Assembly (NCBI GenBank): GCA_035533535.1
Contig: DATLTP010000107.1
Span: 1 to 45,459 of the forward strand
DNA: 45,459 bases
Source: Bacillota bacterium
Lineage (GTDB): Bacteria; Bacillota; Sulfobacillia; RBS10-35; JAJYVM01
Reading direction: 5' to 3'
Shown: positions 1 through 45,459 of the stretch, piece by piece
How the letters are laid out: every line of letters begins with the position of its first letter
Numbering within the stretch: the stretch's first letter is position 1
Translations under genes and position numbers: made by a program
Notes under the pieces: model-generated
What the model saw: only the letters and a program-made list of their open reading frames with translations
What the model was told of the DNA's origin: nothing
Databases searched by the model: none

Positions 1-78
1 CAGTGCGGCGCGGTCGGTGGCCACATGGTGCGCAAGATGATCGAGCTGGCCGAGCAGCAGATGGCTCAGCAGCGCTAA
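1..78 (+). CDS. 3' end of an unidentified CDS entering from upstream of the window
   Basis: Frame 1 is open from base 1 and reads ...QCGAVGGHMVRKMIELAEQQMAQQR, then TAA at 76-78. Too short to name. Confidence 0.35.
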   Translation, partial: QCGAVGGHMVRKMIELAEQQMAQQR

Positions 79-99
79 TCGTGCCGGTGTGTTTGGTGG

Positions 100-125
100 G
101 CGCCGCCCTGTGGCGGCGCTCATTC
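100..125 (+). terminator. possible stem-loop terminator after the partial CDS
   Basis: GCGCCGCC-ctgt-GGCGGCGC hairpin at 100-119. The trailing sequence is T-poor, so this is weak. Confidence 0.3.
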
Positions 126-231
126 CGCTTGTTCCGGTGCACATCACCGTCAACCTCAGCGACTGCCGGCTGCCCGGCGGTCATGATGGCGCCGGACGAC
201 GGGCGGCGCGCGTCCGCGCCCCGCCCCCCAA

Positions 232-768
232 TCAGTCGCTGGCCTGGCCCTTGGCCGCCCCGTCGGAAATGTTGGGGTCGTCCTTGATCACGGTGCTGGC
301 GCCGGTCAGGCTCGTGCCGGACCCCGCCGAAACCGTGACGTCCACCTCCGCGGGCTGCGTCGTGCTGGCGATGATGTCGTACACGAAGTGAACCACGCCG
401 GTGGCGTAGTCCGGGTGGACGGCCGCGCCCGTGGTCGCGCCGGGCGCGAGCCCGTTGGCCGCGACCTGGAAGACCACCCCGCACTTGCGCGGCCCGCGCC
501 GCTTCTTGACGATCGCCGTGGCCGTGCTGGCGCAGGAGGTGCCTCTGGCCGTGACGGCTGCAAGCGCCGAGGTTCCCGCGGGGATCGTGCAGGAGACGGT
601 GAACCCACCGACGGCGTAAACCTGGCCGCTGTTGCAGGTGATGGCGGTCGCCGGGGCCGGGGCGGCCGCTGCGGGGGTGGCGGCGCCGGCGAAGGCACCG
701 GCCGCCAGCACGGCGGCCATGAGCAGCGACTTGGCGCGGACCTGTGACAGCAACGGGACGTTGCGCAT
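232..768 (-). CDS. secreted hypothetical protein (signal peptide)
   Basis: ATG at 768 is preceded by GGGAGGGG. The N-terminus MRNVPLLSQVRAKSLLMAAVLAAGAFAGAATPAAAAP looks like a signal peptide. The upstream part of ORF 232..909 is taken as a non-coding extension. Confidence 0.55.
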   Translation of the reverse strand: MRNVPLLSQVRAKSLLMAAVLAAGAFAGAATPAAAAPAPATAITCNSGQVYAVGGFTVSCTIPAGTSALAAVTARGTSCASTATAIVKKRRGPRKCGVVFQVAANGLAPGATTGAAVHPDYATGVVHFVYDIIASTTQPAEVDVTVSAGSGTSLTGASTVIKDDPNISDGAAKGQASD

Positions 769-845
769 ACGATCCCCTCCCCAAGATGGGTTCAGATCGG
801 CGCACCTTCGGCAGGGTGTGTCCTGTTCCTGCGTGCGGGCCATGC

Positions 846-1160
846 TCAGCGAGGGGCGGCGGTCAGCCCGTACGTCGCAGGCTTCGTGGCAACGGATACC
901 GCTTGCCAAGTATCCAGACCGTCCGCGGTGAACCCGAGAACCGGTTCATGTGGCGCCGGCAGCTCCTCCGTTGTTCCGTCCTGTCGGACGACCGCGGCCC
1001 AAGGCACATCGCCCGGTGCGGTCGCTGTTACCGCCAGAACGCCCTGGCCGGGTATCCACGCAAGTTGATGCCCGCTCCCGGACCTTTCCAACGTGGCGAC
1101 GTGGCCGGGCTGCCAGATCGTCACGCCGGGGAAGGCGGCAATGGCGAGGATCCGTCTCAA
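846..1160 (-). CDS. hypothetical protein
   Basis: 104-aa ORF with a TTG start at 1160 and GGGGGTGA 6 nt upstream. No recognisable motifs. Confidence 0.35.
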   Translation of the reverse strand: MRRILAIAAFPGVTIWQPGHVATLERSGSGHQLAWIPGQGVLAVTATAPGDVPWAAVVRQDGTTEELPAPHEPVLGFTADGLDTWQAVSVATKPATYGLTAAPR

Positions 1161-1321
1161 GGCCGTTCACCCCCGACCGTCAGGGTAACTACCAGAGCCC
1201 TCTCGCGCTATCGGCCATTCAGAGGACGCCCCCATTGGCGGGCAGGGCTGCGTGCGCGCGCTGCGGGTCGACAGCCCAAGCTTTTCACCCACATGAATGA
1301 CCGGTCGCGCACATGAGCGTT

Positions 1322-1330
1322 TGCTATAAT
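1322..1330 (+). promoter_or_regulatory. extended -10 element (TGcTATAAT) upstream of hom
   Basis: Perfect TATAAT at 1325-1330 with TG at 1322-1323, about 33 nt upstream of the hom start. No good -35 seen. Confidence 0.4.
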
Positions 1331-1362
1331 AACCTCCGACTTTTCTCGCGGGGGGTGCCGGC

Positions 1363-2640
1363 TTGCAGCCTGTCCGAGTCGCCATGCTTGGTTGCGGAAC
1401 CGTGGGGACGGGCGTGCTCGCCCTCCTTGCCGACAACCGCGAGGCCATCACAGCCAAGGCGGGCCGGCCCATCGCCATCGGCCCGATCGTGGTCCGCGAC
1501 CTCAAGAAGGAGCGGCCGCCCATTGTGCCCCGCGACCAGCTGACGCGCCGCTTCGAGGATGTCCTCGACGCCGACGTCGTCATCGAGGTTGTCGGCGGCA
1601 TGAAGCCCGCCCGCGACTGGATCGTTCAGGCCCTGACGGCCGGCCGGCCCGTTGTCACCGCCAACAAGGACGTGATGGCGGAGCACGGGGTCGAGGTGGC
1701 GGCAGCGGCCCGCGCGGGCGGCGTCGACGTCTTCTTCGAGGCCGCCGTCGGCGGCGGCATCCCCATCATCCGCTCGCTGAAAGAGAGCCTGGCGGGCACC
1801 CGCGTGCGGCGGATCGCCGGCATCCTCAACGGCACGACCAATTACATCCTCACCCGCATGTCCGAGGCGGGCACGGATCTGAAGGCCGCAATCGCCGAGG
1901 CCCAGGCCGCGGGGTTCGCCGAGGCCGACCCGCGCGCCGACCTCGACGGGCTGGACGCGGCCCGCAAGCTGGCCATCCTGGCCTCCATCGCCTTCTCGGC
2001 CCGCGTGCTGCCGGCCGATGTGGCCGTGGAGGGCATCGGCGGGCTGCAGGCGCACGACATCGAGAACGGCAAGCGCCTGGGCTGGGCCTGCAAGCTGCTG
2101 GCCGTGGCGGAGCAGGTGGACGGCCGCATCGCGCTGCGCGTCCATCCAGCGTTCGTCGACAAGAGCCACCCCCTGGCCAGCGTGCGCGAGAGCTACAACG
2201 CCATCTACCTGCAGGGCGACGCCATCGGCGATGCCATGTTCTACGGGCGCGGCGCGGGCAGCCTGCCGACGGCCAGCGCCGTCATGGGCGACCTGATCGA
2301 GGCGGTCCGCTTCCTGGGGCAGCCGACCCGCGGCCTGCAGCCCTCCGAGGGTCGTCCCGACTTCCTGCCGCCGGGAGAGTCCGTCTCCCGCTTCTACCTG
2401 CGCATGCAGGCCCTGGACCGTCCGGGCGTCCTGGCCCAGGTGGCCGCGGTCCTCGGCCGCTACGGCGTCAACATCCACTCCGTGCTGCAGACGCCCGAGG
2501 GCGAGCGTTCCGCCGAGCTCGTCGTGCGCACGCACGCCGTCCGGGAATCCAGCATCACCAACGCCCTGACCGAGTTGGGGCGCCTGGAGGCCGTGGCAGG
2601 GGTGCGCGCGTGCATCCGCCTGCAGCCGGACGGGCTGTGA
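1363..2640 (+). CDS. hom: homoserine dehydrogenase
   Basis: N-terminal Rossmann motif VAMLGCGTVGTGV, central homoserine dehydrogenase-type region (ANKD...FEAAVGGGIPII) and a C-terminal ACT-like region. TTG start with GGGGGGTG upstream. Confidence 0.9.
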   Translation: MQPVRVAMLGCGTVGTGVLALLADNREAITAKAGRPIAIGPIVVRDLKKERPPIVPRDQLTRRFEDVLDADVVIEVVGGMKPARDWIVQALTAGRPVVTANKDVMAEHGVEVAAAARAGGVDVFFEAAVGGGIPIIRSLKESLAGTRVRRIAGILNGTTNYILTRMSEAGTDLKAAIAEAQAAGFAEADPRADLDGLDAARKLAILASIAFSARVLPADVAVEGIGGLQAHDIENGKRLGWACKLLAVAEQVDGRIALRVHPAFVDKSHPLASVRESYNAIYLQGDAIGDAMFYGRGAGSLPTASAVMGDLIEAVRFLGQPTRGLQPSEGRPDFLPPGESVSRFYLRMQALDRPGVLAQVAAVLGRYGVNIHSVLQTPEGERSAELVVRTHAVRESSITNALTELGRLEAVAGVRACIRLQPDGL

Positions 2641-3842
2641 TCGTCCAGAAGTACGGCGGCAGCTCTGTCGCCACCGCCGAACGGATCGCGCGGGTGGCCG
2701 AGCGCGTGGCGGCGACTGCCCGGAGCTCGCCCGTCGCCGTGGTGGTCTCGGCCATGGGCGACACGACCGACGACCTGCTGGGCCTTCTCCGGCAGCTCAA
2801 CCCGGATCCGCCCGCCCGCGAGGTCGACATGCTGTTGGCGGCCGGCGAGCAGATTTCGGCCGCCCTGCTGGCCGCCGCTCTGCACGCCCGCGGGGTGCCG
2901 GCCAAGGCCCTGCTGGGCTGGCAGGCGGGCCTGCACACGGATGGCGTCCACCGCAAGGCGCGCATCGCCGGTGTCGACCCCACCCGGGTCCGCGCGGTGC
3001 TGGCTGAAGGGGCCGTCCCAGTCGTGGCGGGCTTCCAGGGCCTGCACGCCGGGGAGATCACCACCCTGGGCCGGGGCGGCTCGGACACGACTGCCGTGGC
3101 CCTGGCGGCGGCCTTGGGCTGCCCGCGCTGCGAGATATACAGCGACGTGGACGGCGTCTACACGGCGGACCCGCGGGTGGTGCCTTCAGCCCGCCGCCTG
3201 GAATCCGTCTCCTACGATGAGATGATGGAGTTGGCCTACCTGGGCGCCCAGGTGCTGCAGATCCGCGCCGTCGAGCTGGCGGAAGCCCAGCGCCTGGTCA
3301 TCGTGGCCCGCTCGACCTTCACCGACGGCCCGGGCACGGAGATCCGGGAGGTGGGCCCCACGGAGAGCGAGATGACGGTCCGCGGCGTCGCCCACACGAC
3401 CCACATCGCGAAGGTCACGATCCGCGGCGTCCCGGACCGGCCGGGGTTCGCCCACCGCCTGTTCGCCTCCCTGGCCGGCCACGGCGTCAACGTGGACACC
3501 ATCGTGCAGAGCGCCCCCCGCGAAGGCCGGAGCGATATCGTCTTCACCGTCTCGAGCGACGATTTGCCGCGCACCATCGAGGTCGCCCGCGAAGCCGCCG
3601 CGGAAGTGGGTGCAGAAGGGGCTGACGCCGACGAGGGGGTCGCCACCGTATCGGTGGTCGGCGCCGGCATGGTCACCCGTCCGGGCGTCGCCGCCACGAT
3701 GTTCGGCGCCCTGGCCGATGCCGGCATCAACATCCAGGCGATCACGACCTCGGAGATCAAAATCACGTGCCTGGTGCGCGAATCCGACGTGGTCGCCGCC
3801 GCTCGGGCCGTGCACGCCGCCTTTGGGCTGGACCGGGCCTGA
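2637..3842 (+). CDS. lysC: aspartate kinase
   Basis: VIVQKYGGSSVA... kinase motif, ...TLGRGGSDTTAVALAA..., and two C-terminal ACT-like repeats. The GTG start overlaps the hom stop (GTGA). The upstream part of ORF 1392..3842 is a shadow of hom. Confidence 0.9.
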   Translation: MIVQKYGGSSVATAERIARVAERVAATARSSPVAVVVSAMGDTTDDLLGLLRQLNPDPPAREVDMLLAAGEQISAALLAAALHARGVPAKALLGWQAGLHTDGVHRKARIAGVDPTRVRAVLAEGAVPVVAGFQGLHAGEITTLGRGGSDTTAVALAAALGCPRCEIYSDVDGVYTADPRVVPSARRLESVSYDEMMELAYLGAQVLQIRAVELAEAQRLVIVARSTFTDGPGTEIREVGPTESEMTVRGVAHTTHIAKVTIRGVPDRPGFAHRLFASLAGHGVNVDTIVQSAPREGRSDIVFTVSSDDLPRTIEVAREAAAEVGAEGADADEGVATVSVVGAGMVTRPGVAATMFGALADAGINIQAITTSEIKITCLVRESDVVAAARAVHAAFGLDRA

Positions 3843-3898
3843 AGGGCGTTCGTGCCGCGACCGCGTGCGCGGTCGCGGACATGACGGTTCCGGAGGCC

Positions 3899-3927
3899 TT
3901 GACGCTCTCGGCAGCACTTGCTAAGAT
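3899..3927 (+). promoter_or_regulatory. sigma-70-type promoter for the riboswitch-led operon
   Basis: TTGACG (3899-3904), 17-nt spacer, TAAGAT (3922-3927), about 28 nt upstream of the riboswitch P1 helix. Confidence 0.5.
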
Positions 3928-3954
3928 CGGCGTGATCCGCCAACTGCATATGCG

Positions 3955-4067
3955 CTCATCGAGAGAGGTGGAGGGACTGGCCCGATGAAACCCGGCAACC
4001 GGTTCCGCGCGGGATTTTCGCGCGGCACGCGGTGCCAATTCCGACAGGCATTGGCCTGAAAGATGAG
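3955..4067 (+). promoter_or_regulatory. SAM-I (S-box) riboswitch aptamer
   Basis: CTCATCgAGAGAGGTGGAGGGACTGGCCCGATGAAACCCGGCAACC...GGTGCCAATTCC...aaaGATGAG matches the S-box core. The P1 helix is CTCATC/GATGAG. Confidence 0.85.
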
Positions 4068-4082
4068 AGGAACGCTCGCGCA

Positions 4083-4112
4083 AAGCCTCTTCCTCGTGAA
4101 GTGGCTTTTTTT
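4083..4112 (+). terminator. riboswitch expression-platform terminator
   Basis: AAGCCTCTTC-ctcgt-GAAGTGGCTT hairpin followed by T7 (TTTTTTTC), just before the ThrC-like start. Confidence 0.7.
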
Positions 4113-4135
4113 CTTTGTCCGAGGGGGGTCTCCGG

Positions 4136-5368
4136 ATGTCGTACCTGCAGGGTCTCCGCTGCCAGCGCTGCGGCCACACGCTCGCCCCGGCGCCCGTACA
4201 TATCTGCCCCGAGTGCCTGGGGCCGCTGGAGCTGGTGTACGACTACACTGCCATGAAGGCCACGCTCAGCCGCGACGCCGTCGAGGCCGGCCCCCCCTCG
4301 ATGTGGCGCTACCGTTCGCTTTTGCCCGTCGGCGATGCCCCCGTGGTCGACCTCGGCACGGGGCTGACGCCGCTTTTGCGGGCCGACAACCTGGCCAAGG
4401 CCCTGGGCCTCCGCAACGTCTACATCAAGAACGACGCCGTCAACCCGACGTCCTCGTTCAAGGACCGCCCCGTTGGCGTCGCAGCCACCGTGGCGCGGAG
4501 CTTCGGCCTCGACACGCTGGCGTGCGCCTCCACGGGCAACCTGGCCGCATCCGTGGCTGCCCACGCCGCCCGCGCCGGCATGCGCTCGGTGATCTTCATC
4601 CCCGAGGACCTCGAGCAGGCCAAGATCATCGGCACGGCCGTCTTCGGCACCAACCTCATCGCGGTGAAGGGCAACTACGATGCCGTCAACCGCCTCTGCG
4701 CCGAGGCCGTCGACGCCTACGGCTGGGCCTTTGTGAACATCAACCTGCGCCCGTTTTACGGCGAGGGCAGCAAGACCCTGGCCTACGAGACGGCCGAGCA
4801 GCTCGGCTGGCGGGCGCCCGACCACGTGGTGGCCCCCATCGCCGGCGGCTCCGTGCTGACGCGCATCACGGCCGGCTTCGAGGAGCTGCAGCGCCTGGGC
4901 TGGATCCCCGAGACCAAGGTGCGGGTCTCCGGCGCGCAGGCCGCGGGCTGCAACCCCGTTGCCCGCGCGTTCCAGGCGGGCGCCGACCGCGTCCAGCCGG
5001 TGCGGCCCAATACGATCGCCAAGTCCCTGGCCATCGGCGACCCGGCCGACGGCGGCCTCGCCCTCAACGCCATCCGCCGCACGGGCGGCTCCTGCGGCGA
5101 CGCCACCGACCCCGAGATCGTGGAGGGCATGCGCCTGCTGGCGGAGACGGAGGGCGTCTTCACCGAGACGGCCGGCGGCGTGACGGTGGCCGTGGCCAAG
5201 AAGCTGGCCCAGTCGGGCGTGCTCCGTCCCGATGAGACCGTCGTCATCTACATCACGGGCAACGGCCTGAAGACGCTGGAGGCCCTTGGCGCCAGCTGCG
5301 GCCCGTCGGCCACCATCGCGCCGCGCCTCGAGGAGATCGACCGCGTGCTGGGCAGCGCCGCGGCGTAG
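4136..5368 (+). CDS. threonine synthase family PLP enzyme with N-terminal zinc ribbon (ThrC-like; candidate MetM-type homocysteine synthase)
   Basis: N-terminal CxxC...CxxC (CQRCGH...CPEC). PLP-lysine motif NPTSSFKDRP and ASTGN, typical of the ThrC fold. ATG 4136 has GAGGGGGG upstream. The TTG at 4115 lies inside the terminator T-run and is rejected. Confidence 0.8.
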   Translation: MSYLQGLRCQRCGHTLAPAPVHICPECLGPLELVYDYTAMKATLSRDAVEAGPPSMWRYRSLLPVGDAPVVDLGTGLTPLLRADNLAKALGLRNVYIKNDAVNPTSSFKDRPVGVAATVARSFGLDTLACASTGNLAASVAAHAARAGMRSVIFIPEDLEQAKIIGTAVFGTNLIAVKGNYDAVNRLCAEAVDAYGWAFVNINLRPFYGEGSKTLAYETAEQLGWRAPDHVVAPIAGGSVLTRITAGFEELQRLGWIPETKVRVSGAQAAGCNPVARAFQAGADRVQPVRPNTIAKSLAIGDPADGGLALNAIRRTGGSCGDATDPEIVEGMRLLAETEGVFTETAGGVTVAVAKKLAQSGVLRPDETVVIYITGNGLKTLEALGASCGPSATIAPRLEEIDRVLGSAAA

Positions 5369-5390
5369 CCCGCCGGGAGGAGTTTTTAAC

Positions 5391-5678
5391 TTGGCAACCG
5401 TGACCGCTGTGCGCATTCGCATCCCCGCACCGCTGCGCCCCCTGACGGGCGGCCAGGGCGAGGTGACGTCCGACCCGGGCAGCCTCAAGGACGTGATCGC
5501 GGCCCTCGACGTCGCCTACCCCGGCCTCAAGGACCGCATCCTGGAGCCGGAAGGCCGCGTGCGCGAGTTCGTGAACATCTTCGTCAACGAAGAGGACGTC
5601 CGCTTCCTGCAGGGCCCGGAGACCGAGCTCCGCGCCGGGGACCGGGTCTCGATCCTGCCCGCCGTGGCAGGTGGCTAG
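5391..5678 (+). CDS. MoaD/ThiS-family sulfur-carrier protein (C-terminal GG)
   Basis: 95 aa ending ...ILPAVAGG. TTG start 6 nt after GGAGGAG. Ubiquitin-like carrier size and terminus. Confidence 0.75.
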   Translation: MATVTAVRIRIPAPLRPLTGGQGEVTSDPGSLKDVIAALDVAYPGLKDRILEPEGRVREFVNIFVNEEDVRFLQGPETELRAGDRVSILPAVAGG

Positions 5679-6258
5679 GATCATCCTGCGCAGTGCTGGC
5701 CCGCATGACGCGGCGGCCATCGCCGCGCCGCGGACAGCTGGCGCAGGAACTACCGCGGCGCATACTCGGACGCTTACCTCGACGGAGATATTGTCGTCGA
5801 CCGCCTGATTTTCTGGACGGCGCGCCTGTCGCGGCCATCTGCCGACGCGCGCATTGTCGTCGCGGAAGACGGCGGCGAGGTGGTGGGCTTCGTGCATGTC
5901 ATCCTGCACGAGGATCCCACCTGGGGCGCCCTCCTCGATAACCTGCACGTGCGCCATGACCGGGCGCGGCAGGGCATCGGCACGGCGCTGGTCGGCGAGG
6001 TCGCGCGGGCGGCCGACGGTCCCCTCTATATGTCCCCGCGTGCGCGCGGGAGGAACCCGCGCTTACCATCTGTGGGTGCAGGAGCAGAACACGCGAGCGC
6101 AGGCGTTCTACACGGCGCTTGGTGGGCGGTGCGTGGAGCGAGCGCCCGTCTCGCCGCCGGGCGGCGATCCCAGCCGGATCGCCGGCTCACCCATGATGCT
6201 GCGCTGTTGTTGGGGGGATGGGCGCGGCGTAGGCCGCGCCCGCACGGTGTATAGTTGA
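5671..6258 (+). pseudogene. GNAT-family N-acetyltransferase, apparently disrupted by two frameshifts
   Basis: GNAT-like sequence is split over three frames. Segment 1 is (M)ARIILRSAGPHDAAAIAA (frame 1). Segment 2 is SWRRNYRGAYSDAYLDG...VVGFVHV...LHVRHDRARQGIGTALV (frame 0). Segment 3 is AYHLWVQEQNTRAQAFYTALGGRCVERAPV (frame 1). Switch points are near 5727 and 6015-6055. Confidence 0.6.
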
Positions 6259-6265
6259 CGTTACC

Positions 6266-6730
6266 ATGGCCGAGAATGACCGCCACCTGGTCGAAAACCG
6301 CCGCGCGCGGCATGACTACTTCATCGAGGAGACGGTTGAGGCGGGCATCGCCCTGACCGGCACCGAGGTGAAGTCGCTGCGCGCTGGGCAGGGCAGCCTG
6401 CAGGAGGCGTACGCGCGCATCGATCGCGGCGAGGCCTGGCTCATGGGCATGCACATTCCGCCCTACTCCCAGGGCAACCGCTGGAACCACGACCCCGTGC
6501 GGCCGCGAAAGCTCCTGCTGCACCGCCGCGAGATCCTTGGCCTGCTGCAGACCGTGCGCAGCAAGGGCTACACGCTCGTGCCGCTGCGCCTGTACCTCAA
6601 GCACGGGCGGGTCAAGCTCGAGCTGGCGCTGGCCCGCGGCAAGCACAGCTATGACAAGCGCGAGACCATCGCGGCGCGGGATGCGGCACGGGCCATCGAC
6701 CGGGCGGTGAAGGAGCGGTTGCAGCGATGA
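6266..6730 (+). CDS. smpB: SsrA-binding protein SmpB
   Basis: ENRRARHDYFIEE..EAGI.L.GTEVKSLR...L.....Y..GN..NHDP.R.RKLLLHRREI: canonical SmpB sequence. Confidence 0.95.
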   Translation: MAENDRHLVENRRARHDYFIEETVEAGIALTGTEVKSLRAGQGSLQEAYARIDRGEAWLMGMHIPPYSQGNRWNHDPVRPRKLLLHRREILGLLQTVRSKGYTLVPLRLYLKHGRVKLELALARGKHSYDKRETIAARDAARAIDRAVKERLQR

Positions 6731-7350
6731 CGGCGGCCGTGCTGTTTGACGTGGGCAACACGCTGCTGCATCTGGACTATGCCTGGGTCGCCGAGCACTT
6801 CGGGCGGCCCCTGCATGAGGTGCGCGCCGCTGAAATGTCGGTGCGCCAAGGGCTGAAGGGGCACAGCGGCAACTACTTCCTGGATGTGGCGGGGCGGCTG
6901 GGCCTGCCGCCCGGGAGCGGCCACGCGGTGCTCGTCGAGCACGACCGCCGGCCCGAGGGGCTGTGGTGCGTGCCGGATCCGGATGCGGTGCCCGTTCTGT
7001 GCGAGCTGGGACAGCGTGGCGTGCGGCTGGGCGTCATTTCGAACGCGGACGGCCGGGTGCGCAAGCAGCTCGAGATGGCGGGTCTGGCATCGTACTTCGC
7101 AGTCATCGTCGACTCCGCCGAGGTGGGCATGTCCAAGCCCGAGCCGGGTATCTTTCAGGTGGCGGCGGAACGGCTGGGCGTGGCGCCGGCCGACTGCATC
7201 TATGTCGGCGACATTTACCAAATCGACGTGCTCGGCGCCCAGGCGGCCGGCATGCGGGCATTGTGGCTCGCCGATGCGAGCCACAATGCCCCTGAGCGGA
7301 TCGACCGCCTCTCTGATATACTTGACCGTGCGGACTTTGGGGGTGCGTAG
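6727..7350 (+). CDS. HAD-family hydrolase
   Basis: DVGNTL motif I at the N-terminus, ...SNADG..., ...KPEPGIF..., ...YVGD. The start overlaps the smpB stop (ATGA). Confidence 0.8.
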   Translation: MTAAVLFDVGNTLLHLDYAWVAEHFGRPLHEVRAAEMSVRQGLKGHSGNYFLDVAGRLGLPPGSGHAVLVEHDRRPEGLWCVPDPDAVPVLCELGQRGVRLGVISNADGRVRKQLEMAGLASYFAVIVDSAEVGMSKPEPGIFQVAAERLGVAPADCIYVGDIYQIDVLGAQAAGMRALWLADASHNAPERIDRLSDILDRADFGGA

Positions 7351-7690
7351 GCTCGACGGGGGCTGCGGTTGGCGTGTGTCGCAGGCCGAGCGTCCACGAC
7401 TCGTTAAACAGTGGAACAACTGTTATCTGCCAATGAACCAGCTCTACTAGCCGCCTAAGAACCGGCTAACGCCGCCGGGCTAAGCCCACGAGTCTGGATG
7501 GCGTTTAACTAAGTGGGCTTGGCCGCCGCCTCGCCGTCTGAGGGGCGTCGGCGACACAATCAGACTGGCCGCGGCCGCATCCCGTCCTCGGGAGTCGGCC
7601 GCAGCGAGATTCAAATCGAGGAACAAGCCTGTAGAAGCGCACGTGGACCGGCTTTCGGACGGGAGGGGCAGCTCCTCCCCACCTCCACCA
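7339..7690 (+). ncRNA. ssrA: tmRNA (ssrA), 352 nt, tag reading frame ...ANEPALLAA-stop
   Basis: 5' GGGGGTGCGTAGGCTCGACGGGG pairs with 3' CACCTCC-ACCA, including a G3-U pair. The tag ORF is GCC AAT GAA CCA GCT CTA CTA GCC GCC TAA at 7429-7458. It sits downstream of smpB and is followed by a hairpin. Confidence 0.85.
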
Positions 7691-7702
7691 ATTTTGCGGG
7701 AG

Positions 7703-7734
7703 AAATGGCCCGCCGGCATGCCGGCGGGCCATTT
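7703..7734 (+). terminator. perfect 14-bp stem-loop after ssrA
   Basis: AAATGGCCCGCCGG-catg-CCGGCGGGCCATTT. Only a short T-run follows. Confidence 0.55.
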
Positions 7735-7822
7735 GTCGGTACGCCCGGCGTGGGCAAGTGACCTGGGGGTGAAATACCCTGCGGGACCTGACCGCGGTAA
7801 CCGCAAGCCAATGGCGGAACTC

Positions 7823-7858
7823 AAAAAACACGCCGTCCAGCCGCGATACGTGGACGGC
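7823..7858 (-). terminator. intrinsic terminator closing the minus-strand ATPase/helicase operon
   Basis: On the minus strand: GCCGTCCA-cgtatcgcggc-TGGACGGC followed by GTGTTTTTTGA. Confidence 0.65.
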
Positions 7859-8167
7859 CAGCGGTTGATGAGGCGGATGCCCGTGCGGCGTTCGGGGGGC
7901 GCGAGACGCGCTGCGCGAAGTTTGCGCCATCGTGGGCGCGCAGCCACCGGCCAGCCGTATGTTCCACCTTGCGACCTGTCCATTTCCGGGCCGGCCACAG
8001 CTCGCCGCAACCTCCGCCTTGTCGACCATCGCCGACGGCCCAGGCGGCGACCAGCGCCGCTATGGCGATGTGGATCTGCATCCGGGTATGGCGGATCTGC
8101 GGACCGAAGGTCGTCCGTCCGAGGGTCCACCCGTTCCAATCGCCGCGTCCGCACAGCTCGTGGTCGC

Positions 8168-9436
8168 CTACTCCGGCTCCCGCGCCGCGGCCGCTTCCCG
8201 GCCGCCCTCGTCATCCTCGTCCAGGGGCACCTCGCCGACGTCATGCAGTTGCACATGGGGCGCCTCCCCATACTGCCAGAGGAGGTCCAGCCACTGGATC
8301 GCCAGGCGCAGCCGCGTGCGCAAGCGGGTGTCGGTCGCGGGCGCCAGGTGCTGCACCTGCCGCCAGAGGCCGGCGGCGTCCAGGTCGGCGCGCCAGCCGT
8401 AGGCGGCCTGATGGTTTCCCACCACGGCCTGCATGACCTCGAGCCAGTCGGCCGGGCTCAGGGGATCGAGCGACATCGCTTCCTGCAGCGTGGTGATCCC
8501 GATCCGGCACCGCTCCTCGCCCTCGGCATCCCCGCGCTGCTGCAGCCAGGCTGGGGCAGCCTGCAGGTCGTGCCGCCGTTCGAGCACGGCCGCATAGAAG
8601 TTGCTGGCGACGGCGAAAACGGAGAGGACGTGGCGGCAGCCCAGGCCGTCCCCCGCCATGCGGCCCACGTTGGCGTACGCTTTGGCGCGCCCGCCGCGGC
8701 CGAGGCGACCGATCAACTCCGCCTCGTCAAAGAGGATGACCCAGCCGGCCATACCCTGCATCCGGGCCAGGAAGTCGATGAGCCGGAAGTAGTCGCGGGC
8801 CTCACGCTGCGCCGAGAAGCGGGCGACTTTGAGCGGCTCGCGGAAGTTGGCGCGGTGGATCCGCTTGAGATCGGGCAGCGACAGGTCGATGCGGGCCAGA
8901 TCCTGTAGGAGCGCCTCGGTCGCCTCGGTGCTGCTGCCATCGATCAGGTTCTTGATCACCCCGTACAGCTTGGGGTGGAGTTCGTCCTCCGCGAACCGGA
9001 GCAGCCGCCGCGCCATCTCGCTCCCGGCGGCGATGTCGGCGACCAGGCGCTCGATACCGGGTTGGCTGGCTCCTGGCAGGTAGGTCTCGGCGATCAGCTT
9101 CGGGTAGACGCGGTCCAGACGGTCGAGCGGGGTCTCGCGCGTCAGCGTCACCTCGCTGACCAGAAAGCGGCGCTTGGCCGCGAGGTGCCAGATCAGGCGC
9201 ATGGCGTGGGTCTTGCCGTCCCCGTAGTTCGCCTGCACGACGAGCGCGCGGCTGCCGCGCTGCTCCGTCGCGTCCAGGGCCGCCTCCGCCCGCTCCGCCA
9301 GACGCCCGCGGCCGGCCTGGAGCGGCGCCGCCGAGACGGGGAGGGGCACGCCGCTGCGCAGGTGCTCGATCATCCGCCGCGCCGCCGCCGCCCCTTCATC
9401 GGCCGGCGGCGGCAGGAGCCAAGGTGTGCTGCTCAC
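8168..9436 (-). CDS. P-loop ATPase, BrxD/DUF2791-like paralogue (gene D)
   Basis: Walker A ANYGDGKTH and Walker B WVILFDEAE. The N-terminus ARRMIEHLRSGVPLPVS..LQAGRGRL parallels gene A. GTG at 9436 overlaps the stop of gene C (GTGA). The upstream part of ORF 8168..9838 is rejected. Confidence 0.7.
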   Translation of the reverse strand: MSSTPWLLPPPADEGAAAARRMIEHLRSGVPLPVSAAPLQAGRGRLAERAEAALDATEQRGSRALVVQANYGDGKTHAMRLIWHLAAKRRFLVSEVTLTRETPLDRLDRVYPKLIAETYLPGASQPGIERLVADIAAGSEMARRLLRFAEDELHPKLYGVIKNLIDGSSTEATEALLQDLARIDLSLPDLKRIHRANFREPLKVARFSAQREARDYFRLIDFLARMQGMAGWVILFDEAELIGRLGRGGRAKAYANVGRMAGDGLGCRHVLSVFAVASNFYAAVLERRHDLQAAPAWLQQRGDAEGEERCRIGITTLQEAMSLDPLSPADWLEVMQAVVGNHQAAYGWRADLDAAGLWRQVQHLAPATDTRLRTRLRLAIQWLDLLWQYGEAPHVQLHDVGEVPLDEDDEGGREAAAAREPE

Positions 9437-10632
9437 GCCGCGCCACCCCCTTGCCCGCGCGCGGCCACCTCGAGCACGGCCTCGATGCTCCGCTTGACGG
9501 GGGATATCGATGCGTCGCGGGCGGCCCGCCATTCCGCCTCTGCCGCCGCCATGGCCATCGTCCGCAGCCCCTCCGGGGCGTCGGGACGCACGCGGCACAG
9601 CCAGGCCGTCGCAAGTTCGCTCCGGGCGCTCGGCGAGGCGGTCCAGAGCCGCTCGAGCACGATCTCGTCGGCGAAGCGGTTGATCTCGGCGGTGGCGACC
9701 TCGTTCTGCACGCGCAGGGCCAGAGCGGGGTAGGAGGCGACGCCGTACTTGCCATGGCTGAGGATCTCCGGTGGGCCGGCCAGAACCAGCAGCAGGCCCG
9801 GCAGGGCCGCCACGTCGTCCACAATGGCCCGCAGGCACTCGAAGAGGTCGTCGCGGCGCTGGCGGGTGTAGCGAAGCAGGAGGGCGGGCTCAAGGGCCGG
9901 GGGCGCGGTGGGACTCAGGATGGTCTCCAGGCGGTCGACAGCAACCAGCAGGCCCGGCCTGCCGGCCGCGCGCGCAAATTGCAGGAACGAGCGCAGCCAC
10001 AGGCGCCCCGTGTAGCGGTCGACCGGCCGGCGCACGCGCAGGCGGTTGCACTCGCGGGCAGAAACCCGGCTGCCGCGGACCCAGGCGTCCATGAGCAGGA
10101 GGTCGTCGCCGCCGCCCCAGAGCAGGCGCTGCAGCCAGCGGACGAGCCCCGTGGCGTATCCGCGGTCCAGGTCCGGGTTGGCGATCAGCCGCGCATGCAG
10201 GGCCTCGTCGACCCGGACGCGCAGGGGCGCCTCGGCGTGGCCAGCGGCCCGGGCCCAGGCGGCGAGGTCGGTCGCCTCATCCAGCACCACGCCCTCGTAG
10301 CCAAGGTCCGCGCACATGCGCACCGCGAAGGCGCGGCCGAGCGCGGGCAGATCACACCCGCCGACGGCGGCGCGGTAGAGGTGGTCGAAGCCCCAAAGGG
10401 GGTCTCGGGTCGCGTCGATCGCGGCGACCAGGTAGCCAAGGCCGCCTGCCGTGCCGGCCAGTTGGCGCAGAAAGTGTGTCTTGCCGGCCCCCGGCGCGCC
10501 GAGGACGAACTTCAGCTTGGCGCCCCCTTCGGGCAGCAGCCGCTCGAGGTGCTGCACCCTCAGAAACGCCCGCTGTCCGCAGGGGTCGATGTCCGTGGGG
10601 CTGGCTGCGTCCGCGGCCGCCTGCTCAAGCAC
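9433..10632 (-). CDS. P-loop ATPase paralogue with degenerate Walker B (gene C)
   Basis: Walker A GAPGAGKTH. At the position aligned with Walker B of A and D it reads LLVAVDRLE (D-R instead of D-E). The GTG start at 10632 overlaps the stop of gene E (GTGCTTGA). Confidence 0.65.
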   Translation of the reverse strand: MLEQAAADAASPTDIDPCGQRAFLRVQHLERLLPEGGAKLKFVLGAPGAGKTHFLRQLAGTAGGLGYLVAAIDATRDPLWGFDHLYRAAVGGCDLPALGRAFAVRMCADLGYEGVVLDEATDLAAWARAAGHAEAPLRVRVDEALHARLIANPDLDRGYATGLVRWLQRLLWGGGDDLLLMDAWVRGSRVSARECNRLRVRRPVDRYTGRLWLRSFLQFARAAGRPGLLVAVDRLETILSPTAPPALEPALLLRYTRQRRDDLFECLRAIVDDVAALPGLLLVLAGPPEILSHGKYGVASYPALALRVQNEVATAEINRFADEIVLERLWTASPSARSELATAWLCRVRPDAPEGLRTMAMAAAEAEWRAARDASISPVKRSIEAVLEVAARGQGGGAA

Positions 10633-11458
10633 GGCCGCCCGCCGCCGCCGCGGCGGCTTCGCCCGCCGCTTGTCCAAACGGCTCCAGCAGCAGGCCGCCC
10701 AGCCGGTCGGTGCCGCCGCGGCCCGTGGGCACCTCGAACGCCGTCCCGCCCGCATCGCGCTGGTCCGTCAGCACGATCCGCCACGGCTCCACGACCATGG
10801 GGTTGAGGCGGAACCGGTACAGGTCGAATGCGAACTGGTCGCGCGTATAGGCGCCGCGGCCGAAGTTGCCGAGCGCGAATAGCCCATACACGTCCACCAG
10901 CTTCACCGTCCGCCGCGCGGCGGCCCCCCCCTCCCCGGCCAGCGCTTCGTACGCCTTCACCAGCGATCGGCCGAAGCGCTCGTGCTGGAAGCCGCCTCCG
11001 AAGATGCGGTCGCGCTCGCGGCGAACATCTTCGGCCAGTGCCGCCGGCCGCAGCCGGTAGCTCGACCGCCGCCCGAAGAGCACCCGCTCCTCGTGCAGGC
11101 GAACCCGGATGGTGAACGGGAACAGGTGGTAGTCGGGATGGACGCCCTGGACGGCCAGGCCCTGATCGGCGCAGGCCCGGGCGAAGGCCGCCGCCCACTC
11201 CGACTCCTCGTCCGCCGCCGCGCTCGGCTCCGCCGGCATGGCGCTGAAGGCTTCCACGGCGGCATGGAGGACGGATGCCGCCTCTGCCGCCTCCGCCGCG
11301 CGGCTGGCCAGGTCCGCGGCCCGCCGGCGCAGGTCGTGCAGGTCGAGGGCGCCCGCAGAACGCAGGCAATGCCGGGCCAGTTTGACCGCCTGGTCGTGCA
11401 GGCTGGTCGCCCGGCGCGCCGCCTCGCTCACCTCCGCGTCGAACCGCTCCGTGAACAC
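10625..11458 (-). CDS. hypothetical protein, no recognisable domain (gene E)
   Basis: 277 aa. GTG at 11458 lies 6 nt after GGAGGGA. High GC3. N-terminal Ala/Arg-rich helical region, then ...HPDYHLFPFTIRV...LYRFRLNPMVVEPWRIVL... Confidence 0.6.
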   Translation of the reverse strand: MFTERFDAEVSEAARRATSLHDQAVKLARHCLRSAGALDLHDLRRRAADLASRAAEAAEAASVLHAAVEAFSAMPAEPSAAADEESEWAAAFARACADQGLAVQGVHPDYHLFPFTIRVRLHEERVLFGRRSSYRLRPAALAEDVRRERDRIFGGGFQHERFGRSLVKAYEALAGEGGAAARRTVKLVDVYGLFALGNFGRGAYTRDQFAFDLYRFRLNPMVVEPWRIVLTDQRDAGGTAFEVPTGRGGTDRLGGLLLEPFGQAAGEAAAAAAGGRA

Positions 11459-11552
11459 GTTCGATCCCTCCAGGTCATGGTGTGCATGGGTTTCGCGTCC
11501 ATGGCGCCATTCCCCTCGCAAGAGCGGGTGGCATCATCGGCCAGTCCCGCAA

Positions 11553-13634
11553 TCATCCCCCTTCCGGTTCCTCCACGACGGGAAAGCCATAGCCCGTGAG
11601 CACCTCCAGCGCCCCGTCGCCATCGAGTTCCCGCGCCGCGTGCAGCTCGCGCTGCAGTTGCCGCGGCAGGTGGCGGCCGAACTTCGGTAGTCGCAGCGCC
11701 GAGTCCGGCAGGTACGCCATGGCCCGACTCACCATCTCCGCCGCCGAGGGCGGGTGGGCGGCCGCCGCCGCGAGCCAGGCAGGTGCGTCGGCCCGATGGT
11801 CTGCAGCGGCCACGCCGCCCCACACCGTCGACGCCCATGCTCCGCCAAGCTCGGCGCCCAGCCAGAGCGCCAAGGTCGCCGCCGCTCGGTCCCCGGCGAA
11901 GGCATGCCACTGCGTCCGATCCTCGGCGAGGGTGATCGGGCGCTCCACGGCGCTCAGCCCGATCCGGGCCCATGCCGGCCGCAGCTCCCCGAGGACGGCG
12001 GCCCCGCGCTGATCGAGGTACGGGTAGGTCGCTCCCCCGCAGAGCACGTCCGCCATCGCCCGGCGCACGCGGCCATGCACCCGCCAGGGCGAGGGCACGA
12101 AGACGGGCGGCTGCTCGGACCCGCCCGGCCGCACCTCAAACCGCCGGCGGGCGGCCTCGCGCGCCACGATGGTCCAGATCCGCCCGGCCAGGATCAGGGA
12201 GGCTCCCGGCCGATAGATGGGCAGGGGTGGCAGCTGGCCCAGGAGCCGCGGCCCCGCGGCGACCTCCCACGCCTCGGAGTCGTCGAAGACGCCGAGGAAA
12301 CGCCGGTCGGCGGCCAGGCGCGCCCCAACCGGTCCGGCGAGCCAGAGTCCCAGATCCCCGCTGTGTCCCGGCGCCAGGTGGCCATGCCTCAGCATGTGGT
12401 CCAGCAGGGCCTCCGGCACGCCGCTGCGGTCGGCCGGTCGCGAGCCGCGTTCAACGGCGATGGCCACAAGTTGATGCCAGGTCACGTCGTGGCGCGCAGC
12501 GACGGATTCCGGCGGCTCCAGCCACCCCTCCCGCAGCAGTTCGACCACGGCCACGGCCTGGACCAGCCCTGCCTCGGTGCTGGCATAGAGCTGGCCCGTC
12601 CGCGCCCGTCCCGGCCGCCGGCCGCTGCGTCCCAGGCGCTGGCGCAGCCCCGTCACGCTGCCCGTGCAGTCCACCTCGACCACGAGGTCGCAGTCGCCGA
12701 CGTCGACCCCCAGCTCCATCGTGCTGGTGCAGACGATCGAGCATGCCTGCGGCCCATCGCGGAGGGCCGCCTCCGCCCGTGCCCGCTCGCGGGAGTGCAG
12801 GGACCCATGGTGGGCGAGGTAGCCGTCGGGGGTGCCCGCCATACGGCCGAGGCCGAAGGTGAGCGCCTCGACCCGCGCCCGGCTGTTGCAGAAGATCAGC
12901 GCCTTGCGCCCGGCGGTGACGCGGCGGAGATCCGCCTGCACGCCGTCCGGCGCATAGCGCAGGTGGAGGCGGGTTGGCTTCGCCGGCCCGCCTCCCGCGC
13001 AGACGGCGACGGGCTCGCCGAGGAAGGCCCGCGCCGCGGCAAGGTCGCTCAGCGTGGCCGAGAGCGCGACTCGGCGCGGTTCCACCTCCGTGTAGCGCCG
13101 CAGGCGGCGCAGGAGCGAATCCAGTTGGATGCCGCGTCCGGTGCCAAGGAAGGCGTGAAGCTCATCGACGATGACGAAGCGCAGCCCGCCGAACAGGCGG
13201 GGCAGGTGCAGCGTACGGTGCAGCAGCATGGACTCAAGCGACTCCGGCGTGGTCAGCAGGATGCCGCCGGGCGCGTTTTGGGCGCGCGCCTTGCGCGCGC
13301 CGGTCACGTCCGAGTGCCAGAGATGGACCTGGGCGCCGATGGGGGCCGCCAGGATGGCCAGGCGGTCGCGCTGGTCGTTGAGCAGCGCCCGCAGGGGCGC
13401 GATCCCCAGCGCGAAGAAGCCGGAGGTGCGCCCGGCCTCCTCCAGGTGCGAGAGGATGGGCAGGTACGCCGCCTCGGTCTTGCCGGACGCCGTGTCGCCC
13501 GCGATCAGGACGTTGCCCTCGCCGCCGCGGATCGCGCGGATGGCTGCCTCCTGGACGGGCCAGAGCCCGTCCCAGCCAAGCTCGTGCAGCACCTGTTGCA
13601 TGCTCGGGCTCAGCAGCTCCCATGCCGCGTTCAC
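11553..13634 (-). CDS. Lhr/BrxHI-like DEAD/DEAH-box (SF2) helicase (gene B)
   Basis: Q-motif region LWPVQEAA, motif I GDTASGKT, motif II VIVDELH, motif III SATL, motif VI QRLGRSGR. The roughly 300-aa C-terminal extension has no Cys cluster. The GTG start overlaps the stop of gene A (GTGA). Confidence 0.85.
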   Translation of the reverse strand: MNAAWELLSPSMQQVLHELGWDGLWPVQEAAIRAIRGGEGNVLIAGDTASGKTEAAYLPILSHLEEAGRTSGFFALGIAPLRALLNDQRDRLAILAAPIGAQVHLWHSDVTGARKARAQNAPGGILLTTPESLESMLLHRTLHLPRLFGGLRFVIVDELHAFLGTGRGIQLDSLLRRLRRYTEVEPRRVALSATLSDLAAARAFLGEPVAVCAGGGPAKPTRLHLRYAPDGVQADLRRVTAGRKALIFCNSRARVEALTFGLGRMAGTPDGYLAHHGSLHSRERARAEAALRDGPQACSIVCTSTMELGVDVGDCDLVVEVDCTGSVTGLRQRLGRSGRRPGRARTGQLYASTEAGLVQAVAVVELLREGWLEPPESVAARHDVTWHQLVAIAVERGSRPADRSGVPEALLDHMLRHGHLAPGHSGDLGLWLAGPVGARLAADRRFLGVFDDSEAWEVAAGPRLLGQLPPLPIYRPGASLILAGRIWTIVAREAARRRFEVRPGGSEQPPVFVPSPWRVHGRVRRAMADVLCGGATYPYLDQRGAAVLGELRPAWARIGLSAVERPITLAEDRTQWHAFAGDRAAATLALWLGAELGGAWASTVWGGVAAADHRADAPAWLAAAAAHPPSAAEMVSRAMAYLPDSALRLPKFGRHLPRQLQRELHAARELDGDGALEVLTGYGFPVVEEPEGG

Positions 13635-14959
13635 GAGATCGTGACGAAGCGCTCGTCGTCCCCCGCGTCCCCTTCCTGCAGGGGCACCTGGGCGGCCGCG
13701 CGGCGGAGCAGGTCGCCCACCTCCAGGTCGGCGTGCTGCTGCACGAGGTTGCAGAGCTGCAGGAAGCCGCGGACGGCCTCGCGCGCCGTCAGATGCTGGG
13801 CTGCGCCCGGCCGGGCGAGCAGGTCCTGCAGGAAGGCCGCCGCATCCTCGCCGCGGAGGCGGCTGGGCCCGTAGTAGGTGCGGTGGAGCCCAAGCACCTT
13901 GTGGAGCAGGGCCAGCAGCTCGCTCGGATCCAGGGGGCGCAGCGTCATCACCGGCTGGGCCAGGTCGCGATGGTCCGCGTCCGCCAGGTGGTTGGGGGCG
14001 AGCCGGCTGCGCAGGGCCGGGTCGGCCGCGAGCCCCCGGTACGGGTCGGTCAGCAGCTCGGGCGGACCGGCCAGGTACACGGCCAGATGCGGTGCATCGC
14101 CTTGAAGCGTGGCGTTGAGCAGGCGCAGGACCACCTCGTAGTTGCGGGCACGGGCCTCCGTCTGCGCCAGCCGGTACAGGTGGACCGCCTCGTCCAGCAC
14201 CACCACCAGGCCGGCGTAGCCCGCCGCCGCCGCCAGCATGGCCAGCAGCCGCAGCCGCTCATACCAGTCGGCGTCGCCGGGGGGCGCAGCGCCGGGTATG
14301 CCGAGCGAGACCCGCGCCTCGGCCGCGCTCCGCATCTCCCCGCGCAGCCACCGGGTGCAGGCCGCCGCGCGCGCGTCCTCCCCGGCCAGGGCGGCCTCGT
14401 AATAGGCGCGCAACACGGCAGCGAAGGCCGGCCCGCCCGCCTGCCCGGCCAGCTCGCCAAGACTGGTTCCGAACTCCCGGTTGAGGGCGGCGGCCATGGC
14501 TGGCGTGCGGTCTTGCCCATGTCCGCCCATGCGGGCGAGCGTCCGCTCGCGGACGCCTTCGGCCCAGCGGTCGAGCAGAGCCGGGAGCGCCCCGCCGTCC
14601 GGCCGCGCGGCCGAGGCCAGGCGCGCCAGCAACTCGCGGTAGGTCGCCAGCCCCTTGCCGTCGCCAGTCAGCCGCAGCCCTGGGCCGAGATCGGCGTCGG
14701 CGACCAGAAACCCCTGCGCCAGCGCCGCCTGCCGGGCCAGGGCCAGCACGAAGGTCTTGCCGGCACCATACGGCCCGAGGATGAGCTTGAAGGCCCCGGC
14801 GCCGGCTGCGACAGCCTCCAGTTCGCGGAGCAGTTGCCGAACTTCGCCGACGCGGCCCACGGCGAGATGGTGCAGGCCCGCGCGTGGCACGACGCCGGCC
14901 TGGAGGCTTTGCAGGATCGCCTGGGCCTCACGGGCGTTGGGTTCGGCCGCTGCAGACAC
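13631..14959 (-). CDS. P-loop ATPase, BrxD/DUF2791-like (gene A)
   Basis: AREAQAILQSLQAGVVPRAGLHHLAVGRVGEV..LL.ELEAV, then Walker A GPYGAGKTF and Walker B LVVVLDEAVHLY. The preferred start is GTG 14959, because the upstream part of ORF 13631..15079 overlaps gene F. Confidence 0.75.
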   Translation of the reverse strand: MSAAAEPNAREAQAILQSLQAGVVPRAGLHHLAVGRVGEVRQLLRELEAVAAGAGAFKLILGPYGAGKTFVLALARQAALAQGFLVADADLGPGLRLTGDGKGLATYRELLARLASAARPDGGALPALLDRWAEGVRERTLARMGGHGQDRTPAMAAALNREFGTSLGELAGQAGGPAFAAVLRAYYEAALAGEDARAAACTRWLRGEMRSAAEARVSLGIPGAAPPGDADWYERLRLLAMLAAAAGYAGLVVVLDEAVHLYRLAQTEARARNYEVVLRLLNATLQGDAPHLAVYLAGPPELLTDPYRGLAADPALRSRLAPNHLADADHRDLAQPVMTLRPLDPSELLALLHKVLGLHRTYYGPSRLRGEDAAAFLQDLLARPGAAQHLTAREAVRGFLQLCNLVQQHADLEVGDLLRRAAAQVPLQEGDAGDDERFVTIS

Positions 14960-15593
14960 CCCCGTTCCGTGAGAGACCGACCTGGCCGTTCGCGCACCAG
15001 GTCCGCGCCTCGCCGCCGGCATCGATCTCCTCGAGCACGGAGGCAGGCAGACGGCCCCAGGCCCGGACAAAGGCGCCAAACTCGGCCAGGGTCAGGGCCT
15101 TTTCCTCCAGCAGGGCCAGCGCGGCGCGCGCGACCTCCGAAAGGCCCGTGGGGCCGCCGGTCGGCCGCATGACGGCTGCCAGCATTTCGGCCGCGCTGTC
15201 CGCGCACGGGGCTGCCGTCAGCTCGCGGGCAGCCATCGGCTCGTCAGGGGCCCACGTTGCGGCGAGCGCCTCGGCGTCACGCAGGTGGCGGGCCGCGGCC
15301 GCCGCGTTCAGAGGCGCGGCCGGCGACCGGATCCCTGCCGCCGCCGACCTCAGAAAGGCCTGCAGCCCGACTGGCAGCGCCGCGAAGTCGGGCGGCGGCT
15401 CACCCACAGCGCCGGCCAGCCATGCAGCCACGTGGTGCAGGACAAGCCAGCGGAACGGATAGCGGAGATCCGGCCGCTCCGGCGGCCAGGGCCCGCCGTT
15501 GCAGATCTCCTCCCAAGCTGTCCCGCGGGCAGCCGCCCACAGACGGCCGGCGGTGTGCAGCCGCTCTTCCAGGGGGCCGACGGCTTGGCTCAC
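14928..15593 (-). CDS. hypothetical protein, first gene of the operon (gene F)
   Basis: This is the C-terminal roughly 220 codons of ORF 14928..16583. They have high GC3 and protein-like composition (...WPPERPDLRYPFRWLVLHHVAAWLAG...ALTLAEFGAFVRAWGRLPASVLEEI...). Everything upstream is antisense to the permease gene. The start is uncertain: GTG 15593 is preferred, ATG 15236 is the alternative. Confidence 0.5.
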   Translation of the reverse strand: MSQAVGPLEERLHTAGRLWAAARGTAWEEICNGGPWPPERPDLRYPFRWLVLHHVAAWLAGAVGEPPPDFAALPVGLQAFLRSAAAGIRSPAAPLNAAAAARHLRDAEALAATWAPDEPMAARELTAAPCADSAAEMLAAVMRPTGGPTGLSEVARAALALLEEKALTLAEFGAFVRAWGRLPASVLEEIDAGGEARTWCANGQVGLSRNGGVCSGRTQRP

Positions 15594-15668
15594 GTGCGGA
15601 AGTTCGCCATCCGCACCCGCATCTCCCGCCAACAGGTCCGGCGGCGCCCACGGGTCGAATATCCCGCC

Positions 15669-17474
15669 ATGCCCAGCCTGGGGTCGCTGATCTTCGGCCG
15701 CCGGCTGCGCACGGCGGAAGCGCAGCACGAGCGCCTCTCCGTCTGGACCGGCCTCGTCGTCATGTCCTCGGACGCCATCTCCTCGGTGGCGTGTGCAGCC
15801 GACGAGATCCTCACGGTGCTGGCCGGCGCCGGTGCGCCGCTCCTCTTCGCGCTGCCCGTGGCCGGCGTCATCGTGGCCATGCTGGGCGCATTTCTCATCG
15901 GCTACCTGCGGGTGATCGCCACCCATCCGCAGGGCGGCGGCTCGTTCCTGGTGACCCGGTAGAACCTGGGCGACCTGCCCAGCCTGGTCGCGGTGGCCGC
16001 CCTGCTGACGGACTACACCCTCACGGTTGCGGTCTCCCTGACCGCGGGCGTGCAGAATTTGGCCGCGGCCGTCCCGGCGCTGGCGCCACACATGGTGGTG
16101 CTGGACCTGATCTTCCTGGCTGGCCTGACCGTGGTCAACCTGCGCGGCCTCCGCGAGGCGGGCTCCCTGTTCGCGGTCCCCACATTCGAATTCGTTTTTG
16201 CCGCCTACGTCACGATGGGTGCGGTGGCCTACCGCCTGGTGGTTCAGGGTCATCCGGCGGCGCTGCCGCGGCAGGCGCCGGCGGCCCCGGCCCATGCGAT
16301 GACGCTCTGGATCTTCCTGCTTGGCCTTCAGCAACGGCTCGACCGCTCTGACAGGCATCGAGGCCATCGCCGACGGTGTCCCCGTCTTCCGTACGCCCGC
16401 CACGGTGAACGCCCAGCGCGCCATGGCGGCCATGTGCGCCATCCTGGCTGCCCGCCTCCACCTCCACCCCACCGCCAACCAGACGGTTCTGGTCGACCTG
16501 GCGCGGGCGGCCTTCGGCTCGAGCTGGACCTTCTTCCTGCTGCCGGCCTTCACCATGGCCATCCTGCTCATGGCGGGCAACACGTCGTTCGCGGACTACC
16601 CGCGCCTGTTCTCCTGGCTCGCGCGCTTCCGCTACGCCCCCCGCCAGATGGCCAACCGTGGCGACCGCCTGGCCTTCAACAACGGCATCCTGCTGCTCTC
16701 GGTCGCGGTTGCGGTTCTGATCGTCGCCTTCCACGGGTCGGTTGCGGCCCTGATCCCGCTCTACGCGGTGGGCGTATTCACGGCGATCTGTCTCAGCCAG
16801 ACGTCGATGACCCTGCGCTGGCTGCGCGATCGGGGGCATGGCTGGACCCGCAACGTGCTGGCCAACGGCTTTGGCGCGGTCCTGGCCGGCGTTGGGCTGC
16901 TGGTCACCATCGTCACGAAGTTCACCGAGGGCGCGTGGGCTGTGGTGGCGTTCGTGCCGGTCCTGGTGCTGGTGCTGCGGGGTGTGCACGCCCACTACAG
17001 CCGGGTGGGCATCCGGCTGGCCCCTGCCGACCGACGAGGCGGCCGCGCTTACAGCGGTCTCCCAGTTGGGGCGTGAGATCGAGCTGCCGGCCATCGTGGT
17101 CCCGGTGGGCGGCGTCCATCACGGCCAGTGCGGTGGCCCTGGCGGATCGCCTCGCCGCGGATGTCCGCACCGTCTATTGCGCCGCCGAGCCGGCCGACAC
17201 CACCCGCATGCGCGCGGAGTGGGCACGGCTCTATCCCGGGCGGGAGCTTGTCATTCTGCCCTCGCCGTACCGGTCCATCGTCGAGCCCCTGCGCCAGTAT
17301 GTCCGGGATCTCCGCCGCGAGCAGGCCGGCCGCCCGGTCGTCCTCGTCGTGCCGGAGGTTGTGCCGCGGCAGTGGTGGCAGCACGCCCTGCACAACCAGA
17401 CGGCCCTGTTTCTGAAGGGCGCAGTTCTCTTCGAGCCCGGGGTCTATGTCCTGAGCGTTCCGTACCGGCTCTAA
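15669..17474 (+). pseudogene. APC-superfamily amino-acid permease, disrupted (1 in-frame TAG + about 3 frameshifts)
   Basis: The permease sequence is continuous only if frames are joined. It reads MPSLGSLIFGRRLRTAE...GGGSFLVTR, then TAG (15960-15962), then NLGDLPSLVAVAALLTDYTLTVAVS... Frame shifts occur near 16318-16325, near 17010-17030 and near 17110-17130. The conserved C-terminus is ...SPYRSIVEPLRQYV...PEVVPRQWWQHALHNQTALFLK. Confidence 0.65.
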
Positions 17475-17626
17475 AAGGGGCGCTGATATAGAGGATTCGC
17501 CAGCGCGCATGCACAAGGGGCGGTTGCGCGATGGCCAACCGACCACCACAGGGAGTGTGGCGGTCTGTGCCATCCTCATTAATCAGGCCCTTCGAGGTGG
17601 TTGCGTTGAGTGGGCGGTCCGCAAAA

Positions 17627-18130
17627 TCAGTCCGCGGTCCCGGCCATCTCGGCGAGCTTTTGCACGGTCGCCCAATTGCGTGTGGTGGCGGTGACCCCGA
17701 GCCGTCGCTCGAAGAACGCGTTATGGAGCTTGGTCTCCCCGTAGCCGCCCGGGCAGTGGAGGTAGACCTCGCGGCCGGCCAGGATGAACTCGTCGGGCCC
17801 AGAGTCGGCGGCCGGCGCCTCCCTGGTCGGCTCGGCCGCCAGGAACGTCACGTGCAGCCGCTTGGGGTCCGCCCCCTGCCCAGGGAAGGGGTTGGCCGCC
17901 ACCACGGCCGCCATTTCCTCGGTGGTGCGCAGCAGCACGGGCACGGCCAGAGCCTTCGCCAAGCGGGTGCCGTCGGCGGCCTCGCCGCGGAAGACGACGT
18001 TCCCGCTCTGGATGTACGTGCGCGCCTCCGCAAGGCCAAGGCTCGCGCAGACCGAGCGCAGCTCCTCCATGCGCAGGACCCTGCCCCCGACGTTGACGCC
18101 GCGCAATAGGGCCACATAGGTGGTGGTCAA
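17627..18130 (-). CDS. DUF1697 domain-containing protein
   Basis: MTTTYVALLRGVNVGG....M..L......LG....TYIQSGNVVF: the characteristic DUF1697 N-terminus. 167 aa. Confidence 0.8.
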   Translation of the reverse strand: MTTTYVALLRGVNVGGRVLRMEELRSVCASLGLAEARTYIQSGNVVFRGEAADGTRLAKALAVPVLLRTTEEMAAVVAANPFPGQGADPKRLHVTFLAAEPTREAPAADSGPDEFILAGREVYLHCPGGYGETKLHNAFFERRLGVTATTRNWATVQKLAEMAGTAD

Positions 18131-18214
18131 GGCTCCATCGTCCCCTTCGCTCGGACTCAGGCGTAGGCGCTCAAGTCGGCGCCAGGCGGCAGACTTCGCA
18201 CGTGGGGTTGGCCG

Positions 18215-19615
18215 TCACGTTGTCTCCTCCTCGCGCAGGCCGGCGCAGGCAGCCGCCAGCACCAGCATGACCGCCGCCGGCAGGTCGAAGTGGGCCCCCG
18301 CCTCCGACTGCAGGTAGGCCGCGCCAACGGTGGCCATGGCACCCGCAACCCAGATCAGAAGCCCCCAAGGTGCCGACCGCCGGGCCGGGGAACCTGCGGC
18401 CAACAGGTAAAGCGCCGCGCCGAGGAGGAGCAGGGCCGCCATGAGCGGCAGGAACCCGAACGCGGGCACCGGGACCCGGCAGCACCCGGCGGGCAGCGCG
18501 GCCAGGTCGGCCACCAGCGGCTCAGGCTGCGGGATGCCGAGGCCGGTATGCGGGTTCCATGGCCCCCCGGCCTCCGTTTGCAGAAAGGCGCTCGGATCCT
18601 GGCGTGCCACCGCATACAGGGCGGCCGGCGCCGGGACCGCCAGGGGGGGCAGGCCGCGGCCCGCCCGCAGCTGGTCGGCCAGGGCCCATAGGGCCGCCCA
18701 CTCCGGCGTCGCGGCGCTGGTGCCCTCCATGTCGACCCAGCCGCGCACGTAGGTGACCAGTCCCGGCGCGCCCGCCAGCCAGGCCACATCCGGCACGCCG
18801 CGCCAGCGCGACGGAGCCGGGCTCTGCCAGGCCGGCCGCGACGCCACCCAGTCCGCATAGCCGCCGCCGCTGAAGGTCCATGCCCCCCAGCCGCCGCCGG
18901 GCGAAGCGGCCACCCCGCCCACGGCTGCCACACCTGGCATCAGGGCCGGTAGCCCGAGTCCCTGGCCGCCGTCGCCCGTGCTGACGAAGGTGGGGTAGTC
19001 CTGGATCGGCGCCCATCCCAGGCTGAAGCCGATGCGGGCCGAGGCCACCGCCCACGGCCCGGCGGCGACTGCCGACACGGAGACCACGTCGGGCCGGAAG
19101 TCCGCCAATGCCTTGCGCAGCTGCGCCTCGCCCGTACTGAGCCCGGGTATAACCCAGATGATGACCCCGAGGGTGGCGCCAGGGGCCAGGGCGTGCGCCC
19201 ACTCGACGTCCAGCATGGTTTCATCGGCCGCCCGCCGTGGCGGCAGGGTGCCGACGCTGGCGTTGATGACCTCCACGTGCGGCGCGGGGAGCCCGAACGC
19301 CTGGTCGAACTGCTGCAGCGCCGCCGGGTCGAAGCCGTTTTCGATCTCGACGAGCGCAATGCGCTCGCCATTCCCGTCCGGTTGCGACGGGACCCCGAAG
19401 GCGCTGCGGAACCGGGCGGGGGTCATGGCGTCGGGAAAGATCCGGAGGAGCGCCGCGAGATCGGCTGGGCCGGGCACCGAGGTGCCCGGTGGCGAGCCGG
19501 CGTGGACTGGCACCCGGTTGGCGAAGTCGAAGCCCGCTGGCGGCAGAAGGGCGGCAACCGCGCAGAGCACCAGCAGGGCCCGCAGTCCCAAGCGCCAGGG
19601 CTTCGCGCCGACCAC
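18215..19615 (-). CDS. S53 (sedolisin/kumamolisin-like) serine peptidase with signal peptide and C-terminal TM helices
   Basis: GTSAATPEWAALWAL serine motif. N-terminal hydrophobic LGLRALLVLCAVAALL. Two hydrophobic helices at the C-terminus. GTG 19615 is chosen as start because the longer ORF (to 20125) is antisense to the phosphatase gene. Confidence 0.6.
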   Translation of the reverse strand: MVGAKPWRLGLRALLVLCAVAALLPPAGFDFANRVPVHAGSPPGTSVPGPADLAALLRIFPDAMTPARFRSAFGVPSQPDGNGERIALVEIENGFDPAALQQFDQAFGLPAPHVEVINASVGTLPPRRAADETMLDVEWAHALAPGATLGVIIWVIPGLSTGEAQLRKALADFRPDVVSVSAVAAGPWAVASARIGFSLGWAPIQDYPTFVSTGDGGQGLGLPALMPGVAAVGGVAASPGGGWGAWTFSGGGYADWVASRPAWQSPAPSRWRGVPDVAWLAGAPGLVTYVRGWVDMEGTSAATPEWAALWALADQLRAGRGLPPLAVPAPAALYAVARQDPSAFLQTEAGGPWNPHTGLGIPQPEPLVADLAALPAGCCRVPVPAFGFLPLMAALLLLGAALYLLAAGSPARRSAPWGLLIWVAGAMATVGAAYLQSEAGAHFDLPAAVMLVLAAACAGLREEETT

Positions 19616-19681
19616 CTCAGGCTCACCACTTCGCCACCGCAGGCGAGGAACCCCCGCAACCGCGGCGAATGCTCCGGGCGC

Positions 19682-20206
19682 ATGGTCGAGATAATTTTTG
19701 AAACGCACGCGAGCACGACGGACAACGAGCAGGGGATCGCGACCGGCTGGCTGCCGGGCGAGCTCTCGCCCGCTGGCCGCGAGCAGGCCGTGGCCCTCGG
19801 CCAGCGCCGCGGGCGCTGGGCCGAAGTGGTGTTCACGTCTGACCTGCGGCGGGCCGTGCAGACCGCGGAGATCGCCTTCGCCGGGATGGTGATCCCCATT
19901 GTCCGGGACCCACGGCTGCGCGAATGCGACTACGGCGACCTGAACGGGTCGGACACCGCAAGTCTGCCCCGGCTGCGGCACATCGACGTGCCCTTCCCGA
20001 ACGGGGAGAGCTACCGCCAGGTGGTGGCGCGCGTGGGCGAGTTCCTCGTTGACCTGGGCGCCGCTTGGGAGGGCCGCCGCCTCGTGGTGATCGGACACAC
20101 TGCGACACGCTGGGCCATCGAACACCTGCTATTGGGCCGCGACCTCGCCGAGGCCGTGGCCGCGCCATTTGCCTGGCAGCCGGGCTGGGCCTTCCGCCTG
20201 CCGTGA
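19682..20206 (+). CDS. histidine phosphatase family protein (phosphoglycerate-mutase-like)
   Basis: N-terminal ETHAST (RHG-like), ...FTSDLRRAVQTAEI..., ...VVIGHTATRWAI... Confidence 0.75.
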   Translation: MVEIIFETHASTTDNEQGIATGWLPGELSPAGREQAVALGQRRGRWAEVVFTSDLRRAVQTAEIAFAGMVIPIVRDPRLRECDYGDLNGSDTASLPRLRHIDVPFPNGESYRQVVARVGEFLVDLGAAWEGRRLVVIGHTATRWAIEHLLLGRDLAEAVAAPFAWQPGWAFRLP

Positions 20207-21387
20207 GCCTTCACTTTCAGGCCCGCCCCCCACGTGCAGTGCCTCTGCCGTTCTTCGCGATGGGTCTCGCTGGCCTCCTGGCCACGCCGCTGGTGGCCCT
20301 GATCGACCCCGCCGTGGCGCTGAGCGACCACCCGGGCCCCGCCGGCCTTCTGTTTCTGCACCTCATCACCCTGGGGTTCCTGGCGCCGGTTATGATCGGC
20401 GCTTACTACCAACTGGTGCCCGTGGTGCTGGGGGCGCCCATCCGGCGGCCAGGCTGGGCACGGGTAATCTTCGCGGCCCTGGTTGCAGGCGTGTTCGTCT
20501 TCCTCTTGGGGTGGGGGGTGCGGTCGCCCGCGGCGATCGGCTGGGGTGGGCTGCTGACCGGCCTGGCGCTCTGGGGCTTTGTCGTGCACGTGGGCGCATC
20601 CCTTGTCCGCGTCCGGCGGCTGACCCCGACGGCGCTGGCCTTTGCGCTGGCCCTGGCTGCGCTGGCAGCCGTCGGGGTGCTGGGGCCCCTGCTGGCCCTG
20701 CGGATTGGCGCCGGCCTGCTGCCTGCGCACGTGGCCGCGGGCCTTGGCGGGTGGCTGCTGCTGACCATCATTGGGGCGACCTACCAGCTGGTGCCCTTCT
20801 TTGCCGCGGCAGCAGCACCCCCACGGTTCGGTATCGCGGCCGTCGTCCTGGTGGCCGTGGGGACCGTGGCGGCCGCCTTGGGTGCTGGAGTGTGGGTCGG
20901 TCTGGCCGGCTTGGCGCTGTGGGCCGCGGACCTGGTGCGCTTTGCGCGCAGTGGCCGCCAGACGCGGCGCGAGCCGGTCGTCCTCTATACGCTGGCGGCA
21001 GCCGGCCTGTTGATTCTGGCCGCTGCCGGCATCCAGACCGGCCTCCCGGCGCGGGTTCTGGTCCTGGCCGGCCTGCTGGCGGGCCCGGCCCTGATGGTCA
21101 TGGGCCAGCTGCAGAAGATCCTGCCGTTTCTGGCAGCGCTAGATGCTCCGCCCGGAGCCCGGCCGAAGACGGAGCAGCTGTTCAGCCGCCAGGCCGCCGC
21201 CCGCCTCCTGCCCCTGGCGGCGGCGGGCCTGCTGGGCCTCGCCGTGGCTTCCGGCTTCGCCTCCGCGCTGGGCGTCCGGCTGGCGGCGACGGTGGCGACC
21301 GCCGCCATCGCCGCCTACCTGCTGCAGCAGCGGCCCGCCGTCACATCACGCTCCAGCCGGCGTCCGCCACCAGCGCGCAGCCGTTGA
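20203..21387 (+). CDS. polytopic integral membrane protein, function unknown
   Basis: About 394 aa and almost entirely hydrophobic, with roughly 10-12 predicted helices by eye. The GTG start overlaps the upstream stop (GTGA). Confidence 0.6.
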   Translation: MSLHFQARPPRAVPLPFFAMGLAGLLATPLVALIDPAVALSDHPGPAGLLFLHLITLGFLAPVMIGAYYQLVPVVLGAPIRRPGWARVIFAALVAGVFVFLLGWGVRSPAAIGWGGLLTGLALWGFVVHVGASLVRVRRLTPTALAFALALAALAAVGVLGPLLALRIGAGLLPAHVAAGLGGWLLLTIIGATYQLVPFFAAAAAPPRFGIAAVVLVAVGTVAAALGAGVWVGLAGLALWAADLVRFARSGRQTRREPVVLYTLAAAGLLILAAAGIQTGLPARVLVLAGLLAGPALMVMGQLQKILPFLAALDAPPGARPKTEQLFSRQAAARLLPLAAAGLLGLAVASGFASALGVRLAATVATAAIAAYLLQQRPAVTSRSSRRPPPARSR

Positions 21388-22099
21388 CGAAGCTGGAGTC
21401 GTCCGAGGCCAGGAACAGGGCGATGCGGGCCAGCTCCTCCGGCTCTGCCGCCCGCGGGTTGGTCTCGGCCAGCTTCATCAGCTTGGCCGCCGCCTCCGCA
21501 TGGGGCTCGCCGCCGAGGCCGATGGCCGTGTTGACGCCGCCGGGGCAGATGGCGTTGCAGCGGATGCCCTGGGTCGCGTAGTATGCGGCGATGTTCTTGG
21601 TCAGGCCGATCAGGCCGTGCTTGGATGTCGTGTAGGCCGCGCCGGCCACGCCGCCGCGAATGCCGCCGATCGAAGCCGTGTTGATGATCACGCCGCCGCC
21701 CTGGCGCAGCATGGCCGGCAGGGCCTTGCGGCAGGCGTAGAACGGGCCGTTGAGGTTGATCCCCAAGACGCGGTCCCAGACCTCATCCGGGCAGTCGGCC
21801 GCCGGGAGCACGCGGTCCATGACGCCTGCGTTGTTGAAGAGGACGTCCAGCCGCCCGTAGGCGGCAACGGCGGCGTCAACCATCCGCGCAACATCCGCGA
21901 CCTGGGAGACATCCGCCACCACCGCCGTACCCGTGCCGCCCCGGCTCCGGATCTCGCCCAGCGCCGCCTCGATGCCGTTCGGCACGACATCGACCAGCAC
22001 GACCCTCGCGCCCTCGGCCGCGAACAGCACGGCCGTGGCCCGTCCGATCCCCGAGCCCGCGCCCGTGATCAGGGCGACCTTGTCCTGCAGCTTTCCCAT
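21341..22099 (-). CDS. SDR-family oxidoreductase
   Basis: MGKLQDKVALITGAGSGIGRA (TGxxxGxG), NNAG, and YTTSK (YxxxK). ATG 22099 is preceded by GGGGTGGGAT. Confidence 0.9.
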   Translation of the reverse strand: MGKLQDKVALITGAGSGIGRATAVLFAAEGARVVLVDVVPNGIEAALGEIRSRGGTGTAVVADVSQVADVARMVDAAVAAYGRLDVLFNNAGVMDRVLPAADCPDEVWDRVLGINLNGPFYACRKALPAMLRQGGGVIINTASIGGIRGGVAGAAYTTSKHGLIGLTKNIAAYYATQGIRCNAICPGGVNTAIGLGGEPHAEAAAKLMKLAETNPRAAEPEELARIALFLASDDSSFVNGCALVADAGWSVM

Positions 22100-22230
22100 G
22101 ATCCCACCCCCACTGAGGAGGGTAGCCCCCGCCAAGCCGCCTCCAACACGGCCGACCGGTCCGCAGACGTCGTGCCGTCAGGCCGTCCGGACGATGGCGA
22201 ATGGGTTGGGGCGAAGGCGTAGGGGTGCGC

Positions 22231-23151
22231 TCAGCCGATGAAGCGGCCGATGCCGAATAGCGCCGCGAAGGCGACCAGCAGAACCGCGGTCTGACCCAGG
22301 ACCGGGTTCAGTTCGGCGCCCCGGCGCCGACGGACGGACCGCACCATACCGATGGCCGCCGGCAGGGTGAGCCACGGTAGCCAGAACCAGCCCGTCCGGT
22401 CGAACAGCGGCAGCGCCTCCGCCAGCAGCAGCAGCAGGGCGTAGTGCACGCGGGTGGCCCCGGGCCCCATGACCACGGCCAGCGTGTTGCGCGCCGCCAC
22501 GCGGTCATGTTCGATGTCGCGCAGGTTGTTCACGACCAGGACCGCATCGGCCAGCAGCCCGACGGCGATCGCCGCCGCCAGCGCATCGATGCCGAGGCCC
22601 CGGCCCTGGGCATAGACGGTTCCGAGCACGGCGGCGACGCCGAAGAAGGCGAAGACGAACGCGTCGCCCAGGCCGTGCGCGCCGTAGGGCCACGGCCCGT
22701 TGCTGTATAGGACCGCGGCGGCGATGGCGAGCAGGCAGACCACGGGGATGGCTGGCCCGCTGGCGGCGCCCATGACCAGCGCGCCGGCCTCCGCCGCCGC
22801 AAAGGTGATGGCAGCGCCCCAGGCCACCGTGCCCGGCGGCAGGAGCCCCGCTTGCGTCACGCGCGTCGGCCCGATGCGCTCGCTGCGGTCGACGCCGCGC
22901 AGGAAGTCGCCCACATCATTGGCCAGGTTGGCGCCGATCTGCAGGAGAAGGGCGGTCACCAGGGTCACGGCCACCAGGCCCGCGTTCAGCGGCCCGCCCG
23001 CGTGGGCAACGCCGATGCCGGCCAGCACAGGCGCCACCGCTACGGGCAGCGTCTTCGGCCGCGACGCGAGCATCCATACCCGCCATCCCGGCGCCCTGCC
23101 GGACCGCCGTACCCGCACCGGGGCCCCCACACGCTCCTGGGCCGTCGACAC
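22231..23151 (-). CDS. menA: 1,4-dihydroxy-2-naphthoate polyprenyltransferase
   Basis: UbiA-fold motifs: ARPKTLP, NLANDVGDFLRGVD, NNLRDIEHD. GTG 23151 lies 6 nt after AAGGAGG. Confidence 0.8.
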   Translation of the reverse strand: MSTAQERVGAPVRVRRSGRAPGWRVWMLASRPKTLPVAVAPVLAGIGVAHAGGPLNAGLVAVTLVTALLLQIGANLANDVGDFLRGVDRSERIGPTRVTQAGLLPPGTVAWGAAITFAAAEAGALVMGAASGPAIPVVCLLAIAAAVLYSNGPWPYGAHGLGDAFVFAFFGVAAVLGTVYAQGRGLGIDALAAAIAVGLLADAVLVVNNLRDIEHDRVAARNTLAVVMGPGATRVHYALLLLLAEALPLFDRTGWFWLPWLTLPAAIGMVRSVRRRRGAELNPVLGQTAVLLVAFAALFGIGRFIG

Positions 23152-23168
23152 AACGCGCCTCCTTGAAC

Positions 23169-23289
23169 CCGCATCCGCGTAGGCATCCGCCCGCTCGGAA
23201 CCTGCACTCCGCATCCGCGCGAGCATCCGCCCGCTTGGCCCCTGCACTCCGCAATCCGCGCGGGCATCCGCCCGCTCGGCCCCTGAACT
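23169..23289. repeat. three tandem 40-41 bp repeats in the menA/rph divergent intergenic region
   Basis: The unit is CCGCATCCGCG..GCATCCGCCCGCT.GG..CCTG.ACT. Copies are at 23169-23208, 23209-23248 and 23249-23289, and a partial fourth copy starts with CCGC. Confidence 0.8.
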
Positions 23290-23415
23290 CCGCGCTGGTG
23301 GCACCCACGCGGATCCCCGTGACAAACCCTCTCCCAGTTATACACGGTCCGCCGCCTTGCGGCGCACAGGCTCGGAACGCCAAAATACGGGGAGACATCG
23401 AGGTGATCGTCCCTC

Positions 23416-24159
23416 ATGCGACCAAACGATCGGCCCGCCCATGCGCCGCGCTCGACCTCGCTGCAGCGCGGCGTCCTCAAGTTCGCCGAGGGCTCCGCGC
23501 TCATCGAGTGCGGCGACACCCGCGTACTCTGCGCCGCCAGCGTTGAAAACGGCGTGCCCCCGTTCCTCAGGGGCACCGGCCAGGGCTGGGTGACCGCCGA
23601 ATACGGGATGCTCCCGCGCAGCACCCAGCAGCGCACCCCCCGCGAGGCCAGCCGCGGCAAGCAGGGCGGCCGCACCGTCGAGATTCAGCGCCTGATCGGG
23701 CGCAGCCTGCGGGCCGTGGTCGACACCGGCGCCCTCGGCGAGCGCACCGTCTGGATCGACTGCGACGTGCTCCAGGCCGACGGCGGCACCCGCACGGCCA
23801 GCGTGACCGGCGCCTTCGTGGCCCTCCTCGATGCCCTGGAGAAGCTGCGGGCCCGGGGCGACATCGCGCGCCTGCCGCTCACGGAGTTCCTGGCCGCAAC
23901 CAGCGTTGGAATCGTGGAGGGCCAGGCTGTGCTCGACCTGGAGTACGCCGAGGATTCGCGCGCCGACGTGGACATGAACGTGGTCGCCACGGCCGGCGGC
24001 CGCCTCGTCGAAGTTCAGGGCACCGCCGAGCGCAACCCGTTCTCCCGAGCGCAGCTGAACGACCTGCTCGACCTCGCCCAGGACGGCATTGCCCAGCTGG
24101 TCGCCATGCAGCGGGCGGCAGTGGGGGAGGAGATCGCGGCCCGCGTCGGCCATGCCTGA
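23416..24159 (+). CDS. rph: ribonuclease PH
   Basis: RPNDRP..........L.FAEGS.LIE.GDT.VLC...........GWVTAEY.MLP.ST..R..RE...[16 protein letters not shown]...: canonical RNase PH. Confidence 0.95.
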
Positions 24160-24730
24160 TCGGCTGGTGATCGCTACCCGCAACCCGGGCAAGCTGGCCG
24201 AGTTCGCCCGCCTGCTTGCCGGGACCGGCTGGATCGCGGAGTCCCTGCCGGCGGGCCTGCCGCCCGTCCGCGAGGACGGCGCCACCTACGCCGAGAACGC
24301 CGCGGCGAAGGCCCGCGCCGCCGCGGAGGCCACGGGGCTGCCTGCCCTCGCGGATGACTCCGGCATCGAGGTCGACGCCCTGGGCGGCTTCCCCGGCATC
24401 CGCTCCGCGCGCTGGACCGAGGGCGACGGCCCCACGGAGCTGCTGCTGCGTAGCCGCGACGTTCCACCGGAACGACGGTCGGCGCGCATGCGCGCCGCGA
24501 TTGCGCTGGCCTGGCCCGATGGGCGCCTCGTGCTGGCCGAGGGCAGCGTGGAGGGGCGTCTGGCCCCCGCGCCCCGTGGCGCCCAGGGCTTTGGCTATGA
24601 CGTCATCTTCGAGCTGCCTGATGGCCGCACCCTGGCCGAGGTCGCTGACGAGTGCAAGGACCGCATCGCTCACCGCGGGCGCGCCATGCGCGCCCTACTG
24701 CAGGCCCGCCCGCAGGGTCTCCAGGGCTGA
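24152..24730 (+). CDS. rdgB: dITP/XTP pyrophosphatase (Ham1/RdgB family)
   Basis: [16 protein letters not shown], ...EDG.TY.ENA..KA, ...DDSG.EVDAL.G.PG..SAR, ...GFGYD..F. The start overlaps the end of rph. Confidence 0.85.
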
Positions 24731-25306
24731 GGTCAGCCCCGTGCCATCCGGGTCGGCCACTGGATCGTAGCCGACCACGCTGAGGGCAGCCAGCTGTCCG
24801 GTTGCGCGGGCCGCCCGCAGCGACGCCGCAATGTCCTGGCCGCTTGCCAGGTCCACGTGGACGGCCAGCGGGCCAGACGTGTGCTCCAGCCAGTCCAAGA
24901 AGCCGCCGCCCGTGCAGACGGCGGCTTCCGGCAGCGGATTGCGCACCAGGCCGTCATACGCCTCGCCGCGGAGCGCCGCCAGCCCAGGCCCCGGCTCGCC
25001 GAGCCAAAGCAGGCGCTCCGCCAACGCGCCGGCGGCCATGCCGGGGGCGGCGGCCGAGTCCCCAGCCAGCACCAGGGGTGTGTGTCCCGCGCGGCGCACG
25101 GCCGCGACCTCCTGCTGCAAGCGCCCGCTGACGCGGCTCCAGCAGCCGAGGGTGCCGGTGCTTCAGGTGGGGGTGGGCACGAAGGAGCGGCCAAAGAGCG
25201 GCAGCCCGCCCTCCGCCAGCCGCGCGGCCAGGGCCACGGGCCCGTAGGCGGCGGTTTCGGCGCCAGGCAGGGTGAAGCGGATGACGACGGCGAGGTAGGA
25301 CGCGAT
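24695..25306 (-). pseudogene. arginase/ureohydrolase-fold-like gene with in-frame TGA and no canonical start
   Basis: A single frame reads IASYLAVVIRFTLPGAETAAYGPVALAARL...FVPTPT, then TGA (25165-25163), then STGTLGCW...PLVLAGDSA...HVDLASGQD...VVGYDPVADPDG. The layout resembles the arginase fold, but the metal-ligand motifs (GGDHS, DAHxD) are not conserved. Two TGA codons lie immediately upstream of codon 1. Confidence 0.4.
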
Positions 25307-25349
25307 TCAGAGTCACCCTCCCGCCTGCTTCCGCAGCATGATCGGCCGC

Positions 25350-25447
25350 GCTACCCGCTACCCGCTACCCGCTACCCGCTACCCGCTACCCGCTACCCGC
25401 TACCCGCTACCCGCTACCTGCTACCTGCTACCCGCTACCTGCTTGCC
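25350..25447. repeat. heptanucleotide tandem repeat, (GCTACCC)n on the plus strand = (GGGTAGC)n on the minus strand, about 14 copies
   Basis: Nine perfect GCTACCC units, then four GCTACC(C/T) units (three GCTACCT, one GCTACCC), then a degenerate GCTTGCC unit. The distal end overlaps the last codons and the TAG stop of the GntR gene (25435-25437). Confidence 0.95.
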
Positions 25448-26148
25448 TGCTCGGCCAGGTAGCCCTCGACCTCGTGCCAGGCGCGGCGGATGTGGCGGTC
25501 CATCAGTTCGGCCGCTGCCTCGGCGTCGCGACGGACCAGGGCCTCGTAGATAGCCTGGTGCTCGGGCACAGCCTCGACGGCCCGCCAGGCATTGTGATAC
25601 CAGCCGCACGAGCGCAGCAGGACCACGGCGGCCCAGACGCGGCGCCACTCCTCCAGGAGCAGGTCGTGCCGCGCCAGCCGGATCAGAGTCGAATGGAAGG
25701 CGTCGTTGCTGGTCATGGCCTCGCCGAGATGGCGGTTGTCCATGGCGGCGCGCCCGCCCTCGACAGCGGCCTGCAGGCACGCCAGGTCAGGCGCGTCGGC
25801 TGCCTCCGCCACCCGGCGCACGGCGTAGCACTCCAAGAGGGCCCGCAGGTCGTAGACCTCGGAGGCCTCGCGCTCGGTGAAGGTGCGCACGAACGTGCCC
25901 CGCTGCGGCTCGTTGATGACGAGGCCGTCGCGCTCCAGCTGGCGCAGGGCCTCGCGCACGGGCGTTCGGGAGACGCGCAGGGACTCCGCGATCTCCCGTT
26001 CGGAGAGGCGGCCGCCCAGCGCGAGGCTGCCCTTGAGCAGGGCCTGGCGGATGGTCTGGTAGACCTGGCCCGCAAGCGTCCGCTCCAGGTGGGCGTTGAC
26101 CTCCGGAAAGGCTACGGCCGCGTGCCTCCTCCCCAAGCATCCTGTCAA
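25435..26148 (-). CDS. GntR-family transcriptional regulator (FadR/FCD subfamily)
   Basis: The winged-HTH reads L.E.EIAESLRVSRTPVREALRQLERDGLV. The C-terminal helical FCD-like domain contains H residues. The start may be an internal GTG. Confidence 0.85.
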   Translation of the reverse strand: MTGCLGRRHAAVAFPEVNAHLERTLAGQVYQTIRQALLKGSLALGGRLSEREIAESLRVSRTPVREALRQLERDGLVINEPQRGTFVRTFTEREASEVYDLRALLECYAVRRVAEAADAPDLACLQAAVEGGRAAMDNRHLGEAMTSNDAFHSTLIRLARHDLLLEEWRRVWAAVVLLRSCGWYHNAWRAVEAVPEHQAIYEALVRRDAEAAAELMDRHIRRAWHEVEGYLAEQASR

Positions 26149-26169
26149 ATCGGGTCGGATGGTGCAACG

Positions 26170-27129
26170 TCAGCCGATGGCCAGCCGACCGTCGGTCAGG
26201 ACCGGCCGCCCGTCGAAGGTGACGCTCGCATGGTCGAAGATCATGTCCATGTGGATGGGGCTGTACACATCCCCGCCGATCGAGCGGCTGTCGCCGATGG
26301 CCACATGGGCCGTGCCGAGGGCCTTCTTGGCCTCGCGCAGGGTCTCGTAGGGGCGGCACCAGCCATTGGTGCCGAGGGCGAACTCCGCGATGTTGGCGGC
26401 GGACTCGCCGTTTTCCTCAATCATGCGCATGACGGCCTGGGCCTCGCGTCCTCCGTGCGCGGCCGCGACGCGGCCGCCCCGAACCTCCAGCCGGAAACTC
26501 TCGCGGCGGTAGCCGAGGTCGTGGCGCTCCAGGAGGAAGGGGTCGACGAGCAGGCCCTCGGCCGTGCCCTCGACGGGCGCGAAGGCCAGCTCGCCGCCGG
26601 GCAGGGAGGCGAAGCTGCCGGCGTAAAGGGCCTCGCCGATCAGCGGGACGGCTGGCCGGCCGGCCACGCTCACCGTCAGGTCGGTCCCCCCGGCCGTGGT
26701 CATGCGCGCCTGCTTCACCCCCTTGGCCAGATCGACCAAAGCGTTGGTGACGCGGGCGACCTCGGCGTAGTCGGCCAGCAGCCCGCCCCGGGTCATCATC
26801 TCCTCCGTCACCCCCCACATCTCCACCAGCCGCACGCCCTTGGCGGCGGCGGCCCGGAACGCGTCGGTGTGGACGAGGGCGTAGGTGTCCTGCAGGATCA
26901 CGGCCTCGGCGGCCTGCATGGCGGCGGCCACCGGCGGGGCGGGCTCCTGCCCGCCGACCGTATGGGGGAGCATGCGGATGACCATCGGCAGGCCGCCGGC
27001 CGCGCCCACCACGGTTGCGAGGACGTCGGTGATGGCGGAGGACCGGTCCGTGTCGGTCACGATGCAGACCCGCTCGCCCGGCTTGACGCCGAGCACGGTC
27101 TCCACGATGCGGCGGGCCGTGAGCGCCAT
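26170..27129 (-). CDS. M29-family aminopeptidase-like protein (AmpS/PepS/NicX-like)
   Basis: MALTARRIVETVLGVKPGERVCIVTD... and ...EFALGTN......LEAKKALGTAHVAIGD......SPIHMD resemble thermophilic aminopeptidase T-like proteins. ATG 27129 follows GGGAGGT. Confidence 0.6.
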   Translation of the reverse strand: MALTARRIVETVLGVKPGERVCIVTDTDRSSAITDVLATVVGAAGGLPMVIRMLPHTVGGQEPAPPVAAAMQAAEAVILQDTYALVHTDAFRAAAAKGVRLVEMWGVTEEMMTRGGLLADYAEVARVTNALVDLAKGVKQARMTTAGGTDLTVSVAGRPAVPLIGEALYAGSFASLPGGELAFAPVEGTAEGLLVDPFLLERHDLGYRRESFRLEVRGGRVAAAHGGREAQAVMRMIEENGESAANIAEFALGTNGWCRPYETLREAKKALGTAHVAIGDSRSIGGDVYSPIHMDMIFDHASVTFDGRPVLTDGRLAIG

Positions 27130-27152
27130 CTGAAACACGGGGGGACCTCCCT

Positions 27153-28520
27153 TCAGGCTTGCAGCGCTGCCAGGACCTCTCCCGCGGCGGCGGCTGCCGG
27201 CAGGCCACGGATCGCCTGCAGGGCCCTCCTTGCCCGCGGGCTCGTGAGCGCGCACTCCGCGCACTCGGTGAACTTGGCGTCCAGGTCCGCCGGGCGCAGG
27301 TCATTCCCCGGGTAGCCGCGGGCCCACTCCGCCTCGCCGTCGATCACCCGGCCGCCAGTCGTGGTCACGTGGACCCGCGAGCGCACGTGCTGATAGCCCA
27401 TGGCCTCCAGCTCCGGGTCGACCACGACCTGCACCCGGGGCAGAAACGCCTGGATGGCGGGGTCGTTGACCGCCGCGTCGGTGAACTCGCTCAGCCCGGC
27501 CCGGCGGCGCAGGACTCCAGTGGCCATGCAGTACTCCAGGCTGAACTTGGCCTCCAGCTCCGTGCGCGGCCGGCTGTAGATCAGGGCGTTCGGCACGTTG
27601 GAGTTGGTGCCCACGATCACCGAGGCCACGTCCGCCGGCTTCAGGTCGTGCTGGCGCACGATGTCGATGATCAGGTCCTGGGCGGGATGGGAGAGCGACC
27701 CTGAGGGGTAGGGCTTGATGGAGACGCCGGGGCTCAGGAGAAAGAACGGCCGGCCCAGGCGGCCGCTGATCTTGTCCGCGTCGAAGCCGCCGGCCGCCGC
27801 CCGGTAAAAGCCCCGCTTGGCCTCCAGGATCGTGGGGCTGGCCGTGAAGCCCGAGGCCGCCAGCCTGGCCGCCAGCAGGCCGTTGTGGCCGGCCCGGCCA
27901 GAGTGCAGGGGCTTCGTCATGGTGCCGAAGTTCTCGCGCAGGCCGGAGGCCATGCTGGCCGCGATGCCCAGGGCCGTCGCCATCGTTTTCGGGTCAAACC
28001 CCAGCAGGCGCCCGACCCCGGCCGCGGCCCCGATGGTGCCGATGGTCCCCGTGGAGTGAAACCCCTCCTGGTAGTGGCGTGGGTTGGCGGCATCCGCCAC
28101 CCGGCAGGCCACCTCCACGCCGGCCACGTAGGCCGTGACCAGCTCGCGGCCACTGCTGCCGCCGGCCAGGGCGGCCACCGCCGAGAGCACCGGCACGGAC
28201 GGGTGGGTGAGCAGGCCGTACACCGCCTCGGGCGATGTGGAGAGCTGCGTGTCGTCATAGTCCAGGGCGTGGCCCGCCACGCCGTTGTAGAGGGCGGCAA
28301 GTGCCGGGGTGCGGCGCTCTTGCGTGCCGAAGACGGGGGAGGGGCCCCCCTCCGCGCCGTAGACCTGGCGCACGATGGTGGCGGCCGGCTGGGTGCTGCC
28401 GGCCAGCATGACGCCGAAGGTGTCCAGGATGTGCTCCATGGCCACGGCCACGACCTCGGCCGGGATGTCCTCCCAGCGGATGCGGCAGGCGAACTCGGCA
28501 ATTTCAGCGGTGACGCCCAA
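27153..28520 (-). CDS. MmgE/PrpD family protein (2-methylcitrate-dehydratase-like)
   Basis: N-terminus ...AEFACRIRWEDIPAEVVAVAMEHILDTFGVMLAGS, ...ALDYDDT, ...HPS. 455 aa. TTG start 7 nt after AGGAGGT. Confidence 0.85.
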   Translation of the reverse strand: MGVTAEIAEFACRIRWEDIPAEVVAVAMEHILDTFGVMLAGSTQPAATIVRQVYGAEGGPSPVFGTQERRTPALAALYNGVAGHALDYDDTQLSTSPEAVYGLLTHPSVPVLSAVAALAGGSSGRELVTAYVAGVEVACRVADAANPRHYQEGFHSTGTIGTIGAAAGVGRLLGFDPKTMATALGIAASMASGLRENFGTMTKPLHSGRAGHNGLLAARLAASGFTASPTILEAKRGFYRAAAGGFDADKISGRLGRPFFLLSPGVSIKPYPSGSLSHPAQDLIIDIVRQHDLKPADVASVIVGTNSNVPNALIYSRPRTELEAKFSLEYCMATGVLRRRAGLSEFTDAAVNDPAIQAFLPRVQVVVDPELEAMGYQHVRSRVHVTTTGGRVIDGEAEWARGYPGNDLRPADLDAKFTECAECALTSPRARRALQAIRGLPAAAAAGEVLAALQA

Positions 28521-28532
28521 CGGCTTGACCTC

Positions 28533-29864
28533 CTATGCGCGGGTCAGCGTGATGAGGGCCGATAGGTCGCCCTCCTCCTCCAGCCGCCAGAGCCGGCGCA
28601 GCAGGTCTTTGCCGCGCGGCACCAGGCCCAGGAATTTGGCTTCGAGCTCCTGGTCGGTTAGGGGGTTTTTGGCATGGCCGCGGTGGTGGCGGACCTCGAC
28701 CGTGCGCTCGCCGCCGTCCGCCAGGAGCGCCGTCAGCCGCGTCATGGCGGCCTGCGGCCAGGCCGCGGCACAGGCGGGGTCGACCTCGACCTTCAGCCGG
28801 TCGGCAATGGCCCGCAGCCGGGGATCGTGGAGGTGCCCCTCGATCCCGGCCGCCGTCACGTCCCCCTCGAGAAGGGCCAGGGCCACCACGTACGGCAGGC
28901 TGTGGTCGGCGGTCTCGCGGGTGGTGGGCCGCCACTTCTCGGGGTCGCCCGCCATCACGTGCTCGCCGTAGGGGAAGGTGCCCAGCCGCCACGACGTGGC
29001 TTCGGGCGCCTCGCTGCGAAGCTGCACGGCCGCCTCGATGGCTGTCTGAGAGAAGAACCCGGCCGGGTACCGCTTCAGGTTGGCGTGGAGGATGGCGAAG
29101 TCGCCGCCAGGGCCCAGGTCTGGGGGCGCGAGGCGGCAGCCGAGCGCTGCGCAAAACCCGCCGCGTCCCTCGAACACCTCACCTGGCCCCGTCATGCCCG
29201 CCGCCGCCAGCCGCGCCGCAAACACGCCGTTCCGGCTGGCGTTCGCCGCCGCGCAGCCCTTCCACAGCGAGACCGTGCCCAGCCGCGTCTCCTCCAGCGC
29301 CACGTTGGCGACGGTCGCCAGGCTGATCGCGTTCGCCGTCTGCTCCAGCGTCAGGCCCATCACGCGGGCCGTGGCCGCCGCGCTGGCCATGACCCCGAAC
29401 ACCGGCTGGTCCCACAGGTGGTGGCCGAGGCCGGCGGCGTCCGTCATGCGGGCGTACACCTCATAGGCCAGGACCAGGCCGAGGATGACCTCGCGGCCGC
29501 CCGCGCCCACGCTCTCGGCCGCGGCCAGGGCCGCCGCCAGGTAGTCGCTGGGGTGGCCGACGCCGCCCGGGCCCGTGAACGTGTCGTTCAGGTCGAGGTA
29601 GCGGATCATGCAGCCGTTGGCGAACGCGGCCAGCTCCGGCGTGGTGCCGTGCAGGCGGGCGAAGGTGGTGGCCCCGCCCTGGCTCTGGCCGGCCGCGGCC
29701 GCCAAACGTTGGGCGATGGCCGCGGGCGGGGACTCCGCCGCCGCCAGGGCGCAGCCGAAGGTGTCGATCGCGAGCCGCTTCGCGGCCCGCACAACCTCGT
29801 CCGGGAGGTCCTCATAGCGGAGATTGGAGCTCCATCCCGCGAGACGGTGAAGGATCCGGTCCAC
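28533..29864 (-). CDS. MmgE/PrpD family protein (second paralogue)
   Basis: ...LRYEDLPDEVVRAAKRLAIDTFGCALAA..., ...LDLNDT..., ...HPSD... GTG start 6 nt after AGGAGGG. Confidence 0.85.
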   Translation of the reverse strand: MDRILHRLAGWSSNLRYEDLPDEVVRAAKRLAIDTFGCALAAAESPPAAIAQRLAAAAGQSQGGATTFARLHGTTPELAAFANGCMIRYLDLNDTFTGPGGVGHPSDYLAAALAAAESVGAGGREVILGLVLAYEVYARMTDAAGLGHHLWDQPVFGVMASAAATARVMGLTLEQTANAISLATVANVALEETRLGTVSLWKGCAAANASRNGVFAARLAAAGMTGPGEVFEGRGGFCAALGCRLAPPDLGPGGDFAILHANLKRYPAGFFSQTAIEAAVQLRSEAPEATSWRLGTFPYGEHVMAGDPEKWRPTTRETADHSLPYVVALALLEGDVTAAGIEGHLHDPRLRAIADRLKVEVDPACAAAWPQAAMTRLTALLADGGERTVEVRHHRGHAKNPLTDQELEAKFLGLVPRGKDLLRRLWRLEEEGDLSALITLTRA

Positions 29865-29875
29865 GGAGAGCCCTC

Positions 29876-30577
29876 CTAACCGACGAGAAGCGCGGCGACC
29901 TCATCTTTGCCGATCAGCTCGGCGGCCGGGCCGGACAGGGCGTTTCTCCCGTTGGCCATCACGAAGACGTGGTCTGCGTGCTCCATTGCCATGCGGGCGT
30001 TCTGCTCGACGACCAGCAGGCCGACGCCGGTTTCCCGCACGCGGACGATGTGCTCCCACACCCGCTCGGCGTAAATGGGCGAAAGGCCGGCCGTCGGCTC
30101 ATCGAGGATGATGACCTTGGGGTCGACCATCAGGGCGCGGGCCAGGGCCACCATGCGCTGCTGGCCGCCCGAGAGCTGGCTGGCCTTCTTCTTGAGGACA
30201 CCGCCGAGGTCGGGGAACAGGGCGGTGACGTCGTCCAAGCGCTTCTTGATGTCGCCGCGGTAGGTGAAGGCGCCCATCTCCAGGTTCTCCAGCACCGTCA
30301 TCTCCGAGAAGACATTCGCGAGCTGGGGCAGGTAGCCGATGCCCAGCCGCACGAGGCGGTAGGGGGGCTGGCCGGTGACCTCCTGGTCGTTCAGGCGCAC
30401 GTGACCCGCCGCGATCCGCAGCAGGCCGACGATGGCCTTGGCCAGGGTCGACTTGCCGGCGCCATTGGGTCCCAGGATCACGGCAATGCGCCCAGCGTCC
30501 ACGAAGACACTGGCCTCCTGCACAATCGGCGGACCGCCGTAGCCGACCACAATGCCTTCGGCACGGAGCCTACCCAC
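29876..30577 (-). CDS. livF: branched-chain amino acid ABC transporter ATP-binding protein (LivF-like)
   Basis: Walker A GPNGAGKST, signature LSGGQQ, Walker B IILDEP. 233 aa, typical LivF size. Confidence 0.85.
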   Translation of the reverse strand: MGRLRAEGIVVGYGGPPIVQEASVFVDAGRIAVILGPNGAGKSTLAKAIVGLLRIAAGHVRLNDQEVTGQPPYRLVRLGIGYLPQLANVFSEMTVLENLEMGAFTYRGDIKKRLDDVTALFPDLGGVLKKKASQLSGGQQRMVALARALMVDPKVIILDEPTAGLSPIYAERVWEHIVRVRETGVGLLVVEQNARMAMEHADHVFVMANGRNALSGPAAELIGKDEVAALLVG

Positions 30578-30583
30578 CGGATT

Positions 30584-31348
30584 TCACCCCCCGAGATAGG
30601 CCTGGACGACTTCGCGGTTGCCCCGCACCTCGTCCAGCGACCCGCGGGTCAGCATCCGGCCCTGGGCCATGACCACCACGTCGTCGCAAACGCTGGCCAC
30701 AAAACCCATATTGTGGGCCACCATCAGGAGGGTCACTCCCATCGCCGGCAGCTCCTTCAGCCGCTCGGCGATCATCTGCACGAGGGCGGGATAGACGCCG
30801 GCCGTCGGCTCGTCAAGGAGGAGCAGCTTCGGCCGGGCCATCAGGGCGCGGGCGATGTCCAGCAGGCGCCGCTGGCCGCCGGAGAGCGACCCGGCTGGCG
30901 CATAGCGGAGGCGCTCCAGTCCCACCCATGCCAGCAACTCGTCAGCGCGCTGGAGCAGGTCGGTCTCCTGCGGCCGCCAGCGGGGTGCGGCGAACAGCGC
31001 CGTCATCGGATTCTCGCCGACCTGGTCCTGGGCCGCGATCATGACGTTCTCGATCACGGGCAGGTGCAGCAGCTCCCGCGAGAGCTGGAAGGTGCGGACG
31101 ATGCCGCGGCGGGCGATGCCCATGCGGCCCATGCCCGCGATGTCCTCGCCCTCGAAGAGGACCTGGCCGGACTGCGGGCGCAGGCCCCCGGCCACGACCT
31201 CGATCAGGGTGGACTTGCCCGCCCCGTTGGGGCCGATGAGGCCAGTCGACGCCTGCCGCCCGACGGTGAAGGAGCAGCCGTCGACGGCGCGGACGCCGCC
31301 GTAGGCGAAGTGCACGTCGCGGATCTCCAGGATGGACTCCGTGGTCAT
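30584..31348 (-). CDS. livG: branched-chain amino acid ABC transporter ATP-binding protein (LivG-like)
   Basis: Walker A GPNGAGKST, RTFQ motif, signature LSGGQRR, Walker B LLLDEP. Confidence 0.85.
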   Translation of the reverse strand: MTTESILEIRDVHFAYGGVRAVDGCSFTVGRQASTGLIGPNGAGKSTLIEVVAGGLRPQSGQVLFEGEDIAGMGRMGIARRGIVRTFQLSRELLHLPVIENVMIAAQDQVGENPMTALFAAPRWRPQETDLLQRADELLAWVGLERLRYAPAGSLSGGQRRLLDIARALMARPKLLLLDEPTAGVYPALVQMIAERLKELPAMGVTLLMVAHNMGFVASVCDDVVVMAQGRMLTRGSLDEVRGNREVVQAYLGG

Positions 31349-32301
31349 CGCGCCTCCCCCCGGCCATAAAGGCGCACCCGCGACTCGGCCAGCAGGCCAC
31401 CTGGCTTGAAGCGGAGCACCAGGATCAGGGCGACGCCGATGACGATGGCGCGCACGGCGCCGACCAAGTCGGGCCGGCCGAAGGTGGGCAGAAACCGCGA
31501 CGCCTCGTCGACGACCTCAATGATCAGGAAGGCGCCGAGAATGGAGCCGTTGTAGTTGGCGGTGCCGCCGATGACCAGGGCGGCCAGGAGCACGAAGGTC
31601 TCCAGCGGAAGGAAGGCGTTGGGGTTCCAGGCCCCGATGTACTGGATCAGCAGGCCGCCGGCGACGCCGGCCATGAAGCTGCCGATGACGAAGACCCAGA
31701 CCTGCGCTTGGAAGACGTTCTTGCCAAAGGAGGCCGCCACGACCTCGTCCTCGCGTACGGCGCGCAGGACGCGGCCGAAGGGGGAGTGATAGATGCGGCG
31801 TGCCACCAGGTAAAAGACGCCCAGGCACAGGGCGCTCACGATCAGCATCACCACGGCGTAGCCGAGGCTCGAGAGCCGCATGCTGCCCGTGATGTGGGGC
31901 ACGGCGAACAGGCCGTTGTCGCCGTTGAACAGGGGGATGTAGTTGTCGATGACGTCCCAGATGATGTAGCCGACGGAGACGGTCACGATGGCCAGGTAGT
32001 CGCTGCGCAGCCGCCTGACCGCGATCAGCACGACCAGCAGTCCAGCCGCGGCCGCCACGAGGCCGCCCAGCAGCAGGCCGACCGGCCACGGCAGCGACCA
32101 CTGCAGGATGTAGACCTGGATGCCCACCCCTTGGGGCGGCGGCCCCATGGTCGTGACGGCGGCGATGTACGCGCCGATCGCGGCGAAGGTGTAGTAGGTG
32201 AAGTTGAGGATGCCCGTAAAGCCGTACTGGATGTTGAAACCCAGCACCATGATGGCGTTGATGCATCCCAGGGCCAGCGCGGCGACGAGGAAGTACATCA
32301 T
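31345..32301 (-). CDS. livM: branched-chain amino acid ABC transporter permease (LivM-like)
   Basis: Hydrophobic 318-aa protein: MMYFLVAALALGCINAIMVLGFNIQYGFTG... ATG 32301 lies immediately after the livH stop. The stop overlaps the livG start (ATGA). Confidence 0.8.
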   Translation of the reverse strand: MMYFLVAALALGCINAIMVLGFNIQYGFTGILNFTYYTFAAIGAYIAAVTTMGPPPQGVGIQVYILQWSLPWPVGLLLGGLVAAAAGLLVVLIAVRRLRSDYLAIVTVSVGYIIWDVIDNYIPLFNGDNGLFAVPHITGSMRLSSLGYAVVMLIVSALCLGVFYLVARRIYHSPFGRVLRAVREDEVVAASFGKNVFQAQVWVFVIGSFMAGVAGGLLIQYIGAWNPNAFLPLETFVLLAALVIGGTANYNGSILGAFLIIEVVDEASRFLPTFGRPDLVGAVRAIVIGVALILVLRFKPGGLLAESRVRLYGRGEAR

Positions 32302-32302
32302 G

Positions 32303-33157
32303 TCAGTCCGTCTTCCCCCTCGTGGCGAAGATGCCCTCGGGCCGGAAGAGCAGCACCAGCACGAGGATGGCGAAGGCGATGGCGGACTTGTAGGCCGCAT
32401 CCACGTACATCCCGGCGATCTCCGTGGCGAGGCCGATGATCAGCGCCCCCAGCATGGCACCGTAGGGACGGCCCAGCCCGCCCAGGATCACGGCCGCGAA
32501 GAAGAGGAAAAGCTCGTTGAAGCCCACGGTGGGCCGCAGCGTGTTGGTCTCGAGTACGAGCGCGACCCCGGCGACGGCGGCGAAGAACCCGGAGATCACC
32601 CACGTCCAGTTGACCAGGCGGCCGGTGTCGATGCCGCAGGCCAGGGCCAGGTCGGCATTATCCGAAGTCGCCCGCAGCGATTTGCCGAAGCGCGTGTACT
32701 GCAGGAGCGCGTGCAGCCCCAGGAGCAGCACGACGCTGGCGCCGATGATGGCGAGGTCGCCGGGGGTCAGGATCAGGGGGCCCAGGTGCAGCGCGTTGCC
32801 GATTGTGACGTTATAGGTGTACGCGCCCGTGCCCCAGATCACAATCACGGCGTTCTGGACGATGAACGACAGGCCCACCGTGACGATGACGAGGGTGATG
32901 ACACGCGCCTTTTGCGCCACGAAGGTGCGGAAGAGGACCAGGTTACAGAGCAGGGCCAGCAGGCCGGTGGCGAGGCCGCCACAGATCACGCCCGTGGCGA
33001 AGCTCCCGCTGGCGTTGTCCACGGCGTAGGTGACGTAGGCGCCAAACGTCACAAAGTCGCCGTACGCGAAGTTGACGAAGTTGGTGACCCCGACCTGCAG
33101 GGTGAGGCCCACGGCGCCCATGGCGATCACGGCCGCGGTCACGAGCCCGAACCCCAC
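32303..33157 (-). CDS. livH: branched-chain amino acid ABC transporter permease (LivH-like)
   Basis: 284-aa polytopic protein with ...NFAYGDF...GA..., the typical LivH pattern. Confidence 0.8.
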   Translation of the reverse strand: MGFGLVTAAVIAMGAVGLTLQVGVTNFVNFAYGDFVTFGAYVTYAVDNASGSFATGVICGGLATGLLALLCNLVLFRTFVAQKARVITLVIVTVGLSFIVQNAVIVIWGTGAYTYNVTIGNALHLGPLILTPGDLAIIGASVVLLLGLHALLQYTRFGKSLRATSDNADLALACGIDTGRLVNWTWVISGFFAAVAGVALVLETNTLRPTVGFNELFLFFAAVILGGLGRPYGAMLGALIIGLATEIAGMYVDAAYKSAIAFAILVLVLLFRPEGIFATRGKTD

Positions 33158-33244
33158 CGACTCCAGAAACAGGTTGATACCGCTTCCCTCCCCGGTGGCG
33201 GGTGTGGGTACGGGAGGCGGGGGTGGCCCGCCTCCCTGTGCCGT

Positions 33245-34597
33245 TTACGAGCCTGACAGGGCCGACTGGATCTGCTGGGGAGTGAGGTTCGCGAGCTGGT
33301 CGACGCTGCCGTCCGTCTTGTAGTGGAAGATGGCGAACGGCCCGTAGACGTTGTCGTACTGGTCGAACTGGTCGGTGCTGGCCACGCCCTCCCATTGGAT
33401 GGCCTTGCCCTGCTTGATCAGGCCGTAGCAGGTGGCGTAGTCGCCACAAACGGTTCCGCCCGTCTGGGCGTCGGGGAGGATGCCCTTGGTCCGCAGGTCC
33501 GTCATCTGCAAGGTGCCGGCCCGATCGGCGCCCAGCGCCCAGACCATGACCGCGTCGTACATGAACTCCGCGCCGTTCGGGGGCGTGTCAAGGCTCAGCT
33601 TGCTCTTGAGCATGTCGAGAAAGTGGGGGGCCGCCGTCATGCCGGTCGAGCTGGAGTTCACGATATAGATCTGCCCGGTGGCGACCTGCGCGCCTACGGA
33701 TTTGAAGAACGTGTTCGTGTACCAGAGGTTGCTGCCGATCCAGGGCGTGGACAGCAGCCCCATCTGGCCAAGCTCGCCGAAGACCACGCCAGCGGTCTGC
33801 TCGTTGAACTGCGAGATGATCGCCTGCGGGTGGCCCGCGAAGAGCTTGGTGATCTCGCTGCGGTAGGAGCTCTGGTTGGCGGTGAACGTCACGTTGGCCG
33901 TGACCTGCATGCCCATGGCCTTGGCCCCGTCCAGCAGAGGAGGCACCAGGGGCTGCGAGCCGCTGCTGGCGCCGAACGCCAGGGCGATCTTATTCCAGCC
34001 CTTACTGTGGGCATACACCGCCATGGCGTCGCTCTGCTCCGAGTCCGACGGCGACATGCGGAAGAAGTATGGGTTGGTGTTCTTATCAAAGACGGAGCCG
34101 CCGCCGAACATCAGATCCGGGATGTTGGCCTGCTGGGCCAGCGGCAGGACCACGCCGGCCGTGATCGACGTCGGCCCGACGATGGCGGCCACATGGTCAA
34201 CCGAGATCTCCTGCTGCGCTGCGGGCACCGCGTCCGCCGGGTCGGCGGCCGTATCCTGGCTCACCAGCTTCACCTGCCGGCCGAGAACGCCCCCGTTGGC
34301 GTTGATGTCGTCGATGGCCAGCTGGGCGCCCTCCTGCATGCCCTTGCCGAGGTCGGCCCGGGTGCCCGTGAGCGGCGCCAGCAGGCCGATGGTCACGGAG
34401 CCGGAGGAGCCGGCGCTGCTGGCGGAGGTGGTGGCGGCCGCGCTGGTGCTCGACCCGCTGCTGCTGCTTGCGCTGCCGCTGCTGTTGGCGGCGGCCGCGG
34501 TGCTCGACGGGGCCGCCGCCTGGCCGCATGCGGTCAGGAGGACCATTCCCCCGGTGAGGGCCGTAACCCCCAACCGCCTGGCCCACCCTGGAGCCAT
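33245..34597 (-). CDS. ABC transporter substrate-binding lipoprotein (LivJ/K-like, type I periplasmic binding fold)
   Basis: Lipobox LLTAC-G, Ser/Ala-rich linker, then ...VTIGLLAPLTG.....G.....GAQLAIDDINA.GGVLGRQVKLV..D. ATG 34597 follows GAGGAAGG. The rest of ORF 33245..35827 is an antisense shadow. Confidence 0.8.
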   Translation of the reverse strand: MAPGWARRLGVTALTGGMVLLTACGQAAAPSSTAAAANSSGSASSSSGSSTSAAATTSASSAGSSGSVTIGLLAPLTGTRADLGKGMQEGAQLAIDDINANGGVLGRQVKLVSQDTAADPADAVPAAQQEISVDHVAAIVGPTSITAGVVLPLAQQANIPDLMFGGGSVFDKNTNPYFFRMSPSDSEQSDAMAVYAHSKGWNKIALAFGASSGSQPLVPPLLDGAKAMGMQVTANVTFTANQSSYRSEITKLFAGHPQAIISQFNEQTAGVVFGELGQMGLLSTPWIGSNLWYTNTFFKSVGAQVATGQIYIVNSSSTGMTAAPHFLDMLKSKLSLDTPPNGAEFMYDAVMVWALGADRAGTLQMTDLRTKGILPDAQTGGTVCGDYATCYGLIKQGKAIQWEGVASTDQFDQYDNVYGPFAIFHYKTDGSVDQLANLTPQQIQSALSGS

Positions 34598-34733
34598 CGC
34601 CTTCCTCGCCTGAGCGCCCCATCTGGATGCCATGCGTGCGGGCCCTGCGGCGGCGGGCAATCGCATCACCCTCCTGACCCTTCCTGATCTTGGGTGGTAT
34701 ACATTGGACAACATGCCGGGCGAGTCCTTCTTT

Positions 34734-34759
34734 CGGAACGTGAATCCGCTCACATTCCG
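34734..34759. promoter_or_regulatory. 10-bp inverted repeat in the divergent intergenic region (candidate operator or 5'-UTR hairpin)
   Basis: CGGAACGTGA-atccgc-TCACATTCCG, one mismatch. A GTATAC palindrome also lies at 34697-34702. Confidence 0.25.
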
Positions 34760-34813
34760 GAAGGAGACGGAGACCGCAGCCGACAACTCCGGACCCGACG
34801 AGGGGGAGTGAAC

Positions 34814-35698
34814 GTGGACAAAGCCCCGGTGCGCGTGAGTTTGATCGGCGCCGGCCGCATGGGAACCCCCATGGCCCGGCGCCTGCTGGGGAGCGGGTTC
34901 CCGGTGACCGTTTGCGACCTGAACCCGGCCGCCGTGGCGGCGCTGGTCAGCGAGGGCGCGGAGTCGGCCCCGGATCCCGCGGCGGCGGCCCGTGCGGCCG
35001 ATGTGGTCATCACGATCCTGCCGGACGGCCCGGCCGTGGAGCAGGCCGTCTACGGCCCCCGCGGCTTGGCGGAGGCCCTGGCGCCTGGCCAGTTCCTCCT
35101 GGAGATGACCTCGTCCCGCCCGGCCGTCACCCGCCGGGTCGCCGCCGATCTGAGCGCCAAGGGCATCCGGGTGGTCGACGCCCCCGTCTCCGGTGGCGTG
35201 CGTGGCGCCGAGGCCGGCACCCTCTGTGTGATGGTCGGCGCCTCCGCCGCGGACCTGGAGGCCTGCCGCCCGATCCTGGAGTGCTTCGGTCGCGACATTG
35301 TGCACGTCGGCGAGCACCCGGGCGACGGCGACACGGCCAAGACCCTGAACAACATGCTGTCCGCCATGACGATGTGGAGCGCCGCCGAGGCACTGGCCCT
35401 GGGCGCCAAGGCCGGCCTCGACCCCGCCCGTCTGGTGGAGGCCATCAACCATTCCAGCGGCCGCAGCAACACCACGGAGGCCAAGCTGCCGCGCTACGTC
35501 CTCCCGCGCCAGTTCAACGCGGGCTTCACCGTTGGGCAGTACCTGAAAGACCTGAACATCTGCCTGGGGCTGGCGGAGGAGACTGGCACCCCCATGCCGC
35601 TGGCCGAGATGCTCCATGAGCTGTGGGGCAAGGCCGCCGCTGGCGGCATGATGGACCGGGACCACACTGCCGTCGTGGAGTGGGTGCAGCGGATGTGA
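34814..35698 (+). CDS. NAD(P)-dependent oxidoreductase, 3-hydroxyisobutyrate/6-phosphogluconate dehydrogenase-like family
   Basis: VSLIGAGRMGTPMARRLL (GxGxxG), ...DAPVSGG..GA..GTL..MVGA..., ...GDG...K..NN. GTG 34814 follows GAGGGGGAG. Confidence 0.8.
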   Translation: MDKAPVRVSLIGAGRMGTPMARRLLGSGFPVTVCDLNPAAVAALVSEGAESAPDPAAAARAADVVITILPDGPAVEQAVYGPRGLAEALAPGQFLLEMTSSRPAVTRRVAADLSAKGIRVVDAPVSGGVRGAEAGTLCVMVGASAADLEACRPILECFGRDIVHVGEHPGDGDTAKTLNNMLSAMTMWSAAEALALGAKAGLDPARLVEAINHSSGRSNTTEAKLPRYVLPRQFNAGFTVGQYLKDLNICLGLAEETGTPMPLAEMLHELWGKAAAGGMMDRDHTAVVEWVQRM

Positions 35699-35832
35699 GG
35701 CGGGGGCCCCAGGGGCCGGAGCGCGCCATGGCGCCCGGCCCCGGCCCCACCCCGCAGCGGTGGCCCAGGCGCCGCCAGGGTCAGGGCGAACGAAGCAGGC
35801 ACCCCCGGCCGCCCCCGCGCCTATCATGCTGC

Positions 35833-36633
35833 GTGGTTACGGGAACGGTCCCCACATCAGCTTCAGCGACTCCGGCCGCCGCGGGCGACCTCCGCGCCCT
35901 GCAGGGCCTCCCGCCGGGCGAGGTGGTCTGGGAGGGCGACATCGCCGCCGCCGGCCGCAAGTGGCGGCGCATCGTCGTCAAGACCCACGTCATCCGGCCC
36001 GGCGAGGACATCGCCGCGGTGGTCGCCCAATACGCCGGCCCACTCACGCGCCCCGGCGACATCGCCGTGATTGGCCAGAAGGCCACATCCATCGCTCAGG
36101 GCCGCCTGGTGCGCGAGGACGAGGTCCACCCCAGCCGACTGGCCGTCTTCCTCAGCCGCCGCGTGACCAAGAGCCCTTACGGCTATGGTCTCGGCAAGCC
36201 GACCACCATGGAGGTCGCCCTGCGCGAGGCGGGCGCCCCCCGCATCCTGACGGCGGCCGCCGTGCACCTGCTCACGCGCACGCTGCTGCACCGCACGGGC
36301 GACTTCTACCGGGTGGCCGGCCGGGCGGTGGCCGCCATCGACGGCACGACCGACTGGGCCCTGCCCCCCTACAACCGGTACATCGTGATGGCGCCCGACC
36401 GGCCGGACGACCTGGCGGCCGCCATCGCCGCCAAGCTGGGCGCCCGAGTCGGCGCCGCCATCGTGGATCTGAACGACGTGGGCAGCGTCGTGCTGGGCGC
36501 CTCGCCGGGCGTGGACCGGCGGCTTGTGGCGGAGGCGCTGCGCGACAACCCCCTGCGCCAGGGCGCCTACCAGACCCCGCTGGCGATCGTGCGGCCGCTC
36601 GGCCTGGCCTGGCGGGGCAAGAAGCGCCAGTAG
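35833..36633 (+). CDS. F420-0:gamma-glutamyl ligase-like (CofE-fold) family protein
   Basis: ...VIRPGEDIAAVV......L..GDIAVIGQKATSIAQGRLV... resembles the CofE-like domain. The start is uncertain (GTG 35833). Confidence 0.5.
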   Translation: MVTGTVPTSASATPAAAGDLRALQGLPPGEVVWEGDIAAAGRKWRRIVVKTHVIRPGEDIAAVVAQYAGPLTRPGDIAVIGQKATSIAQGRLVREDEVHPSRLAVFLSRRVTKSPYGYGLGKPTTMEVALREAGAPRILTAAAVHLLTRTLLHRTGDFYRVAGRAVAAIDGTTDWALPPYNRYIVMAPDRPDDLAAAIAAKLGARVGAAIVDLNDVGSVVLGASPGVDRRLVAEALRDNPLRQGAYQTPLAIVRPLGLAWRGKKRQ

Positions 36634-36740
36634 CCCGCCTCCAAGGCGCGACGACCTCCGCTTCCGGCGCCTTGCGGGCGCCCCGTCGCGTGCTGCCGCG
36701 GAGAACAGGTTCCGGCGGATGCGCCCGAGAAGCCTGGGCC

Positions 36741-37943
36741 GTGGCAACTCGCAGGGCCGTGGTCGTCGGCGCCGGGATCATCGGGCTGATGTGCGCCCGC
36801 GAGCTGGCGCGACGCGGCCTCGCGGTGACCGTGGTCGACGGCGGGGAGCCCGGCGCCTCGGACGGGAACACGGGCCTGGTGACCCCGTCCTTCTCCGGGC
36901 CGCTGCCCGCCCCCGGCGCGATCCGCCAGGCAATTCGGCGGAACAGCCCCCTTGCCATCCCCCCGTCCTCGCTTCCCGGCCTGGCCGCCTGGCTGCTGCG
37001 CTTCGCCAGCCACTGCAACCCGCGCGCCTACATGGCGGGCCTGGAGGCCGTGGCTGCGCTGGCCCGGCCCACCATGGCCCTGTACGACGAGCTGGGCGGG
37101 CTTGCGTTTCAGATGCACAGGCAGGGGCTGCTCTTCGCCTTCCGGACGCGCGGCACGGCCTCGTACGCCCTGGCCGACCTCGAGATGCTGCACGGTCTCG
37201 GGTACGCCCGCCCACGGCCGGTGGGCCGTGACGAGCTGCGGGCCCTTGAGCCGGCCGTATCCGCGGACCGTGGCATCTTCGTGGAGGGGGAGCGCCACGT
37301 CCGGGCCGAGCAGCTCGCTGCGGCCCTTGCCAAGCAACTGCCCATCGTGCGGGGGACCGTGACCGGTTTCGTCCGGCGGGGCCGAACCGTGTGCGCCGCC
37401 CTGGCGGATGACGGACGGCCGATCGAGGCCGACTGCTTCGTGCTGGCGGCGGGCGTCCGATCCGGCGCCTTAACCCGCGCGCTGGGCTGGCGGCTGCCGC
37501 TGGCCGCCGGCCGGGGATACAGCCTGACGGTGGCGCAGCCGTCCCTCCGCCTGCGCCAGCCGCTCTATCTCGATGAGGCCAAGGTCGCCTGCAGCCCGTT
37601 CGCCGATGCGCTCCGGCTGGCCGGCACCCTGGAGCTCACATGCCCCGGCCGGCCGCCCGACCCGCGGCGCCTGGCGCTGCTGCGGCGCTCGGCGGACGCG
37701 TGGCTGCCGGGCTGGGACGCGGGCGCCGGGGTCGCAAGCTGGTCGGGGATGCGCCCCCTCACGCCGGACGGGCTGCCGGTGATCGGCGCCGTGCCCGGGT
37801 CCGACAACGCATTCATCGCCACGGGCCACGCCATGCTGGGGATGACGCTGGCACCCGTGACGGCCCGGGGCATCGCGGACCTCGTCTGCACCGGCGACAG
37901 CGACCTCCCGCTCGGCCCCTTTCGTCCGGCCCGCGCCTATTGA
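36741..37943 (+). CDS. FAD-dependent oxidoreductase (DAO/DadA-like)
   Basis: AVVVGAGIIGLMCARELARRGLAVTVVD dinucleotide-binding motif. C-terminal ...G.RP.TPDGLPVIG......N.FIATGH...G. GTG start at 36741. The upstream part of ORF 35760..37943 is shadow. Confidence 0.8.
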   Translation: MATRRAVVVGAGIIGLMCARELARRGLAVTVVDGGEPGASDGNTGLVTPSFSGPLPAPGAIRQAIRRNSPLAIPPSSLPGLAAWLLRFASHCNPRAYMAGLEAVAALARPTMALYDELGGLAFQMHRQGLLFAFRTRGTASYALADLEMLHGLGYARPRPVGRDELRALEPAVSADRGIFVEGERHVRAEQLAAALAKQLPIVRGTVTGFVRRGRTVCAALADDGRPIEADCFVLAAGVRSGALTRALGWRLPLAAGRGYSLTVAQPSLRLRQPLYLDEAKVACSPFADALRLAGTLELTCPGRPPDPRRLALLRRSADAWLPGWDAGAGVASWSGMRPLTPDGLPVIGAVPGSDNAFIATGHAMLGMTLAPVTARGIADLVCTGDSDLPLGPFRPARAY

Positions 37944-38169
37944 TACGTGCCACCTGGCGCCCAGAACGCCGCGGACCGCGACTGCAGGGGCGGCAACGCC
38001 TCCCGCCGGGCCCCCGCCTTCGCGCCCGCGCCGACTGGGCCACGCCATGCGGGGGAAGACATTGGCCCCCGTGAGGGCGGGGGCCAGCACCGACCTCCCG
38101 GCACTCGCCACGGTGCGCTGGGCATGATGCCGACCTCCCGCCCGGCCCCTTCCACCCAGCCTGCACCTA

Positions 38170-38199
38170 TTGACGCTGCTTCTCGGAGCGTGGTAGTTT
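38170..38199 (+). promoter_or_regulatory. sigma-70-type promoter for the T-box leader
   Basis: TTGACG (38170-38175), 17-18 nt spacer, (G)TAGTTT (38193-38199). Confidence 0.45.
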
Positions 38200-38421
38200 C
38201 GCAGCACCCGAGGATCGGGAGCGCGCTTGGCCGGTGCCCGCAGTGAGCCGGGGGCAGTGGGACCCGGCGGCCGTGGCCCAGCGCATCCGCCCAGGAGGGC
38301 CCGCCCGATGAGGGCGGCGCGGCCGCGCGTTACAGCGGCATGAAGTGGGCCGGCGCACGTCCGGCCAATCGAGGTGGCACCGCGGGACCTCTCGCCCTTG
38401 CATGGCGAGAGGTCCTTTTTT
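38200..38421 (+). promoter_or_regulatory. T-box riboswitch leader with terminator
   Basis: Conserved T-box sequence AATCGAGGTGGCACCGCGGG at 38367-38386, F-box-like GCGTTA at 38328-38333 and AGTGA-type stem I elements. The terminator is GGACCTCTCGCC-cttgcat-GGCGAGAGGTCC followed by TTTTTT (38385-38421). Confidence 0.75.
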
Positions 38422-38443
38422 ATTTCCCCAAGGAGGGCTCGAT

Positions 38444-39514
38444 GTGGACGAAGAGTTGCTGCTGGTCCCTGGCCCGACGCCGGTCGCGCGCGAGGTGGCC
38501 GCAGCCGGTTCCCGACCGATGGTCAACCACCGCGGGCCCCACTTCCGGGCGCTTCACGCCCGCGTCCAGGCGGGCCTGAAGTACGCCTTCCAGACGGACA
38601 GCGAGGTGCTGGTGTTCCCGTCGGCCGGCACCGGCATGCTGGAGGCCGCCCTCGTCAACTGCTTCTCGCCGGGCGACCGCGTGCTGGCGGCGTCGATGGG
38701 CGCTTTCGGGCTGCGCTTCGCCGAGGTGGCGCGGGCCTTCGGGCTGGAGGTCGACCTCGTGGAGGGGGAGTGGGGCCGCGCCCTGCCGCCCGAGGTCATC
38801 GTCGCCGCCATCCGGCCCGACACCCGCGGCGTCCTGCTGACGTTCAACGAGACGTCGACGGGGGCCCTGCTGGACCTCGAATCCGTGGCGCGCGCAGTGC
38901 GCGCGCACACTGACGCACTCCTGCTGGTCGATGCGGTGAGTGGTTTGGGTGGGGCCGACCTCAGGATGGACGCCTGGGGCTGCGACCTCGTCCTCGCCGC
39001 GTCCCAGAAGGCCCTCGCCGTGCCGCCTGGACTGGGGCTGGTCGCCGCTGGGCCGCGGGCTCTGGCCGCCGGCCAGCAGGCGCGTCTGCCGCGCTTTTAC
39101 TGGGACTTCCGCGCCTATCACCACGGCGAGGTGCCTTACACGCCAGCGGTTGGGCTCTGGTACGCGCTCGATGCGGCGCTGGAGCGGCTGCGGGCGGAGG
39201 GGCTGCCTGCCGCGTTCGCGCGGCACCGGGAACTGGCGACGATGGTGCGCGCCGGCTTCACGGCCGCGGGTCTGCCGCCGCTGGTCCCCGAGGCCGAGTC
39301 CTCGCCCACGGTGACATGTCTGGTCGGACCGGAGGCGGCGCGGCTGGTGACCGAGCTCGAGCACCGCAACATTGCGGTCGGCGGCGGTATGGGGCCGCTC
39401 AAGGGCAAGGCGCTACGCGTCGGGCACATGGGGTCGGTCACGCGGCAGGACCTGCTGGCGCTCTTCGCGGCGGTGGACGAGATCCTCGGCACCCGTGCGC
39501 TGGAGGCGGTCTAG
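38444..39514 (+). CDS. class V aminotransferase (phosphoserine / serine-glyoxylate aminotransferase-like)
   Basis: ...LLVPGPTPV...., ...LLVDAVSGLGG, ...SQKAL..PPGLG (PLP-Lys). It is adjacent to serA. GTG 38444 lies 6 nt after AAGGAGGG. Confidence 0.8.
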   Translation: MDEELLLVPGPTPVAREVAAAGSRPMVNHRGPHFRALHARVQAGLKYAFQTDSEVLVFPSAGTGMLEAALVNCFSPGDRVLAASMGAFGLRFAEVARAFGLEVDLVEGEWGRALPPEVIVAAIRPDTRGVLLTFNETSTGALLDLESVARAVRAHTDALLLVDAVSGLGGADLRMDAWGCDLVLAASQKALAVPPGLGLVAAGPRALAAGQQARLPRFYWDFRAYHHGEVPYTPAVGLWYALDAALERLRAEGLPAAFARHRELATMVRAGFTAAGLPPLVPEAESSPTVTCLVGPEAARLVTELEHRNIAVGGGMGPLKGKALRVGHMGSVTRQDLLALFAAVDEILGTRALEAV

Positions 39515-39517
39515 GCC

Positions 39518-41071
39518 ATGGCACGCGTGCTGGTTGTGGAGCCGATCAGCCAGGCCGGGCTCGACGTGCTGGCGGAGCGGCACGAGGTCGTCTACCGGCC
39601 AGAGTGCGGGCGGGCGGAGCTGCTCCATCTGGTGGGCGATGCCGACGCCCTGATCGTGCGCTCCGCAACCCAGGTGGACGCCGAGGTGCTGGCCGCTGGC
39701 CAGCGGCTGCGGGTCGTCGGCCGGGCGGGCGTGGGCGTGAACAACATCGACGTCGAGGCCGCCACGGGGCGCGGAGTCGTGGCGCTGAACGTCCCCGACG
39801 GCAACACCATCGCCGCCTGCGAGCAGACCTTCGCCCTGATGCTGGCCCTGGCCCGGAACCTGCCCCTGGCGGCCGCGTCGCTGCGGGCGGGCCGCTGGGA
39901 GCGCGAGCGGTTCGTCGGCGTGGAGCTGCGGGGCAAGACCCTGGGCGTGGCGGGCCTCGGCCGCATCGGGCAGGAGGTGTGCCGGCGGGCGGCGGCCTTC
40001 GGGATGCGGACCCTCGCCTACGACCCGTTCGTGACCGGCGGGGACGTGCCGCTGGCGCCTTTGGACGAGGTCATTGCCGCGGCGGACTTCCTGACCTTGC
40101 ACGTGCCCCTGACCAAAGAGACTCGCGGACTGATCGGGCGGCGGGAGCTGGCGGCCATGAAGGCGGGCGCCTTCCTCATCAACTGCGCCCGCGGCGGGTT
40201 GGTGGACGAGGCGGCCCTGCACGAGGCGCTGGTCTCGGGCCACCTGGCTGGGGCGGCGCTGGACGTCTTTGCGGTAGAGCCGCCGGGGGAGAGCCCGCTG
40301 CTGAAGCTGGACAACGTGGTGGCCACGCCGCACCTGGGCGCCTCGACCCGCGAGGCCCAGGAGGTCAGCGCCGTGCTGGTGGCCCGCTATGTCTGCGACG
40401 CGTTGGAGGCCCGCCCCGTGCGGTCGGCCGTCAACCTGCCCGCCGTCGACGAGGCGGCGTGGGCGGCGGTGCGGTCGCTGCTGCCGCTCGGTGAGCTGCT
40501 GGGGGCGCTATTTGTGCAGGCCGTGGGCGGCCCGGTGGCGTCGGTGGAGGTCAGGGCCGGCGGCTCGCTGACGGGGCAGGCTGGCGAGCTGCTGCTGCGC
40601 AGCTGCTTGCGCGGGCTGCTGGCTGGCGTGGTCGACGAACCCGTCAGCCTGGTGAACGCAGCGCTCATCGCCGGGCGGCGGGGGGTGCGCGCGGCCCTGC
40701 GGCTGGAGGCGGATGGCGACCCCGCGAGCGTGGCGCTGCACGTGGGGGAGCACGTGATGGCGGGCTCGGCCGCTGGCGGCGCCCTGCGCATCACGGCGTG
40801 GGATGGCGTGCCCATCGACATCGCCCCGGCGCCGTTCATGGTGGTGACCCGCCACCGCGACCGGCCGGGGCTGATCGGCCGTGTCGGCACGGTGCTGGGT
40901 GCGGCGGGCGTCAACATCGCCGCTATGCACGTGGGCCGCCGCAGCCCGCGCGGGGATGCGGTGATGGTCCTGACCGTGGACGAGCCGGTGCCGGCCGCGC
41001 TGGTGGCGGAACTGCGGGCGGCCGAGTCGTTCGAGGACGTGCGGTTTGTGGAGCTGCCGCACATTGAGTAA
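39518..41071 (+). CDS. serA: D-3-phosphoglycerate dehydrogenase (long form with ASB and ACT domains)
   Basis: MARVLVVEPIS..GLD.L, GLGRIGQEV NAD motif, ...NCARGG.VDE.AL, ...HLGAST.EAQ. The C-terminal ACT-like region reads ...RDRPGLIG.VGT.LG..GVNIA.M.VGR. Confidence 0.9.
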   Translation: MARVLVVEPISQAGLDVLAERHEVVYRPECGRAELLHLVGDADALIVRSATQVDAEVLAAGQRLRVVGRAGVGVNNIDVEAATGRGVVALNVPDGNTIAACEQTFALMLALARNLPLAAASLRAGRWERERFVGVELRGKTLGVAGLGRIGQEVCRRAAAFGMRTLAYDPFVTGGDVPLAPLDEVIAAADFLTLHVPLTKETRGLIGRRELAAMKAGAFLINCARGGLVDEAALHEALVSGHLAGAALDVFAVEPPGESPLLKLDNVVATPHLGASTREAQEVSAVLVARYVCDALEARPVRSAVNLPAVDEAAWAAVRSLLPLGELLGALFVQAVGGPVASVEVRAGGSLTGQAGELLLRSCLRGLLAGVVDEPVSLVNAALIAGRRGVRAALRLEADGDPASVALHVGEHVMAGSAAGGALRITAWDGVPIDIAPAPFMVVTRHRDRPGLIGRVGTVLGAAGVNIAAMHVGRRSPRGDAVMVLTVDEPVPAALVAELRAAESFEDVRFVELPHIE

Positions 41072-41137
41072 GGCAGCGGTCCTTTTCGCCCTTGGCAAGA
41101 AGCTGCATCACGATGAGTAAGGCGGCGGTCCTCTTCG
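41065..41137 (+). repeat. 49-bp-offset direct duplication spanning the serA stop / HAD start
   Basis: TGAGTAAGGCAGCGGTCCTTTTCG (41065-41088) versus TGAGTAAGGCGGCGGTCCTCTTCG (41114-41137): 22 of 24 identical. Confidence 0.8.
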
Positions 41138-41859
41138 ACCTCGACGAGACGCTGATTCACGAGCGGGCGTCGACATCGGCGGCCATCGCGGCTGTGGCTG
41201 GCCCTGACGCTCCGGAGCTGGAGGCGGCCCTGCGTGCCGTTGGGCCGCCTCTGTGGGCGGCCACGCCGACGGCGGCGTACTGCGATCGGATCGGCATCAG
41301 CTGGTGGGAGGGGCTGGCCGGGCCCTTCGGACCCTCGCCGGATGCTGGGCTGGCGGCGCTGCATGAGGTCGCGCCGCGATACCGGGTGGATGTCTGGACA
41401 GCGGCCCTGCGGCGGCTGGGCCGCGAGGACGGGGCGGCGGCGGACCTGGCGGCCGCGTTTGCTGCGGACCGGCTGCGCCGGCACGTGTGCTACCCGGACG
41501 CGGTGGCGACACTGGAGCGCCTGCGGGGGCGGGTGCGCCTCGGACTGGTGACCAACGGCGCGCCCGACTACCAGGGCCTGAAGCTGGACGGGTGCGGGCT
41601 GCGGCCGTACTTCGACACCATCGTCATTTCGGGTGAGCTGGGCTTCGGCAAGCCCGACCCGGGCGTGTTCCGCGTGGCGCTGGAGCGGCTGGGGTGCGCG
41701 CCAGCGCAGGCCATGATGGTGGGGGACAACCCAGCCCGGGACGTGGCGGGCGCCCGCGCGGCCGGGATCTTCGCCGTGCTGGTGGACCGGGGGACCCCAG
41801 ACGGTGGCGCCGATGTGGTCGTGCGGGATCTCAGCGAGGTGCCGGATCTCGTGGGCTGA
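41113..41859 (+). CDS. HAD-family hydrolase
   Basis: MSKAAVLFDLDETL (DxD motif I), ...TNG..., ...GKPDPGVF..., ...MVGDN..D. ATG at 41113. Confidence 0.8.
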   Translation: MSKAAVLFDLDETLIHERASTSAAIAAVAGPDAPELEAALRAVGPPLWAATPTAAYCDRIGISWWEGLAGPFGPSPDAGLAALHEVAPRYRVDVWTAALRRLGREDGAAADLAAAFAADRLRRHVCYPDAVATLERLRGRVRLGLVTNGAPDYQGLKLDGCGLRPYFDTIVISGELGFGKPDPGVFRVALERLGCAPAQAMMVGDNPARDVAGARAAGIFAVLVDRGTPDGGADVVVRDLSEVPDLVG

Positions 41860-41870
41860 GCCGCTTGCGG

Positions 41871-42215
41871 GCATGGCCGCAAGGATGGTGGCCGTGATCG
41901 CTGTCCGGGGCGCGCGTGGCGTGGACAATGCCACATGCCAGCGCTAAATTATTTCCGGGGCTCAGCCGCAGGTGATCATGGCCGCGAGACCATGTGGCCG
42001 TGATCACCGTCCGGGGGACGATGCCACATGCCAGCGCTGAGTCCCCGGGGCTCGGCCGCAGGTGATCATGGCCGCGAGACACCGCGGCCGTGGTCACCGT
42101 CCGAACGGGTGCCGCGAGGCATGTTTGCGCGGTCCGGTTGCCCGTCCGTGCCAGCGCGGAGTCTCCGGGGCTGAGCTGCTGGCCGTCATGGCCGCGAGAC
42201 ATCGCGGCACGAATG
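41871..42215. repeat. imperfect tandem repeats (about 93-120 bp period, 3 copies plus a partial) upstream of the tRNA operon
   Basis: The core is (A)TGCCA(CA)...GCCAGCGC..AGTC.CCGGGGCT.AGC.GC.GG....CATGGCCGCGAGAC...GCGGCC. It recurs with starts near 41928, 42021 and 42146. A partial copy lies at 41871-41910. Confidence 0.75.
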
Positions 42216-42257
42216 AGCGGTCGGGTCGGTACCGTCTGCGCGGGGGCGGGGCGAGGT

Positions 42258-42287
42258 TTGACCGTCCGGCTCGGCCTCGGCTAAGAT
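42258..42287 (+). promoter_or_regulatory. promoter for the tRNA-Pro/Gly/Arg operon
   Basis: TTGACC (42258-42263), 18 nt spacer, TAAGAT (42282-42287), about 15 nt before tRNA-Pro. Confidence 0.5.
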
Positions 42288-42302
42288 GAAAGATGCGGCA
42301 AT

Positions 42303-42378
42303 CGGGGCGTGGCGCAGGTGGTAGCGCGCGTGCTTTGGGAGCACGAGGCCGCCGGTTCGAACCCGGCCGCCCCGACCA
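42303..42378 (+). tRNA. tRNA-Pro (anticodon TGG)
   Basis: Cloverleaf folded by hand: CGGGGCG/CGCCCCG acceptor, anticodon loop TTTGGGA, T-arm GCCGG-TTCGAAC-CCGGC, encoded CCA. Confidence 0.9.
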
Positions 42379-42400
42379 GCCTTCTCAGACTCTGCATCGG

Positions 42401-42474
42401 GCGGGTGTCGCCTAATGGTAGGGCACGACCCTTCCAAGGTCGCCGTGGGGGTCCGATTCCCCTCACCCGCTCCA
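42401..42474 (+). tRNA. tRNA-Gly (anticodon TCC)
   Basis: GCGGGTG/CACCCGC acceptor, anticodon loop CTTCCAA, T-arm GGGGG-TCCGATT-CCCCT, encoded CCA. Confidence 0.85.
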
Positions 42475-42486
42475 ACCCTCCTACGT

Positions 42487-42563
42487 GCGCCCGTAGCTCA
42501 GCTGGACAGAGCAAGTGCCTTCTAAGCACTCGGTCGGTGGTTCAAGTCCACCCGGGCGCACCA
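42487..42563 (+). tRNA. tRNA-Arg (anticodon TCT)
   Basis: GCGCCCG/CGGGCGC acceptor, TAGCTCAGCTGGA D-arm, anticodon loop CTTCTAA, T-arm GGTGG-TTCAAGT-CCACC, encoded CCA. Confidence 0.9.
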
Positions 42564-42695
42564 ACCATGCCACCGCCCCTTCTGTGGGGCCGCCGCCCGT
42601 CGCAGCGGACGCTGCTACTCGCCGTGGCGGTAGCGAGTAGGTCCTGATCTGCGCCGTGGTCCACGGGCCTGGTCCAATGGGCAGGGATCCGATGA

Positions 42696-42930
42696 GAGCA
42701 AATTACGGCGGCGCGTTCCACGTGGGCAGTCGCCGCACCTTCACCGCCGTTTCTGCTGCATGGTCGCGACGGGCGCGTGGAGGCGGTCCACGAAACCCAC
42801 CACCTGGGGCTGTTCAGCCGCGCCGACTGGCTGCGGATCCTGCGCGAGGCAGGGTTCGAAGCGAACGTCCAGGCCGAGGTGACATCTGAGGGGCGCACGC
42901 CGCGCGACGTGTTCATCGGCCGGCGTGGCA
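42696..42930 (+). pseudogene. C-terminal remnant of a class I SAM-dependent methyltransferase
   Basis: ...FLLHGRDGRVEAVHETHHLGLFSRADWLRILREAGFEANVQAEVTSEGRTPRDVFIGRR is a typical methyltransferase C-terminus. No N-terminal SAM-binding part precedes it, and a stop lies at 42693-42695. Confidence 0.5.
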
Positions 42931-42994
42931 TAACGGGGGCGCCCCTGCCTGGGGCAAGCTTGCGTTATATTGCCATCCAGGGGGCTTGCGCCGC

Positions 42995-43921
42995 ATGCCG
43001 CAACAGACCCGTTACGCCCGCAGGAAGCCGAAAAAGGGCGCCTCGGGCAGCCGCACCTGGACCATTGTCGGCGTGGCCGTCGCGCTCGCCGTCGTCCTGA
43101 TCATCGCCGTGACCCGCGGACTCGGCCCCAAGGGCACCTCCACCGCCTCGGCCCGCACGCCGGTGCCGGCGGATGTGATGCAGCAGCTGACGAGCGTGCC
43201 CGCCGCCACGTGGGACGCGGTGGGCGCGAAGTCCGCGACACCGCCGGTGATGGTGAGCGCCGCCGCGGCTACGGGATCGGCGTCTGCGTCGGCGTCGGGT
43301 TCGGCGGCCGCCACGGCATCTGGCACGGCCGCGGCCAAACCAACCGTCCTGTACATCGGCGCGGAGTTCTGCCCATACTGCGCGGCCGAACGCTGGTCCA
43401 TGGTCACCGCGCTTGCGCGCTTCGGCACGTTCCAGGGCCTTTCGTACACCAACTCGGCGGCGAACGATGTGTACCCGTCAACGCCGACGTTCTCGTTCTA
43501 CGGTTCAACGTACACGAGCTCGTTGATTGACCTGCAGGCGGTGGAGACGACGACCAATGTGCCGCAGGGCAGCGGCTACCAGCCCCTGCAGACCCCCAGC
43601 GCGGCGCAGCAGAGCCTGTTCAACAAGTACGACGGCCCGCCGTACTTCACCAACGGCGGGTCGATTCCGTTCATCCTGGTCGGCGGCAAGTACGCGTGGC
43701 AGGGCGCCTCGTTCTCGCCGCAGACGCTCGCGAGCACGACCCAGGCGGCCGTGGCCTCGCAGCTGGCGGCGGGCACGAGCCCGGCGGCGCAGGCCATCCT
43801 GGCCAACGCCAACGTGATGACGGCCGCAATTTGCGCCGTGGACGGCGGGCAGCCGGGGGATGTGTGCACGAGCGCGGGTGTGAAGGCTGCGGCGGCGACG
43901 CTGCCGACGACGGCGAAGTAG
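42995..43921 (+). CDS. DUF929 domain-containing membrane-anchored thioredoxin-like protein
   Basis: Basic N-terminus followed by a TM helix (WTIVGVAVALAVVLIIAV), low-complexity linker, then ...VLYIGAEFCPYCAAERW..V.AL.RFG.F, the characteristic DUF929 motif. An alternative TTG start is at 42986. Confidence 0.75.
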   Translation: MPQQTRYARRKPKKGASGSRTWTIVGVAVALAVVLIIAVTRGLGPKGTSTASARTPVPADVMQQLTSVPAATWDAVGAKSATPPVMVSAAAATGSASASASGSAAATASGTAAAKPTVLYIGAEFCPYCAAERWSMVTALARFGTFQGLSYTNSAANDVYPSTPTFSFYGSTYTSSLIDLQAVETTTNVPQGSGYQPLQTPSAAQQSLFNKYDGPPYFTNGGSIPFILVGGKYAWQGASFSPQTLASTTQAAVASQLAAGTSPAAQAILANANVMTAAICAVDGGQPGDVCTSAGVKAAAATLPTTAK

Positions 43922-43939
43922 GGCGGGCGGAGTGCCCGG

Positions 43940-44716
43940 CTAGGACTTCCGCCAGAGCAAGCGCGCGAGGCGCAGGGTGAGGGTCCCGTCGGCGTCGACG
44001 CTGAAGCAGGGCGCCGGCGGGCGCGACTGCAGCAGGTTGAGGATGCGGTCGCGGTTGGCCGGGCCGCCGGAACCGCGGGCGATCCACTCGGCGAAGTCCA
44101 TGACGAGCGGACCTTCGTGCTCGTGCTGGGGCGTGAGGCCAAGGCGCGCGGCGAGGGAACGGAACGCTGCGGTGGTCAGGCAGGCGACGTGCGAGGGATC
44201 GCGCAGGGTCTCGATATCGTTGTGCCAGGCCGCCTCGGCTGGGTCGTCCGAGGTGACGTGGTCGGTGACGGCGACCCATCCGCCCGGCCGGACGACGCGG
44301 ACCATCTCCGCGAGTATGGGTTCGGCGGCGGGCATGTGGTGGATGCTGAAGCGGGTCACGGCGCCGTCGAAGGTCCCGTCGGGGAAGGATAGCGCGGTGG
44401 CGTCGCCGGCGATGAAGGCGGCGTTGTGGAGACCGGCGGTTGCGGCCCCGCGGCGCGCGAGGTCGAGCATGGCGGGCGTCAGGTCGACGCCGACGACCTC
44501 ACGGACCCTGGGGGCCAGGGCGCGGGCGACGATGCCGGTGCCGCAGGCCACATCGAGCCAGCGATCCCTGGGCTCGGCGGGCAGGTCGGCCACGAGGTCG
44601 GCCAGGGCGGGGTCCGAATGCATGACCGGCGCCCGGTTGAACGCCTCCGCCTGATGGGTGAACTCCTGGACGATGCGCCGGCTGGGCTCCGTGGCGGGCG
44701 CCCTCCTTGGTCGCAT
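43940..44716 (-). CDS. class I SAM-dependent methyltransferase (Methyltransf_11-like)
   Basis: Motif I LDVACGTGIVARAL, ...VGVDLTPAML, ...FPDGTFD.V......HH, ...RVVRPGG. Confidence 0.85.
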   Translation of the reverse strand: MRPRRAPATEPSRRIVQEFTHQAEAFNRAPVMHSDPALADLVADLPAEPRDRWLDVACGTGIVARALAPRVREVVGVDLTPAMLDLARRGAATAGLHNAAFIAGDATALSFPDGTFDGAVTRFSIHHMPAAEPILAEMVRVVRPGGWVAVTDHVTSDDPAEAAWHNDIETLRDPSHVACLTTAAFRSLAARLGLTPQHEHEGPLVMDFAEWIARGSGGPANRDRILNLLQSRPPAPCFSVDADGTLTLRLARLLWRKS

Positions 44717-44739
44717 CGTAGCACGCCCTTCGATGCGAG

Positions 44740-44769
44740 TTGCCTGCAGCGCGCGCCGGGTGGTACGAT
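44740..44769 (+). promoter_or_regulatory. possible promoter for the tRNA-His/Gln/Lys operon
   Basis: TTGCCT (44740-44745), 18 nt spacer, TACGAT (44764-44769), about 30 nt before tRNA-His. Confidence 0.35.
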
Positions 44770-44798
44770 ACCGTGGGTTTGTGCCTCGTGAAGCATAT

Positions 44799-44876
44799 GG
44801 TGGCTGTAGCTCAGCTGGTTAGAGCGCCAGGCTGTGGCCCTGGAGGCCGGGGGTTCAACTCCCCTCAGCCACCCCA
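44799..44876 (+). tRNA. tRNA-His (anticodon GTG) with encoded G-1
   Basis: Extra 5' G opposite discriminator C, acceptor GTGGCTG/CAGCCAC, anticodon loop CTGTGGC, T-arm GGGGG-TTCAACT-CCCCT, encoded CCA. Confidence 0.9.
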
Positions 44877-44891
44877 ATGCCCCCGCCGTGA

Positions 44892-44965
44892 TGGGGTGTC
44901 GCCAAGCGGCAAGGCAGCGGACTTTGGATCCGCCAGCGCAGGTTCGAATCCTGCCACCCCAGCCA
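44892..44965 (+). tRNA. tRNA-Gln (anticodon TTG)
   Basis: U1-A72 acceptor TGGGGTG/CACCCCA, anticodon loop CTTTGGA, T-arm GCAGG-TTCGAAT-CCTGC, encoded CCA. Confidence 0.9.
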
Positions 44966-44982
44966 CGTCTTCCTGGGCAAGC

Positions 44983-45058
44983 GGGCCAGTAGCTCAGCCG
45001 GCAGAGCTGCGGACTTTTAATCCGCGAGTCGTGGGTTCGAGTCCCACCTGGCCCACCA
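44983..45058 (+). tRNA. tRNA-Lys (anticodon TTT)
   Basis: GGGCCAG/CTGGCCC acceptor, anticodon loop CTTTTAA, T-arm GTGGG-TTCGAGT-CCCAC, encoded CCA. Confidence 0.9.
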
Positions 45059-45075
45059 ACTCCGACAAGGCTTCC

Positions 45076-45110
45076 GGCCCGCAGCCACAAGGGTTGCGGG
45101 CCTTTCCATT
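45076..45110 (+). terminator. stem-loop terminator after tRNA-Lys
   Basis: GGCCCGCA-gccacaagggt-TGCGGGCC followed by TTTCCATTGTT. Confidence 0.5.
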
Positions 45111-45459
45111 GTTGGACCAGCGTACGCCTGTTCCCGCTGGAGTTCGCCAAAGTTCGGGTGTGTCCGGCAAGGACCGGGTACAATCCGGGTACATCTTCGT
45201 CATGCGAAGCATCTACGCTGCATGCCGTTGCGACAGCTATTCCGGCGGAATCGGGCGCGAGGCGAGATCGTCCGGGGGTACTTTGTACCCCGAGGGTGTC
45301 TCGGCGACGGAACGGGTCGTGAAGACGCGGCTAGTTTCGGTAGTGGTGCGTGTACCCGGTGTCGCCGAGCAACTTCGTTAATGGTCGGTCCGATCGAGGG
45401 GCGGGCGCAGGAGCGCCAGCACCTTGTGCTCGTCGTGCGCAATGCGTGCCCCAGGAGCC

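Follow-up and report, generated by a model that had tools for sequence, protein, structure and literature searches.

A proposed composite ATPase and helicase cassette with a Shango-like module beside a tmRNA gene in an uncultured Bacillota bacterium

Introduction

What is the function of an operon that combines an Lhr-type helicase with three related ATPases and two proteins devoid of known domains, and does it belong to a system that already has a name? The first-pass annotation of this locus considered it an orphan set of BrxD- and BrxHI-like genes, i.e. an unnamed candidate defence system. Two known systems are relevant here. In BREX (Goldfarb et al., 2015), the swap between BrxL and the BrxD plus BrxHI pair distinguishes type 1 from type 2 (PMC12839542), BrxL being an ATP-dependent, MCM-like DNA-binding ring (PMC10164562). 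Shango (SngA-SngB-SngC; Millman et al., 2022; Johnson et al., 2023) is a three-gene system that protects against phage (PMC10250203).

Results and discussion

A tightly packed six-gene operon

The window (the whole stretch of 45,459 nucleotides that was analysed) contains the following features:

14928..15593, minus strand: F, 221 aa, in the SngA position (open reading frame, orthologue starts and a weak PADLOC SngA match)
13631..14959, minus strand: A, 442 aa, SngB-type (BrxD-like) AAA+ ATPase of the ORC/Cdc6 clade (PF10923, PADLOC SngB)
11553..13634, minus strand: B, 693 aa, SngC-type Lhr-like SF2 helicase with a DELH box (DEAD and Helicase_C domains, PADLOC SngC)
10625..11458, minus strand: E, 277 aa, member of an unnamed family of 216 clusters with no profile match
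9433..10632, minus strand: C, 399 aa, divergent BrxC_BrxD ATPase (PF10923, 3e-19; PADLOC BrxD, 1.1e-17)
8168..9436, minus strand: D, 422 aa, divergent BrxC_BrxD ATPase (PF10923, 2.6e-22)
7823..7858, minus strand: hairpin with a U-run, candidate operon terminator (8-bp stem, 11-nt loop, -17.5 kcal/mol)
7339..7690, plus strand: tmRNA gene (ssrA; Rfam RF00023, 136.4 bits)

The six minus-strand reading frames lie between positions 8168 and 15593 in the order F-A-B-E-C-D, and in all of them GC at third codon positions is distributed as in genuine genes of DNA with 72% GC, the coding signal being weakest in F (GC3 0.82–0.87). Neighbouring genes overlap by GTGA at the A/B and C/D junctions, by GTGCTTGA at E/C and by 32 nt at F/A, while 94 nt lie between B and E; here GGAGGGA, immediately 5' of the start of E, gives this gene a ribosome-binding site of its own. 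The chosen starts match the N-termini of orthologues. Together, the six genes form a genuine, closely packed operon encoding one Lhr-type helicase, three ATPases of the BrxC_BrxD family and two domain-less proteins, and our re-reading of frames and junctions agreed with the first-pass annotation in genes, coordinates, start/stop overlaps and motifs alike. The lack of methyltransferase, PglZ, nuclease and toxin domains nearby was also borne out by the flanking genes tested in the window; the neighbours at 18215–20098 and 20239–21387 had no Pfam or PADLOC match, and no recognisable effector (nuclease, protease or toxin) was found among the six proteins themselves. The operon had also been described as ending at the hairpin at 7823–7858. 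A hairpin and U-run do exist there, 310 nt downstream of the stop codon of D, and may act as the operon terminator, but the stability of the hairpin is no better than that of shuffled sequence (z = -0.73), and so not statistically distinctive, and it was missed by a terminator scan.

Proteins A, B and F compared with Shango

Protein A matches Pfam PF10923 (BrxC_BrxD) at 2.7e-118 and contains a Walker A (GPYGAGKT) and a Walker B (VVVLDEA) motif, both conserved in nine orthologues. Among the PADLOC profiles it fits SngB (4.1e-116; 386.6 bits, residues 9–426) better than BrxD (9.9e-55; 184.4 bits), and NCBIfam accepts none of A, C and D as BrxD, A scoring 187.9 bits for BREX_BrxD, under the cut-off of 350. 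Protein B likewise fits SngC (1e-148; 495.2 bits, residues 3–678) better than BrxHI (1.5e-124; 414.8 bits). Both are full-length homologues of their Shango counterparts, B lies directly downstream of A with its start overlapping the stop codon of A, as SngC does after SngB, and the gene order is shared (the ATPase gene follows that of a small or TerB protein and precedes that of the helicase). Methyltransferase and nuclease are missing from both systems. With A and B closer to the named SngB and SngC, and F-A-B keeping the Shango gene order, the operon is not fully an orphan, and its description as an unnamed BrxD/BrxHI set found no support. Profile searches on the six proteins did agree with an unnamed system in so far as no profile exists for the six-gene set, but not for A and B, which match those of Shango. 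The resemblance has its limits: canonical SngA is 786–847 aa long, with TerB_N, TerB and TerB_C domains, against 221 aa for F; and the three genes of canonical Shango stand alone, whereas F-A-B is here always joined to E-C-D (8/8 loci).

Protein F is organised as a helical N-terminal domain, a disordered linker (residues 116–148) and a C-terminal winged helix (AF2 model, pLDDT 72.7), with weak Foldseek matches to wHTH folds. It has no Pfam match, and TerB_N and TerB are absent from F and three orthologues even at E = 10, whereas canonical SngA proteins score 1e-47 to 1e-67 for TerB_N and about 1e-8 for TerB under Pfam. A relationship with the TerB_C region of SngA is weakly suggested by the PADLOC SngA profile, which matches F at E = 0.0027 (F residues 58–190 against profile positions 364–493 of 528) and all four F-family members tested (best 6.8e-5). 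Pfam TerB_C reaches E = 0.18 in one of the four members, hhalign of F with SngA gives a weak E = 0.009 at 4% probability, and in a reverse HMM search real SngA was not scored above shuffled sequences. All five F homologues found beyond the window's own protein lie inside six-gene cassettes. We rejected the possibility that F is a fragment from the end of a longer SngA gene, as the upstream DNA encodes a transporter on the other strand and the orthologues start at the same place; for the same two reasons, the public gene call of 455 aa (P0008) is an over-extension. E and F were also considered as paralogues and are unrelated (hhalign E = 0.6).

Protein E and the ATPases C and D

Protein E, which has no match in Pfam, PADLOC or NCBIfam, contains three long N-terminal helices (residues 2–98) followed by an alpha/beta domain with a conserved FAFD(I/L)YR(L/F)R (AF2 model, pLDDT 75.5). 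Foldseek against PDB and BFVD returned nothing below E = 0.03 besides coiled coils, and a sequence-profile search of PDB returned solely designed and natural helical-bundle or coiled-coil proteins (best E = 3.1e-07), all matches falling on the N-terminal helices. For the two proteins left unassigned by the first-pass annotation, structure prediction and Foldseek yielded, in short, weak wHTH matches (F) and coiled coils only (E). An exhaustive profile search gathered 216 E-family clusters (50% identity), across which no conserved catalytic residue set was found. Assignment of E as a PD-(D/E)xK nuclease, based on 'YPDY...EER' in close homologues, was rejected: neither D109 nor EER is conserved across the family at large, and Foldseek found no nuclease fold.

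A Walker A motif is present in all three ATPases. In C (GAPGAGKT) it is accompanied by a Walker B, LLVAVDR, that lacks the catalytic Glu; cassette orthologues show hhhVD[R/G], and C-type proteins in general, distant triads included, show hhhhD[G/D/N/R] (11 of 12). Protein D (Walker A, ANYGDGKT; Walker B, VILFDEAE) follows the hhhhDE pattern seen in 11 of 11 D-type proteins. The first-pass annotation was correct in reserving the DEA Walker B for A and D. Lacking the catalytic Glu, C probably binds ATP yet is predicted to hydrolyse it poorly, and this asymmetry between C and D is, judged from sequence, ancient.

Distribution of the six-gene cassette and of the E-C-D triad

The order F-A-B-E-C-D recurs in eight distinct loci from uncultured, high-GC metagenome-assembled genomes, in at least six different flanking contexts, D and A being the two best-conserved proteins (59–80% identity across loci, tblastn). 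An E homologue close enough to detect is present in only 5 of 185,579 species representatives, and collections of 72,556 plasmids and 50,697 phage genomes yielded no E or D homologue. Conserved order and patchy distribution, two points that the first-pass annotation had proposed to check, were both observed, and the varied contexts and rarity of the cassette speak against a universal syntenic core cluster. PglX and PglZ are never found beside the six-gene cassette in these eight loci, nor were BREX core domains detected in the window flanks or among the genes called in the related loci that we examined (L001–L012); a broken BREX locus was rejected on this ground. The six-gene set and protein E are undescribed in the PADLOC 2.0, Pfam and NCBIfam profiles and in the literature searched.

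The E-C-D triad, in turn, occurs without F-A-B in at least 10 loci. Metagenomes were queried with a narrower alignment of E, the wide one being too divergent, and wherever the sequence downstream of a distant E that we examined was long enough, the genes for a C-type and a D-type ATPase come next, in that order; E-C-D of the window fits this triad definition (an E-family protein, a C-type ATPase without the Walker B Glu and a D-type ATPase with DE). In all six metagenome loci with sequence beyond D (L019, L021–L024 and L027), D is followed by BrxL (PADLOC BrxL, 8.7e-123), and F-A-B is absent. BrxL, conversely, was not found in the window or in L001–L017, all six-gene loci having F-A-B instead. 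The two partners are mutually exclusive, and since the loci are related to each other, this 8-versus-6 count is one of lineages rather than of independent events. Two triads (L037 and L039) have no motor gene directly downstream. Distant triads are mostly surrounded by metabolic or envelope genes, not by known defence genes, and one (L018) adjoins a type IIG restriction-modification enzyme and an HKD-Snf2 helicase. The helicases upstream of E in L023 and L025, considered as possible SngC-type proteins, are ordinary RecQ.

These loci share with BREX the PF10923 ATPases, a BrxHI-related helicase and, in the sister cassettes, a genuine BrxL, together with the same alternation between the BrxL ring and an ATPase plus SF2 helicase pair. 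They differ in that PglX, PglZ, BrxC/PglY, PglW, BrxA and BrxB are absent from every locus, in having three short BrxD-like paralogues where BREX type 2 has one BrxD, and in the extra component E. By analogy only, the arrangement also recalls ORC/Cdc6 plus MCM and heteromeric AAA+ loaders, with paralogous ORC/Cdc6-clade ATPases, one of them catalytically degenerate, whose genes adjoin that of an MCM-like ring (BrxL) or a helicase; this likeness rests on family classification in the literature and on gene adjacency, not on origin binding or loading.

A proposed two-module cassette

The six genes, treated as one set in the first-pass annotation, are better described as two modules, a Shango-like F-A-B and an E-C-D that exists separately elsewhere, often with BrxL, than as a single set of paralogues. 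We consider the operon a composite accessory cassette of these two modules, most likely directed against phages or plasmids, in which an E-C-D assembly would recruit the A-B/F motor, and give this reading a probability of about 0.5. In favour of its accessory nature are its position against ssrA, where relatives carry other cargo, the integrase fragment in L004, the restriction-modification enzyme and helicase beside the L018 triad, and its rarity among species representatives. The first module would derive from Shango, with a SngB-type ATPase, a SngC-type helicase and a shortened protein in the SngA position that would keep at most the winged-helix tail, its TerB domains having been lost. The second, which is the older and wider unit, would consist of a coiled-coil adaptor (E) and two ORC/Cdc6-clade ATPases, C degenerate and D with the full motif. 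On foreign DNA or replication intermediates, E, C and D may form an asymmetric complex that uses ATP to act as sensor or loader, and this complex would recruit or activate a DNA motor (BrxL in the sister cassettes; A and B, together with F, in the window). The motor would unwind or clear the invading DNA and block its replication, with neither a methylation mark nor a dedicated nuclease being involved. As a cut-down Shango copy joined to an unnamed ATPase module that is paired elsewhere with BrxL, the operon probably represents a variant of helicase/ATPase phage defence that does without methylation and has so far gone undescribed. A broader and more doubtful proposal is that E-C-D forms the core of an undescribed, methylation-free defence family, acting as sensor or loader for interchangeable motors (BrxL in most lineages and, here, a TerB-less SngB/SngC pair).

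Alternative explanations

The 94-nt gap and separate ribosome-binding site between B and E in the window could also reflect two independent systems in adjacent positions, F-A-B being a minimal form of Shango and E-C-D a system of its own, which would merely travel together as a small defence island. Three genes suffice for canonical Shango, its plasmid copies (a TerB_N protein, an ATPase and a helicase) lack E-C-D, and E-C-D is itself found without F-A-B, as described above. Within this lineage, however, the two triads are never apart, whatever their flanking context, the B and E genes even overlap in L001, and F is devoid of the TerB domains that define SngA, such short F proteins being found in six-gene cassettes only. 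Furthermore, L037 and L039 aside, the E-C-D triads without BrxL are those with F-A-B. We regard this alternative as rather unlikely, if a serious one.

The helicase could instead belong to a housekeeping or stress-induced machine for DNA repair or replication restart, comparable to Lhr-Nei2 or MrfAB, which appears improbable to us. Protein B has the same SF2 core as Lhr and MrfA (YprA), and these are its closest relatives of solved structure (mycobacterial Lhr, 5v9x and 7lhl; Bacillus subtilis YprA, 6znp); its best NCBIfam match is a ligase-associated DEXH helicase (TIGR04121), effector and methylase are lacking, and many distant triads lie among ordinary metabolic genes, two of them downstream of RecQ. 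Yet the scores for repair helicases are all far under the NCBIfam cut-offs (196 bits against 850 for TIGR04121; 155 against 849 for PRK13767), whereas the defence profile SngC is matched over the full length, and B also differs from Lhr and MrfA in its partners and its patchy, mobile distribution. Ligase, glycosylase and exonuclease partners are absent, no ligase, Nei2 or MrfB being found in the operon, and the cassette is rare and occupies varied sites, with other cargo at the ssrA site of close relatives.

That site bears on a third and still less probable possibility, namely that the operon serves an integrated mobile element as its module for replication or maintenance, with the ATPases as initiators and the helicase or the MCM-like BrxL as motor. 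A, C and D are indeed ORC/Cdc6-clade ATPases, and the cassette comes immediately after the tmRNA gene, where integration is common; homology with three relatives ends at the tmRNA 3' CCA, which marks the tmRNA 3' end as the left edge of a variable, cassette-holding region. Moreover, an integrase fragment precedes the cassette in L004, and a MerA-like gene lies upstream in L023. Against this, the six-gene loci examined have no intact integrase, relaxase, partition or structural phage gene, a search of the window yielded neither an integrase nor an attR in the form of a repeated tmRNA 3' end, the plasmid and phage collections lack E and D homologues, and the known systems to which the family is linked are BREX and Shango.

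Finally, decay of a type 2 BREX (Pgl) locus, with loss of PglX, PglZ, PglW and BrxC and retention of BrxD and BrxHI (a tightly linked pair in that type), would explain the BrxD and BrxHI profile matches of A and B, but is largely refuted by six intact genes with strong coding signal throughout, in the same order in eight loci with no BREX core gene or remnant, by the higher scores of the Shango profiles and by the unreached NCBIfam BREX_BrxD equivalog cut-off.

Wider significance

To our knowledge, how BREX and Shango stop phages is still unknown, and folds but not roles have been assigned to BrxL, BrxD, BrxHI, SngB and SngC. If the broader proposal of an E-C-D core with interchangeable motors is true, the 'accessory' motors of BREX and Shango would be portable restriction modules that need no modification enzyme. 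This compact cassette, limited to such motor and ATPase parts plus the new partner E, and with an ATPase-helicase pair in place of BrxL, would offer a simpler setting in which to ask whether they form a loader-motor machine, whether restriction proceeds without methylation and what is sensed. The E family adds an unannotated group of proteins that is unrecognised by PADLOC 2.0, Pfam and NCBIfam. The locus also reveals, next to the tmRNA gene of an uncultured high-GC lineage, a hotspot of variable content: two relatives (HAD protein 70–72% identical) carry, after the same tmRNA, a STAND NTPase or an AAA ATPase with an S8 protease as cargo.

Structure and conservation of the six-gene cassette

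The six minus-strand ORFs described by the first-pass annotation are all present, at the following positions:

14928–15593 (−), gene F
13631–14959 (−), gene A
11553–13634 (−), gene B
10625–11458 (−), gene E
9433–10632 (−), gene C
8168–9436 (−), gene D

Their junctions also matched the earlier description exactly, with GTGA overlaps at both A/B and C/D, GTGCTTGA shared by E and C, and a 32-nt overlap between F and A; E is preceded by a 94-nt gap containing GGAGGGA. Against the high G+C content of the window (c. 72%), all six ORFs display the order GC3 > GC1 > GC2 found in real genes, with the weakest signal in F. The public gene call for F (P0008, 14928–16295) yields a 455-aa product that extends into the transporter region on the other strand; a start at 15593, with a predicted product of 221 aa, is supported by frame analysis and by the N-termini of the orthologues. 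A hairpin with a U-run is indeed present at 7823–7858, 310 nt past the stop codon of D, but, for a proposed operon end, its stability did not exceed that of shuffled sequence (z = −0.73), and a terminator scan did not pick it up. The 86-aa ORF between this stop codon and the hairpin (7821–8081, minus strand) displays a weak coding signal and no domain match, its spacer is not kept in the related locus L001, and it is probably not a gene.

Apart from the window's own proteins, word-indexed searches retrieved just five relatives each for E and F; the contigs of these, together with five loci in species-representative genomes, provided eight distinct versions of the cassette; all loci derive from metagenomes and MAGs. 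The order F-A-B-E-C-D, the conservation of which the first-pass annotation had proposed checking, is kept in all eight, amid flanks that vary by locus (smpB, HAD and tmRNA; an integrase fragment and PaREP1; AIM24; a small-molecule methyltransferase and an ABC transporter; BNR_4; and others). No PglX, PglZ, PglW or BrxC is encoded in the flanks of the window cassette or of any other six-gene locus, in agreement with the claimed lack of a BREX core. Across these loci the best conserved proteins are D and A (59–80% and 54–79% identity to those of the window respectively), and the least conserved is F (31–50%).

Comparison with Shango and BREX

Proteins A, C and D all match the Pfam family BrxC_BrxD (PF10923; 2.7e-118, 3e-19 and 2.6e-22 respectively), with a mutual identity of just 28–32% over local stretches. 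BrxD-family proteins are classified as ORC/Cdc6-clade AAA+ ATPases (PMC12839542). Walker A is intact in all three among the orthologues compared; Walker B reads DE in A and D, and D followed by G or R in C (9/9 orthologues). Protein B contains DEAD and Helicase_C domains, its closest solved structures being mycobacterial Lhr and Bacillus subtilis YprA. With PADLOC, A scored higher as the Shango protein SngB (4.1e-116; 386.6 bits) than as BrxD (184.4 bits), and B higher as SngC (1e-148; 495.2 bits) than as BrxHI (414.8 bits).

The name Shango denotes a three-gene system against phages that encodes a TerB-like protein together with an ATPase and a helicase (PMC10250203; Millman preprint). The TerB-like SngA of plasmid Shango loci is 786–847 aa in length and contains TerB_N, TerB and TerB_C, and a domain search found neither TerB_N nor TerB in the 221-aa F. 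In PADLOC, F matched SngA weakly, within the C-terminal third (E = 0.0027), and in the AF2 model (pLDDT 72.7) a helical domain is joined by a disordered linker to a winged helix at the C-terminus. Three tests of F against TerB_C agreed in direction, each being weak, and a reverse HMM search gave no confirmation.

The cassette resembles Shango in A and B, which correspond to SngB and SngC, but differs in that F lacks the TerB domains defining SngA; it resembles BREX in its accessory parts, whereas every BREX core gene is absent. By analogy, it would work like Shango and BREX accessory parts, of which it partly consists, and we regard it as a member of neither because the SngA-defining domains and all BREX core genes are missing. 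The first-pass interpretation is supported in part: the six-gene operon stands as a candidate undescribed system, as first proposed for defence, but half of it falls within a named family, A and B fitting SngB and SngC better than BrxD and BrxHI. The truly unassigned unit is E-C-D. Our literature search found no published description of E, of the E-C-D triad or of a stand-alone BrxL cassette.

E-C-D is an older module found elsewhere with BrxL

Protein E had no match in Pfam, NCBIfam or PADLOC, and its model (pLDDT 75.5; three long N-terminal helices followed by an alpha/beta domain) gave no meaningful Foldseek match, nor did its sequence in the PDB. When 1.84 billion representative proteins were searched exhaustively in HMMER with an E profile, 216 clusters matched at E ≤ 1e-3, of which 99 reached E ≤ 1e-10. 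Almost all of the matches listed were c. 250–280 aa in length, and none of the 10 members tested contained a Pfam domain.

In every distant locus with enough sequence, E is directly followed by two ATPases, the first of C type and the second of D type. The lack of the catalytic Glu in the C-type protein and the intact DE of the D-type protein extend to the distant triads. These contexts contained no F, no A and no SngC-type helicase. Six metagenome loci extend past D, and in each of them the next gene encodes a genuine BrxL, in which BrxL_N, BrxL_ATPase and Lon_C were recognised (1e-86 to 7e-98; PADLOC BrxL 8.7e-123):

L019, 12733–14763, BrxL
L021, 3850–4707, BrxL
L022, 13102–15207, BrxL
L023, 13038–15080, BrxL
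L024, 7472–9523, BrxL
L027, 2640–4565, BrxL

No BREX core gene was found near these six, and BrxL was found neither in the window nor in any six-gene locus. Two further triads (L037 and L039) had no motor gene directly downstream. The distant contexts are few, and the majority are not classic defence islands.

E-C-D is an older, separate module and, since it stands elsewhere with BrxL and without F-A-B, the window cassette is a variant of it in which a TerB-less Shango-type module replaces BrxL. The same exchange, of BrxL for BrxD plus BrxHI, distinguishes BREX type 1 from type 2 (PMC12839542). A published BREX survey describes BrxL as specific to types 1 and 4, and its position after E-C-D without a BREX core appears to be an unreported context. 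A GT4 glycosyltransferase gene follows BrxL in two related loci (L022, 15223–16344; L024, 9544–10677), with a sub-threshold GT4-conflict match, and may be a further component or a coincidence.

Proposed mechanism

BrxL forms an MCM-like ring that encircles DNA and depends on ATP (PMC10164562). Judged from sequence, the triad would comprise a hydrolysis-competent ATPase (D), an ATPase whose Walker B is degenerate (C) and a putative coiled-coil protein without catalytic residues (E), alongside a motor that varies by locus. This composition fits an asymmetric sensor or loader, which might bring the motor to invading DNA, or to intermediates of its replication, or switch it on there. Helicase B would fill the motor role in the window, together with A, a SngB-type ATPase of its own, and with F, the protein with a winged helix. 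As the cassette encodes no nuclease, protease or toxin, its effect would presumably be exerted via unwinding, displacement of replication proteins or host nucleases.

The tmRNA site and genomic setting

The cassette begins c. 480 nt past the 3′ end of a tmRNA gene that ARAGORN missed:

6266–6730, smpB
6727–7350, HAD hydrolase gene
7339–7690 (+), tmRNA gene (Rfam, 136.4 bits)

The arrangement in L001 is orthologous to that of the window. Two other loci, L034 and L035, share smpB, HAD (70–72% identical protein) and tmRNA but carry different genes beyond them:

L034, BTAD and STAND NTPase protein
L035, AAA ATPase, S8 protease and HTH_32 protein

Sequence similarity among the four loci breaks off precisely at the CCA of the tmRNA, as is characteristic of a variable hotspot of the island type, despite the absence of an integrase or att repeat in the window. 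No homologues of E or D were found in plasmid and phage collections.

Divergent from F lies a transporter gene (15669–17474, plus strand; weak K_trans and AA_permease_2 matches). Its reading frame is interrupted by a stop at 15960–15962 and seems to shift twice, near 16250 and near 17000, which reflects either a pseudogene or an error in the assembly; the gene is absent from L001. Further to the right, genes at 18215–20098 (minus strand; 627 aa) and 20239–21387 (plus strand; 382 aa) had no Pfam or PADLOC match. A SAM riboswitch (3953–4069, plus strand) precedes genes for a PLP-dependent enzyme (4115–5368) and a ThiS-family protein (5409–5678), as in L001. Three tandem copies of a 40–41-nt repeat, 85–93% identical, lie between a UbiA-family gene and the RNase PH gene (23173–23293), and two tRNA clusters, Pro-Gly-Arg and His-Gln-Lys, are located at 42303–42563 and 44800–45058.
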